NCBI GenBank assembly: GCA_029953675.1
Contig: JAMWBK010000011.1
Coordinates: 1,378,051-1,442,050, forward strand
Length of the DNA: 64,000 nt
Direction of reading: 5' to 3'
Source: Rhodosorus marinus CCMP1338
Taxonomy: Eukaryota > Plantae > Rhodophyta
In this document: positions 1 through 64,000 of the stretch, one piece after another
How the letters are laid out: every line of letters starts with the position of its first letter
Numbering within the stretch: the first letter of the stretch is position 1
Notes under the pieces: model-generated
What the model was told of the DNA's origin: nothing
The model's input: only the letters and a program-made list of their open reading frames with translations
Database searches by the model: none
Translations under genes and position numbers: made by a program

Positions 1-290
1 TTTTTGGATATCTAACTGCTTTTTTAGGTTGTATAAACAAACGACTGTTTGTTTTCTGTTTTTTTATCTCTAACGTTTTATTTTGATCTCTAACTGCTTT
101 TTTTGGTTGTCCAAAAAAACGTAACTGTTTTTTCTGTTTTCTTAACTCTAACGTCTTTTGTTTTATGTCTAACTGTTGTTTTAAGGTGTAGTTTGCCACT
201 GTCTCCCTACACCTTGTAAAAGAAAGGACTGTTTTTTTCTGTTTTTGTTTTATCTCTGACGGTTTTTTTAGGTTGTAGTTTGTCTCCCTA
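1..290. repeat. Degenerate T-rich tandem repeat, unit about 75-80 bp
   Basis: TCTAACTG(C/T)TTTTT(A/T)GGTTGT and (A/G)ACTGTTTTTTCTGTTTT recur 3-4 times; truncated by the window start. Confidence 0.55.
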
Positions 291-599
291 CACCTCGTGA
301 ATGTGCATGCACACGCGCTGGTTTTTGCATAGCCTGAAGCGCTCCGCAGGGCGTGAAAAGCAAGTTTTCTGGAATCTGCAATAGGCAAATCGAACGAAGG
401 CAAATCAGCGCTGTGCATGGTTTTTTATGCACTGCACTGGTTTGCATACTGCAGTGTCCGCACCGACCTCACACGTTCTCAACTATTGTTTGACTGGTTC
501 TTCGCGTGGCGGAACGAGTGTGTTCGAATTAACGATTTAATCGCAAACTGAAATAAACGTTCAAACGCTCATATCTTGTTCGGATCTCCTAGGCGCTCG

Positions 600-3500
600 C
601 GCAGAGGACCTTCCAGCTTTGGCGATTGCGGCCCATTTTGGGCGCCTTTCCCGGGTTCAGCAGAACCTACTAGATCGGCTCCCAATCAGCGGTTTTCTGT
701 ATTCTGCTCTTAAGGATTTTCTTGCCTCACAGACTTCGCTTTTGGAGACTCATCCTGTTTTTCTTCTTCAGGTGTTTCCCATGGGGCGTCTCTCTGAAGG
801 CACGTTTCCTCTCATGGATGTGGAGGAGCCTCCTGCCATGGATAGTGCTGGCGGGGATCCGGTGGATCCGCTCGCTATCGAGCCGAGCACCCCCGAGGCC
901 TCGGGTGTTCGGCGTCGCGTTGCCGGCTCTTTGGCGGCTGCTTATGCGTCCCTCTAATCTCTGCGTCTCCCTCCGCCCAAGCGTCCTCTTTTTGAGGCCA
1001 GGGGCGGGGGACAATTCTTCTCCTTCCCACCCTGATTGGCATCCCAATGACGCTTCCTCCGGAGTGAGGGAGCAGGATATCCGAGTTCCTCCGGGATCCT
1101 TGCGAGCTCCCTGCTTTTTTCACTCTTCCGGGTAGTTTTGAGGACTGGCGTTCTACCCTTTTCCCCTGGTTTGCGGGGTTCGTAGCCCGTTTCCCTTTGG
1201 GGATATTCCTCTCTGCTCTCACTCCCGCCCACACTCTCACCCTCATTGCTTGCGTAGGCGGGTGTCTTTTCTTCTAGATTTTTTGCTGCTGGAAGTGGCT
1301 GACCATCATCAGGAGCCATTAGGTTGGAAACTAATGTTCATTTTCCCTCGTCTCGTCCTTACGGTCTCAAAAGGGCGTAACACATGCCCTATTCGCGGCA
1401 AAGTTCAAGCTTTTCTAGCTTGAAAGGAAGCAGTGGGGCAGAGGGATATGCGACGGGTTCGTCAATCCTTCAGCATGGCGCGTCAGTCGAACCTTATCGG
1501 ACTGACCTGGCTGACGCAGTCACCGCGTTGTTTCCTGTGCACGACGTGAGTTGGAACGCTGGGTTCCAGACCCCTTCGCCGCCGCTCCGCAGGACACGGG
1601 TCGGGTGTTCGTCCGGTTTGATGAGGTTCAGGCTCTTATCGGGTCCGCTCCGCGACACTGTGCACCGGGTCCCTCTGGATTTCGCGTCGAACTCTTTCAG
1701 TGGTTGGGTGAGGACGGCTTGGACGCTCTGGCTCGAGTGCTTGAGGGCCTTGTCAATGGGGATGACCTTTGTGCGGATGCTTGGACGTAAGTGTCCCGCT
1801 CCCAGCTTGCACTGCTGCCCAAGCCTGGCCATATACGCCAGACACCTTCCTTGCGCCCAATCGGGATGCGTGAGGCGCTGCAGATGCTCGCGAGTCGTTT
1901 CCTCTCGCGCCGGTTCACTCTGGAAGCACGGAGTTTTTTTGGGCTGACGCAGGTCGGCGTCGGGTATTCCGGGGGTTTTGAATTGGTTTCTCGCGTACTT
2001 CAATTGGATGGTCCGCGCGATGAACCTTTCGGTACGCTCTCGGTCGATTTCACCAATGCTTTCAACAGCGGCTCTCGGGTTCATGCGCTGGAGGTTGTTC
2101 GTCAGTTGTTCCCGACAAGGTTCGGTTTCCTGCGGCGCGTCTACGGTGAGGGTCCAAATGGCCCCCGCCTTGACACCTTGGGCGTGGACACTCACACTTT
2201 CACAGCCCATACTGGGGTTCAGCAGGGGGACCCTCTCGGGCCTTTCCTCCGCGCCTGCGGATTACAGTTTGTGTTGTTGCGGCTCAAACACCAGTTCCCC
2301 AGGATCCGTGTCGTTGCCTTTCATGATGACGTGACGCTCCTCGGCACTCCGGATGATCTGGTGCCGGCTTACGATTTCCTCGGGGAGATGGCCACTTCGG
2401 TGGGCCTGTCGATATACCACGCGAAATGTGACTTCTGGGGTGACTCTCTGCGCACCGCTGCAGAAGTGCCCTCAAGATTTTTGGATATCTGGCGCCCAGA
2501 GGGTTTCATCCATTTTGTTGTCCCGGTAGGCACGCTGAGCGTTATCGAGCGCACCCTTGGCGAGCGAATGAGGGAACATGAGTCGCTGCTGGCCGAGTTG
2601 TGTCGGCTCCCTGAAGGGTTTTTGAAGACGGCGATGCCCATCTTCTGTTTCAGTGCGTGCCAGCGTTTGAACTATTTCCTCCGGCAGTTGCCTTCTCATT
2701 GGGGGGCATGGCTGGCCCTTCGAGAAGATCAGCGTGCGCGGGAAGTGTTGGGCTCCTTGCTGGACACGGATTTCTCTACACTTGAAGGCACCGACACGGA
2801 CACCCTCCACCGACAGCTCGCTTTACGCGTCCGGCTGGGCGGGCTGGCCGTGGGGTCTTTTGCGCCCATCCAACCGGCGGCACTGGTGAGTTCATGGGCC
2901 AACTCGCTCATTACGTGGTCTCCCGAGGGCGATTCGAATGTGCGAGGTTTGCTCTGCGGCCTTCGTGAGGGGCGATTGGATCAACTTCTGAGCTCGCGGC
3001 TTGGTGGCCTGTTCGAGGAGTTGGAGAAAGCGCTGCAAGCGTGTATTACCGTACCCACTACTACACTGCCCCGCTATGGTTCTTGGCGGGCAGTTCTGGA
3101 TTCCTTTCACGCCCAGGTCCCGGCGGCCGAGGCGGGTGGCGGACGGATCGCGCAGGATGTTGAGGCAGCCGGAGCTGTCGCTGATGTAAATGTTGATGCG
3201 GATGATGCTGAAACGGATGATGTGACCGTGCCTTCACGGCCGCCAGAGGACTCTGTTTCTGAGTTGGGCCGGGTCCCATCGAGGAACGATGTAATTCAAA
3301 AGGCCCTATCATGGGACATACATCGCAACTCTCATGCCTACCTCCTGAGTTCACCGTCCCCTTCGGCCTCTACTTTGGCAAGCCTCCGCGGTTTGGGAGG
3401 TAGCCTGAGCTCGCATTTTTTTATGGTCATCCCTGCATATCCGCGGTTGGTGCTGGCGGATTTTGAGTTGCGGGTGGCCTTCCGCTTGTACCTGGAGTTA

Positions 3501-4207
3501 CAACAACCCCCTTGGCCGTTTGGGCCAGATTCGATGTGCACTCTTTGCGGCGCTTCTGTGACCGTAGGTGATTCCGGTTTACACTTGTTGGCGTCTTGTG
3601 CGGAGGTCCAGAGAGCCCGAACCCGACGTCACACGCGGATAAATCGTTTGCTCTTTCGCTACCTTTGGTCGCAGGTACTCGGCACGGCCCGGGAGGTCGA
3701 GTATGAAGTTCCTTTACCAGTGGCAGCGGCAATTGAGGGCGAACCTGGTGGTGGACGCGGCAATGTGGTGCAGCGAGTTGCAGATCTTGTGGTGTCTGAC
3801 CTGAATGCTCGTCAAAGCGAGTACATCGACCTTTCGATCCCATGCCCCAAAGCTTCCAGGTACTTGCCAGCGTCCGCCCAGCGTCAAGGAGCAGCCACTC
3901 GGTCGGTGCGGTTGTTGAAGGAGTCCCAGTACGCTGCGGGGATGCCGGAACCCGCCCTACGCGACTCTGCGCTGTCGTATCGGTTTGTCCCCCTCACCAT
4001 CGAATCCTTCGGCTTGGTTGACAGTGTGGGTTCTCGTTGGTTGCGTGGTATTTTTGATCGTGACTCAGAGAGGTCTTGATAGCCTCCTCACGGAGCTGTT
4101 TTTGGCTCTTTGGCGTTGCAACGTTGCTTTGTTATCGGATGCACGTCATCAGCGTCTTGTTTCCCGTTTCTCAGGGTAGTTAGATTTCTAGCGCTACATT
4201 AGGTAGT
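600..4207 (+). mobile_element. Decayed CRE-like non-LTR retrotransposon, D-related (E1)
   Basis: ORF 1791..4079 has RPIGMRE, QVGVGYSGG, VDFTNAFN, GVQQGDPLGP, AFHDD, CTLC..H..C, RTRRH, RVADL..YIDL and FVPLTIESFG. The N-terminal motif WKLMFIFPRLVL lies near 1325 in another frame, and the C-terminus is frameshifted to 4179. Confidence 0.85.
1791..4079 (+). pseudogene. RT/zinc-knuckle/RLE ORF2 remnant of E1
   Basis: RT and RLE motifs as listed for E1; frameshifts on both sides. Confidence 0.85.
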
Positions 4208-6677
4208 TGAACGTGTTGCACCGCATTGATCGCCGGCTTGCAAAACGCATCATCGACGCGCGTTTTCCGGAGTTGCTCCCACTCTATGTGCTTGGGTATG
4301 GTAGTGATTCTGCCGACGGCTCGTACCACTTCGGCTGGCTTCCTGAAGAAAACTCCCCTTCTTCCTCGCGAGATCGATTCTTCCTCCGCTCGCGTACTGG
4401 CGTTCAACAGGGCGATCCCCTCGCACCGGTGCTCCGTGCCCTTGCTCTTTCGCCATATCTTATGGCGATGCGCACTCTCTTTCCCAGCATCACGATGCTC
4501 GGGCTCCATGACGACATTAGCTTGGTTGTCCCCTATTACACCATTCAAGAGGCATTTCACTGGAGTCAAAAGAGTTTTAAGCTCTCTCGGCGCCCGACTG
4601 CAACCGGATAAGTGCGTCCTCTTTGGCTCGCCGCGGCTTGTCAATCACGACTTCCCCGCAGTTGATTTTACGCGGCATGGAGTGATGCTACACTCTGTCC
4701 CTGTGGGCACCCGGGCCTTTGTCATCCGAGCCTGCCGCAAGTTGCAACTACACACGCCAAGCTCGTCAAAGGGATTCAGAAACTCCCAGAAGGCGAGTTG
4801 CAGACGAAGATGGCCCTCTTTCGCTACTGTGCTGGTCCGAGGCTGGACTATCATCTCCGGTGCCTGGCCCTTGTTTTTGGTGCGCTTCTCGCTACTGAGG
4901 CGGACACAATCACAATGCACGAGTTGGACACGTTGTGCGGAGGTCTGCTTATTCTGCAAGGGCTCCCACCGGAAGAGTTGGATACCGTGAAAGTCCAAAT
5001 TCGCTTACCTGGCAAGTGGGGTGGGCTTGGTCTGGCTACGCGCGTTCGCATTCACCCGATTGCTTTTTACGCCGTTTGGCTTCGCACGCTTCAGAATAAT
5101 GTGGCTGACAATACCTTTTTGAGACGTCTGGGCACGGCGTGTCGCGGGGCCGATCCCAACGTGGTTACGGCGCTTGAACCTCTCGCCAGTTCTGCAGACC
5201 ACCTGGAACACCAACTCATGCTCGCCAGCCGATGGACAACTTCTCGCCTCAGCTTCCGCACTTCTGCTCGTATTCGAACGCTCGCACTTTGGTCTAAGGC
5301 GCTTCCAACAGGTGATGCAGTCTCTGCTTCCATCAATCCTCCGCTCGCATGTCCTCTACAACACATACTCTCAGGAGAGCCACCGTAGAGCGTTCGAGAA
5401 TATCGTGGATAATTCCGATCTTGACGATTGCACTCGTGCCCGTGTCCGATCTGCTTCCGGTGCCGGCGCTGGCGGCTGGCTTCGTGACCTCCCTAGCACA
5501 GGGCCTGAGCTCCTTTCCACCGAAGAAATTCGCTGCAGCTTGCGTCTTCTTTTGGGGCTCCCGATACCTGGTCCTCGCACTACCCCTGAGTGCACGGTCT
5601 GTGGCAAACCACACGCGGCGGATGGGACCCAACGCTTATTCCACTGCTCTACTTCGGCCGGGAACTGGACTCTGCGGCATAATCGCATTCATGATGAACT
5701 GGACTTTACTAGCATAGCCTGAAGCGCTACGCAAAGCGTGAAGATGAACTAATAACTAGGGAGGGAAGCATGCAACCCCAGGCGCCGATGGCGCGCCTCG
5801 GAAAGCATGTCGCTGGAATATCGCCAAAGGGAGACACTTAAACGCCTCAAGAGCGTTTGAGCGCCAAATATTCAGTAGGATGCTCAGCAAAACATTTCCG
5901 CAACCACTCTAAACCCGACTTATCCACGTGACCAAAGCTTTCCACAATGAATGGCTGGAACCGGTGAGAGCGACCCTCAGCGCAAGGCAGACTGGCCATG
6001 CTCTCAGCATACCGTCGTTCCTTAACTCAAAAATGAACTTGCGCGTCACTTACGCCGGTGGGCACCTGAATGAGATTCAAGTTGAGCCCTCCGGGTTTTT
6101 TGAGGGTAGTCGACTTCGACCCGACATTGTTGTTCGTCATCACTGCACAGGCAAGCAGCACGTTCTTGATGTCAAGGTGGATTCCCCTCTACGAGTCCAC
6201 CTAGTTGCTCGAGCCACATGTCAAACCGGGTATGCTGCCGCCAACGCGGAGGTCGGGAAGCGAGCCAAATATCGTGATGCCATCGATGACCGCAGTGACT
6301 TCCAATTTGTACCTTTCGACGTCGAAGGGTTTGGAAGACTTGGTCAACCCGCCCAAGATTTCATCAACGAAACTACTGAACACCTTGGACACAAAACAGA
6401 CGCGTGTACTCTCCTGCGTGAGGACCTTAGTCGAGAACTATGGCGTGGTACGGCTAGCTTAGCGATCCGTGCCACGCGCAAAGATGATCATGTTCGGACA
6501 ATGTTCCCTGTTGTTCTGGGAGGCGATCGACAAAGACCAGGCAGACCGATCGATATTCCCACTAGCTAGAAGTTAGATGAGACCCCTGGACAGGGGGTCT
6601 AGGTGAGTTTAGAGCGAAGATAGAGTAGTGGTATTTCGCTGCGGTAGGTAGCTGCCGAATAAAGGCTACGGGGTTAC
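4208..6677 (+). mobile_element. 5'-truncated T-group element (T5b), interrupted by a C-group insertion
   Basis: RT pieces at 4207..4611 (GVQQGDP, GLHDD) and 4798..5722; RLE LRPDIVVRH..VLDVKV at ~6100-6190. 3' end is AATAAAGGCTACGGGGTTAC, followed by telomere repeat. Confidence 0.85.
5699..6027 (-). mobile_element. C-group 3' fragment inserted into T5b
   Basis: Near-identical to 38457-38770. The host reading frame HDEL|KNELAR is split here, with AACT on both sides. Confidence 0.85.
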
Positions 6678-6690
6678 GTTAGTCTGGGGT
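6670..6690 (+). repeat. Interstitial telomere tract
   Basis: GGGGTTACGTTAGTCTGGGGT, identical to the terminal array. Confidence 0.9.
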
Positions 6691-8038
6691 TGACACCTCT
6701 CGCCTGACTCTCCAAGCAGCTACAGGAGTCCAACAGGGAGATCCACTGGGGCCGGTGCTACACGCACTATCCCTGGCGCCCTTTCTAAGAGCGTTGCGAG
6801 CCAAGTTCTCCAACGAAACGATTGCTGCTATCCACGACGATATCACGATTGTCGGGCCGCTACAAGCCTTGAAGGCATCCCTGGCATGGGGAAAAACTGT
6901 GCTCCCCTCTCTTGGAGCACGCCTGCAACTCGGCAAGTGCACTGTGTACGGGCGAACACTGACTACCACGCGAGTGGTCAATCATGAGATTCCTGGAGTC
7001 CAAGTGACCAGAGACGGAGTCACCATCCACTCGATACCGATAGGCAGCCGAGAATATATCGAACAGGAGTGCCGGGGGCTGCAAAATAAGCATGAGAAAC
7101 TCTTTGAGGAAATTGCCAAGCTCCCACAACCGGAGCTTACGACGCAAATTGCCCTCTCCAGGTTCTGTGCGGAAACGCGGTTAGACTATGTTCTACGATG
7201 CCTCGCATACGAATTTGGAAGAACTCTGGCACGCGAGGCCGATGAGATGACCAGATATCATCTGGAAATTCTATTCGGAGGCCTCGCTACGACAGCTGTA
7301 GAGGACGACGAGTACGCAGAGCTGATCTCGGACCAAATCGCTCTGCCCTGCAGCTGGGGGCGGGGGGTTGGGTTTCGCTACTCGAAAGCGCGTCCAACCC
7401 ATCGCGTTTTACTCGTCATGGAGAAACACCTTCCGGAACAATGAAGATGAATGGCCATACCTGACTGAACTAGAGCGGGAGGTTTCGGCAGAACGCTCAC
7501 CAGACACATACGAGCCGACGGAGCAACGATGGTCGACTGCACAGCTGACGGACCAGATCTGTGCATCGTCGCGAGCAATACAACGGAGGCTCGGACCAGA
7601 AACCCCGCCGCGGATCTTGGCACTGACTACCCTGCAACAACCGCCAGAAACATCTCTTCGAAGCGCACCGGGCGAGACTGCAGCTTGGAATAATGGTTCA
7701 ATACAACAAACCCTCTCTCTGGAATGCACAATGGTGTGCCTCTCGAGAGAGAGGCACACCATTGTGCATTCCAAAGGTTGGTCACCAACCCACGAATCTC
7801 CCCTGAAAACCGAGCTTCGAGTCCATAGAGCAAGAGCCTGAGGGGTACTTCGAGAACTACGGACTGCGACCTGACGCGCTTTGCGCGTAGACCAGTTGGA
7901 GAATCCGCTGGTGCCTGTTTTTTCTTTTGAACGTAGCATGAGACCCCGGTAGCGGGGTTCCAGTAAGTTTCTCCCTAGATAGGATTAGACGTAGTGCTGC
8001 GCTGCAGTAGGCAGCTGCCCAGTAAAACTTACGGTTAC
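6691..8038 (+). mobile_element. 5'-truncated, internally deleted T2 element
   Basis: Near-identical to 36668-38455 (reverse strand) and 20500-22983; AIHDD RT motif; ends CAGTAAAACTTACGGTTAC. Confidence 0.9.
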
Positions 8039-8044
8039 TAGGCC

Positions 8045-8660
8045 CGAGGACCAAACAAAGGTATGCGCTGGATGTGACTGCGGTGTCACCATTACAGGGA
8101 AAATATTTGCGGCGGAGCCAAGATGATAGTGGATACGCGGCGAGAGCTGCGGAGAAGTGGAAAATCGCTCACTACAAGGAAGCGATGGTGATCGAGAAAC
8201 TGGATGACAAGTTCATCCCGATAGCGATAGAGACGTTTGGGCGTACGGGGCGAATGGCACAAGAGTTCCTCCGCGACAGCTGCAAACACCTACTGCACAG
8301 GAGTGAGGAGCTGAGAGACGTGAGATCCCAGATAAACCGGCAACTATGGCGAGGTAACGCAGAGACAGCACTAGGCGCTTCGTCTGGGGTTCCTCCGCGA
8401 CAGCTGCAAACACTTACTGCACAGGAGTGAGGAGCTGAGAGATGTGAGATCTCAGATGAACCGGCAACTATGGCGAGGTAATGCAGAGATAGCACTAGTC
8501 GCTTTGCGCGTGGACCAGCTGGAGAATCCGCTGGTGCCTGTTTTTTCTTTGAACGTAGCATGAGACCCCGGTAGCGGGGTTCCAGTAAGTTTCTCCCTAG
8601 ATAGGATTAGACGTAGTGTTGCGCTGCAGTAGGCAGCTGCCCAGTAAAGCTTACGGTTAC
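8045..8660 (+). mobile_element. T2 3' fragments with an internal tandem duplication
   Basis: RLE C-terminus (ORF 8074..8430). The duplicated segment is joined through GTCTGGGGTT at 8382-8391. Ends GCTTACGGTTAC. Confidence 0.85.
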
Positions 8661-9990
8661 CTGGAGCGCCCGTAGGCCGGTTTTGGGAGTCTTGGTGGAT
8701 GATTTTCGAAACGAATTCAACAGCGTCTCGTGGACGCATGCGTTGGAGGTGATCCGACGGGTTTTTCCGGAAGCGTGGCCCATCCCTCTCTGGTCTTTAC
8801 CGAAGGGGGAGCATCTCCTACTGCACCAGGGAGGGCACTGTTTTCCAAGCACGTACTCGAGTCCAACAAGGCGATCCTTGTGGGCCTCTACTTCATACTG
8901 GTGCCTTGCAGCTCGTTCTCCTGCGTCTCGCGACTGAGGTGCCGGCTCTTCGTATCTACGCCTATCACGACGACGCGACCTTGCTGGGCGCCCCTGAAAC
9001 CCTGGCTCGGGGTTCGACCCAGGTCAAAACGATTGCACGTCGAGTAGGTCTGACGGTGGAATCAGAAAAGTGTCGTTTTCTCGCTCCAAAGTGAAGCTTC
9101 GATGGCTTCTCTGCCATCTAATCTACGAATCATTGACGAACGTGAAGGGTCGGAGCACCACGGCGTCGGTTTCGGGAGCAACAACTTCGTCCAAGCCCCT
9201 TGCGAACGAGTTTTGACACGGCACAAGCAGCTCACTGACGCCATTGAGCGCCTTCTAGAATGCATGCTGCAATTGGCCTGCTTGCTTTCCCGCTTTTGTG
9301 CCGGTTCCCGACTCAACTACTGCTTGCGTAGCCTACCACCCGACTGCAGTTCGTGGATCGCCGCGAAGGCCGACGAGATGGCGCTGCACCACTGGGGCAC
9401 GCTCTTGGATGAACCCCTCGATCTTGAAGCTGCTCCCGACAGGGACTTAGTTCGTGCCCAGCTTGCTCTACTGTTGCGGTTAGGGGGATTTGGCGTCGCC
9501 GACCGTTGGCTCGTCTGCTCTCCTGCGGCGGGCGCGTCCTGGGCAACCGCGCTCCGTACCTTGGTGAATTTTCGGATACCAAGTGCCTGCCTTTTGGCTC
9601 GAGCACAGACTAGCGAGGACCCAGTGACCCTTCCGCCCCAGCTTTTGACGATCCATGATGGCCTACAACAGGCGTTCGGCCTAGCGCTTCAGGCTATTCT
9701 AGTAAACCCCAGGCGCACGGGCAATGTCTCTCAAATGAGGTTCTACCGATGAGCGACTATTGCTGGTTGAATATTATTCCGGCTGGCCCTCGGCGGCGGG
9801 CTATAGCAGTGAGGTGGGCGCTGGCCACAGGGCATGTAATCGCGAGGTCAACCTATGCATAATCTATCTGGCCTTTACAAATCTATCTGGACTTACTCTA
9901 TCTAGCGTGGTACCTAGTTTCTAATTCCCTGCTCGCGGGTTTTGCGTAGCTTTAAGGCGATGGTTTCTAGTTTGATTTATATTCAATGCA
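8661..9990 (+). mobile_element. Decayed C-related element (RT fragments plus 3' UTR remnant)
   Basis: DFRNEFNSVS and AYHDD motifs; LLTIHDGLQQAF matches the C-group LLTINDGLQHAF at ~39580. Confidence 0.7.
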
Positions 9991-10030
9991 CAACTTACAA
10001 TGCAATGAAACAATCTTAGCCAAAAGTCCT

Positions 10031-13000
10031 TCAACACCTGGATCGGTTAACTGCGACGATTTCGATATTGTCCGGACAGGTCTCAGAGATGGCGACAGCG
10101 ACTGCCTCGGATAAGCCCTGAATCCGCCTAGAGGAAATGCTCAATACCCCGAGAACCTCGTTTGAGCTGATGACGACGCCATCTGCTTGCTCCCATGAAA
10201 CTCCCTTCGGCTTTTGAGGCCATTCCCAGGATACCTCAAGGATCTTCGGCAGGTTCACAGCAGCATCCTTCGACGAGAAAGTGATCATACAGGCGCTAGC
10301 CGTCTCACCGGAGAGTCTCGTCACGGATGCAACCTTCTCTACTGATACCCTGTAAGAACTGCAACCCGCTTTCGGCTCGCGGGCCACGGTTTCCGGCAGA
10401 AGTAGCTCGGTCGATGTTTCAGCCGGAGCCGTTGTCGGGGACGTCGTAGGAGTCCCAGTATAAGTCGGTGTCGGCGTGGGTGTCTGAGTCGGAGTCGCTG
10501 TCGGTGTCGGGGTTGGAGTGGGAGTCGGGGTCTCATCCGAATCGAAAGAGTTGCACATGATTGGAATTGTCGAGTTGAGGGCGTCGGCAAAGCTCGACCT
10601 CACGTAGCTTCCGGTGAAGTAGAGTCGAATGTTGGTAATGCCCTTGATGTCCTGGAGCCTGGCATCGATCTGATAGTTGCTGAATGGGCTTATGTCGATG
10701 AATTTCTCCGTCGAGAAGACGGCATTTTGTCGGATGTAGTTGGATGCCATCCACTCCTTGATTTCCAGCTCGTCACAAGCAGGTGCACCCCCAAAGTACA
10801 TAAACGTTCGCTTTCGGTTGGCGTGCGTATACTTCTTCACGTAGTACATCGAGTCCTCATCATCTTCCGCCTCTGCAACTCGAGCGACTCCGGACATGCT
10901 CTTGTGCGTGATGTCGACGACTGGACTCGTCTCATCCGACACGCCGTCAAAAACGACAAACATGCTGTTCATCGAGATCATGGGGAAGAAGAGCGGATCG
11001 TCCAGTCCCGGGAGATTGTTGAAAGCCGGATGCGATGGGTCAATGCAAAAATTGATCGACCCCGTCTCCAGAAACTCCGCCCAGTTATCTTCTCCTACTG
11101 TATCCGCTTTGATATTGTAAGGGCCCCAAAAGGTGCCATACTCCATCAGTTGGCCTTGCGTGTAGGTGGTCTCGTACCAACTCTTGAGCGACTTGCGAAG
11201 TTGAATGATCGCGTCAGACGCACAGCTGAAGTATAGGCTCCCTGATGTGTCCAGAAGGGAAGTTTCCCACTCGCAGTTCGCGAGGCTAACGGTGTCTACC
11301 GACGACATCGAGCCCATCATGAGATAGTTCCTCGCGGTGAAGACGGCCTCCAGATCTCGGTGAAAATCGGCTATCAGAAGGTTGTAGTTGGTCTGGTGAG
11401 CGGTCTTAACAGCCGGTGCAGCGGGATTTATCATGTTGTTCTTCATCTCGACCGCCAGTACAGCCACGACGTTCTGGAGGTAGAGCTTTGTCGCGGTGAC
11501 CTGCTTGAGGTAGCTCATATAGGATGAGTAAAGCGCGATGAGGTCGTTCTTTTGGTTGACCCACATCTCCAACCCATCGAATGCCCGAAGAAATCCAGTC
11601 GCCGAGGTGTAGCACTCGGTTTTCATGTACCCCACGTAGTCTTGGAGCTCTTTTCTGTCAAGCGCCACCATCCCGTTACTAATCGAGGTTTGAACATCGT
11701 TAACTTGAGCAGCTAGCGCGACGGCTTCGTCATAGTCGTCCGCACTGTAGACGCTCTCCAGCGGATCCGCGAGCGTCTCTGTACCCTCCGTAAGAAATCC
11801 AATATCGGCCATGATAGCGTCGTAGCTCACTTCATAGTTTGACCAGTCGGCGCTTTCTCCCGGCGAAGGGAAAAAGCCTATCAATTCGTTCGTCAGCGAG
11901 GGTATCGTAGCAAACTTGGGGTTACTGCTCAAGGTCTCAATGCCGGCGAAAACCGCCTTCGTTGTATCACCGAGCGACTTACTGTCGGTAAAACTGCCGA
12001 CTTTGGACATTGCCTTGGTCACTGCGAATGCCGCGTCGAAGACGTTCGCAAAGAAACTCACAAACTGCATCACCTTGTTGAACTTGGCACGCTTTTCGAC
12101 CTTACGCCAGCACTCGTCCATTTTAGCTTGCTGCGACTCCATCGTGCTCTGGTACTTCCAAATGTTCTGATCAGTCACGGACATCGACCGGTTCACCTCC
12201 ATGATCTCCTCCATCAGCGCCAGCTGCTTGGCCAGCTGCGAGTCGATACCCGTCTGCGCGTTGCTCGTCGCGTTGGAGAGGAGCTCCATGGAAGCTTCCG
12301 AATCCTCAACGCTGCTTCGGTAGGCGTCGTAGTAGTACTCCATGGATTCTCCGAGCTGGCGCTGTGTTTCAAGGTAGTCGAGCAGGTACTCAAAGCTCAT
12401 GACGCTGAGCTGGTTGGCATTCGTACCGGAGGAGGTGGTCAACGGATTCGCACCCTTGATAATAGAAATCGCCTTGCCTGCTAGCGAGGTGTACTTGGCT
12501 TTCTCCGTCTCGTCTGAAGTCTGATTGGCCACTAGCTGAGCATTGTAGAGCATATCGGAAACTGACAGGAGAATCATGGTGTACGCGTTTTGGTTTTCTT
12601 CGGAGTCATCGTTGAAGAACATCATATCCAGCATCCTCTTCGAGAGGCTGAGACCGTAGTCGATGTACGCCAACGGCTGAGGAAAGTTTTCGTGGGCAAA
12701 GGACCGCGGATCGTCGTAGTCATTGGTGTCCCACTCCTCCACTTCAGCGCCGATTGTTGCTCGGAATAACATCGGTAGCGGATCGTGAGGCTTCTTTCCC
12801 TTCCACCCAGAGTTGTTTGATATTCCCTTGTTGCCGTGAAGTGGATAACCTGACAATGAAACTGTTTCGTAGTAGTTTACGTTCAGAAATGGGCCCTTCT
12901 GCCATGTTCGCGTGTAGCAGTTCGTCGTGAGCTGGCCCCCTATTCCGGGCTCTCCTGGCTTCCCGCCAGGCCCTCCTCTGCCGGGATTAGATTCACCATT

Positions 13001-13961
13001 GAAAGAAATCAGCTGCTTCTTCATTGCTAAGGGCCCCATCTGCTTCTCCTCCGACAACAACGCTCGAGTAAATCTGTACGGTTCCTGCATGTCCACCAGG
13101 TCCACCTCTTCCTCCTTGTCCCGCCTGACCACCCGACATCGGATAACCGGGCTGATAGTACACACATTTCTTCTTGGGTCCGTTCTTGGTACCTGTAGGA
13201 CACTCCTTACACCAAGAATCTTTGCATTTCCCAGCCACCCAGTTTTTCTTCTTGCCGCACTCGACTCCATCGATCGGCTTCTGTGCATTACCTCCGTCTC
13301 CACCATATCCACCGGTACTACCGTCGCTCCCATCAGTTCTTATGGTCATGGTATATCCTCCCTCGATTAGGCCCTCGATGTTCATGTACTTGGCGACCAT
13401 GATGAAGCTTCCCCCCTGGTTGCCCGGACTGCCAATGGCTCCCGTACCTCCCGGTTTACCCTTTTTACCATGGCGATTCACGTTGACATCCTTCGTTCTC
13501 ACCACAGGATCGGGGGTCTTCGGCGTGTCTGGCGCGATCGGTGGAGGTACCGTGACCTCCGTTGCCTTCAGGTTGATCTCAAAATCTCCATCGCTCTGAA
13601 TCTCAATGATATTCGCGACAATCGTCACGTTCGTACCCCGCATCTCAGCAGCCACCCCTGCCGCGCCCTTGATCAGAACGTAGTACGCGTATACTATGAT
13701 ATCCTGCTCAGTTCCAAACAACTTTGTCGTGCCCGTGCTATTCGACGTGAAGTCCATCGTGTAGAAGAACGGTGCATAGATTGCAAACGTTCCGCTCTCA
13801 TCACCGTCCACGTATCCAGAACTCACATCCTGAGCCATCAAACACGTGGTATTGGAGAATCCCCATCCATCACACACGCTCACGTCATCAGCACTCACTC
13901 CTCCGAAGCAGAGGAGCATCGCGAAGGTCATAGACCCAACCACCGCAAACGTTCGCTTCAT
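10031..13961 (-). CDS. Large secreted protein: signal peptide, Gly-rich repeats, long helical/coiled-coil region, beta domain, PT linker. Split by one frameshift or a short intron near 13000-13070
   Basis: ORF 12993..13961 starts with a signal-peptide-like MKRTFAVVGSMTFAMLLCFGGVSA and has GGxGG repeats that continue in ORF 10031..13333 (GRGGPGGKPGEPGIGG). GT..AG intervals of 40, 49 or 67 nt would restore the frame. Confidence 0.75.
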
Positions 13962-14121
13962 CTCGTAGGTAGGTACTTACAAATCGCGCGGGGTAGTATT
14001 TCCATCTCTCGCTCTGGCTTGTTGCCCACCGGCATCCCAACTACTTTTCACTTGGCTTATATAGGTTGTCAACCACCCTGTAGGGGCTATGCAAGTTGGT
14101 TTGGTGCTTCACTGGTAAAAA

Positions 14122-16560
14122 GCTATCCGTGAAGTCCCAGTAAGAAGCAGTTAAGGGAAAGTTCCACAGCAAAACGTTGACACGAGGCAGAAAGCGTTAG
14201 TCTGGATTTCGCTAGGTCTTCTTCTTCCAACCGTAAGCTTTACTGACAACACAGCTGCCTACCACAGACTTCTAGGAGTCAACACGAGCTTGATTATCCC
14301 TGTTTTGTTCAACCCGCGTTTCAAAATATGGTTTTCTGGAAGCAACTGGGGTTACGTTAGTCTGGGGTAACCCCTCACTTTTCCTCTTGGAACCACTCCC
14401 TGGACAACAACTCAGCACTCTAAAAATGCTCATGCAAATCGCCTTTCTATATGGAACGATAGAGCGCCTATGGAAAGTGCTGTTCTTGATAAACTTGCAA
14501 AACTCAGGATAATCGGCGAAGACCGCGTTTCAATGCTTTTCTGGAAGCAACTGCCAGCAAAACCACCACCACCAGCAAAAACCAGTTCAGGGGAAATTTC
14601 CATAGAAATTTCTTGGCGCGAGGCAAAGAGCATTCCGCGAATCATCAACACAAGGCCGACTACCCCTGCTTCGTTCAACTATCGCTTCAAAATTTGCTTT
14701 TATGAAAGCAACCGGCCCGGAATTGTCTTTGAAGTTTTACAGTAATCTTTTCACAATCGTTTGAATGACTATATCCGACCTGATCAAGTTCGAGCGCATC
14801 AAGGCAACTAACATATTCCAGGACAGGAGGTTGTTTCCGTATTAATTCCTTCACCGTTAAACCATACATATAAACCGCCCCTCAGAAGATTTCGTGAACA
14901 GCCAAATGTTAGAAGATGACGTCAATGCATGTCGAATGTTCCCGTAATAGGTCTACCTGTAGGCCAGAGACTAATTGTGGAGTTAGCCATGGATATCCGT
15001 GAAGTCCCAGTAAGAAGCAGTTAAGGGAAACTTCCACAGCAAAACATTGACACGAGGCAGAAAGCGTACATTTCGCTAGGTCTTCTTCTTGCAACCGCAA
15101 GCTTTACTGGGCAAGCTGCGCACCACAGACTTCTAGGTGTCAACACGAGCTTGATTATCCCTGTTTCGCTCAACCCGCTTTTCAAAATATGCTTTTCTGG
15201 AAGCGACTGCTAGCAAAACCGCTACCACCACCAGCAATAACCAGTTGAGGGAAAATTTCCATAGAAACTTCTTGGCACGAGACAAAGAGCATTCCGCGAG
15301 GCCTTCTTCCACGAATCATCAACACAAGGCCGACTAACCCCGCTTCGTTCAACTGGACTTTACTAGCAACTGAATGAATGGTTACTAACGCTTAAAATTT
15401 TGCTTTTTTGAAAGCAACCGGCACGGGATTGTCTTCGAAGTTTTACAGTAATCTACTCACAATCGTTTGAATGACTATATCCGACCTATCAAGTTCGAGT
15501 GCTCAAGGCAAGTAACGGACAAATGGTGGTTTCTCTATAATATTAAACCATTCGTATTAATTCCTGTCAGCAAATGACATCAATACATGTGGAGTGTTCC
15601 CTTCATAGGTCTACCTGTAAGCTAGAGACTAAGTGTGAAGTTAGCCATGCAGACACGTCAGGCCAGACCGGGGGGTCGATGATAGCTGAGTGTGAGCAAG
15701 GAAAGCAGTATCAGAAATATTGAACATACGTATCAGCATAGGGCGGACACTACCATATTCTACTTAATTATGGATTGCGAGTGGCTAACAAGCCAGTACC
15801 TAGTCTAGAAAAGGTACTTGCGTGACCTAGACTAAGAAAATAAAATAGGCTACGTTAGCGTAGAATATTAGAAGGCGAAAGATTGCTGAAAGGTTATGAG
15901 CCCAGCTTACTGACTACGGCGGGTAGAGAAACGGAGTAATCGGTATTGTTGGAATTGTCGGAAGGAGAAGTTGGAGACCGATTGATCCTACAGGCATTCA
16001 TGAAGTACCCGCAACTTGAATCGCACGAAGGATATCGGTTGTGGACAATGCATGTAAGGGCGCGGCTAGGGGCATGTCGGTTGACGACGCTGGTATTCCG
16101 AGACGACGATGCGGAAGTGGACCCCCACCGACTCACCCTCGTGGGAGCTTGTATTTAGCTTACGCTTGGGGGGGTGCAACAGTTGATGGTTGCGGACGAA
16201 AGCGATCCCAAAGTGATTTGGGAAAGGTTCGAGAAAGTATACACCAACCGATGGAGAAGGAACAAGGTCTACCTGCAAGCCAGAGACTAATTGTGGAGTT
16301 AGCCATGGAGACGTCTGGCCGGACCGGAGGGGGGGTCCATGATGGCTGAATGAGAGCGAGAACAACAATGTCAGAAATATTGATTATATGAATCAGCATG
16401 GAGCGGACAAAACCATATTTTACTTAATTATGGATTATGGGTGGCTAACAAGCCAGTGCCGAGTCTAGAAAAGGTACCTGCGGTGACCTAGACCAGGAAT
16501 ATAAATAGGCTAGGCAGAGTAGAATATGAGAAGGCGGAAGTGATAATATAGACGAGGGAG
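14122..16560. repeat. Patchwork of local segmental duplications with decayed coding remnants
   Basis: 14122-14347 matches 14995-15210; 14540-14820 matches 15195-15520; 15610-15900 matches 16270-16560. Confidence 0.75.
14346..14368 (+). repeat. Interstitial telomere tract
   Basis: CTGGGGTTACGTTAGTCTGGGGT, placed where the paralogous copy continues CTGCCAGC. Confidence 0.9.
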
Positions 16561-17154
16561 AATAATAGGAATGTGCCCAAGGGGTTGCAGAGTGAAGGCG
16601 CACATGGTTAGCACCAAAAATGGCGAAATATGGGAAACTCCTGAAAAAAATCTGCACAGTCCAATTCTCACAGAAATCCATCAATTAGCCACCTTCTCAG
16701 TCTGGACTCCCCGGAGGCCCCCCAGGCCCCCCGCGGAGAGGTGTGGCAGAGAAGGGATGTCCCCCCGATCTCCACAAAACTTCGCAACCTCTGTGCACAA
16801 GGTCCGCATCGACTCGAACATCCCGGGAAAACCGGTCACCGTCAGCGCGGGGTCAAAACATCAGTCCCCTGAAAATTTCCGTATGCCCCACCAAAATTAT
16901 GTTTCAACAACTCAACAGGCTAAAAATAGTCATGCAAATCGCCTTTCCATAATAGTGGTTCGTTCCATATTAGTGAATTGTTGAATCGGGGACTAAAATA
17001 TATACATTTTTCTATAAGAGACACATCAGCACGGAATATTTGTCATTCCATTCCATACATATCGGCGCGAGAATCAACGTATGGAAGGCAAGGTGACCCT
17101 AGTTAACCCCAGTCCAGTCCGAGTCCAGTGAACCGCGAGCGCCCTGACTGTGTT

Positions 17155-17437
17155 CAAACTGCGTCTACCCGCCTGAGTTTCCAGCTGTGGTGCATGAACG
17201 CTGCTTTGATGTCATATGAGGGGCCTTTGTCTTCCCCAGGAGGTCGTGCTTCGTGACTAGCACATCGCTTGGTACCCCTGATCTTTGAGTGCTTTGGGTT
17301 TATGGACTCCGCTGGCTCTCGCGGGCTTCCGCGAGCGCTCTGACCGTCTTCAATCTTTGTTTACCCGTTTGAGTTTCCTGCTGTGGCGCATGAACGCTGC
17401 TTTGATCTTGGAAGCGCGCCATCTTCGCTGCGCTTAG
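17155..17437 (+). mobile_element. Rearranged D-group 3' fragments
   Basis: Matches 44950-45183 (GCACATCGCTTGGTACCCCTGATC, TGGCGCATGAACGCTGCTTTGAT). Confidence 0.8.
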
Positions 17438-17574
17438 TGGTTTTCCTGATGCTGGAGACGCGCGATATTCATCATCATCATTCATTCAGGGCCTAACTAC
17501 CCTCAGAAGCGGGAAACAAAACCCTTTTGGCGCGCGTCCAGGCCCTAATTTCCCTCTCGTAGGACACCCATCCC

Positions 17575-18011
17575 AGGGTTATTTGCGGCGGAGCCAAGAT
17601 GATAGCGGATACGCGGCGAGAGCTGCGGAGAAGTGGAAAATCGCTCACTACAAGGAAGCGATGGTGATCGAGAAACCGGATGACAAGTTCATCCCGATAG
17701 CGTTAGAGACGTTTGGGCGTACGGGGCAAATGGCACAAGAGTTCCTCCGCGACAGCTGCAAACACCTACTGCACAGGAGTGAGGAGCTGAGAGACGTGAG
17801 ATCCCAGATAAACCGGCAACTATGGCGAGGTAACGCAGAGACAGCAATAGGCGCTTTGCGCGTGGACCAGCTGGAGAATCCGCTGGTTCCTGTTTTTTCT
17901 TTTGAACGTAGCATGAGACCCCGGTAGCGGGGTTCCAGTAAGTTTTTCCCTAGATAGGATTAGACGTAGTGTTGCGCTGCAGCAGGCAGCTGCCCAGTAA
18001 AGCTTACGTTA
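17575..18011 (+). mobile_element. T2 3' fragment
   Basis: ORF 17583..17927 ends ...PVFSFERSMRPR. The 3' UTR is followed by a variant telomere tract at 18008-18026. Confidence 0.9.
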
Positions 18012-18026
18012 CGTTGGTCTGGGGTT

Positions 18027-18103
18027 CGGCCTGACTTTCTAGCCCGACACCCACGAACAGGCAAGCTCTACGTGATCGATGTGAATCTGGGGTTACGTTA
18101 GTC
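18027..18103 (+). mobile_element. T6 internal fragment followed by a telomere tract
   Basis: 18027-18085 matches ~63050-63110; TCTGGGGTTACGTTAGTC follows at 18086-18103. Confidence 0.8.
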
Positions 18104-19813
18104 AAGGCCAAATGCACGCTCTACGGCCGAGCCTTGACGACGGCGCGAGTCATCAATCGCGAGATACCTGGCATACATGTCACCCGAGAAGGCGTCACTA
18201 TCCATTCGATCCCGATGGGAAACCGGGAATATATCGAGCACGAGTGCCGTGCGCTTCAAAATAAGCACGAAAAAGCTCATCAAGGAATCAAGGAAATAGC
18301 ACAGCCACCGCAACAGGAACTTAACGCACAGGTCGCATTGTTCAGGTACTGCGCGGAAACGCGGCTAGATTACCTGCTACGATGCCTAGCCTACCCGTTC
18401 GGCCGCAGTCTGGCACGGGAGGCGGACACCATGACGAGATATAATCTGGAAACCTTGCTCGGAGGCCTCGCTACCTACCTCTGGCATGGAGGACGAGGAG
18501 CACCTGGGACACATCTTGGAACATATTGCGCTGCCTTGCTGGTTGGGGGGGATTTGGGTTCGCTCCTCGACGGCGTATCCAACCTATTGCTTACTACTCG
18601 GCATGGACAAATACCTTTCGAAGCAATACAGGGGACTGGCCTCACATTGCTGAGCTGCAGAGGCAGGTCTATACAGACAGAACTCCGGCTACGAACAGCG
18701 CGACACGACTAAAATGGTCCACAGAACACCTCGCAGACCAGATACAATCATCTGCTCGAGCGATACAACGCAGGCTGCGGCCCGAAACTCCGCCGCGGAT
18801 CAGGAGACTGGCCACCCTGCAGCAGACGAGGGAAAACGCCCCAGAAAACTGTGGCGATTGGAATAATGGTTCTACACAACAAACTCTCTCTCGGGAGGCA
18901 CACCATTCAGCATTCCAACGCCTGGTTAGCAATCCGCGCATCTCTGGCGAACATCGCGCTCGAATCAGGTCGGCGGCGGGCTCTGGATCGGGAGTCTGGC
19001 TGCGCGAACTGCCGACGTTGGAGCCGAAAAAGCTGAGCTCGATCGAAATGCAGGTGAATATCCGACAACTACTGGGGCTACCGATTCCAGGGCTGCGAAC
19101 TACGGAAAAATGTACTCTATGCCGTGGTAAACACGGAGCAAATGGAGTACAACGCTTTCATCATTGCCCCACGTCGACGGGGCTGTGGCAACGTAGGCAT
19201 GACGAGATATGCACGGAGATCGCAAGGTCGCTGAACCGGTGGAACTTTGTGGACATCGAGCAGGAGCCAGAGAAATATTTTGAAAATTACGCGCTACGGC
19301 CAGACATCATTGCTACGCATCCGAGGACATTGCAACGGTATGCGCTGGACGTGACGGTTGTGTCTCCTTTGTAGGGGAAGTATCTGAGGCGTAGTCAGGA
19401 GGAGAGTGGATATGCAGCAAGATGTGCAGAGAGGTGGAAGAAAGCGTACTACAAGGAGGCGATGACGCTAGAACACCCAGATGACAAGTTCATCCCAATT
19501 GCAATAGAAAAATTTGGGCGGACTGGACCGATGGCACAGGAGTTTCTGCGGGACAGCTGCAAGCATTTGTTGCACCGGAGCCTAGAACTGAGCGATATAA
19601 GATCGCAGATAAACCGGCAACTTTGGCGAGGTAATGCGGAGATAGCGCTAGGCGCTTTGCGCTTGGACCAGTTGGAGAATCCACTGGTGCCTGTTTTTTC
19701 TTTAGAACGTAGCATGAGACCCCGGTAGCGGGGTTGGAGTAAGCATTCCCCTAGATAGCGATAAAGTAGTGTTACGCTGCAGTAGGCAGCTGCCCAGTAA
19801 AGCTTACGGTTAC
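18104..19813 (+). mobile_element. 5'-truncated T3 element (relative of T1/T2), frameshifted
   Basis: ORFs 18134..18712, 18526..19374 and 19462..19728 are homologous to T1 ORF2; ends GCTTACGGTTAC plus GTTAGTCT. Confidence 0.9.
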
Positions 19814-19821
19814 GTTAGTCT

Positions 19822-20190
19822 TTATAAGGAAGTGCTGAGGGGGCAAAACCGAGATGTGGTTCTTGTGCCGTTCATTTTTGAGACTTTTGGTCGAATGGGC
19901 CAGGCAAGCCTTGAATTTCTTCGAACGGCGAGCGCGCACCTGCATGATCGTGACTCCCATCTATCGTTGGTGAGGGGTCAACTAAACCGCATTTTGTGGC
20001 AGCACAATGCTGCGCTAGTTGAGCACGCGATCTAGAAAGATCGCGCAGATAGACCGATATTTCCCCTAAGTAGAATTTAGATGAGACTCCTGGACAGGGA
20101 GTCCAGGTTTGGTTAGTGCGTACGTAGTGATCGTGTGATGCGCTACACTAGGTAGCTGCCCAATAAAGGCTACGGGGTTACGTTAGTCTG
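19822..20190 (+). mobile_element. T5 3' fragment plus telomere tract
   Basis: Near-identical to the reverse complement of 53670-54030; ends GGCTACGGGGTTAC GTTAGTCTG. Confidence 0.9.
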
Positions 20191-22983
20191 TGGTTTGCGC
20201 AAGGTTGCAACGCAATGGACTCTTCACGCGGTTATGGACAGGGTGCGTGAGCTCCTGGTGCCCTTACAACTGGGTATTGGAGTAAGTGGCGGGTGCGAAC
20301 GCTCACTTCACAGGATCCAGGCCCATTTGTCATGCGAACCCGATTCGGTGGTCCTTCGGCTAGACCTGGAGACTGCCTTTAATCGCATCGACCGACGACT
20401 TGCCAAGCAACTGGTGGACGAGCACTTCCCGGAGCTTGCACCACTGTATAGACTTGGCTATGGAAGCGACAACGCGGACTCACCGACGCTCTGTGGCTGG
20501 CGATCTTCCCCTGGACAGAACGAAACCGACACCTCTCGCCCGACTCTGCAAGCAGCTACAGGAGTCCAAAGGGAGATCCACTGGGGCCGGTGCTACATGC
20601 ACTATCCCTGGCGCCCTTTCTAAGAGCGTTGCGAGGTTGCGAGCCAAGTTCCCCAACGAAACGATTGTTGCTATCCACAACGATATCACGATTGTCGGGT
20701 CGCTACAAGCCTTGAAGGCATCCCTGGCATGGGCAAAAACTGTGCTCCCCTCTCTTGGAGCACGCCTGCAACTCGGCAAGTGCACTGTGTACGGGCGAAC
20801 ACTGAATACCACGCGAGTGGTCAACCATGAGATTCCTGGAGTCCAAGTGACCAGAGACGGAGTCACCATCCACTCGATACCGATAGGCAGCCGAGAAAAT
20901 ATCGAACAGGAGTGCCGGGGGCTGCAAAATAAGCATGAGAAACTCTTTGAGGAAATTGCCAAGATCCCTTAACCGGAGCTTGCGACGCAAATTGCCCTCT
21001 TCAGGTTCTGTGCAGAAACGCGACTAGACTATGTGCTACGATGCCTCGCATACGAGTTTGGAAGAAATCTGGCACGCGAGGCCGACGTGATGACCAGATA
21101 TCACCTGGAAATTCTATTCGGAGGCCTCGCTACGACAGCTGGGGTGAAACTCTTTGAGGAAATTGCCAAGCTCCCACAACCGGAGCTTACGACGCAAATT
21201 GCCCTCTTCAGGTTCTGTGCGGAAACGCGGCTAGACTATGTTCTACGATGCCTCGCATACGAGTTTGGAAGAACTCTGGCACGCGAGGCGGATGTGATGA
21301 CCAGGTATCATCTGGAAATTCTATTCGGAGGCCTCGCTACGACAGCTGTAGAGGACGACGAGTACGCAGAGCTGATCTCCGACCAAATCGCTCTGCCCTG
21401 CGGCTGGGGGGGGGGTTGGGTTTCGCTACTCGAAAGCGCGTCCAACCCATCGCGTTTTACTCGTCATGGAGAAACACCTTCCGGAACAATGAAGATGAAT
21501 GGCCATACCTGACTGAACTAGAGCGGGAGGTTTCGGCAGAACGCTCACCAGACACATACGAGCCGACGGAGCAACGATGGTCGACTGCACAGCTGGCGGA
21601 CCAGATCTGTGCATCGTCGCGAGCAATACAACGGAGGCTCGGACCAGAAACCCCGCCGCGGATCTTGGCATTGACTACACTGCAACAACCACGCGAATCA
21701 CCTCTTCGAAACGCACCGGGCGAGACTGCAGCTTGGAATAATGGTTCAATACAACAAACCCTCTCTCGAGAGGCACACCATTGTGACCAAATACGCGGGG
21801 GCTTTGTCTTCCCCTGGTGTTCGTGCTTCGGCACTAGCACATCGCTTGGTACCCCTGATCATTGAGTGCTTTGGGTTCATGGACTCTGTTGGTTCTCGCT
21901 GGCTTCGGGAGTTGTTCCGCGAACGCCCTGACCGTCTTCAATCGTTGTTTACCCGCTTAAGTTTCCTGCTGTGGCGCATGAATGCCGCTTTGATGTTGGA
22001 GGCGCGAGTTCTTCGCCGCACTTAGTCTTTTTTTCCCCTCGGGGTTTTTTCTTTCAGCCTCCGATTAAACCATTCGTCGTCGATTGTGCATTCCAAAGGT
22101 TGGTCACCAACCCACGAATCTCCCCTGAAAACCGAGCTCGAATACGGTCCGCCGCGGGATCCGGGTCGGGAGTCTGGCTGCGTGAAATACCAACGCTGAC
22201 ACCGAAAAAATTGAGTGCGGTTGAGATGCAGGTAAACGTTCGACAACTGCTGGGGCTGCCAATGCCGGGATTACGGACCACCGAGAAGTGCACTAGTTGC
22301 CAGAGTAAACACGGAGGGACTGGGGTACAACGGTTTCATCACGGCCCAACATCAACTGGACTGTGGCAACGTAGACACGACGAAATCTGCAGAGAGATGG
22401 CACGGTGGCTGAGGCGATGGAACTTCATGGACGTAGAGCAAGCGTACTTCGAGAACTACGGACTGCGACCTGATATCATTGCGAGGCATCCGAGGACCAA
22501 ACAAAGGTATGCGCTGGATCTGACGGTGGTGTCACCATTACAGGGAAAATATTTGCGGCGGAGCCAAGATGATAGCGGATACGCGGCGAGAGCTGCGGAG
22601 AAGTGGAAAATCGCTCACTACAAGGAAGCGATGGTGATCGAGAAACCGGATGACAAGTTCATCCCGATAGCGATAGAAACGTTTGGGCGTACGGGGCAAA
22701 TGGCACAAGAGTTCCTCCGCGACAGCTGCAAACACCTACTGCACAGGAGTGAGGAGCTGAGAGACGTGAGATCCCAGATAAACCGGCAACTATGGCGAGG
22801 TAACGCAGAGATAGCATTAGGCGCTTTGCGCGTGGACCAGCTGGAGAACCCGCTGGTGCCTGTTTTTTCTTTTGAACGTAGCATGAGACCCCGGTAGCGG
22901 GGTTCCAGTAAGTTTTTCCCTAGATAGGATTAGACGTAGTGTTGCGCTGCAGTAGGCAGCTGCCCAGTAAAGCTTACCGTTAC
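20191..22983 (+). mobile_element. 5'-truncated T2 element with an internal duplication and a nested D insertion
   Basis: RT (LDLETAFNRIDR) through the RLE C-terminus (ORF 21971..22897); duplicated segment at ~20940-21350. Confidence 0.9.
21786..22082 (+). mobile_element. D-group 3' insertion (297 bp) with 6-bp TSD
   Basis: ATTGTG at 21780-21785 and 22083-22088; the uninterrupted T2 site reads CACCATTGTGCATTCC at ~7757. Confidence 0.9.
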
Positions 22984-22984
22984 G

Positions 22985-23419
22985 ACTGCTTAGCCATGAC
23001 ATCCCTGGCGTCACGGCAACGCGAGACGGAGTTACCATCCATTCCATTCCGAGTGGAACACGGGCTTACATCCAAAGCGAGTGCCGGAAAATACAAAACA
23101 ACCACGAGAAGCTATTCAAGGAGATAATGCACCTGCCCCCTGATGAACTGAATACGAAACTGGCACTCTTCCGGTATTGTTCTGAACCCCGCCTAGACTA
23201 CTTTCTACGCAGCCTCGCCTACCCCTTTGGAAGAACACTTGCACGGGAAGCGGACGCCCTGACGCGTTATCACCTCGATACGCTATCTGGAGGCCTCACT
23301 ACTACGGACACCGAGGACCCTGACTACGAAAACTCTACACAAGCCCAGATCGCACTCCCCTGTTGATGGGGAGGACTGGGATTCGCTACGAGACAACGGA
23401 TCCAGCCCATCGCCTTCTA
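22985..23419 (+). mobile_element. T-group internal RT fragment
   Basis: KLALFRYCSEPRLDYFLRSLAYPFGRTLAREAD in ORF 23127..23366. Confidence 0.8.
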
Positions 23420-23420
23420 C

Positions 23421-25070
23421 TGGACTTTACTGGACTTTACTAGCATAGCCTGAAGCGCTACGCAAGGCGTGAAGATGAACTAATAACTAGGGAGGGAAGC
23501 ATGCAACCCCAGGCGCCGATGGCGCGCCTCGGAACGCATGTCGCTGGAATATCGCCAAAGGGAGACACTTAAACGCCTCACGAGCGCCAAATATTCAGTA
23601 GGATGCTCAGCAAAACATTTCCGCAACCACTATAAACCCGACTTATCCACGTGACCAAAGCTTTCCACAATGAATGGCTGGAACCGGTGAGAGCGACCCT
23701 CAGCGCAAGGCAGACTGGCCATGCTCTCAGCATAATGTCGTTCCTTAACTCTTCGAAGGGCTGAAGTCGCGGCCCCCCGGCGGCGGGAGGCTGCGGTGAG
23801 GTGGGCGCTGGCCACGGGGCAGGTAATCGCAAGGTCCACATATGTTGAGCGTCTGGCAGCAGCGTCGGAGACGAGGAGATCGGCTATACAACGGGGCGGT
23901 GCAGAATCCGAGATTAATCTGGGCACTTCCGACTCAACCTCAACCGTATGCCCTATCCGAGTCAAAAATTCGCTGAGGATGTACTTGAGGCGAGTGTGAC
24001 GCCTCGTACGGAGACCTCTCAACAGTCCGCAGGAACCCAGGAAGTGGTAGCCACAAGCGTCAATCCGGCTCTCACATCCCTGACAGAAAGACGGCCGATT
24101 AGAGTGCCACGGAGCCTGTGGCAAATCGAGATAGATCCGTGCGGCAGAACGGAACTGGAAAGCATCGAGACGATGAATTAATGACGAAGGTAGAGTGGTT
24201 AACCACAAGTGCGAGAGGTGGCCTCCCATGCCGCGGAGACGAGCGGCAGGGGTAGGCGGCGTGAGAGGAGAATTGAGCATGACTGTGTGAGCGGCACTGT
24301 GTTGGCCCCAGGTGAGGCTATGTTGAATCACATCAGTGCGGGAGCTCCACAATCGGCTCAAATCCGGGCAGTCTGCAACAGGTGACCCGGGGCTAGCTCT
24401 CCGTCATCGGCAAGAACTCGGTCGAGGGGAGAATCCTCAATCGCTTCAGCTCGTCCCCGTAACAGCTGAAGGGCATGTACTCGCGAGGTCAACATATGCG
24501 GAGCGTCTGGCGGCAGCATCGGAGACGAGGAGATATAACCACATGCATCGATCCGACCCTCAAATCCCTGACAGAAAGACGGCCGATTAGAGTGCCACGG
24601 AGCTTGTGACGATCCCAGATAAATCCGTGCGGCGGAACGAAACTGGAAGGCATCCAGACGGTGACCCAGTGATGACGGCAGGGTCGTTAACCACAAATGT
24701 GATAGATGGCCTCCCATGCCGCGGAGGCGAGCGGCGGTGGTACGCGGTGTGAGGGGAGAGTTGAGCAAGATTGCGTGAACGGCACTGTGTTGGCCCCAGG
24801 TGAGGCTATGTTGAATCACATCAGTGCGCGAGCTCCACAATCGGCTCAGACCCGGGTAATCGGCAACCGGTGCCCCGGGGCTGGCTTCCCCCTCGTCGGC
24901 GAGTACTCTGTCGATGGGAGAGTCCTCGATTGCCTCTGTTTGTCCCCATGACAGCTCCTTCCAGCAGAGAAATCTAGGATCGGCTCTCGTCCGGCACTGC
25001 GTTGCACTTACTGAACGCCTGTTGCAGAGCATCATAGACACTCAAAAGCGATGGCGGAAGGGTCACGGGC
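23421..25070 (-). mobile_element. C-group elements: two subfamily pieces covering the zinc knuckle, RLE and 3' end
   Basis: ORFs 23630..24361 and 24358..25041 match 38503..39579; doubled (AGTAAAGTCC) tail at 23421-23442. Confidence 0.85.
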
Positions 25071-25079
25071 TCCTCGTTA

Positions 25080-25390
25080 GTCAGTGCTTAAGCCAAAAGG
25101 CAGGCACCGTCGTCGTTTGATTTCTCGACGTCTGCTGGGCATTGTTGGGTTGTGTTTTCCTGGTATCTCCTGTGTCCATCTGGTGATGGTTGGCTTGTAG
25201 GTCAGCCTGAGGCAAAGTTCTGGCTCTGCAGTCTCTACGGCTGGTAGGGTCATCTCTGTATCCGGGAGTGTGCCGTCAGCAGACGTCTCGAGAGCGTTTC
25301 TGTTGAGGAGGCGCCGGAAGGTTGCAGAGGAGTTCCGCGTGGGGGTTACCCTCTTGTGCATCCTCCTGAGGTAATTGGGATGTCGGGCTA
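25080..25390 (-). mobile_element. T-group fragment spanning the ORF1/ORF2 junction
   Basis: Encodes EGNPHAELLCNLPAPPQQKRSR and MPSRRREIKR, homologous to T1 EDNPHAELSCNLPEPPQLKRSR and MPSRRRGRKR. Confidence 0.75.
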
Positions 25391-25410
25391 CCCCAGACTA
25401 GCGCAACCCC
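25391..25410 (-). repeat. Variant interstitial telomere tract, inverted
   Basis: Reverse complement GGGGTTGCGCTAGTCTGGGG has 2 mismatches to the canonical repeat and sits at a junction between two element fragments. Confidence 0.7.
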
Positions 25411-25885
25411 GCGTTAGCAGGGCTTTTCTCCAGGTACGCCGTCAGCGAGGGCAGGCGGTTCTCCAGCGAAGCAACGACAAGAAGGCTGGTCAGTTTTGAG
25501 ATCAGTACGTGCGGCGACGCTTCGTCGCAGTTGCTGAGAGGGGCCTCGGTGCTGAATGCGCCCATGCGCAGTCCACGAGCGGAGAGACGGCAGCGTCGGC
25601 CACCGGAAGAGGTGGGGAAAACCCAGCCATCACAAAAGAGTGTGGCGAGGAGAAGTTTCACCACCAAAGCGCCACAAAAACTGGCGAATATCCAATACAA
25701 AGCACCACGAATCCTCCACCACAACCCAACGAAAAGGAGAGAAAGCCCGCAGACAAGCCACACACTCAAAAACCCCGGGCAAAGACGGAAGTCAGTGCCT
25801 CCGAACAAACACTATGATAATCAAAAACCCGCCCAACCCAACACCATAAACCCTCACAAGCCACCAGAACATCTATATTGCCGGT
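25411..25885 (-). mobile_element. 5' end (UTR plus ORF1 N-terminus) of a D-related element
   Basis: SKLTSLLVVASLENRLPSLTAYLE matches SKLTSLLVTASQEHRLPLLIAYLE at ~40880-40960; shared TATAGAT..GTGAGGGT.TATGGTG. Confidence 0.75.
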
Positions 25886-27320
25886 AGGGCTGTGCCAAGT
25901 GGGTCGGGTTTTGGGCGGCCTCTTCTAACGTTCAAATTTTCTCCCGCACTCATCGCCTGGTTCCTTTGTTTAATCCAATGCTGAAAAAAAGCCGAGGGGC
26001 AAAATTGATTGCGAGCGGCGAAGATCGCTCCAACATTAATTGACTCGAGAAGTGGACGGCGATAGTCGTCGCACTACGTAGGTTCACCTTCTGTTCCTAA
26101 TCCTAATGTTTCGGGAGTGATCCGCGAACGTATTGACCGTCTTTCCTCGTTGACGGGTGAACAATGGGGGGGAAAGACGGTCAGGACGTACGCGTACACT
26201 CCCGAACATGAATTGAATGAATTTATTTAAATTAGTGAATGATTGACTGAATGATTGATTTGTATCGATCTAACCGATAGTTAACGGCGCGGGGAGAGCT
26301 GTGGTGGTCCAGCCGATGTGTTCCAATCATCATTGGTGAGGTTAGCTACTCGGCAATGAGTACTGGTGGGCTCTTCCATTTATTAATCCTTGAATATTCG
26401 TCGCTTTTCTGACGGGTGAAATCCTGAGAAAAGAAGAGACCACCCTCTCTAACGTTCGAATTTTCCTGCCTGAAAAAACATCAGTAATAACAACAAAGGA
26501 CGCCTACCTCTGTAGGACGGCCCGTTGAACTTCCGTATGGTTCAAAATATAATTCAAAATTCCATCTCGTTCAATTTCGTCTTTTGTTCTTTTTTGACTT
26601 CAGGGTGCTGAGTATTGGGTGCTCCCTACGTTGTTTAAGTGTCGCTCTCTGGCATATTTTGGCAGCATCTCGCCGATGTGCGCCACCACCGGCTGGGCAG
26701 CTCTTGCATGCTTCTCTCCCTAGTACCTAGCTCCATTTTATAAAACCGCTTCAGGCTATGCTAGTAAACCACCAACACTCTGAAGCTTTGCAAGAACGGA
26801 CGGCGTTCGACTACGGGGTCACCCCCCCCCCATAGGACAATGGATTCCCAAGATATGTATATAGTCGAAATTGCAACTGAAATTTTGATTTAATTGGACA
26901 CCAAAGACACACGGGGGCAAGTTGAACTATAGAAAGCATGGTGGATTGTCTTCTCATTTGGAGGGGGAGGGGGGAGGGGATTTGAGTGATGTATCAAAGA
27001 AATTCATTTTGAACACATAAAAACAATCTAATCGAATGTCGAAATTATATATATGAAAACTAAACTCAGGAATCTGTATTTTTTGATCAAAAGTTTTGGA
27101 AGTTTGCGAAGTGAAAAAGGTCAAAAAAATTGAATAGTCGAAATTACATATTAAATTCTATTTTGGCCTCGGTTTACGTTGGTCTGAGAGAATTCAGAGG
27201 CTGAAAGAAAAAAAACGTTGTCAGCCAGGTGCTACCACATACAAATCATGGCCGTTCCCCAGCGTTGAGTGTACATCGGGGGTGGGTCGTGCCCTTAATT
27301 TCTTATCATTATTACTTCTT

Positions 27321-27420
27321 TGCGCATCAATGCAGCTTTGATGTTGGAGGCGCGAGTTCTTCGTAGTCTTTTTTTCCCCTCGGAGTTTTTTCTTTCAGCC
27401 TCCGATTAAACCATTCATTC
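27321..27420 (+). mobile_element. 100-bp D-group 3'-end insertion with 10-bp TSD
   Basis: ATTACTTCTT at 27311-27320 and 27421-27430. Confidence 0.85.
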
Positions 27421-27927
27421 ATTACTTCTTAATGAAGTTTTCTAATTTGCATACACAGTGCTGCTCACGCAATCTTGCTCGACTCTAGTCCTTAGTCTTC
27501 TTGCACGCCTTACCTGGACTTTACTGGACTTTACTAGCATAGCCTGAAGCCTTACGTAGCGCTTCAGGCTATGCTAATAAACCCAATTGGCAACAAAACA
27601 AAGTGGAGGAGAAAAGTTGAACATTAGATGAATGTGTTTAGCGGACGTTGAAAACATGAATGAGTTTGCGGACACTGAAAAAAAAAACGATAGAAGGTGT
27701 GGTCGGTTGCTTTCGCCCGGGTGTTGATGAGTGGAAAGGATGGAAAGATTTGTTTCTATGAATCGAAATGCATTGGAATAGAGATGTATTGGGGCCGAGG
27801 TCCCACACTATTTAATCTACGAGGTTAGCCTGCGGAGCATGCCGAGGTGTGAGAAATTGAGTTCGGCTCAGCGACCTTTTTTGGCACAGGGACCAATTCT
27901 GGCTCATTGTTGGGAGTTTGAAGAAAC

Positions 27928-28854
27928 ATGAAGGCTATTCCAGTATTGCTTTTGGGGCTTATGGCCGTGGTTTGTCTCTTTGTGGAAACGAAGGCGCAGA
28001 ATTTGCAGGATGAGATTTGTGTCCCACTTGACACATTTGAAGATGTTGTGAACGGACTGCTAGGTACTATCCATCTCGACTGGACCAACATCGGACCTTA
28101 CAATAAGAAGAACAGGAACTGGATTAAGCAGAAGTCTTGGGTCAGCCTCGGTGCATTGGGAAGGTACACGTTACCTGCCGCGGTGATAAAGCACAAGAGG
28201 GGTAGCAAAATCTACTATGAGCACATCAACAAGTGGGGAGTGAGGAAGGGTGGATTCTCGGTGAAGGTAGTCAAGCATAAGAAATACGACTGGGCTTTGA
28301 GAATCAAGGTTGTCTATGAGAGCGATGGTGACGAAATCATTGTCAAGTGCTATGACAAGAAGACCAAGAAGCCTTGCAAGAACCAGAAATACAACAACAG
28401 AGGCCAACTGGACAAAGTCACAGCGATCATCCACGCCGCAGTGAAGACGGAAAAGAACTCTCCAATTCTCAAGCTGAAGAACTATCACAGTCTGTTCAAG
28501 ATGGAGAGCAAGTTCGGCAAGAAGCTCTTAGAGAAGTTTGGAGATGAAAAGAAAGGCTGGGTCGGCAAAAACAAGAAACCCCTAAGGACGGTCGAGGATT
28601 GGGTGCTTGGCTACCTCGTCGATGGCGCACTCACCGAGCTGCTCTTCAATTTCGATGTCAACAACCTCATCGACGGTTACCTTGTCGACCAGAAAAAATA
28701 CGACGTCGGTAAGCTCTTAGGCCTTGCCGACGTACCTTTCGTTGGTCTCCTGGACAAGAAAGTACTGGAGAAACTCGATATTGTCCAGGCAACCAAGAAG
28801 AAGAATTCGGTATGCCTCAAGTATAAAGTGCCGCTCTCCGCGTTGTTTTCATGA
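27928..28854 (+). CDS. Secreted Lys-rich protein of unknown function, 308 aa
   Basis: ATG-initiated ORF with a hydrophobic signal-peptide-like N-terminus ending ..ETKA|Q; no recognised domain. Confidence 0.75.
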   Translation: MKAIPVLLLGLMAVVCLFVETKAQNLQDEICVPLDTFEDVVNGLLGTIHLDWTNIGPYNKKNRNWIKQKSWVSLGALGRYTLPAAVIKHKRGSKIYYEHINKWGVRKGGFSVKVVKHKKYDWALRIKVVYESDGDEIIVKCYDKKTKKPCKNQKYNNRGQLDKVTAIIHAAVKTEKNSPILKLKNYHSLFKMESKFGKKLLEKFGDEKKGWVGKNKKPLRTVEDWVLGYLVDGALTELLFNFDVNNLIDGYLVDQKKYDVGKLLGLADVPFVGLLDKKVLEKLDIVQATKKKNSVCLKYKVPLSALFS

Positions 28855-29259
28855 TGAGATGATGATTGGCGTATGTCAGAAAGAAATAAAAGTTCCCCAT
28901 CTCTCTGCGTGGATTGAATGGACAGCCTGTCTCCGTTGACGTTGTATTATATCTTACTGTGGAGTGGTTCGGATGACTTGCTTCTTGTTTCCGAGGAAAC
29001 ATTTTCGTTATACACTACACTGGCTTTATTAGCACTACACTAGCACCGTTCTAGCTGATGCGGGCTGTGTAGCGAGGCCTTTGCTCCGCGAACAGAAGCA
29101 TTCCGCTCCTGTCATTCCCGATCCACTTACCCCCCGTGGAAGGCCAGACCTCTCCTGGGCCCACTTTTGGGGCCACATCCTGCCCCCGCTAGTATCCCTA
29201 GTCCTGCGTATTCCCAGATCCTCCGTCGTGGTTCTCTGAGCAACGCACGGCTACTATGG

Positions 29260-30600
29260 TGGTTTTACTAGATAGCTTTATTAGCATAGCCTAAAGCGCT
29301 ACTCAAAGCGTGAAAATGAACTAAGAACTAGGTAGGGAAACGTGCAAGGCCAGGCGCCGATGGCGCGCCGCGGCCAGCATGGGTTTAACTGGCTTTATTA
29401 GCCTAAAGCGCTACGCAAACCGTGAAAAGGAACGAAGAACTAGGTAGGGAAGCGTGCAAACCCAGGCGCCGATGGCGCGCCTCGGCAAGCATGGTTTACT
29501 GACTTTATGGCATGGTTTACTAACAAAGTCTGAAACGCTACGCAAGACGTAGAAGGAAACTAGGCACGTTGGAGAAGAGGATGCAAGCCCTAGGCGCCCC
29601 GATTAAACAAATTCGATGATCCCCTCTGGGTTTATTCTTTCGCTCTCGGATTACAGAAATTCATTTCATCAATGACTCATCAACGGTTCAATGCCTAGGC
29701 CGGAGATAATTGATTATTAGACTAACCTTGATTGAATATTGTGGCGCATGAATGCCGCTTTGATGTTGGAGGCGCGAGTACTTCGCCGCGCTTAGTCTTT
29801 TTTTCCCCTCGCGGTTTTTTTTTTTCAGCCTCCGATTAAACCATTCGTTCGATTGAATATTGGTCGATTTATCTTTGGTCTATCTCTCGTTGGCTTCGGG
29901 AACTGTTCCGCGAACGCCCTAACCGTCTGTCCCCGCTGTTTACCTGTTTTCAGTTTCTTGTTGTGGCGTGTGAACGTGCTTTGATGTTGGAGGCGCGCGA
30001 TCTTCGCCGAGCTCAGTCTTTTTTTTCGCCTCGGGGTTTTTTCTTTCGGTCTCCGATTAAAGAAATTCACAAGTCCATCCACTTCAAAAATTTATCTGAC
30101 GATGGGCGTCCGATGAATGTTAGCAGACAGCCCACGACAACATGTAATACGGATCCAGAATTTCGGGGTTTCGCTCTTGATTTATATCCATTGTTTCATC
30201 CAGAAAAGGTTTTTTTCGGACCCCAACAAAGCGCGTCGGCTTCCACGCTCCCCTTACGGCTACGGTAGCCACGAGTGATCCATTGAGTACAAAACCTGAC
30301 ATACGTATCCGGCAATTGGGCGATTGGGCAATTTAGGTAATTGGGTAATTGGACAATTCGGCAATTCGGCAATTCGGCAATTCGGCAGTTGGGCAATCCG
30401 TGTGAGATTTTCTTTTAAAGAGAGTTCGTTGCGCTTTCGTTCGCTTAAGTTTCCTGCTGTGGCGCATGAATGCCGCTTTGATGTTGGAGGCGCGAGTACT
30501 TCGCCGCGCTTAGTCTTTTTTTCCCCTCGGGGTTTTTTTCAGCCTCCGATTAAACCATTCATTCATTTCGTTCGACGAATGGTTTAATCGGAGGGCTATC
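29260..30600. mobile_element. Cluster of stacked C- and D-group 3'-end fragments
   Basis: Three ~100-120 bp C-type ends on the minus strand at 29270-29600; D-type ends at 29742-29851 (TSD ATTGAATATTG), 29960-30070 and 30444-30565 (TSD TTTCGTTCG). Confidence 0.8.
30311..30396. repeat. GGCAATT(C/G) 8-9 bp minisatellite
   Basis: About 10 imperfect copies. Confidence 0.85.
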
Positions 30601-31293
30601 GTTGGTGCAGAGCGAAAACATAGAAAACAATTATTTTAAAGTATATCATAAAAACTAGAGAAACACGAATAAAAACATTTAAAACGTAAAATGTTGTCAA
30701 GGACGTACTGAAAGCACCAATCAGACATCTAAAAAATAATAACAAGAGGTAACTCAACATGACCTCTAACGACAATTTTCTCATATCAAGCAATGAAAAA
30801 GCGCCAAGCGTCCCTATCCAACAGAATAAAATTTATTTCTTCTTTGTTTTCTGCCTGCTTCGGGGGGGGGGGAGGGGGCGCGATGCGTGCCAGTATCGAG
30901 CTAGAGCGGAGGATGGAGGACAAGCACATTGAGGAGGGCGGTCGTCTGGCAGGGAGCGGGCTTCGAGAGTGGGTCTTTTCTTACCATTTTCTTGTCTGGA
31001 ATCTTACATTCTTGGTTCGACTCGAAAAACTCAAGAGCAACGAAGTCGAAAACGAAGTACGATGTGAGAAAAGATGAGTTCAGCATTTAAAGGCTGAATC
31101 GCCGGAGGGGGTGGCCAGGTTGTTGGTGAGCTGATTTACGGTGGGCTAGTGTTCTGTATCCGCCTGAGTGAAGAGTTTCCTTTTAGTGAGCGGCTATAAC
31201 GCGCCGGTGAAGTTGCGTGTGTATGAGCTGGTGAGGTGCGTGACTTGTCGTGTTGGTTTGGAAAACGTTGGGTGCTGAGAAGAAATTCCAACA

Positions 31294-33930
31294 ATGTTCT
31301 GGAAGTTGGTGATATTCTGTCTGGGATTATTCGGTGTTATTAGCATCACCTCGGCTCAGGTTCAGTATGGACATCAGTCATGCAACAAGGATCTTCTTAA
31401 GGATGACTGGAAACCCAAGAGGTATGAGCGATTCTCGGAAATTTTGGCTAAGACGCCGCATGGGAAGCCGGTTAAGATACCATGTGGAGTGGCGGTGATT
31501 GTAGATACTAAAGATATCCCCAAAGTTAATGGAATTGAGGTTCTCGGGCTTCTGTATGTACCTCCGAACGTTGGTAAGCTTGTGGTTAGAACTCAGTACG
31601 TGCTTGTGACGGGGTACCTGAGGGTCGGAGATGAGCGAGGGATGCGAAAGGGTAGCAGGGTTGATTTCGTTCTGGACAACTTTGACTACAAGCTGAAGGA
31701 TGTCATCGTGAATTCTGAGGAACTGGAGATCGTAGGTGGGAAGAACGAGGTTGTAGGTAGTGACGGGAGACTTGGACGACTGTCGTTTGCTGTGATAGGG
31801 GGACAGATTGAGATTCATGGGCTTGCTAGAAAAGATACTAGATCTGTACACAACCTCCTACATCGGAGGGCGGAGAAGGGAGATGAAGAGATTACTGTGG
31901 AGGAGCCGTGCGAATGGCCGATCGGGTCGAGAATTCTGATTGCTACGACGAGCTACCGTAAGCGGGAAACGGAGGAACGGGTGATCAAGGGGACAAGCAC
32001 CAATTCTAAAGGTATGGCGGTGCTGAAGCTGAACAGACCGCTCAAGTACAAGCACCTCGCTACCGAGGATTCGTACGAAGATGTGAAGGGCTACAAGGTG
32101 GAAATGCCCGCGGAAGTTGTGCTATTGACTCGGCCTGTGAGGATCAGCAGGCGTAAGACGAGCAAGCAGTCAAGCAAGTTCGGACCGCACTTGATGGTAG
32201 CGAACACACAACTCAAGCAGGTGATCCACGGCGTGGAGTTTGTCGAGATGGGTCAGCTGGGGACGCTCGGGAGATATCCGATTCACTTCCACCTGTGCGG
32301 AAAAACGGATTGGTCTGAAGTCTATGGATGCAGTATATTGCGAAGCAATCAGCGCGGCATAGTAATCCACGGAACCGACAAGGTAAAAATCTTCGACAAC
32401 GTTCTGTACGACGGGGCCGGACACCAGATCATGATGGAGGACGGAATCGAGGAACAGGGAAAGTACTACCGCAATGTTGTGGTCAACTGCGACGCCATCC
32501 GAAGACGTGACCTGCTTCCTGACTCTAGTGATGATCAAGTGTCTGGAATCTGGATATCCAACCCGAGAAACGAGTTCAAGGGGAACAGGGTAGTCGGAAG
32601 TGAAGTTGCTGGCATCTTTACTGAGCTGAGGGCCGTCACAGGACCATCCAAGGAACTCCCACGTGCGAAGAATTTTGATCCTAGGTTCGAGCTCCTCGAT
32701 CTCTTCGTGGACAACGTCGTCCACACCAACGGGGAGTTCGGGCTATGGTTCAACGGCTGGACACCGCCTAAGAGGGTCTCTGTGGGGCGCATAAACTCAT
32801 ACAGAAACCTGGTCCACGGGGTGCTAATGGAATTGAGTTCGAGCTTGGAACTCCACGACAGTGTGCTCGTAGACAACGGAGGAGGGATCGACTTGGATCG
32901 AATGCACAACTCGAGGGTGAGCGACTCTCTTATCGTTGGGAAAAGCAAAATGCCCGGGGCGAATTGTCCAAAGGCTCACTCGGTCGAGTTTAAGAATAGA
33001 ATGTTTGAGAGGGAGAGCCGATCAGCATACCTCGCTAATGTGACATTTGATGGCTTCAAGGACTGCAAGTCTACGGGTGTTGTAGGTGTACAAGGAGACG
33101 ATCCTGCCGTCCAGTTCAACGGTTGGAGTACGAGCACCGGGCTGCGCAACTGTCATTTTCTGGATATTGGACCTGATCAAGGCTTTGGTCTAAGGAACGC
33201 CGAAAAATCGGACTTTCAGTGGTCCGAGTTTGTGGCTATTCCCGCTAGAGACACAACGTGGGGGAAGAAAACGATACCCAATGGTTTTGCCATCGCTGAC
33301 ACACCGTTTATGGTCCCCGACCCAAAGAGGAAGAAGTGCGTGGCGATCAGGGAGTTTGGAAAGTTCTGTTCGGGCGTTTGCTTCAGAACGGTGAACGTTC
33401 AGCTGACAGTGGATAGTATCTTCGACCTTAGCTATCAACTTGAGGTGATCAAGGTGGACGGAAAACTTAGGTCCGAAGTAGTAGTAAGTCCGTTTAAGAG
33501 TATCCTGGCCCCCACCAAGTTGCAGTACTTCTTCACGGTGGAAACCGCTGTTAAGTACGCTGTTAAACTGAGGAAGCAAGACAACAGGCCCTTTCCCACG
33601 CGGATGTTTGTGGACGTAGGAGATCAGGACCTCAGATGCACGCGGGGAGACATTCTGCTCGACTTTGAGATGGATGGGTTCTCACTTGGCAGAGCGAGAA
33701 AGGAAAAGCAACCAGCCAAACGCTACTGGACTGGGTGCCGAAAAAAACACACGCCAAGCACTAGTGTGTACTACCAAGACAAGTGCAAGGGGGGCAAGAT
33801 GTTCAGGAGGGTTACTATCCCTCACAAGGCCTTGCCCTACAATCGCCAACAGGTGCTTGCCTCGAGCGGTCTCGAGTTCAACATTAACGAGGGTTCACCA
33901 AAATGTAAAACCGACAAGACCTGCGACTAG
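31294..33930 (+). CDS. Secreted G8-domain / parallel beta-helix protein (fibrocystin-L/CEMIP/TMEM2-like), 878 aa
   Basis: Signal peptide; G8-like Gly-spaced beta region; GRYPIHFHLCG and SNQRGIVIHGT motifs typical of this family. Confidence 0.85.
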   Translation: MFWKLVIFCLGLFGVISITSAQVQYGHQSCNKDLLKDDWKPKRYERFSEILAKTPHGKPVKIPCGVAVIVDTKDIPKVNGIEVLGLLYVPPNVGKLVVRTQYVLVTGYLRVGDERGMRKGSRVDFVLDNFDYKLKDVIVNSEELEIVGGKNEVVGSDGRLGRLSFAVIGGQIEIHGLARKDTRSVHNLLHRRAEKGDEEITVEEPCEWPIGSRILIATTSYRKRETEERVIKGTSTNSKGMAVLKLNRPLKYKHLATEDSYEDVKGYKVEMPAEVVLLTRPVRISRRKTSKQSSKFGPHLMVANTQLKQVIHGVEFVEMGQLGTLGRYPIHFHLCGKTDWSEVYGCSILRSNQRGIVIHGTDKVKIFDNVLYDGAGHQIMMEDGIEEQGKYYRNVVVNCDAIRRRDLLPDSSDDQVSGIWISNPRNEFKGNRVVGSEVAGIFTELRAVTGPSKELPRAKNFDPRFELLDLFVDNVVHTNGEFGLWFNGWTPPKRVSVGRINSYRNLVHGVLMELSSSLELHDSVLVDNGGGIDLDRMHNSRVSDSLIVGKSKMPGANCPKAHSVEFKNRMFERESRSAYLANVTFDGFKDCKSTGVVGVQGDDPAVQFNGWSTSTGLRNCHFLDIGPDQGFGLRNAEKSDFQWSEFVAIPARDTTWGKKTIPNGFAIADTPFMVPDPKRKKCVAIREFGKFCSGVCFRTVNVQLTVDSIFDLSYQLEVIKVDGKLRSEVVVSPFKSILAPTKLQYFFTVETAVKYAVKLRKQDNRPFPTRMFVDVGDQDLRCTRGDILLDFEMDGFSLGRARKEKQPAKRYWTGCRKKHTPSTSVYYQDKCKGGKMFRRVTIPHKALPYNRQQVLASSGLEFNINEGSPKCKTDKTCD

Positions 33931-34205
33931 TCTCTCCTACCCACGGGTGTGGAAGGACAGTCTGTGCTAGGACGTACAAGCTAAGCAGGGAGCAAATGAT
34001 GGGGCCGACAGTAAGCGAGTCAATGGACCCCTCCTTGAATGGCCACAGACGCTCACCAGCATGGGCAGTATATACATAGAGCAGTTTAGAATGACGTTGA
34101 AAATGGGAGGATGCTCCGATTGCAGATTTTTCTTTTTCGGCTTGAAAATAAACCGAGAAGCTTTTTCCGTGAGTCACATTCAGCGAGCAGACTTCACGGG
34201 TAAAT

Positions 34206-34387
34206 GCTCAGGCTATGTTAGTAAAACCACCATTGATCATGTTGTCTAAGATTCTACCACAAAGGACAAAAACATGGATGTTCCTAGTGTGGAACATCCA
34301 TGTGATTTGGAACATCCATGTTTTTGCCCTTTGTGGTAGAATCTTAGACAACATGATCAATGGTGGTTTTACTAACATAGCCTGAGC
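34206..34387. repeat. 79-bp-arm inverted repeat with a 24-bp spacer
   Basis: 34206-34284 is the reverse complement of 34309-34387 with 1 mismatch; the outer ends are C-type 3' termini. Confidence 0.9.
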
Positions 34388-34680
34388 GCTACGCAAGATG
34401 TAAAAGGAGACTAGGGAGAAGAGCATGTAAAAGCCTATGCGGCGGTGGCGCGCCTCGGCGCGTATGTTGCTAGAATACCTCCAGAGAGCGCACTTCAACG
34501 GCGGAGGAGCACCAGATATTCTTCAGGTTGTTCGGCAAAATATTTACGCAGCCACTCCAAGCTTGAATTTGACATATACCCAAAGCTTTCCACAATGAAA
34601 GGCTGGAACCTGTGAGACCGGCCCTCTTCCCGGGGAAGACTGGCCATGCTCTCAGCGTGTCGTCATTCCTTCACGCTGGG
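34365..34680 (-). mobile_element. C-variant 3' fragment
   Basis: Encodes ...SEARHRRIG; homologous to 38460-38760. Confidence 0.8.
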
Positions 34681-35099
34681 GAGTAAATGATGATAATCAA
34701 TAGTTGTCTAGAATAGAAAGTTCATAACCAATTCTTAACACGTACTTTTTGGAAGTTATGACGGTTCAGCTGCCTTACCGAAGGGTTTAGATCTATGGGC
34801 TAACTTTGGAACAGGGTGTTTCAGGGACGGTGTTAGGGGCGCAGCCGGTGAAGTCTACGCAAGCTATTTCGATGCAAAGCGGGAAGCTGCATCTATACAC
34901 CGAACGACGTCTACTTGCCTGGTCGAAGTTTCCGATGGCTGGTAGCTCACGTTCGAAGATTTCCGCAGAGGACGTCTTGTCCAAGTTCAAGGACGAGCCC
35001 GCTAGTTTGTGCGCCGCGAAATGCCCTATGCTCGACCCACGGATCCTCTGTCCGCGAGAAGTCTTATACTCCAGATACTGCAGATTCTCGTAGTTCAGC

Positions 35100-35480
35100 G
35101 CAACTCTTCCCGGGGAAGACTGGCCATGCTCTCAGCGTACTGTCGTTCCTTCACGCGGCGAAGTACAGAAGCTGTTGCCCCCCTGCGGAGAGCTGCAGAA
35201 GGGAGATAGGTACCGGACACGGGGCAAGTGACAGCGAGGTCCACATAGGCCTAGCGTCTGGCGGCTGCGTCCGAGACCAGCAGATCCGCGATGCAACGAG
35301 TAGAGGTGGTTGCGGAGGGTGCACTAGGCAGTGCCGATTCCACCTCGACCGTGCAGCCAACTCTTGTCAAGTGTTCGCTCATGATTTATTTCAGGCGCGT
35401 GTGTCTTTTAAGGGCAAGTGACAGTGAGGTTCAAATATGCTGAGCGTCTGGCGGCTGCGTCCGATAGCATTTCATTCAAA
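35100..35480 (-). mobile_element. Decayed C-related RLE fragments
   Basis: GACTGGCCATGCTCTCAGCG and GCGAGGTCCACATA(G/T) segments are shared with 38730-38880. Confidence 0.65.
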
Positions 35481-36042
35481 CGATCGGAATCAAGGGTAGC
35501 GTAGGCCTCACCCCCGACCGAAAGCCCTCCAATATTCGTTGCCGAATTCAGAAACCAATACGGCATGCCTTGTTGCCGGATATGCCGGATATATTGGGCT
35601 CCTCCCTTTTTGCCGGACATGCTGGTTGACCTGAACGCAAGAACGCGGTCCCTCCCTTCTTGGTTTCGCTTTCAGAAAAAAAAAGGTAGTTGGAGAATCA
35701 TCAGCCTTCGCCCAGGCTTGCCACACTCAGAAAAGCGACCATATCTGTGCGGTATTCGAAATTCAAAGGATAAATAAATAGAAGGGTCGACGCGCCACTC
35801 AACGGTACCGAGTAATGATTGGGCCATGGGCCAAGTCCGGAGTGATGACGACAATTGAAGTGCGGCTCGCAGCGTTAGACAAAAAAATTACAAAAACAAA
35901 AAAAAAGAAGACTCTCTATAAACGCAAAATCAGAAGCAAAAGGCGCGTACCTGGGTACCTACCCCGCAGAGGCTATTTTCTTCGCCTGACGGCGATTTGA
36001 GCGCCAAGGAGGCAAGCGACGCGTGCGAGCTCGAAAAACTCG

Positions 36043-36250
36043 ACCCATTGGGCACAACCCTATTGAGAGTAAATGGCCTCTCCGCAGAAGGCCGTGCTCG
36101 TAATAGTTTCTATCCGACCCACTTGGCGCAACACTATTCGGAGTAAATGGGCTCTCCGCAGAAGGCCGTGCTCATAATAGTTTCTATCCGACCCACTTTG
36201 CGCAACACGATTCGGAGTAAATGGCCTCTCCACAGAAGGCCGTGCTATTA
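36043..36250. repeat. 74-bp tandem repeat, about 2.8 copies
   Basis: GAGTAAATGG starts at 36067, 36141 and 36215. Confidence 0.9.
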
Positions 36251-36605
36251 ATAATTCCTACTTTTCAATCAGGTAGAAAATTCGAACGTTGACAGGAGCG
36301 GTCGGGTTGTTTGAAATTGATTTTTATAGTACGCGAAAGTCGCAGTGCGGATGCTGGAAGAGGGAAGGGTGGGGGAGGGGAACAAAACTATTGGGAATAC
36401 ATTGCACTTCCGAGTGGAAAAGGATGAGGTGTGCTCTATGAATCGGTACGACGCAGGGCGGTTGCTTTGTGGGTACGGGCTTCATTTTGAGTTGGATGGT
36501 TTTTGCTGCTGAGTATGAAAAATTCAAATTCAAAGTCACCGGCGTTACGCTAGAACCAGCGATTTGGACAAAGTCGAGAAGTAAGAGAATTGTACTGGCT
36601 AGTGT

Positions 36606-36664
36606 TGCGTAGCGCTTCAGGCTATGCTAGTAAAGTCCTATGCTAGTAAAGTCCAGTAAAGTCC
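36606..36664 (+). mobile_element. C-group 3'-end mini-insertion with a reiterated tail and 5-bp TSD
   Basis: AGTGT at 36601-36605 and 36665-36669; tail is GCTAGTAAAGTCC-TATGCTAGTAAAGTCC-AGTAAAGTCC. Confidence 0.8.
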
Positions 36665-36667
36665 AGT

Positions 36668-38455
36668 GTAACCGTAAGCTTTACTGGGCAGCTGCGTACT
36701 GCAGCGCAACACTACGTCTAATCCTATCTAGGGAGAAACTTACTGGAATCCCGCTACCGGGGTCTCATGCTACGTTCAAAAAAAAAAACAGGCACCAGCG
36801 GATTCTCCAACTGGTCCACGCGCAAAGCGCCTAGCGCTATCTCTGCGTTACCTCGCCATAGTTGCCGGTTTATCTGGGATCTCACGTCTCTCAGCTCCTC
36901 ACTCCTGTGTAGCAGGTGTTTGCAGCTGTCGCGGAGGAACTCTTGTGCCATTTGCCCCGTACGCCCAAACGTCTCTATCGCTATCGGGATGAACTTGTCA
37001 TCCGGTTTCTCGATCACCATCGCTTCCTGGTAGTGAGCGATTTTCCACTTCTCCGCAGCTCTCGCCGCGTATCCGCTATCATCTTGGCTCCGCCGCAAAT
37101 ATTTTCCCTGTAATGGTGACACCACCGTCATATCCAGCGCATACCTTTGTTTGGTCCTCGGATGCCTCGCAACGATATCAGGTCGCAGTCCGTAGTTCTC
37201 GAAGTACCCCTCAGGTGCTTGCTCTACGTCCATGAAGTTCCATCGCCTCAGCCACCGTGCCAGCTCTCTGCAGATTTCGTCGTGTCTACGTTGCCACAGT
37301 CCAGTTGATGTTGGGCCGTGATGAAACCGTTGTACCCCAGTCCTTCCGTGTTTACTCTGGCAACTAGTGCACTTCTCGGTGGTCCGTAATCCCGGAATTG
37401 GCAGCCCCAGCAGTTGTCGAACGTTTACCTGCATCTCAACCGCACTCATTTTTTTCGGTGTCAGCGTTGGTATTTCACGCAGCCAGACTCCCGACCCGGA
37501 TCCCGCGGCGGACCGTATTCGAGCTCGGTTTTCAGGGGAGATTTGTGGGTTGGTGACCAACCTTTGGAATGCACAATGGTGTGCCTCTCGAGAGAGGGTT
37601 TGTTGTATTGAACCATTATTCCAAGCTGCAGTCTCGCCCGGTGCGCTTTGAAGAGATGTTTCGCGCGGTTGTTGCAGGGTAGTCAGTGCCAAGATCCGCG
37701 GCGGGGTTTCTGGTCCGAGCCTCCGTTGTATTGCTCGCGACGATGCACAGATCTGGTCCGCCAGCTGTGAAGTCGACCATCGTTGCTCCATCGGCTCGTA
37801 TGTGTCTGGTGAGCGTTCTGCCGAAACCTCCCGCTCTAGTTCAGTCAAGTATGGCCATTCATCTTCATTGTTCCGGAAGGTGTTTCTCCATGACGAGTAA
37901 AACGCGATGGGTTGGACGCGCTTTCGAGTAGCGAAACCCAACCCCCCCCAGCGGCAGAAAAGAGCGATTTGGTCCGAGATCAGCTCTGCGTACTCGTCGT
38001 CCTCTACAGTTGTCGTAGCGAGGCCTCCGAATAGAATTTCCAGATGATATCTGGTCATCACATCCGCCTCGCGTGCCAGAGTTCTTCCAAACTCGTATGC
38101 GAGGCGTCGTAGAACATTGTCTAGCCGAGTTTCCGCACAGAACCTGAAGAGGGCAATTTGTGTCGTAAGCTCCGGTTGTGGTAGCTTGGCAATTTCCTCA
38201 AAGAGTTTCTCATGCTTATTTTGCAGCCCCCGGCACTCCTGTTCGATGTATTCTCGGCTGCCTATCGGTATCGAGTGGATGGTGACTCCGTCTCTGGTCA
38301 CTTGGACTCCAGGAATCTCATGGTTGACCACTCGCGTGGTAGTCAGTGTTCGCCCGTACACAGTGCACTTGCCGAGTTGCAGGCGGCAATTTGCGTCATA
38401 AGTTCCGGTTGTGGGAGCTTGGCAATTTCCTCAAAGAGTTTCTCATGCTTATTTG
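36668..38455 (-). mobile_element. 5'-truncated T2 element; open C-terminal half of ORF2 at 36754..38361
   Basis: Thumb, zinc-knuckle and RLE motifs; 3' end GCTTACGGTTAC with no telomere tract. Confidence 0.9.
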
Positions 38456-38456
38456 G

Positions 38457-39605
38457 ACTTTACTAGCATAGGCTGAAGCGCTACGCAAGGCGTGAAGATG
38501 AACTAATAACTAGGGAGGGAAGCATGCAACCCCAGGCGCCGATGGCGCGCCTCGGAAAGCATGTCGCTGGAATATCGCCAAAGGGAGACACTTAAACGCC
38601 TCAAGAGCGCCAAATATTCAGTAGGATGCTCAGCAAAACATTTCCGCAACCACTCTAAACCCGACTTATCGACGTGACCAAAGCTTTCCACAATGAATGG
38701 CTGGAACCGGTGAGAACGACCCTCAGCGCAAGGCAGACTGGCCATGCTCTCAGCATACCGTCGTTCCTTAACTCTTCGAAGGGCTGAAGCCGCGGCGCCC
38801 CGGCGGCGGGCGGCTACGGTGAGGTGGGCGCTGGCCACGGGGCAGGTAATCGCAAGGTCCACATATGTTGAGCGTCTGGCAGCAGCGTCGGAGACGAGGA
38901 GATCGGCTATACAACGGGGCGGTGCAGAGTCCGAGATTGATCTGGGCAGTTCCGACTCAACCTCAACCGTATGCCCTATCCGAGTCAAAAATTCGCTGGG
39001 GATGTACTTGAGGCGAGTGTGACGCCTCGTTCGGAGACCTCTCAACATTCCGCAAGAACCCAGGAAGTGGTAGCCACAAGCGTCAATCCAGCTCTCACAT
39101 CCCTGACAGAAAGACGGCCGATTAGAGTGCCACGGAGCCTGTGGCAAACCGAGATAGATCCGTGCGGCAGAACGGAACTGGAAAGCATCGAGACGATGAC
39201 TCAATGACGACGGTAGAGTGGTTAACCACAAGTGCGAGAGGTGGCCTCCCATGCCGCGGAGACGAGCGGCAGTGGTAGGCGGCGTGAGAGGAGAATTGAG
39301 CATGACTGTGTGAGCGGCACTGTGTTGGCCCCAGGTGAGGCTATGTTGAATCACATCAGTGCGGGAGCTCCACAATCGGCTCAAACCCGGGTAGTCTGCA
39401 ACAGGTGACCCGGGGCTAGCCTCTACGTCATCGGCAAGAACTCGGTCGAGGGGAGAATCCTCAATCGCTTCAGCTCGTCTCCATAACAGCTCCCTCGAGG
39501 AACGAAAACGGGACCGATTTGCGTCCGGCACGGCGTTGCACCTCCTGAACGCGTGTTGAAGACCATCATTAATTGTCAAAAGCGGGGGCGGCAGGTGGCG
39601 ATCCC
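38457..39605 (-). mobile_element. 5'-truncated C-group element (open 358-aa C-terminus at 38503..39579)
   Basis: CQGC..H..C, RTRRH, IADL..YVDL and FQPFIVESFG motifs; 3' UTR ends AGTAAAGTCC. Confidence 0.9.
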
Positions 39606-39614
39606 GCCTTTACT

Positions 39615-39672
39615 GGACTCTACTAGCATAGCCTGAAGCGCTACGCAAGGCGTGAAGATGAACTAATAACTG
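39615..39672 (-). mobile_element. C-group 3' UTR mini-fragment
   Basis: GGACTCTACTAGCATAGCCTGAAGCGCTACGCAAGGCGTGAAGATGAACTAATAAC. Confidence 0.8.
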
Positions 39673-40479
39673 AACATCGTCTTAAGGCTCCCAGCCTTGC
39701 TCCATACGCTCAGAACATGTCTCTGGGTTTACCGTAGCGGTAGCCTCATTGGACTCTGGCCGCGGCGTGGGAAAATCTGTCACAGCCCACCTCGCGTCTA
39801 CTCATAACAGCTGCCGAACGCTCGACGGTTCAGCCGAGAAGCGATCTTTCAGCCACTCGGAGTGAACAGGACGTTTTCGACAACAGCAAAAGATGTTTAT
39901 CCACATATGCTTCCCCATCACATTGCCCTTTCCAAATGTTCAAGGAATCCTCAAGTTCGGAATTCAGGAGCCGTTACAAGGCCGTCATCCGAAGGCCGAG
40001 GTACGGACCTTCACGTTAGCTGGGCTTCGATGCGGTAGATGTATTCTTCGTAGTGACACATAGAAGCCGGTCGTTGTGCCTCATCGCATGAGGCAGCTCT
40101 CAAAAGATTGTCGTCAATACTCAATGAGAGGAGGCTCCTCATTGCGATACGATCGCTTCTGGCGCAAAAAACCTACGGTTTTTTTTTAATCTCTTGCATT
40201 TGCTTCTGAGTTTGCACGGACCAGTTCTTCACCTTCGTGGCCTTCGATTTCGCTGCGAGGTACCCATTATCGGTCGCCCGGGGTCGCCTTTACGGAGCGT
40301 GCTGGACGCTTCCTCTCGTCCGCGGTATGAAGCGACCGCTGCGATAGGTCGACGGAAGCAGGGGCGTTGACTAACGTAGAGAGAACGCACGTTCCGCGGC
40401 TTTGGATCAGTCCTTTGTCCCCACGCGATTGAAAACCTGTGGTTCTTATGATGACATCATCAGGGCTATCAGGCTCCGA

Positions 40480-43400
40480 GCCGGCTCTGGATGTATAGAT
40501 ACAGTTTTTGGTTTCGTGAGGGTGTATGGTGCTGGCTTTTGGTAGTTTTGAGTCGCAATTGTGTTCTTCGGTGGGAGGCGCTTCTTTCTGCAGCCTTTCC
40601 CCCGCATCTTCTAGTGGTGTGGTGCGTGCTGGGGGTTGCTAGCGCCCCTTGGAGGTCGTGGTGGTTTTTGTTTGGTTGCAAACGTTGGGAACAAGTTCTC
40701 TTTTTGGGGGTTTCGTGGGGGAATCGGTTTTTCACACCTTCCAATCGTTATGGTTGGGGTTTCCCCACCCATTCCGGCGGACGGAGCCGTTCTCTCAGCG
40801 CGCGTGGAGCTCTGCGTGGGCGGGTTTAGTACCGCGGCCACCCTCACGGACTGCGCTGACGAGTTAGCCCATGGGATCTGCTCGAAACTGACGAGTCTTC
40901 TTGTGACTGCTTCCCAGGAACACCGCCTGCCCCTGCTGATCGCCTATTTGGAGCGCTTCTCCGCCTCCGCGCCTGCCCCATACCCCCGGTGCCCGTCCCC
41001 GCGGATCCGCACGGTACAGCGGGGCCTGCCTCCACCCGACCCGAGCGCTCCGCTCCGGTCATTCCTGATTCCGACTGGCCTACCCCTATTCAAGGACAGA
41101 CGCCTCCTGGGCCCGCGTCGGGCCCGAATCCTGCTCCCTCCAGTGCCCCACGTGCGACCTATTCGCAGGTCCTACGCAGGGGCTCTTCTGAACAACGCAC
41201 GACGGCAATGGTGCGTATGATGCCACAACACATCCCTATTGACTCTTCTCGCCAACTATCTCCGTTCCACTTTGTTTGGATGACGAACGTGCGTCCCCAG
41301 ACCCCCTCTCGTGGTCGGGGCCGCGCGCCCGTCCACTACCGCGATTTTCGCGACACCATGGCTTCCTCCTTGGGGTCGCCCCGTCTGAATTCCTATATGT
41401 GGACTTCACGGGCCCTCATGCCTGTTTTCTTGTTACTGACTCGGCTTACCAGTTCCTTCAATCCCTTGTAACCACCCCCGCGCCCCAGCGCTCTGCTCTG
41501 GCCAACATGATACTGACTCGTCCTCATGTCTCTTTGTTTGTCGAGTTCGATCGTTTTGACGCCGGCTGGGTTCCTCCGTCGCCCTTGCAAAACCTGGATG
41601 CCTCGCAGGCTTCGGTTGTCGCGCTACACACTCATGCGGCGCGGCTCTCGCGCATACAGGCGAGCCTCTTCGCGCGTTTTCCTCCTCGCGGGGTCCTCCG
41701 CACCGCGCTAGAGGCCTTCCTCTCCACTGAGGCCACCCTGCTGGAAGCCCACCCTGCGTTTGACCTTCTGCCGCCGACTCTTGAGCACCCTTCCTCCCCT
41801 CGCCCTGCCTCCGAGGCTCGTGACACCGACATGGCAGAAGCACCATCGGCCTCTCCGAATCCGCTGGCTCTGGACACCCTCAGTCAAGACTCCGCTGCTG
41901 AAAACCCTGTGTCTACTTTCTTCAGGTCTTTTAGTTCCTTCGTGCGCCCTCCACGTAAGCGTCGTGCGGCTCCTGAGCCTCCCTCCGAGGCACCTCCTCC
42001 GGATATTCGATCTGCCTTCCCGACTGAGGGGAGGCCCGATGTCTGAGTCTTCCTCCTCCGCGTGCGTGTCGTCCCGGTTACCCCTGTTTACCAGTGACCG
42101 CTCAGCCTGGCATGAGCGTGTTCTCTCGTGGTTTTCGCACCTTGTCGCCTCCTACCCGGACGGTTCCTTCCCCTTTGTCGTCAGAGCACGGCCGTACGGC
42201 TCCCTCGTCGACTTCATAAGCCCCTAGGATTGGTGTTGGATTTTCTCTGGCAGCAGGTCGCCGCGAACCCTCACTGCTCTCTTCGCTGGGAACTCTTGTT
42301 CTTTTTTCCCCGCCTCGTGCTCACCTCCTCTACCGTCCCCCTCAACCCACATCCTCGCCGGGTCCACCCTCGCCGAAAACTGCAAATGTTCCTTTCCGGC
42401 GACTTTGAGGACCTCGAACGTCTTTATTTCGCTTCTCTCTCTTCCTTTTCTCCTAGTGCTCCCTCAGCTTTTAGGTCTTCTCGACAGAATCGGGCGCGTC
42501 ACGCGGTGGCAGGCGGTGATCTGCGGCGGGCAGCCGGGATCCTCCAGCAGCGGCAACCTGTGGTTCCATACTCCGATGATCTTTCTTCACCGCTCCGTTT
42601 GCTCTTTCCCTCGGAAGGCTCCCCTTGGGACTCCTCGTTTGAATCAGTGTTGGAAGAGTACCGCGCCGCGCCACATCCCAGTGCGCGGTTAGTGGTCAAT
42701 CTGGAGGCGGTGCGTGAGTTGGTTCATGATGCTCCGAAGGGCCGTTCCCCAGGGCCCTCGGGGCTGCGGGTGGAATATCTCCGTTTCTTAAGTGATGAAG
42801 GTTTGAAGGCGTTGGCGTGGGTGGTCGAAGCGCTTGTGAATGGTGATCCCCTGTGTGAGTGTGCGTGGTTCTTGGTCGGGCGTTTTCAGTTGTGTCTGCT
42901 TTCGAAGCCCGGCCACACGGCCTCGAGCCCTGCTATTCGCCCTATTGGCCTGGTTGAGGTGGTCCGCAAATTGGCGGCGCGATGGTTAGTGAAAATCTTG
43001 GTTCCCGAATCCCGCCGTTTCTTTGGGCACGTGCAGTTAGGCGTGGGCTATCGTGGTGGCTGTGAGTTGTTGTCTGTTTTACTCCGTTCGGAAATGGCGT
43101 ACTCCCCAGATTCTGGGCTCCTCTCTGTAGATTTTACCAATGCGTTCAACCGCGTCTCTCGTCCGGCTCTCATGCCCGTGGTGCGCGAAGTCTTCCCTGT
43201 AGGCTTTCCCTTTGTTAGTAGACTTTATTCTCCGCTTGGTCGTGGGGCTACCTATGACACCCTTGGCGCTTCCTCACACACGTTTGCGGCGCGCACAGGG
43301 GTACAACAGGGTGATCCCTTGTCCCCTTTCCTACATGCCTGTGGACTACAACTCGTCTTGCTTTGTCTTCGCTCCGAATTCCCGCAGGTTCGTACGGTTG

Positions 43401-45241
43401 CATACCACGACGACGTGTGCCTCCTGGGGCCCCCTGATACTCTAGCACTCGCTTATGATCGTCTCCGCTCCTTGGCTTCGCGGGTTGACCTGGAGGTTAA
43501 TCATCACAAATCGTTCTACTGGGGAGGTGTAGCTGCACAAGAGCAGCAGGTACCTGCGTCGTTCCAGGATATTTGGAGACCGGATGGTTTTGTCCACTTA
43601 GGCATCCCCTACGGGTCGCCGTCCTTCGTTGAAGGCGAGTTGCTGCAGCTCCTCGGTAAGCACAGACAGCTGGTTGCAGAGCTTCGACGGCTACCTCCGG
43701 GCTTTCTCCAGTGCTCGTTGTTGCTGTTTCGGTATTGTTGCAGTCAGCGGTTAACCTATTGGCTTCGCTCACTTCCAACTCATTGGGGCCGGTGGTTGGC
43801 CACTCGTGCGGATGCTGAAAGTTTCCGTGACCTGGGATATTTTCTCGATGAAGAGCTGAGCGCTCTGCCGCGACCCACCTGTGATGTTGTGCGCGCCCAG
43901 GTAGGCCTCCCATTGCGATTGGGGGGACTGGGCCTCTGCAATCGTGTTGTGGTCCAACCTGCAGCCGCAGTAGGGGCCTGGGGAACCGCACTTCCCACTT
44001 TGAGCAGCTTGGGTATCTCGAAGTTCCGCAATTTGATGGCGAGCCTCTCGCGGGGTGTCTTGCTTCCCAGCGTACCGGAAAGCGCCCAAGACTTGTTTCT
44101 GGAGCTCCAAACCGCCCTGAATTCCTGTACTAGTCTCCCCGAAACCGTTCAACCCCGTCTTCCTGACTGGCGAGCTGTATTTGACCGCTCTCGAGGCTCC
44201 GCCCCGGGGATTCGTCCTGCGCCTGAACCTGTTCTAGGGGAGATTGACCCAGTGGTTGCCGCAGAAGAAGAAGTTCCAGTTGATCCTCCTGATGGTTCCC
44301 AGCGCGCTGGGAGCCGAGCTCAAGCACGCACGGATGCGCTGCAAAATATCCTTTCTTGGGACTTGCACCGTGCTGCATATGGCCGACTCCTCGCGCAGAT
44401 GGTCTCATCTTCTCGCGCTCGCGCCCGCCTACGTAGTCTTGGAGGGGTTATTAGCTCTCAGTGGCTCATGACCGTACCAGCCTTTCCGCCACTCACACTG
44501 TCGGATTTCGAAGTGCGTACTTCACTGCGCTTATACCTCGGCTTACATCAGCCCCCTTGGCCGTACGAGATGGGTTCGTCGTGCCCTCTGCTGCTCTCAG
44601 ACTGAAGACAACGCAGATTTTGGCGCCCACCTGCTCGCTAGTTGCCCGGCGGTGAAAGGTGCTCGAACCCGCCGCCACACACGGATCTTGAACCTGTTAT
44701 ACCGGGAACTTCGGCCTATAGTCCGGCAAGCCGGTCTGGAAATCGAACGTGAGAAACCTTTACCCGTCGCGGACTTTCAAAATGATGAACGCCGTGTAGC
44801 CGACCTGGTGATCACCTGTGACGACAGCCGCCGTACCACATACGTTGATCTTGCTGTTCCTAACCCTCAAGCTAGTCGTTATCTCCCGGCTGCGGGGGAG
44901 CGCCGTGGATCTGCCGCCGCCAGCATGAGACGCCGCAAAGAGATCAAATACGCGGGGGCTTTGTCTTCCCCTGGTGTTCGTGCTTCGGCACTAGCACATC
45001 GCTTGGTACCCCTGATCATTGAGTGCTTTGGGTTCATGGACTCTGTTGGTTCTCGCTGGCTTCGGGAGTTGTTCCGCGAACGCCCTGACCGTCTTCAATC
45101 GTTGTTTACCCGCTTAAGTTTCCTGCTGTGGCGCATGAATGCCGCTTTGATGTTGGAGGCGCGAGTACTTCGCCGCGCTTAGTCTTTTTTTCCCCTCGGG
45201 GTTTTTTTTTTCAGCCTCCGATTAAACCATTCGTTCGTTCG
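40480..45241 (+). mobile_element. Near full-length two-ORF D-group CRE-like retrotransposon, frameshifted
   Basis: ORF1 pieces at 40636..42046. ORF2 starts at ATG 42039 and continues through 42128..44605 and 44652..45182, with RT (AYHDD), zinc knuckle and RLE. 3' end is ATTAAACCATTCGTTCGTTCG. Confidence 0.9.
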
Positions 45242-45427
45242 ATTAAAGAGAATATGACTGTTTCCAGGTGGTTGAAACCGCAGAATACTTTCAAATCGAG
45301 TTTACTTCTTCTTTACAATTTTTTTTGTCACTCTAGCCCTCGAACTCTACCTCTCTGGACTTTACTAGCTCTACCTCTCTAGGTACCACACAAACCAGAA
45401 TCCTGCTCCGGAGGATTGGGGCTCTTG

Positions 45428-48400
45428 CTACAGTTCCTGCTGCTTGTAGAGGGAAGCGTAGACTCCGTCTGGAATCGACATGAGATCAGCGTGGTTCCCT
45501 GTTTCGACAATTCTACCCTCTGATACAACGGCAATTGTCTCTGCGTTCACCACCGTGGAGAGGCGGTGGGCGATGACAATGGTGGTTCGGCCCACTGCAG
45601 CTTTGCTCAATGCGCTCTGGACAATTCTCTCGGATTTACTGTCAACAGCACTGGTAGCCTCATCCAGGAGGAGAATAGGCGGCTTGCGTACAACGGCTCG
45701 AGCTATCGCGATGCGTTGTCTCTGGCCGCCACTCAGCTTTGCTCCGTGCGCACCGACCTGGGTGTCGTAGCCATGCGGTAGCTTCATCACAAACTCGTGC
45801 GCGTTCGCGAGCTTCGCAGCTTCGACAATCTCATCCTCTGTTACCACTGTACCTTCGGCCTTGCGCAGCCCATGCGCAATGTTCTCACGCACCGTCGTTG
45901 AGAAAAGTTCAGGCTCCTGCGTCACGAAACCGATGTGGTCACGCATCGACGCGGTGTTCCACGCGGGGAGAGGCTTTCCGTCGATTTTAACCTCACCAGC
46001 AGTTGGATCGTAGAACCGTTCAGCGAGCATCGCCACGGTGCTTTTCCCCGCGCCGCTTGGGCCCACAAGAGCAAGCGTTCTCCCCTTCCCGACTTTCACG
46101 CTGAGTCCCTTCAGCACCGTCTGTTCAGGCCTCGCAGGGTACTGGAACACAACATCGTTCAGCTCCACCTCTCCACGGCATTTTTCCATAATCTCTCCTC
46201 CCTCATCCATCGGATCGATGGCTGATTTCATATCTATCAGTCCGAATACTCTTTTAGCGGCGGACCCGGCTTCCGCAGCTTCTGGAAGCAATGTCATCGA
46301 CATTCCAGCCGCAATAGCTCCGAAGGTCAAAGCTGAGCCTGCCCTCAGCCCTTGTAAAAAGTCACACCAACCCCAGTAGATGACTTTCGACATGAACCAG
46401 GCCGTAACGGCATATATCCCATAAGAGCAGAACTGAGTAAACCCATACGCTAGGCCATTGATCAGCGCCTTTCGTTTTCCAATCTGAGCGGGCAGTTCAA
46501 GTTCGGAATCGTAGTCGTTCAGGAACTTTTCGCCTGCTCCTAGAGCCGTCACGGTCTGAACGCAGTCGACAGCGCTGGTCGCGATCGAGTTGGCGGAGGC
46601 GAGCAATTGCGCGAGTTTCGCCGAAAGGCCCCGCATCAACCTCACTTGAATCACTGGGCCCAACGTCATCACCGGCATACAGGCAAGCACGACAAGGGCG
46701 ATCGACCAGCAACTACTGAAGGCTATGATGATTGAGAAGACCAGGATAGAAGTCATATATACATAGTGCATCTGTCGTTCACCAACCGCACCCCTCAGCT
46801 TAGCCACGTCTGGCCCAAGACGAGACGTAAGACTTCCAGCGCTATTCTCGCGTAGATCAAAAAACCCAACGCTCTGACGAATGACTACCTCAAAAGCCAT
46901 GTTCCTCAACCGTTTCATGAGCCTCTCTCCAGCCACCCCGAAGACATACAAGCCAAGGAAATGTGAAAACAGCATAGCGAAGCCAAGTACAGCGAACATG
47001 ATGGTGTAGAATCGAACCTCGCCCTCATCGTTGGTCGTCAACACCAGTACTCCAATCTCCGCCATGATTAAGCTCCATGCTGGCCATAACAGTCCACCGA
47101 TTAACGCGCAGAATATGCCGATGACGAAGTAGGGCCACTCTGGCTTGTTCAAAGACATCGCTCTACGCAAAGCTCCCTTGCGAGCCACATGTTCATTCTC
47201 TTCCTGATCTTGGTCCATCTCTATGGTAGTGGCATCCATCGTCGATGTCGCCGTCGTCGTCGGCTTGCAGACGGAATCACCACATCCTTGGCTCTCTTCA
47301 GCAGTGTACTCCTGGCGGTCAATGGCCGAACCGACGTCGTCCTGTTCCGCATCACTTTCTGAAGCACTCTTCTGCAACTTCACAAGGTTTGAGTAGATAC
47401 CAGTATCGTTAGCGACGAGCTGCTCGTGAGTTCCCTGTTGTCTAATCATGCCGTCCTCGAACACCACAATCTTGTCGGCGTTTCTGATCGTCGAAAGTCT
47501 GTGCGCTATAACGACCACGGTTCTTCCCTCTCGGACGTTGTCCATCGCCTTCTGCACCAGTCGCTCGGATGTGTTGTCCAGGGCGCTTGTCGCCTCGTCG
47601 AATAGTAAGATCTTCGGGTCTCTACTCAGTGCCCGTGCGATAGCAATGCGCTGCTTTTGTCCTCCAGATAACTGAGCTCCTCTGTCGCCTACGATCGTGT
47701 CGTACCCACAGGGCAATTCCATGATAAAATCGTGCGCATTTGCCGCCTTGGCAGCGGCGATGACCTCCTCCATCGACACATTTTCCTGCCTTACCTGCAG
47801 ACCGCCATCTTCTCCCGTATATACCCCAACTTTTCCACCAAGAGCAATGTTGTCCTTGATCGACATGGCGAAAAGCGTTGGAGTCTGTGACACATAGCCA
47901 ATTTGACCCCTCAACCAAGCCACGTTGAACTGGTCTAATTCTATTCCGTCCAATAAAACCGACCCATCCGTAGGGTCGTAGAACCTCTCCAGGAGGTTCA
48001 TCGTCGTCGTCTTTCCGGACCCACTTTCACCAACTAGGGCCACCGTTGATCCTGCTTCAATCGACAAGTTCAGCCCTTTCAGGGCCAAAGCGTCCGATCG
48101 AGAACGGTACCCGAATTTGACGTCTATAAACTCGATGTTTCCCAGCAGTTCAGCGCCAGCTTTCCCCTCCTGGTTGAACGCATCTATCTCACTCTTCCTC
48201 GAGATGATTTCGAAAACTTTTGGTGCTGCCCCGCGTGCTTCGTTGATGGCATTGATAGCCTGACTTCCGTCTCCGAGTGCCATAGCTCCGATTATCACTG
48301 CAAAAATTACGATGAAAACATCCTGACCGAGGATAGTCCCCCCTCGAACGAGCAAACTTCCATACCAGAAAGCGAGGCCATAGGAGCAAATCAGCGTGCA

Positions 48401-49483
48401 ATTGGTGAGACCACTTCCAAGGGCATGCCAGAAAGACTTTCGAATTCCTGCTCGAGTGGCTCCTTCCAGCATATCCGAGTATCGTGCAGCCTCGGTTTTC
48501 TCTAGTCCGCAAGACGCGACAACCCGTATCATCGAGAACGCTTCATAGGCAACCGCACCTGCCTTTGCATACGCAGTCTGGCCATCTACAATCGCTCCTC
48601 CTGCAGTTTGTGCGAACAGATATGAAGTAGCCACCAAAAGCGGTGCCATCGCTAGAATAACCAGCGTTAGCTGCCAACTGTAAATTAATCCGATCAACAT
48701 CCCCCCGATGAACATTGTCACACTCTGCACTGCGGTCGCAACCTTGTCCCCAATGCCGTCCTCAACCACATGAATGTCAAGCGCCGCACCCTGAGCCACT
48801 TCTGCAGAATCCACCTCTTCATACCAACCCATGTCTTGTGACAGTAGCGACCTTAGAAATAACTTCCTCATCCTCCTAGACTGTCTTTGGCTTGTCCACA
48901 TCATTAAATACACTTGCAAGATACCCGCCACAGCGGCCCCGATCCCCATATATACGAATATTAGTGCATGGTCGTTGATCCTTTCAAGTATGGCCTCTGG
49001 ATTTGTCAAGAACCCCTGTACGTCCCCGAATTCACCCATAATCTCCCCCGCTACTATAGTGTACATCGGAGCCAGGACTCCCTGGCATGCTCCAGCCAAC
49101 ACTCCAATTAGGATTAAGAGTCTCTCAACGCCAGTTGAAAATTTGAACAATTCCAGGAATGATACTGATCGTGCCTTTTTAGTTTTTCTTCTCTTCGTCT
49201 TGAAAAGCCCAAAGCACCGCTGAACATCCTCGTACTCCTCCTTCTCCTCCTCCTCCTCCTGCACCTCATCCTCCTCGAAATTTTCCAAGCTCACTGACAC
49301 GTCTGGGGTTACGCTCACGTGTTCAGTTGTGGACGTCCTCAGACGCATTGATCTCCTAAGTTTGGATATTCTCGTCGACAGAGACATCTCGTCCGAGTCA
49401 CTTGAGACTAGATCAGACTCTCTCGTCCCGCTGGACGAAAATAAATCGATTTTAGCAGCTGACATCTCGCGTCTTTCCATCAC
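45428..49483 (-). CDS. ABCB1-like: Full-length ABCB (P-glycoprotein/MDR-type) transporter, 1351 aa
   Basis: TMD-NBD-TMD-NBD layout; Walker A GESGSGKT and GPSGAGKS; signatures LSGGQKQR and LSGGQRQR; Walker B LLFDEATS and LLLDEATS. Confidence 0.95.
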   Translation of the reverse strand: MMERREMSAAKIDLFSSSGTRESDLVSSDSDEMSLSTRISKLRRSMRLRTSTTEHVSVTPDVSVSLENFEEDEVQEEEEEKEEYEDVQRCFGLFKTKRRKTKKARSVSFLELFKFSTGVERLLILIGVLAGACQGVLAPMYTIVAGEIMGEFGDVQGFLTNPEAILERINDHALIFVYMGIGAAVAGILQVYLMMWTSQRQSRRMRKLFLRSLLSQDMGWYEEVDSAEVAQGAALDIHVVEDGIGDKVATAVQSVTMFIGGMLIGLIYSWQLTLVILAMAPLLVATSYLFAQTAGGAIVDGQTAYAKAGAVAYEAFSMIRVVASCGLEKTEAARYSDMLEGATRAGIRKSFWHALGSGLTNCTLICSYGLAFWYGSLLVRGGTILGQDVFIVIFAVIIGAMALGDGSQAINAINEARGAAPKVFEIISRKSEIDAFNQEGKAGAELLGNIEFIDVKFGYRSRSDALALKGLNLSIEAGSTVALVGESGSGKTTTMNLLERFYDPTDGSVLLDGIELDQFNVAWLRGQIGYVSQTPTLFAMSIKDNIALGGKVGVYTGEDGGLQVRQENVSMEEVIAAAKAANAHDFIMELPCGYDTIVGDRGAQLSGGQKQRIAIARALSRDPKILLFDEATSALDNTSERLVQKAMDNVREGRTVVVIAHRLSTIRNADKIVVFEDGMIRQQGTHEQLVANDTGIYSNLVKLQKSASESDAEQDDVGSAIDRQEYTAEESQGCGDSVCKPTTTATSTMDATTIEMDQDQEENEHVARKGALRRAMSLNKPEWPYFVIGIFCALIGGLLWPAWSLIMAEIGVLVLTTNDEGEVRFYTIMFAVLGFAMLFSHFLGLYVFGVAGERLMKRLRNMAFEVVIRQSVGFFDLRENSAGSLTSRLGPDVAKLRGAVGERQMHYVYMTSILVFSIIIAFSSCWSIALVVLACMPVMTLGPVIQVRLMRGLSAKLAQLLASANSIATSAVDCVQTVTALGAGEKFLNDYDSELELPAQIGKRKALINGLAYGFTQFCSYGIYAVTAWFMSKVIYWGWCDFLQGLRAGSALTFGAIAAGMSMTLLPEAAEAGSAAKRVFGLIDMKSAIDPMDEGGEIMEKCRGEVELNDVVFQYPARPEQTVLKGLSVKVGKGRTLALVGPSGAGKSTVAMLAERFYDPTAGEVKIDGKPLPAWNTASMRDHIGFVTQEPELFSTTVRENIAHGLRKAEGTVVTEDEIVEAAKLANAHEFVMKLPHGYDTQVGAHGAKLSGGQRQRIAIARAVVRKPPILLLDEATSAVDSKSERIVQSALSKAAVGRTTIVIAHRLSTVVNAETIAVVSEGRIVETGNHADLMSIPDGVYASLYKQQEL

Positions 49484-50086
49484 TTAACCTCAAGAGTCAA
49501 TGGCCAAGACTAATCATCATCCTTGCGCAGACCCTTCCTTCGGCACTCGTTCCCGCTTCCTCCCCCAGACCCTTCACACCGACCTCCTCCAAACCACTGC
49601 AGACAATATCCCATTAAGACGCGTCTTCCTTCTTCTCTGTACAGGCCACTGAAGCCAAAAAAGAGAAAAACTTACGGCAATCCTCCCAAATCGTATACAC
49701 AATAATCCTTCAGGGGAGGACTGGGAGTAGAAAGACCTCCAATCCTACCGGCTAGAACGGCAATACAATCTCCAGCAGTAACGAAAGACCCTTAAAATAA
49801 ATAAGAAGTTTCGTGGGATGGTGAGTATGGTGTGCTGTACGGAGGAAAGCGCCATGAGAGAATTACTGACTCCCATTACTACTGTTCTTTGTTGGCCATC
49901 CACAATTTCCTTCACAAGATGCCAGACTCTTATTGGGGGAGGCTTACTGGTAGTCGAAAGTTTGCACAACGTTTTTTAAAATATTTTGAGAAAAATCGGT
50001 TGGCTGCGAGCGCGGACACTGAAATCAAAAGCGAAATGGTTGCGAAATACGTTGGTGGGGACGGCTACGACCTTTCCACTTTGCCC

Positions 50087-50196
50087 TGGCGCATGAATGC
50101 CGCTTTGATGTTGGAGGCGCGAGTACTGCGCCGCGCTTAGTCTTTTTTTCCCCTCGGGGTTTTTTTTTTTCAGCCTCCGATTAAACCATTCGTTCG
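50087..50196 (+). mobile_element. 110-bp D-group 3'-end insertion
   Basis: Near-identical to 45130-45237; no TSD seen. Confidence 0.85.
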
Positions 50197-51569
50197 ACTC
50201 TCACACTGGGGGATGGTTACTCCGACGAGAAAGGCGTTCGCCTTTTCTAAAAAGAACATATTTGAATAAAAACCGGCTGGCCGGGAAGTGGAACGAAAAC
50301 CGCACTCGGAAAAACGTTGAAGAACGTCTTAGTGGACGGGGACGGCTAAACGGCTAACGGAGAGGGGGAAACACATCCAAGGTGTATGGACACCAATTTG
50401 GCAGATTCTTATGGGGGGATGAGTGGTTTACACGTACTAGAAATTTCGGACGACATTTTAAGAATATTTTGAAAAACAAATCGTCGTAAATGCAACGACA
50501 GAACTAGATGCGTTGGCCACAAGGGCCCATTCTACTAATAACAGGAGGCTTTTTGAGAGGGGCAATTTGCCCCCCGGAATGGGGCATGGCAAATTTGATA
50601 TTCCAAACAGATCTTAAACAATTTTTTTCTCTGGCCCAAATAACTGCCCCAATGCATCGCCAAATGGTTACCCCATGATTCTGGGGAAGTTCGATTGTTT
50701 GCAAGGGAAGGTGAAGAACTCTCCATGAATAGTGAAAAGGGTTCTTTGTGTGTGTATACGTACATGAGTGTACGTGCATGTGTGTTTGCAGATGAAAGGA
50801 GAAGAAAAATGTTTTGGCCGTTGAGCGTGTCGCCAGCAGATAGTCGAAGTTATAAAAAACAGGCCGTTCCTTTTTGAGAGCCAAAACGAAAGAAAAGAGC
50901 ATACAAGAAGAGTTGAAGGTCAAGCCTTATTCTTTTTTTCCGTCGGTGTTGTTGTTCCCAGTCTCAGATTAAACAAATTCATTCATTTAATATAAATTGA
51001 TTCCATAGTCCGGGGTTTCGGGTTTTGTTCTTTCTTTTTGGTCTCCTGGTTCAGCTTTCCCGAACCCCCTCCACAAGCCACTCCTGTCTATGCTGTCCGT
51101 AGGTAGATTGGCAGAATCGGGGATGTGGGTAAATCTTCCATGAACCAAATACGATTTTACATGGTTACACGAACCAAATATGACGATGCGGAATTAGTTT
51201 ACTATTATACCCCCTTAAACAACCCCCCTTATCATTCAACGTTTTTATTTCAGTATTGTTTTTTTTCTTTAGTTTAAGAAGAAGAGCTATTGTGCTCACT
51301 CAAGGAGTAGAATGAGGAAAGCAAACGCCTTTCCGCTCCGCCAGAAGTAACAGAACTTGATCACACCAAAGCCACAACCCCCCTCCCCCCCCTCCCCCTT
51401 CTACGCCCCACGTGACCTTCAGGGTGCCATAATGCATTCATTCATTCAGTAAACCACCAACCAAACCAATGTCGACTTGGGTGGAAGAAATGATATATTA
51501 ACTGGGAAGCCGGAGTAGGCCGTCGGAAGATGCTTTGTCAATCTTGTAACGAGGAAAGGGTATTAGTGC

Positions 51570-53561
51570 GTGAAGATGACGTGGAAAAGCGTTTCGGTCG
51601 TTTTGTTGGGGATCGTCTTGCTGTACAGTGAGGTGGTGCAGGGGCAGCAAGTTCCTCCAGGATGTGAGGCCGCTTTACAGTGTGTCTCGCTGGCGTCTAC
51701 AGATTGTATTCTTGCCATGGCGAATGGAAATGATGATGAGGTGGCAGCAGGATGCTGCAATCAGCTAGCAAACTTCTATGCTTGTGTGGGCGATGACTTT
51801 GATAAATGTATTCTGCCGGAATACAGAGTCTTATTGGAGAGCGCCGATGTTACTTGTAGCAACAATGCCCAGATGCAGAGCTGCTTCGAGACCGTCCAGA
51901 TCTGCCTCCCTCTGATGGAAACATCGTGCACGGCCGCTTTGGCTTCGGGAGATTCAGCGCTACTAGCGCCCTGCTGTGGTCAAATCTTATCCACTCAAGC
52001 CTGTTTTGGTGATAATTTTGAACCGTGCCTGTCAAAAGGAATGGTGGAAGTTGCGAATACTGCCGTTACAGTTTGCAAATCACAACCGGCTCCACCAATA
52101 GCGACGCCAACTCCCAGTGACTTTTGCTTGGAGACGCTAGAACACTGCGGAGTTTTTATGACCCCTGAATGCACCCTGTCCCTATTAACCGATGATGAGG
52201 ACGCCATCACAAACTGTTGCAATGCTATCTATTCGACCTATGTCTGTCTTGGCGACAGAGACGCTAAGAAATGCCTAGCTGATGGGATTCTTAACAACAT
52301 GGAAGGTGCTATCGAATTGTGTCATAGCAATCCGACGCCCGTGCCAACGAGCTGTGAAGTCCTCGCCGACTGTGGACAGACAGTGAGGCCCGACTGTATA
52401 ATGGCATTTGCCATGGGTGAGACGAATGACGGTGATTGTTGCCGCGAATTCGGCTTCTTTAGTCGTTGTATCGAGGCGGTCGCCCTGCAATGTCTTCCTC
52501 CAAAGCTGCTTCAGGGAGGACTGGAGGCGGGAATCAAGTGTGACTGCAGTGTTGTGAACGAATGCCTCCAACCTGTCTCAAGCAAGTGCAAGTCTGTTTC
52601 CAACACTCTAGATGAGGCCCAGATTCTCCCCTGCTGCGATGAGATCTCGAATTTTGTTACTTGCCTCGGGGATTCGCGAAGGACCTGCATTCGGAATGAA
52701 CCTGGGCTGGAAAACATGGAAAAGATCTGTGCAAAGACAGAGCCAGATGAGCCAGATGAGCCAGATGAGCCAGATGAGCCAGATGAGCCAGATGAGCCAG
52801 ATGAGCCAGATGAGCCAGATGAGCCAGATGAGCCAGATGAGCCAGATGAGCCAGATGAGCCAGATGAGCCAGATGAGCCAGATGAGCCAGATGAGCCAGA
52901 TGAGCCAGATGAGATGGATGAGCAGGATGAGCAGGATGAGCAGGATATGATGGGAGTGTTTTCTGTGTTCCCCTGCAAGGGTAGAGTTACGTACAAAGTC
53001 TCAATCGCCTGGAGCTGGAGTTCAGCTACTCATCCAAACACATATCCAGAAGAGGGTGGACTGTCGCCCTTCGTGCTATCGAGTCATGGGAAAGACTACA
53101 CCCTGTGGTCGAACCTAGGGTATGCCTCAGGCGGTGTGCAGGCTATTGCAGAGACGGGTAATCCAGATCTCCTCGTCTCTGAACTGAAGGCTGAAAACTA
53201 TCGTAACGTATTCCAAAGGGATGTCGATCCGTCCGGCCCTGCGAGCGGAACGGAAATGAGAGAATATATGATCGAAGTGCACGGTGCTCGCTCGTACATT
53301 TCTGGGATTTCTATGCTAGCTCCAAGTCCGGACTGGTTTAGTGGAATCTCCTCAGTCAATACCTGCGACGAAGATGCGAAAGAATTCATTGAACGAATTG
53401 AGGGCAACCTCGGAGCATACAGCGCTGGGACAGACGCCGGGACAACGTTTACCTCGCCAGATATGCCTCGCAACCCCGGAGAGAGACGTCCGATTGTGTC
53501 CGTGCTTGACGATAATTTTGAAGGAGCTTATGTTGGAGCGTACGTGATCGAAAGGATGTGA
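51570..53561 (+). CDS. Secreted protein with Cys-rich repeats, an (EPD)19 acidic tract and a C-terminal Spondin_N domain, 663 aa
   Basis: Signal peptide; ~6 repeats of the C..L..C...C..CC...Y.C type; Spondin_N motifs GGLSPF..SH, AETG, SMLAPSPDWF and AGTDAG. Confidence 0.85.
   Translation: MKMTWKSVSVVLLGIVLLYSEVVQGQQVPPGCEAALQCVSLASTDCILAMANGNDDEVAAGCCNQLANFYACVGDDFDKCILPEYRVLLESADVTCSNNAQMQSCFETVQICLPLMETSCTAALASGDSALLAPCCGQILSTQACFGDNFEPCLSKGMVEVANTAVTVCKSQPAPPIATPTPSDFCLETLEHCGVFMTPECTLSLLTDDEDAITNCCNAIYSTYVCLGDRDAKKCLADGILNNMEGAIELCHSNPTPVPTSCEVLADCGQTVRPDCIMAFAMGETNDGDCCREFGFFSRCIEAVALQCLPPKLLQGGLEAGIKCDCSVVNECLQPVSSKCKSVSNTLDEAQILPCCDEISNFVTCLGDSRRTCIRNEPGLENMEKICAKTEPDEPDEPDEPDEPDEPDEPDEPDEPDEPDEPDEPDEPDEPDEPDEPDEPDEPDEPDEMDEQDEQDEQDMMGVFSVFPCKGRVTYKVSIAWSWSSATHPNTYPEEGGLSPFVLSSHGKDYTLWSNLGYASGGVQAIAETGNPDLLVSELKAENYRNVFQRDVDPSGPASGTEMREYMIEVHGARSYISGISMLAPSPDWFSGISSVNTCDEDAKEFIERIEGNLGAYSAGTDAGTTFTSPDMPRNPGERRPIVSVLDDNFEGAYVGAYVIERM
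52740..52910 (+). repeat. Perfect coding 9-bp tandem repeat (GAGCCAGAT)19
   Basis: 171 bp, encoding (EPD)19. Confidence 0.95.
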
Positions 53562-53642
53562 GGACGCCATTTCGCCGTTGCTTCTAGGGTTTTCACTTAG
53601 CTTGCTTCGGCTCCAACCGGAAATCCGTTTCATCAACCTTAG

Positions 53643-53671
53643 GTTAGTCTGGGGTTACGTTAGTCTGGGGT
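53643..53671 (+). repeat. Interstitial telomere tract abutting an inverted element 3' end
   Basis: GTTAGTCTGGGGTTACGTTAGTCTGGGGT, ~80 bp after the spondin-gene stop codon. Confidence 0.9.
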
Positions 53672-55626
53672 AACCCCGTAGCCTTTATTGGGCAGCTACC
53701 TAATGTAGCGCATCACACGATCACTACGTACGCACTAACCAAACCTGGACTCCCTGTCCAGGAGTCTCATCTAAATTCTACGTAGGGGAAATATCGGTCT
53801 ATCTGCGCGATCTTTCTCGATCGCGTGCTCAACTAGCGCAGCATTGTGCTGCCACAAAATGCGGTTTAGTTGACCCCTCACCGACGATAGATGGGAGTCA
53901 CGATCATGCAGGTGCGCGCTCGCCGTTCGAAGAAATTCAAGGCTTGCCTGGCCCATTCGACCAAATGTCTCAAAAATGAACGGCACAAGAACAACATCTC
54001 GGTTTTGCCCCCTCAGCACTTCCTTATAATGCAATGCCTTCGCTTGTTCGGCCTGTTTAGCAGCATACCCGCAGTTCCAGCTCGTATGTCTCAACTGATG
54101 TCTTTGAAGTGGCGACGTCACCATCACATCCACCACGTACACGCATCCGCTCGTCGGGTGTCGTGCAACGATGTCTGGGCGAATTCCAGACCCAGCAAAG
54201 AACCCCTCAGGCTCTACTTGTATCTCCGTGAAACTCCAGAGGTGTAACCATCGACTCAGTTCCACCTTTAGCTCGTCGTGCCTCTTGGTTCTTGGTTCGC
54301 ATCCCTGATGAGGTCCTGCAGTGGTGCAGCCGCTGGATCCCACGCACATCGTGTGGTTGCTCGCAGACTGTGCACGTGTGTGACCGCCCTAGTCCTTGTA
54401 GTGGTAGCCCTAGAAGCATCCGCATGCTCCACAACATCTCATTTCGCGTCAACTGCCGCGGCCCTGTACTAGGACAGTCGCGTAGCCAGACCCCGCACCC
54501 CGTTCCAGATGCCGATCGGATCCTCGCCCGGGCTAGGTCGTCCAGTGTTGAATCTCCAGTAAGCTCCTCAAAGGCTTGTCGGTGACACTCTCGAGAGAGC
54601 GTTTTTTGAATCGGACCGTCAAACCTTTGGGTACCTCCTGTGTCTTCCGCTGTGCCTTCCGCCGAGTCCTCCAGCGGTTGCCAATCGGCCAGCCTCTGGA
54701 TCCGTGCACTGGTCGTCGCTGGCAAACGTCGTCTAATTGCGCGACTTGCCTCCACCAGTTGCCAAGCAAGTCCATCAGTTGTCCATCCAAGTCGCACCCG
54801 TGGCAGCGATTCTCCTTGTGCTGCCGCAATACACTCCTGGGAAAGCCGTTCGAGGTAGCGTGATTCAGTGGTGTTCTCTTGCAGGCTTTGTTTCCACCCT
54901 GCATGGAAGGCAACTGGTTGAATTCTCGTGCGCGTGGCAAAGCCAAGTCCTCCCCATCGACATGGGAGTCGAATCTGTTTCTTAACCGCTGCAGCCTCAC
55001 GTGCGGTGATATCCTGGTGTTGACATAGGCCTCCACACAAGCCTTCAAGCTCCGACAGGGCGATCGCGTCCGCCTCGCGGGCAACGGTACGTCCAAGGGG
55101 GTACGCCAGCCCACGTGTATGATAATCGAGCCTTGTGCCTGCGCAGTACCGAAAGAGGGCCAGCTTGACTTGGAGTTCAGCATCGGGGAGTCGCTGAATC
55201 GATTTGACCAGGTTCGCATGTCGCGTTTGAATAGCTCGACATTCTTCTTCCGCAAACACCCGAGTTCCAATTGGTATGGAGTACAACGTAGTCCCGGCGC
55301 GAGTCACTAGAATCTCAGGGATATCCAGGTTAATCACCCTCGGCGTGTCCAGTCGTGGTGCGTATAGAATGCACTTCGATCGCTGTAGTTTGGCTCCAAT
55401 CCCTGGCAGAGCTTCCTGGCTCCACGTCAATGCGCCTTTCAGGATCTCGAGGTCCCCTACTAGGGAGATGTCGTCGTGTACCGCGGCGAGGGTAAGTGTT
55501 GGAAACCTTCGCCGCAGACCACGCAGGAATGGGGCTAGAGCAAGGGCATGTAGCACTGGCCCTAAAGGGTCTCCTTGTTGGACTCCAGTGCGTGCTTCCA
55601 GGGAGAACCGATCCATAATACGGGGG
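53670..55626 (-). mobile_element. 5'-truncated T5 element, one frameshift
   Basis: ORFs 54207..55616 (GVQQGDP, AVHDD) and 53771..54349 (IRPDIVARH..VVDV); 3' end AATAAAGGCTACGGGGTTAC. Confidence 0.9.
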
Positions 55627-55644
55627 ACCCCAGACTAACGTAAC
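55627..55644 (-). repeat. Inverted interstitial telomere tract between T4 and T5
   Basis: ACCCCAGACTAACGTAAC. Confidence 0.9.
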
Positions 55645-56827
55645 TGTAAACTTTACTCGGCAACTGCCTAATGCAGCGCAACACTAATTCTATCAAGATC
55701 TAGGGAAAAGTGTGTGTTTAACCCCGTCTCCCGGGGTCTCTAGCTACGATAAAAAAGAAAAAGAAAAATAAGGGATCAGCGGCTGGTCCGACTGATCCAC
55801 GCGCAAAGCCCCTAACGCGAGCTCTGCGTTCCCTGCCCAGAGTGTTCTGTTTAGTTGAGCCCGCACGTTGCTCAACTCGTACTGCTTAGTTAGCATGTGC
55901 CCACAGCCCTCACGGAGAAAGTCTTGGGTCATCTGCCCTGTTCTGCCGAAGGTTTCTATCGCAATCGGAATCAGTTTCTCATCTGGATGCTCTGTCACCA
56001 TCGCCTCCTTGTAGTGTGCAAGTTTCCAACGCTCCGCCTGTTTTGCTGCATAACCATTGTTGTCTTTGCTGTTGGCTAGGTGTCTCGCCTGTAGGGGTGA
56101 CACCACCGTCACATCGATCGCAAATCGTTGCCAGGTTCGAGGGTGTATAGCTACCAAGTCAGGTCGTAGATTCGAGTTCGTGAAGTAGTCTGTAGGTTCT
56201 TGCTGAACATCTCTGAACTGCCATCTGTTAAGCCAACGCGCCAGCTCAGTGCAGAGCTCATCATGTCGCCGTTGCCAGAGCCCAGTCGAGGTCTGACAAT
56301 ATGGAATGTTTGTACACCGTTCGTACGGTGTGTACTATTACACGTAGTACACCTCTCCGTCGTCCGCAGTCCCGGAATCGGGAGTCCCAGCAATTGTCGG
56401 ATATTCAGGTGCATGCCTCTCCCACTCAATTTTCGGGGTCCGAATTGTGGCAAATCTCTTAGCCAGACACCTGAACCTGCTCCTGCAGCGGAACGGATTA
56501 GGGCACGATGTTCCGGGTCGAGTAAGGGATCCGTGACCAGTCGGGTGAAAGCAGAAAGGTGTGCCTCTCTTGAGAGGGTCTGTTGTAAGGAACCTTGCTT
56601 CACCGCAGACTGGTCAGGGGGGGAATTTGCTGCAGGGGCAGCAGTCAGGTACGTGGGGTTGAGGAGCTGCCTTATTCGGGGGCTGGTTTCCGGTCTCAGT
56701 CTCCCCCTAATGGCTGTAGTTGCCACTAGGATTTGGGAGGGGAGGTCGTCAGTAGAGCGGTGTAGTGTCCTCGGGGGGTTGAGCAGCTGTGGTGTAGCTT
56801 CCTGGGTGCGTTCTAACAATTTTTGTA
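55641..56827 (-). mobile_element. 5'-truncated T4 element
   Basis: ORFs 56151..56918 and 55744..56157; 3' end AGTAAAGTTTACAGTTAC. Confidence 0.9.
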
Positions 56828-56829
56828 TG

Positions 56830-57747
56830 GGGCTCGGAAACGAGACTTGACTACACCCTAAGGACAGTGGCTTACCACTACGGCAGAAGTTTAGCACGAG
56901 AAGCGGACTACAACACACGACTACAGTTGGAAAGGCTTCTAGGCTGTCTACAAACAGTTTGGGGTCACTGATCCCTTATTTTTCTTTTTTATCGTAGCTA
57001 GAGACCCCGGGAGTCGGGGTTAAACACGCACATTTTCCCTAGATCTGGGGTTACGTTAGTCTGGGGTGGATTCAAACCTTTGCAGCTAACAAGGGCTATT
57101 GGCCCCACCTACAAAAATTGTTAGAACGCACCCAGGAAGCTACACCACAGCTGCTCAACCCCCCGAGGACACTACACCGCTCTACTGACGACCTCCCCTC
57201 CCAAATCCTAGTGGCAACTACAGCCATTAGGGGGAGACTGAGACCGGAAACCAGCCCCCGAATAAGGCAGCTCCTCAACCCCACGTACCTGACTGCTGCC
57301 CCTGCAGCAAATTCCCCCCCTGACCAGTCTGCGGTGAAGCAAGGTTCCCTACAACAGACCCTCTCAAGAGAGGCACACCTTACTGCTTTCACCCGACTGG
57401 TCACGGATCCCTTACTCGACCCGGAACATCGTGCCCGAATCCGTTCCGCTGCAGGAGCAGGTTCAGGCGTCTGGCTAAGAGATTTGCCACAATTCGGACC
57501 CCGAAAATTGAGTGGGAGAGGCATGCACCTGAATATCCGACAATTGCTGGGTCTCCCGATTCCGGGACTGCGGACGACGGAGAGGTGTACTACGTGTAAT
57601 AGTACACACCGTACGAACGGTGTACAAACATTCCATCATTGTCAGACTTCGACTGGGCTCTGGCAACGGCGACATGATGAGCTCTGCACTGAGCTGGCGC
57701 GTTGGCTTAACAGATGGCAGTTCAGAGATGTTCAGCAAGAACCTACA
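56830..57747 (+). mobile_element. Plus-strand T4-type fragments separated by a telomere tract at 57044-57067
   Basis: ETRLDYTLRTVAYHYGRSLAREAD at 56836-56910; 3' UTR piece at 56966-57046; 57110-57747 is the reverse complement of 56191-56827. Confidence 0.85.
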
Positions 57748-57811
57748 GGGTTACGTTAGTCTGGGGTTACGTTAGTCTGGGCTGGGGTTTGTCTGGGGTT
57801 ATCTGGGGTTA
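57748..57811 (+). repeat. Two canonical telomere repeats followed by three 10-nt-period variants
   Basis: GGGTTACGTTAGTCTGGGGTTACGTTAGTCTGGG, then CTGGGGTTTGT-CTGGGGTTAT-CTGGGGTTA. Confidence 0.9.
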
Positions 57812-57863
57812 TTGGATAAGGTTCGAAATTAAGTTTGTAGGTTTGGTTCGCCTGGGGTAAAAT

Positions 57864-59102
57864 ATGCCAAACACTGGCACTTCCCCTTCGTTTGGGGAGG
57901 GGAATTCGAAGAATACCGGTGCAATGAGCGGAATGCTGCCTGCCTCTCCAATTGCTGAACGAGAGGACGGGCATGGGTCACATGATGGACTACAAGCGAC
58001 TACTTTACGCCCAGAAGAACCGTGCCAGGAGGGGAGTCGGACAGAGCCTTCTACGTCATCCTCTCCCGCTAACACGTTCCTCCACCAACTTCGAAGCTAC
58101 GATCAGTGCTATCACGCCCTCGGAATTGGGGAGCAGGACATCGCGAACTTCTACAAAGCAGTCTTCAATCTCTACTCGCGAATTAACAGTACCACAGAGA
58201 TACATAATGTCACCAGCCGCCTCACGGAACTTGCACAGAAGCCCCACATGTGGCAAGCTTCTGCACAGACTTCGAATCCCTCGGGAGCTTCGGCGCATCA
58301 CCGGCCGACGGCGGTGGTCAATCAACTTGCGGCCGGAACGGGCTTCAATCAAGTTCCAGTCGGGACAGGTGTCCCTGCGGGTGTCCGGTTTGAGACGGCT
58401 TTCCCGGCCCTTGGGAATGACACCCCCAGACCCACCTACGCGGCGGTTTCGGCGGTAGAAGTACCAGAGAACGGTGTAGAGACACCCATCCGCACCATGC
58501 GAAGGCCTGGGCCGCAGACGCAACATGCCGCCCTGAAGCAGTTACACGCCACAGTGGGAGGGGCCAGCTGGGGCCCTGAGACCACGCCAGTGCTTGTTAC
58601 CCTCCGAAATATCCGTCCCCCACGACAGGATGAGGTGGCTGCTTCTGACTTCACTACGGTCCTCTGCCGGGCGTTGGGCATTCCCGGCTCGTATGTGGCG
58701 CATTTGGACTTTATCTCTTCACACGTGAGCCTCGTGTGCCACCCTGATGCAATTCCTCTTCTCCAAAGCGCAATCAGCCGGGGTGTGTTCCGGACTGGGA
58801 TTTTCGGATCCTTTACCATGCGACACCCCGATCGACAGGTGAGCCTGTACACCGGGCACGGTTTAGAGGCGGATAACCTGCTGGGGTTCAACGAGCGGCA
58901 ACGACTCGCCGGCGGAGATGTCAGGGCTCAAACGCTGAGACGAGCGATCGAGCAGATCATACGCATCCGCGCGCGGCTGAGCCGTCGACATCTCTCGTTT
59001 ACAACTCTCGCCCGAGTGCACGAGATGCTGGACCAACGGCTTGAAAAGTTACAAGCCCTTCAACAGCAACCTGCGGTATCCAGGAGAGCGCGGAACCCCT
59101 AA
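57864..59102 (+). CDS. T1 ORF1 (gag-like; probably extends to 59446 in another frame)
   Basis: 412-aa ORF. The central region is homologous to D-group ORF1. An overlapping frame is open from 59045 to 59446 and encodes a peptide conserved at 25300-25370 (minus strand). Confidence 0.75.
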   Translation: MPNTGTSPSFGEGNSKNTGAMSGMLPASPIAEREDGHGSHDGLQATTLRPEEPCQEGSRTEPSTSSSPANTFLHQLRSYDQCYHALGIGEQDIANFYKAVFNLYSRINSTTEIHNVTSRLTELAQKPHMWQASAQTSNPSGASAHHRPTAVVNQLAAGTGFNQVPVGTGVPAGVRFETAFPALGNDTPRPTYAAVSAVEVPENGVETPIRTMRRPGPQTQHAALKQLHATVGGASWGPETTPVLVTLRNIRPPRQDEVAASDFTTVLCRALGIPGSYVAHLDFISSHVSLVCHPDAIPLLQSAISRGVFRTGIFGSFTMRHPDRQVSLYTGHGLEADNLLGFNERQRLAGGDVRAQTLRRAIEQIIRIRARLSRRHLSFTTLARVHEMLDQRLEKLQALQQQPAVSRRARNP

Positions 59103-59445
59103 CGACTGCAGCCGCACCAAACGCAGCCGCTGAAGCCTCGTCGTCTCCGGACGATGCACAGGCAGCCTGTGGGACTGTTGCCACTCAGGGTGACTCCGGT
59201 GGAACATCCCAAGTACCGCAGGATGTGGAAGAAGAGGACAATCCCCATGCGGAACTCTCGTGCAACTTGCCGGAACCTCCTCAACTTAAGCGCTCGCGCC
59301 GGTCTGCCAACGGATCTAGCACGGATGCAGAAATGACACCAGCTCCCCTCGACCCCACACCGAGCGAGAATGGACTACAACCTGAAACTGCAGCCAATAC
59401 AAACCCGTCGGTTCAGCAGGAAGCGCAGGACAACGAGCAATCATA

Positions 59446-62400
59446 ATGCCGTCCAGACGCAGGGGACGTAAACGCCCACGAGAAGAGCCTCTGTTCTTCT
59501 CTGACCGGGAGGCCTGGATTTGCCGCTGGAACGCTTTCGTAGCTGAGATCACGGAGGAGGGGAGGCATTGGACGCGCATCACACATTGCCCGGTGCCCAC
59601 ACGACGCTTCGTGCCCCGAGCACACGTTTCTACATGGAGCCGGCTTCTTCGGGCTGCCCTCGAGCTTTCTCTGGACGCGACAGCACCTCCATTAGCGAGC
59701 CTGCTTCTCGTCGGCCTTCCGGGTCTGGTCCTGGGCCACTCCACCCTTGACACAGGGGTACAGGTCGCACATGTACTAGAAGGAGAGTTCCAGCGGGTCT
59801 GGACGGCCCTTGAGGAGAAAGCCGCCTCAATGAAACCCCCACCTACACCACACGGTGCCGAAGACGTTCGTCGACGAGTCGATGGCCGCCGCAAACAAGC
59901 ACTTAAACTAGCACGACTCGGCCGCCTCTCGGATGCTGCAAGAAGACTCGAGGCCACCGAAATGGCGCCTTTCACAGCGGCTACCTGGCGGCAACTACAA
60001 CAGCTCTTTCCGAGCCCCGCCAGTGTGGATTCACCGGTGGAGATTGTGGAAGCCCTCCAAGGCCTACTCACGACGGCCAACGACACACTGAAGAGGCGGT
60101 GGGATCCAAAAACGGCTGCCGACGAAGGCCTCCTCTCAATCGTGGCACGACTACCTCAAGGGACGAGCCCTGGACCGAGTGGAATGCGCGCGGAACATTT
60201 GCAAGGGGCGAACCAACAGACTCAGGTAGCACTGATTCGGGTCTTGCGCCAACTCGCCACCGCGCCCGGGCGATTCTCACCCCTTCTGCTACGAGCCTTG
60301 CGTAGCAGTAGACTTCTGCCTTTCTCGAAGCCAGCACAGGGGGGTAACTCCCAGGCCAAGGCAGGGATCCGCCCAATAGGCGTGCCGGAGGTCCTACGCA
60401 AAGTGGCAACTCAGTGGGCGCTGCGAGCGGTGATGGACCGGGTCCGCGAGCTGTTGGTGCCGTTGCAGCTGGGAATCGGGGTCAGCGGTGGCTGTGAACG
60501 GTCACTGCACGCCATCCAGGCCCACCTGTCATGTGAACCAGACTCGGTTGCACTTCGACTGGACCTCGAGAACGCCTTTAACCGCATTGACAGGCGAATT
60601 GCCAAGAAACTGGTGGCCCAGCACTTCCCTGAGCTCACAGCGGTGTATAGGCTCGGATATGGAGGCGATGGGGAAACACCGACGCTTTGTGGATGGCGGA
60701 CGACGCAAGAAGACAACCACCTGCACAAGGACAGACTGACGCTGCAAGCAGAAACCGGAGTACAACAAGGCGACCCTTTAGGTCCGGTGCTACATGCGCT
60801 CTCCCTGGCCCCTTTTCTCAAGGCACTCAGCAACAAGTTTCAGGGAGTCACGATCGTCGCCATCCATGACGACATCACTCTGGTCGGCGCATTGCCTATA
60901 TTGAAGGAGGCTCTCCAATGGGGACAGACCCTGCTACCGTGCCTTGGAGCCCGCCTGCAGCTCAGCAAATGCAGCCTTTATGGTCGATCCCTCACCACTA
61001 CACGCTTGGTGAACCGTGCGATTCCCGGCGTGCAAGTGACTAGGGAAGGCCTCACAATCCACTCCATCCCCATCGGCACTCGGCAGTACATCGAGCACGA
61101 GTGTAGACGGCTGCAGAACAAACACGAGACGCTGTTCAAGGAGATTTCGAGCCTGCCAACCGATGAACTGCCTATCCAGCTTGCGCTTTACAGGTATTGC
61201 GCTGAAACGAGGTTGGATTACACCTTGCGATGCCTTGCCTACCCGTTTGGACGAGCTCTGGCCAGGGAAGCGGACAGTATGAGCAGATACCACTTAGAGG
61301 TCTTGTTTGGTGGCCTCTGCACGACGGCCTTGGTCGAGGATGAGCTGATACACCCGGTCAACGAGCAGATTTCGTTGCCCTGCCGATGGGGCGGATTGGG
61401 GTTCGCGACCCGTGCAAGAATACAGCCGATTGCGTTCTTCTCGGCCTGGGCGCAGACCCTGAGAGACCATGCGGGTCAGTGGCCCTATATAACGGAGGTG
61501 GAGCGACAGGTCAGGCAAGGTGGCGACATACACATCAGCCACCTAGGCCGACTGCAGGTGTCAACGGAGACGATCGGTGAGCAAATCCGCGCGTCTAGTC
61601 GTGCTATAGAGCGGAGACTGTGCCCAGACACGGCGCCGCGGATCCGGAGACTGGCCAAGCTGCCCGAATTGAGAGACGAAGCCGCACCTGAAGTAGCGGA
61701 CTCCCCTCGCGATTGGAACCATGGTTCAATACAACAAACCCTCTCTAGGGAGGCACACCATCGCGCGTTCCAACGTTTGGTCGGCAACGAGGGCGTTTCG
61801 CATGAACACCGTGCAAGAATCCGATCGGCGGCCGGCTCGGGTTCGGGGGTATGGCTGCGGGAACTACCGTTGCTAGAGCCGAGAAAGCTGGACTCACAGG
61901 AATTGCAGGTAAATGTTCGACAACTGCTGGGGCTGCCGATTCCGGGGTTGCGGACAACGGAGCAGTGCACCAGTTGCCGTAGGAAACATGGCCCAAATGG
62001 GGTGCAACGATTTCAACACTGTCCAACATCGACGGGACTATGGCAGAGACGGCACGACGAGCTCTGTACGGAGCTAGGGAGATGGCTCAACCGATGGAAT
62101 TTTCTTGACATACAGCAAGAACCGCAGAGGTATTTTGAGAATTACCAGCTGCGACCAGATATCGTGGCGACCCATCCAAAGACCTTTCAAAAGTACGCGA
62201 TCGATGTGACGGTGATTTCACCGCTACAGGAAAAGTACATAAGGCGTGGCAGTGCAGAAAACGGGTATGCAGCGAAACTGGCGGAGAACTACAAGCTCGC
62301 GCACTATAAAGAGGCGATGAGTGTGGAAAAGCCCGAGGAGAAGTTCATCCCGATCGCGATAGAGACCTTTGGGCGGAGCGGGAGGTTGACGCAAGACTTT

Positions 62401-62583
62401 TTGCGGGACAGTTGTAAACACTTGTTGCATCGAGATGAGGAGCTGAGGGATGCACGATCCCAGTTAAACAGGATCCTATGGCAGGGCAACGCGGCGATTG
62501 CGCTTGGCGCTCTACGTGCGGACCAGTTGGAGAACCCACTGGTTCCTGTTTTTTCTTTTGAACGTAGCATGAGACCCCGGTAG
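59446..62583 (+). CDS. T1 ORF2: RT, zinc knuckle and restriction-like endonuclease, 1045 aa
   Basis: GIRPIGVPE, QLGIGVSGG, LDLENAFN, GVQQGDPLGP, AIHDD, LPCRWGGLG, CTSC..H..C, RRHD, RPDI..AIDV and FIPIAIETFG. Confidence 0.95.
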   Translation: MPSRRRGRKRPREEPLFFSDREAWICRWNAFVAEITEEGRHWTRITHCPVPTRRFVPRAHVSTWSRLLRAALELSLDATAPPLASLLLVGLPGLVLGHSTLDTGVQVAHVLEGEFQRVWTALEEKAASMKPPPTPHGAEDVRRRVDGRRKQALKLARLGRLSDAARRLEATEMAPFTAATWRQLQQLFPSPASVDSPVEIVEALQGLLTTANDTLKRRWDPKTAADEGLLSIVARLPQGTSPGPSGMRAEHLQGANQQTQVALIRVLRQLATAPGRFSPLLLRALRSSRLLPFSKPAQGGNSQAKAGIRPIGVPEVLRKVATQWALRAVMDRVRELLVPLQLGIGVSGGCERSLHAIQAHLSCEPDSVALRLDLENAFNRIDRRIAKKLVAQHFPELTAVYRLGYGGDGETPTLCGWRTTQEDNHLHKDRLTLQAETGVQQGDPLGPVLHALSLAPFLKALSNKFQGVTIVAIHDDITLVGALPILKEALQWGQTLLPCLGARLQLSKCSLYGRSLTTTRLVNRAIPGVQVTREGLTIHSIPIGTRQYIEHECRRLQNKHETLFKEISSLPTDELPIQLALYRYCAETRLDYTLRCLAYPFGRALAREADSMSRYHLEVLFGGLCTTALVEDELIHPVNEQISLPCRWGGLGFATRARIQPIAFFSAWAQTLRDHAGQWPYITEVERQVRQGGDIHISHLGRLQVSTETIGEQIRASSRAIERRLCPDTAPRIRRLAKLPELRDEAAPEVADSPRDWNHGSIQQTLSREAHHRAFQRLVGNEGVSHEHRARIRSAAGSGSGVWLRELPLLEPRKLDSQELQVNVRQLLGLPIPGLRTTEQCTSCRRKHGPNGVQRFQHCPTSTGLWQRRHDELCTELGRWLNRWNFLDIQQEPQRYFENYQLRPDIVATHPKTFQKYAIDVTVISPLQEKYIRRGSAENGYAAKLAENYKLAHYKEAMSVEKPEEKFIPIAIETFGRSGRLTQDFLRDSCKHLLHRDEELRDARSQLNRILWQGNAAIALGALRADQLENPLVPVFSFERSMRPR

Positions 62584-62669
62584 CGGGGTTGTTGTGAGTG
62601 ATTCCCTAGATAGCAATCGGCTTAGTGTTACGTCGCATTAGGCGACTGCCCAATAAAGCTCACGGTTAC
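62571..62669 (+). other. T-group structured 3' UTR: two hairpins, (A/G)TAAAG and terminal GGTTAC
   Basis: ACCCCG-GTAG-CGGGGT; GTCGC-ATTAG-GCGAC at 62632-62646, with compensatory variants in other subfamilies. Confidence 0.75.
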
Positions 62670-62730
62670 GTTAGTCTGGGGTAACGTTAGTCTGGGGTTA
62701 CGTTAGTCTGGGGTTACGTTAGTCTGGGGT
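62664..62730 (+). repeat. Telomere tract, about 4 repeats (one GTAAC variant)
   Basis: Direct sequence match to the terminal array. Confidence 0.95.
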
Positions 62731-63555
62731 GGGGGATCAGGAGGGGGTACTTGGCTGCGAGACTTGCCAAGGAAACACGGACGCGGCCTAAGTAGCGGAG
62801 AACTGAACCTGAGCCTTCGACAACTGTTGGGATTACCCCTGCCGGGTGTACGAATACTTAGTACGTGTACGATATGTTCCCAACCACACGACGCTGCAGG
62901 CATTCAACGCCTTCACCACTGCACCAGCTCTACCGGCAGTTGGACAATTCGGCATAACATGGTCAGGGACGCCCTGGCGACAGTGCTGAGACAATGGCGA
63001 CTAGAAGTGACAATAGAACCGACCGGACACTACCAAGGCAGTCGGCTTCGGCCTGACATTCTAGCCCGACACCCACGAACAGGCAAGCTCTACGTGATCG
63101 ATGTGAAGGTGACCTCGCCTTTGCAAAGAACACACCTCCACAAAGCGTCTTGGGAGACCGGGTATGCGGCACGGAAAGCGGAAAAGTTTAAAGAGTCCAA
63201 ATACCGTGACAGTATCGGAGAACATAACGACGACATCTTCGTCCCCTTCTGCCTGGAAACATTTGGGCAGATGGGACAACAAGCGAGTGAGTTCCTCAAG
63301 GAAGCGACTATACACCTGGATCAGCGGGCAACGCAAGTAAGTGAGGCTCGGGCGATCTTGAACCGCACTTTGTGGAAAGGAAACGCTATCCTTGCCACCC
63401 AGGCACGTCGTGTCGACGAAGCAGACTATGACATCGTCCCTATCTTAGAACGTAGCCACACAACCCATTAGGGGTTTCCTTGCTGACCAATAGGATCCTT
63501 ATTGCTTCTTAATGGGCTCCAATAGGGAGTTCTTCAGTAAAGTGTACGCGGTTAC
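62731..63555 (+). mobile_element. 5'-truncated T6 element (zinc knuckle, RLE and 3' UTR)
   Basis: ORF 62764..63471 has CTIC..H..C, RHN and RPDIL..VIDV; ends AGTAAAGTGTACGCGGTTAC. Confidence 0.9.
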
Positions 63556-64000
63556 GTTAGTCTGGGGTTAGTCTACGTTAGTCTGGGGTTACGTTAGTCT
63601 GGGGTTACGTTAGTCTGGGGTTACGTTAGTCTGGGGTTACGTTAGTCTGGGGTTACGTTAGTCTGGGGTTACGTTAGTCTGGGGTTACGTTAGTCTGGGG
63701 TTACGTTAGTCTGGGGTTACGTTAGTCTGGGGTTACGTTAGTCTGGGGTTACGTTAGTCTGGGGTTACGTTAGTCTGGGGTTACGTTAGTCTGGGGTTAC
63801 GTTAGTCTGGGGTTACGTTAGTCTGGGGTTACGTTAGTCTGGGGTTACGTTAGTCTGGGGTTACGTTAGTCTGGGGTTACGTTAGTCTGGGGTTACGTTA
63901 GTCTGGGGTTACGTTAGTCTGGGGTTACGTTAGTCTGGGGTTACGTTAGTCTGGGGTTACGTTAGTCTGGGGTTACGTTAGGGTTGGCTGTTAGTCTGTG
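63550..64000 (+). repeat. Telomeric array (GTTAGTCTGGGGTTAC)n, about 27 units
   Basis: Near-perfect 16-nt G-rich tandem array running to the sequence end; one variant unit at the start and a degenerate last ~20 nt. Confidence 0.9.

Follow-up and report, generated by a model that had tools for sequence, protein, structure and literature searches.

Layout of the chromosome end

The window, by which we mean the whole stretch of 64,000 nucleotides analyzed, corresponds to the terminal 64 kb of a contig, JAMWBK010000011.1, from the red alga Rhodosorus marinus. Its base 64000 is the terminus of this 1,442,050-bp contig, which supports the chromosome-end location proposed in the initial annotation; the ABC-transporter gene at 45428-49480 corresponds to positions 1,423,478-1,427,530 of the record, an offset of 1,378,050. 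The annotated order toward the end was recovered with all its parts, namely, (i) a tract of 2 units of the 16-mer GGGGTTACGTTAGTCT, (ii) a 4.9-kb element termed T1, which carries ORF1 and ORF2, (iii) a tract of 4.2 units, (iv) a 5'-truncated element, T6, and (v) a terminal array of about 27 units (Table 1). The array shows 97% matches to the repeat over 63550-63981 and is followed by 19 noisy bases up to the contig end. Upstream of T1, another T copy (57064-57744) stops at ORF2 aa 893, and the tract preceding T1 thus marks a healed break. The 5' boundary of T1 is uncertain within 57782-57815, since T1 is the only full-length copy and permits no comparison. The older part of the same array opens with a healed break (53643-53671) just past a Spondin_N gene. 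Beyond it lie an inverted block, in which two T copies on the minus strand have their 3' ends at 53678 and 55646, then one telomere unit (57044-57067), and the T fragment at 57064-57744. Further T copies lie in two internal blocks and at one position on the minus strand.

Table 1. Features of the T elements and associated repeats in the window
Feature	Position	Strand	Details
Internal T block	4210..9407	+	3' ends at 6669, 8032, and 8654, each adjoined downstream by the repeat in the same register
Internal T block	17580..23420	+	3' ends at 18007, 19807, 20173, and 22977, all followed by the repeat in register; copies separated by tracts of about one unit
Subfamily-A copy, 5' truncated	36674..38391	-	Intact 535-aa ORF; GGTTAC after the 3' end
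Older part of the terminal T array	53639..57747		Healed break, inverted block, telomere unit, T fragment
Interstitial telomere tract	57748..57781	+	2.1 units of GGGGTTACGTTAGTCT; attached to the T copy broken in ORF2
T1 5' end and 5' UTR	57782..57863	+	First ~34 nt (to about 57815) are degenerate telomere-like repeats, CTGGGGTTTGTCTGGGGTTATCTGGGGTTATTGG
T1 ORF1	57864..59102	+	412 aa as assembled; no Pfam domain
Conserved ORF1 tail	59046..59446	+	133 codons, readable in the -1 frame only
T1 ORF2	59446..62583	+	1045 aa, intact and stop-free (translation, Pfam, structure model)
Reverse transcriptase domain	60361..60981	+	aa 306-512; Pfam RVT_1, E = 5.2e-9
CCHC motif and RLE domain	61966..62325	+	aa 841-960; motif reading; aligns to the R2 CCHC/RLE region of 9nl2_A
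Hairpin 1	62573..62590	+	GACCCCG-GUAG-CGGGGUU, spanning the ORF2 stop codon; predicted
T1 3' UTR	62584..62663	+	80 nt, ending ...CCCAATAAAGCTCAC; L039 homology stops exactly at 62663
Hairpin 2	62632..62646	+	5-bp stem, 5-nt loop, 17 nt from the 3' end; covariation
Interstitial telomere tract	62664..62730	+	4.2 units, between T1 and T6
T6, 5' truncated	62731..63549	+	Divergent subfamily; ORF2 aa 802-1041 and own 3' UTR
Terminal telomere array	63550..64000	+	26.7 units, G-rich strand 5' to 3' outward

Proteins encoded by T1

ORF2 comprises an N-terminal helical region, the reverse transcriptase (RT), a linker, a CCHC motif, and a restriction-like endonuclease (RLE). Several lines of evidence bear out its assignment in the initial annotation to the RLE-type non-LTR elements. 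(i) In addition to the Pfam match, RT motifs were located at aa 441 (QGDPL) and aa 474 (HDD). (ii) The C-terminal region reads C841-x2-C844 ... H858-C859-x9-RHD(869-871)-x20-E892-x10-RPD(903-905)-x14-D920-VTV, an endonuclease of the PD-(D/E)XK type; this CCHC/RLE region is kept, C terminal to the RT, in the window copies and in homologues, and T6, which shares 42% aa identity with T1, has an intact RLE region (D-V-K). (iii) A phmmer match to R2 spans both the RT and the CCHC/RLE regions. (iv) The AF2 model (pLDDT 79.9; N terminus all helical) retrieved as best Foldseek hits the R2 proteins R2Tg and R2Bm, with E values of 1e-20 to 1e-22 over ~1000 columns, ahead of L1 ORF2p; the modeled RT core matches the fold of both the R2 and L1 ORF2p RT cores. 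No APE domain was found in ORF2, no Pfam zinc finger was present in aa 1-300 at E <= 0.1, and neither an N-terminal zinc finger nor a Myb domain was detected by Pfam. Judged by motifs and modeled fold, ORF2 is an R2-like LINE protein with RT, CCHC, and RLE domains. A protein search with ORF2 returned only distant matches (best, 27%), and the contigs of P0001 and P0003 contain two-ORF elements without the 16-nt repeat. When metagenomes were scanned for C-terminal-domain relatives, 34 loci were identified, at only 22-34% identity. Some of these relatives lie near short tandem repeats, such as (CTAAACC)3 in L022, L023, and L025, an observation that is uninformative on the 16-nt repeat.

ORF1 is 66% identical to the R. 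marinus protein NDN08_004843, encoded on another contig, and weakly similar to ORF1 of the P0001 element (E = 0.009). The Pfam search of ORF1 identified no domain and no zinc finger at E <= 0.1. The AF2 model was of low confidence (pLDDT 40.7) and too poor for a structure search; aa 243-305 may form an RRM-like beta-alpha-beta-beta-alpha unit, followed by C-terminal coiled-coil helices. Three-frame translation revealed a frameshift near codon 405, and the conserved tail beyond it terminates with a TAA codon sharing bases with the start codon of ORF2 (TAATG, 59444-59448). This overlap is common to two subfamilies, T1 and L038, and the ORF1 paralogue P0171 is open in one frame right through. The frameshift is possibly an indel error of the Nanopore-based assembly. 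The description of T1 as a near-intact copy hence holds for ORF2, which has no stops, but not for ORF1 as assembled, and T1 itself may not be autonomous.

Evidence for the 16-nt repeat as the telomere repeat of R. marinus

With <=2 mismatches allowed, the window contains 42 occurrences of the 16-mer, against 0.02 expected by chance. Two observations identify (GGGGTTACGTTAGTCT)n as the telomere repeat of R. marinus: the array at the contig end, in which the G-rich strand runs outward, and the junctions of the repeat to DNA outside the elements. The R. marinus genome paper reports telomeres on 12 contigs but never gives their sequence. That omission, together with the fact that the terminal array was viewed at a single contig end, leaves some room for the view that the repeat is a 3' tandem tail belonging to the elements themselves, comparable to the short repeats that many LINEs carry at their 3' ends, and that the terminal array is the expanded tail of the last element. 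Every tract of >=2 units in the window does adjoin T-element sequence, and the terminal array comes after the 3' end of T6. However, the repeat is also joined, in varied registers, to non-element DNA, namely, past the Spondin_N gene at 53643 and at 10244 of L038, where unique DNA precedes it, and to the interior of broken T ORFs or UTRs (18086, 57044, and 57748). These junctions, the homogeneity of the 27-unit array at the contig end with its outward G-rich strand, and the telomeres reported on 12 contigs make such an origin of the repeat very unlikely.

A text search of the literature with six 10-mers, which together represented all permutations of the repeat in both orientations, returned only primer coincidences, and the searchable literature contained no paper on the T elements or on the 16-nt repeat of R. 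marinus. A metagenome scan for two exact telomere units gave 0 matches.

T elements join the telomere repeat in a single register

Of 18 intact T 3' ends, 17 join the repeat in one register, ...AC + 0-4 nt + TTACG..., and the nucleotides at the junction differ between copies (G, GG, CG, AG, and GGGG). The tally covers two chromosome ends and one other dataset: 13 of the in-register ends are in the window, 3 are in JGI sample 3300016967, and 1 is that of L038 on contig 7. Some copies may be segmental duplicates, and the 17/18 tally therefore overstates their independence. The exception is an intact T1-like 3' end in L039, which is followed by AGTCT and then by nontelomeric sequence. On the upstream side of 5'-truncated copies, 8/12 flanks terminate with ...GTCTGGGGT(T)(A), most flanks therefore ending in GGGGT, GGGGTT, or GGGGTTA, and repeats are present on both sides of the insertion. 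The sense strand of the elements is continuous with the G-rich strand, and the 3' ends of the terminal copies face the chromosome end. Two candidate sources of the constant 3' junction were rejected. Both telomerase alignment, with priming at ...TTAC, and microhomology-guided pairing of the target with the 3' end of the RNA predict ...TTAC-GTTAGTCT, whereas ...TAC-GG-TTACG was observed.

The initial annotation had proposed that insertion is specific for the telomere repeat, and the junctions favor this proposal over a simpler one, in which T elements lack target specificity, gather in gene-poor subtelomeres, and adjoin repeats only where telomerase healed a break. The subtelomere has clearly undergone breakage, healing, and inversion, and the very short interstitial tracts could be taken as products of healing. 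Nevertheless, healing would have required breaks exactly at the intact 3' termini in 17/18 cases and repair in one register, whereas the recognizable healed breaks (n = 7) begin in at least four different registers, all other than that of the 3' ends. The RLE domain is, moreover, under purifying selection. We therefore regard unspecific insertion as highly improbable.

Element 3' ends and their predicted RNA hairpins

The start of T copies varies between ORF1 aa 183 and the 3' UTR, but the copies have their 3' terminus in common and possess neither LTRs nor a poly(A) tail at the DNA level. This combination of variable 5' truncation and constant 3' end is the signature of target-primed reverse transcription. 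Intact ends carry the motif A(A/G)TAAAGNNNAC, with an A(A/G)TAAAG box located 6-8 nt from the element 3' end. Hairpin 1 appeared in the minimum free energy (MFE) and centroid folds of 7/7 subfamilies, with compensatory changes. In hairpin 2, 95.4% of cells were paired, compensatory changes were present in 3/5 pairs, and the observed covariation was reached by 0/500 shuffles. The folding z-scores of the 3' UTRs were unremarkable (-0.9 to -3.2), and an Rfam search of the T 3' UTRs identified no known family.

Subfamilies, selection, and activity

Comparison of the last 432 nt sorts the T copies into seven groups, with only 40-81% identity between groups, in agreement with the radiation of at least six divergent subfamilies that had been put forward. 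The dN/dS ratios between subfamilies, 0.07-0.11 in frameshift-free alignments with saturated synonymous sites, indicate divergence under purifying selection. Related transcripts are found in R. marinus transcriptomes, and the L039 copy, from another dataset, is 98.6% identical to T1. These findings speak for active lineages. The window also contains a second RLE LINE family (family II), 24-32% identical to ORF2, which does not adjoin the repeat.

Most of the arrays could in principle stem from a few old insertions that were multiplied by recombination, break-induced replication, and segmental duplication, with retrotransposition in a minor role. Such processes have left traces, including the 96-97% identity among subfamily-A copies, the tandem duplications at 8265-8504 and 20939-21348, the inverted block at 53.7-57.0 kb, and the family II copies common to two subtelomeres at 96-97% identity. 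Opposed to them are the number of subfamilies, the differing truncation points and junction nucleotides, the transcripts, and the T1-like copy in another dataset. Recombination and duplication probably contribute to the arrays without replacing targeted insertion; that they are the main source is, in our judgment, a most unlikely explanation.

Proposed insertion mechanism

Taken together, T elements are very probably two-ORF non-LTR (LINE) retrotransposons of the RLE (R2/CRE) type that are site specific for (GGGGTTACGTTAGTCT)n of R. marinus. From the junctions we infer the following course of insertion. (i) The orientation of the elements, with the 3' end toward the chromosome terminus, implies that the C-rich strand is nicked, as in SART1; the RLE would nick this strand at or beside 5'-CGTAAC|C-3'. 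(ii) The freed 3'-OH would then prime reverse transcription of the element RNA, which may be recognized via the conserved 3' UTR with its two hairpins and the A(A/G)TAAAG box. (iii) The second cut would fall in the G strand at a distance of a few bases, following GGGGT, GGGGTT, or GGGGTTA, and yield target duplications of 0-6 bp, and incomplete reverse transcription would account for the 5' truncations. (iv) ORF2 is probably translated by termination-reinitiation at the UAAUG stop/start overlap. (v) Repeated insertion, breakage, telomerase healing, and inversion may have built the subtelomeric mosaic.

Elements could alternatively be added to the very end of the chromosome, with the terminal 3' overhang as primer and no nick inside the array, as in the HeT-A/TART mechanism. 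Head-to-tail arrays at a chromosome end fit this scheme, and interstitial tracts measuring about one unit might point to telomeres that were very short when an element attached. Priming by the G-strand 3' end, however, places the element 3' end toward the centromere, which is the orientation of MoTeR, whereas all terminal T copies have their 3' ends toward the chromosome end with more repeats beyond. Since the intact, conserved RLE also argues for nicking, we give end priming hardly any chance and retain insertion by nicking within the repeat.

The tracts between neighboring elements are nearly always about one unit long (6-24 nt), compared with 27 units in the terminal array, which could mean that the elements favor either the innermost repeat or critically short telomeres as insertion sites. 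If so, T elements might provide back-up end extension and buffering beside telomerase, as proposed for SART and TRAS. That they are an integrated part of Rhodosorus chromosome-end biology rather than mere telomere parasites appears unlikely to us; in that event, the odd 16-nt repeat and the endonuclease specificity would have coevolved.

Significance

Telomere-specific LINEs are rare, and work on them has been confined to a few lineages, namely, APE-type elements of insects, RLE-type elements of fungi, and the Giardia elements. The T elements are of a kind known from insects and fungi but are new in red algae as far as the searchable literature goes. They add a red alga to these lineages and provide a defined 16-nt telomere unit for the red algae, whose telomeres are largely uncharacterized outside the Cyanidiales. 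As this target is long and asymmetric, the insertion register can be read directly from the junctions, which is hard with repeats of 5-7 nt. The combination of an R2-type endonuclease, a SART1-like orientation, and UAAUG coupling makes the T elements a useful comparison for the evolution of target specificity in RLE LINEs, and they are a possible source of an endonuclease/RT with specificity on the 16-bp scale. They also account for some of the LINE/CRE fraction (9%), for which the genome paper gives just a table.

Comparison with known systems

Membership of the T elements in the CRE clade is putative; it is suggested by an automated LINE/CRE label and is compatible with the spacing of the endonuclease motifs. 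In the supplement of the genome paper, RepeatModeler/RepeatMasker assigned 2.82 Mb (9.04% of the R. marinus genome) to LINE/CRE (CRE/SLACS), with 24 RepeatModeler families so labeled, and only 17.8 kb (0.06%) genome-wide to R2/R4/NeSL; the LINE coding homology in the window alone amounts to 24 kb and exceeds the latter value. The T1 spacings from RHD to D (x9, x20, x10, x14) fall within the published SLACS/CRE consensus, C-x1-3-C-x7-8-H-x3-4-C-x9-10-RHD/N-x19-33-E-x9-21-R/KPD-x12-14-D/E, but fit R2 as well and thus do not discriminate between the clades. The CCHC spacing of T1 deviates from it, reading C-x2-C-x13-H-C or C-x2-C-x3-H-x10-C; in CRE/SLACS the His follows x7-8 after C and precedes x3-4, whereas in T1 it stands directly before the last Cys. 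CRE1/CRE2, SLACS, and CZAR of trypanosomatids target the spliced-leader gene rather than a telomere repeat. SLACS and CZAR have two ORFs each, like the T elements.

Among solved structures, with R2 and L1 represented in the PDB, R2 (Bombyx mori, zebra finch, and turtle) is the best match to ORF2 by sequence and by fold, although sequence identity is only 13-15%. T elements and R2 share the RT, the CCHC motif, the RHD/RPD/D-V-T-V endonuclease motifs, site-specific insertion, the lack of poly(A), and a structured 3' UTR. R2 differs in its single ORF, its N-terminal zinc-finger and Myb DNA-binding motifs, and its 28S rDNA target.

The CRE-clade telomeric RLE LINEs MoTeR1 (Magnaporthe oryzae), FoTeR (Fusarium oxysporum), and Cnl1 (Cryptococcus) resemble the T elements in (i) the order of RT and C-terminal CCHC motif and restriction-like endonuclease, (ii) insertion into telomere repeats, with head-to-tail arrays split by short telomere tracts, (iii) 5' truncation, with truncated relics healed by new telomere, and (iv) telomere-like variant repeats at the 5' end of a full-length copy. 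The analogy to MoTeR and Cnl1 drawn in the initial annotation conceals a difference in orientation, since it is the 5' ends of MoTeR, and the 3' ends of T elements, that face the chromosome end. Likewise, FoTeR 3' ends are followed by TAACCC (C strand) and T 3' ends by the G strand. The fungal elements target TTAGGG, unlike the T elements with their 16-nt unit in a red alga, and do not have two ORFs with a TAATG overlap; several FoTeR proteins are reported to possess an N-terminal C2H2 zinc finger, which was not detected in T1 ORF2.

SART1Bm of Bombyx mori belongs to the R1 clade and differs in its N-terminal AP-like endonuclease (APE) and its poly(A) end from the T elements, with their C-terminal RLE and no poly(A). 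It nevertheless resembles them in its sense strand, which is continuous with the G-rich strand, in its fixed position within the repeat and nick in the C-rich (bottom) strand, the latter being probable for the T elements, in its two ORFs with the UAAUG stop/start overlap, a coupling documented for SART1, and in a 3' UTR stem-loop, which in SART1 is used for recognition.

Structure of the chromosome end

The ABC transporter protein encoded at 45428-49480 (-) is identical to the product of a gene on contig JAMWBK010000011.1 of NCBI assembly GCA_029953675.1 (17 contigs), with an offset of 1,378,050; since the contig is 1,442,050 bp long, base 64000 of the window is its final base. The paper on the nuclear genome of R. 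marinus (Stylonematophyceae) reports a Nanopore-based assembly with 13 large contigs, 12 of which carry at least one telomere and 6 of these one at each end; its main text and supplements neither give a telomere sequence nor discuss retrotransposons. Reads of both platforms, Nanopore and Illumina, are under PRJNA778797. The initial annotation had read this end as a telomere tract, T1 with ORF1 and an intact ORF2, further repeats, a truncated T6 copy, and a terminal array, and all of these parts were found in place (see the table). In the terminal array, the G-rich strand points outward in the 5' to 3' direction, the polarity expected of a chromosome's right-hand end, and the 16-mer occurs 42 times in the window (at most 2 mismatches) versus 0.02 times by chance. 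Variant units are found at the inner edges of the arrays (62664-62730 and 63550-63600), one being GGGGTAACGTTAGTCT, which is shorter by one T. The second unit of the terminal array has a 5-nt AGTCT insertion, and the other terminal units are uniform.

Coordinates of T elements, telomere tracts, healed breaks, family II copies, and host genes
Feature	Position	Strand	Remarks
Telomere tract	57748-57781		2.1 units of GGGGTTACGTTAGTCT
T1	57782-62663		full length
T1 ORF1	57864-59102		
T1 ORF2	59446-62583		
Telomere tract	62664-62730		4.2 units
T6	62731-63549		5'-truncated
Terminal array	63550-63981		26.7 units, 97% matches, into contig end
Healed-break start	18086 and 57044		TCTGGGG...
Healed-break start	53643		GTTAGTCT..., shortly past Spondin_N gene
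Healed-break start	57748		GGGTTACG..., within broken ORF2
Healed-break start	14346		CTGGGG...
Healed-break start	L038		GGGGTTACGT, past unique DNA
Healed-break start	L044		TTAGTCTGGGG
Family II	1632-4079	+	family is 24-32% identical to ORF2
Family II	38457-39595	-	
Family II	42128-45161	+	
Family II	L038 16817-21288		
Host gene between T blocks	10031-13961	-	
Host gene between T blocks	27928-28854		
Host gene between T blocks	31294-33930		
Host gene between T blocks	45428-49483	-	
Host gene between T blocks	51570-53561		

Site specificity of the T elements

All subfamilies except T6 have in common the 3' terminus ...GCTGCCCA(A/G)TAAAG-NNN-AC, which matches the pattern A[AG]TAAAGNNNAC; T6 shares just the AGTAAAG box and a hairpin with the others. 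We compiled 18 intact 3' ends, namely, 13 from the window, 1 from L038, a locus some 15 kb from the end of R. marinus contig JAMWBK010000007.1, and 4 from contigs of JGI sample 3300016967. The proposal that T 3' ends abut the 16-nt repeat held for 17 of them, in which 0 to 4 nt (G, GG, CG, AG, or GGGG) are followed by TTACG(TTAGTCT...) in a single register. The exception is a T1-like fragment in L039, a locus of the JGI sample, where AGTCT and then unrelated sequence follow. This fragment is 98.6% identical to T1 and its homology stops exactly at 62663, which fixes the 3' boundary of T1. Upstream of it, at 1-1365 of L039 (Ga0186194_101909), an ORF encodes a CCHC zinc knuckle (CYKCQEEGHVQQDC) together with a KTYA motif like that of ORF1; this contig may represent a nested or recombinant element, or a chimera produced in transcript assembly.

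The repeat might be merely the tail of the T elements. However, it is also joined, without a T 3' end, to broken or unique DNA, where its start register varies (see the table). These healed breaks count against the repeat being a tail, since they show that it occurs apart from the 3' ends of elements. Of 12 upstream flanks of 5'-truncated copies, 8 have a repeat that stops at ...GTCTGGGGT, ...GGGGTT, or ...GGGGTTA; both cleavages would therefore lie within the GGGGTTA block. The usual tract between elements is one unit plus ~4 nt. At two head-to-head junctions (53643-53700 and 14346-14375), a plus-strand tract (...GTCTGGGGT) runs directly into AACCCC; at 53672, a T 3' end in reverse complement comes next. 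Both look like telomere-telomere fusions or fold-backs, and the pattern at 53643-53700 marks 53.7-57.0 kb as an inverted block.

Subfamilies and relatives

Homology to the T1 proteins (tblastn) covers ~24 kb of coding sequence in the window, in six blocks on both strands. At least six divergent subfamilies had been proposed; over the last 432 nt of twelve copies we distinguished seven groups, with 40-81% identity between groups. In three long frameshift-free alignments, dN/dS between subfamilies was 0.07-0.11, with synonymous sites saturated, which indicates that the T lineages diverged as functional elements. Tandem duplications of 124 nt and 207 nt lie within T copies (8265-8504 and 20939-21348), and a 74-nt repeat is present in 3 copies at 36041-36260, in sequence without detected T homology; these point to local rearrangement after insertion.

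An exhaustive HMMER search with a cutoff of E <= 1e-3 retrieved 6653 relatives. Those with close similarity (62-81% identity) are MMETSP transcriptome transcripts, some named Rhodosorus marinus in UniRef; Pyropia vietnamensis and Closterium sp. contribute relatives at ~32-34% identity. Short tandem repeats also adjoin distant relatives of ORF2: a contig end (L003 5390-5432) downstream of the ORF2 of P0003, a distant homologue, has (TGTGGGCCCCT)4, and three metagenome contigs (L022, L023, and L025, at 496-517) have the plant-type telomere unit upstream, as (CTAAACC)3.

ORF1 and ORF2

ORF2 contains a reverse transcriptase domain (RVT_1, Pfam, aa 306-512) and the endonuclease motif C841-x2-C844-x13-H858-C859-x9-RHD-x20-E-x10-RPD-x14-D920. 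Its spacing fits the SLACS/CRE consensus quoted in the FoTeR paper from RHD on, whereas the His of the CCHC is placed differently. Among PDB sequences, the best phmmer matches are R2 proteins, aligned over both the reverse transcriptase and the CCHC/endonuclease regions, with RHD opposite RHN, RPD opposite KPD, and D-V-T-V common to both. The AlphaFold2 model (21 sequences; pLDDT 79.9, pTM 0.79) likewise has R2 proteins as top structural matches (9nl3_A, 2.8e-22; 8gh6_A, 4.4e-21; ~1000 aligned columns), both caught at the start of target-primed reverse transcription; human L1 ORF2p ranks behind them (~1e-15). Neither a zinc finger nor a Myb domain was detected at the N-terminus of ORF2.

ORF1 has no domain in Pfam, and its structure model was of too low quality for use. 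Its sole database homologue is the R. marinus hypothetical protein NDN08_004843, encoded on another contig. Alignment of the two reveals that ORF1 of T1 ends prematurely, while the paralogue has an acidic tail that follows in the same frame. T1 encodes this tail in the -1 frame only (59046-59446), with a final TAA that overlaps the ORF2 ATG as TAATG. The paralogous copy likewise has TAATG before ORF2, with a frameshift different from that of T1. Because the paralogue reads through and TAATG is retained, the ancestral ORF1, as reconstructed from these copies, was ~527 aa long and linked to ORF2 by a UAAUG stop/start overlap. The T1 frameshift may be genuine or may stem from an indel error in the long reads. 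For SART1, a telomeric element of the silkworm, a UAAUG overlap has been shown to couple translation of ORF1 and ORF2.

Proposed mechanism

The T sense strand runs on into the G-rich strand, with further repeats after the T 3' end, so that the primer for reverse transcription would have to be a 3'-OH in the C-rich strand. A C-strand nick at or beside 5'-CGTAAC|C-3' would create this primer, and the natural G-strand overhang would be unsuitable. The 3' UTR (80 nt in T1) contains two small hairpins. Hairpin 1, predicted in 7 of 7 subfamilies, includes the stop codon; hairpin 2, located 17 nt from the 3' end, has 95.4% of cells paired and compensatory changes in 3 of 5 pairs, a covariation reached by none of 500 shuffles. 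Since overall folding energies are unremarkable, it is conservation and not stability that argues for structure. The two hairpins and the invariant A(A/G)TAAAG box are likely handles for the reverse transcriptase.

A second RLE family and host genes

A second LINE family with a restriction-like endonuclease (RLE), family II, has CxxC...RRH...D motifs and 3' ends without an adjacent telomere unit; copies from two different chromosome ends share 96-97% identity. Another 16-nt tandem repeat, CTATGCTAGTAAAGTC (2.1 copies, 36622-36654), is related to a GCTAGTAAAGTC motif that accompanies two family II copies close to their 3' ends (38430-38470 (-) and ~45380) and may be the 3' tail or the target of this family. 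In the genome paper's supplement, RepeatMasker assigns 4036 pieces (2.82 Mb, 9.04% of the genome, 24 RepeatModeler families) to CRE/SLACS and only 0.06% of the genome to R2/R4/NeSL. Extrapolating from the window, 2.8 Mb of CRE seems more than chromosome ends alone would hold; since family II also lies off the repeat, the telomere-specific T group is only part of the LINE/CRE load of R. marinus.

The host genes between the T blocks, 10-54 kb from the chromosome end, are apparently intact, each being one open frame. Two of them encode secreted-looking proteins that lack Pfam domains; the others encode an ABC transporter, a CEMIP-type beta-helix protein, and a Spondin_N protein whose (EPD)n tract comes from a 9-nt repeat (52740-52941). 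A U4 snRNA is represented by its 5' half (9707-9782 (+); Rfam RF00015, 50.8 bits, model positions 1-75; 3' half missing), which lies shortly after a T-like fragment ending at 9407 and could be either a chimeric retrocopy mediated by a LINE or a truncated pseudogene.

Comparison with known systems

A broad survey leaves red algal telomeres beyond Cyanidiales unresolved, and no description of the 16-nt repeat or of red-algal telomere-targeted LINEs was found in the searchable literature, in agreement with the initial annotation, which knew of no such element in this lineage. The sole direct support for the name CRE is the genome paper's automated label. The T elements have the same orientation as SART1, which makes a bottom-strand nick and sits in (TTAGG)n. 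In contrast, MoTeR and FoTeR have the opposite orientation: MoTeR always has its 5' end closest to the chromosome end, and in FoTeR TAACCC comes after the 3' end. Telomere-specific LINEs and fixed-target RLE LINEs are already known; new are (i) the red-algal host lineage, (ii) the 16-nt target, and (iii) the combination of an R2-type endonuclease, a SART1-like orientation, and UAAUG coupling.
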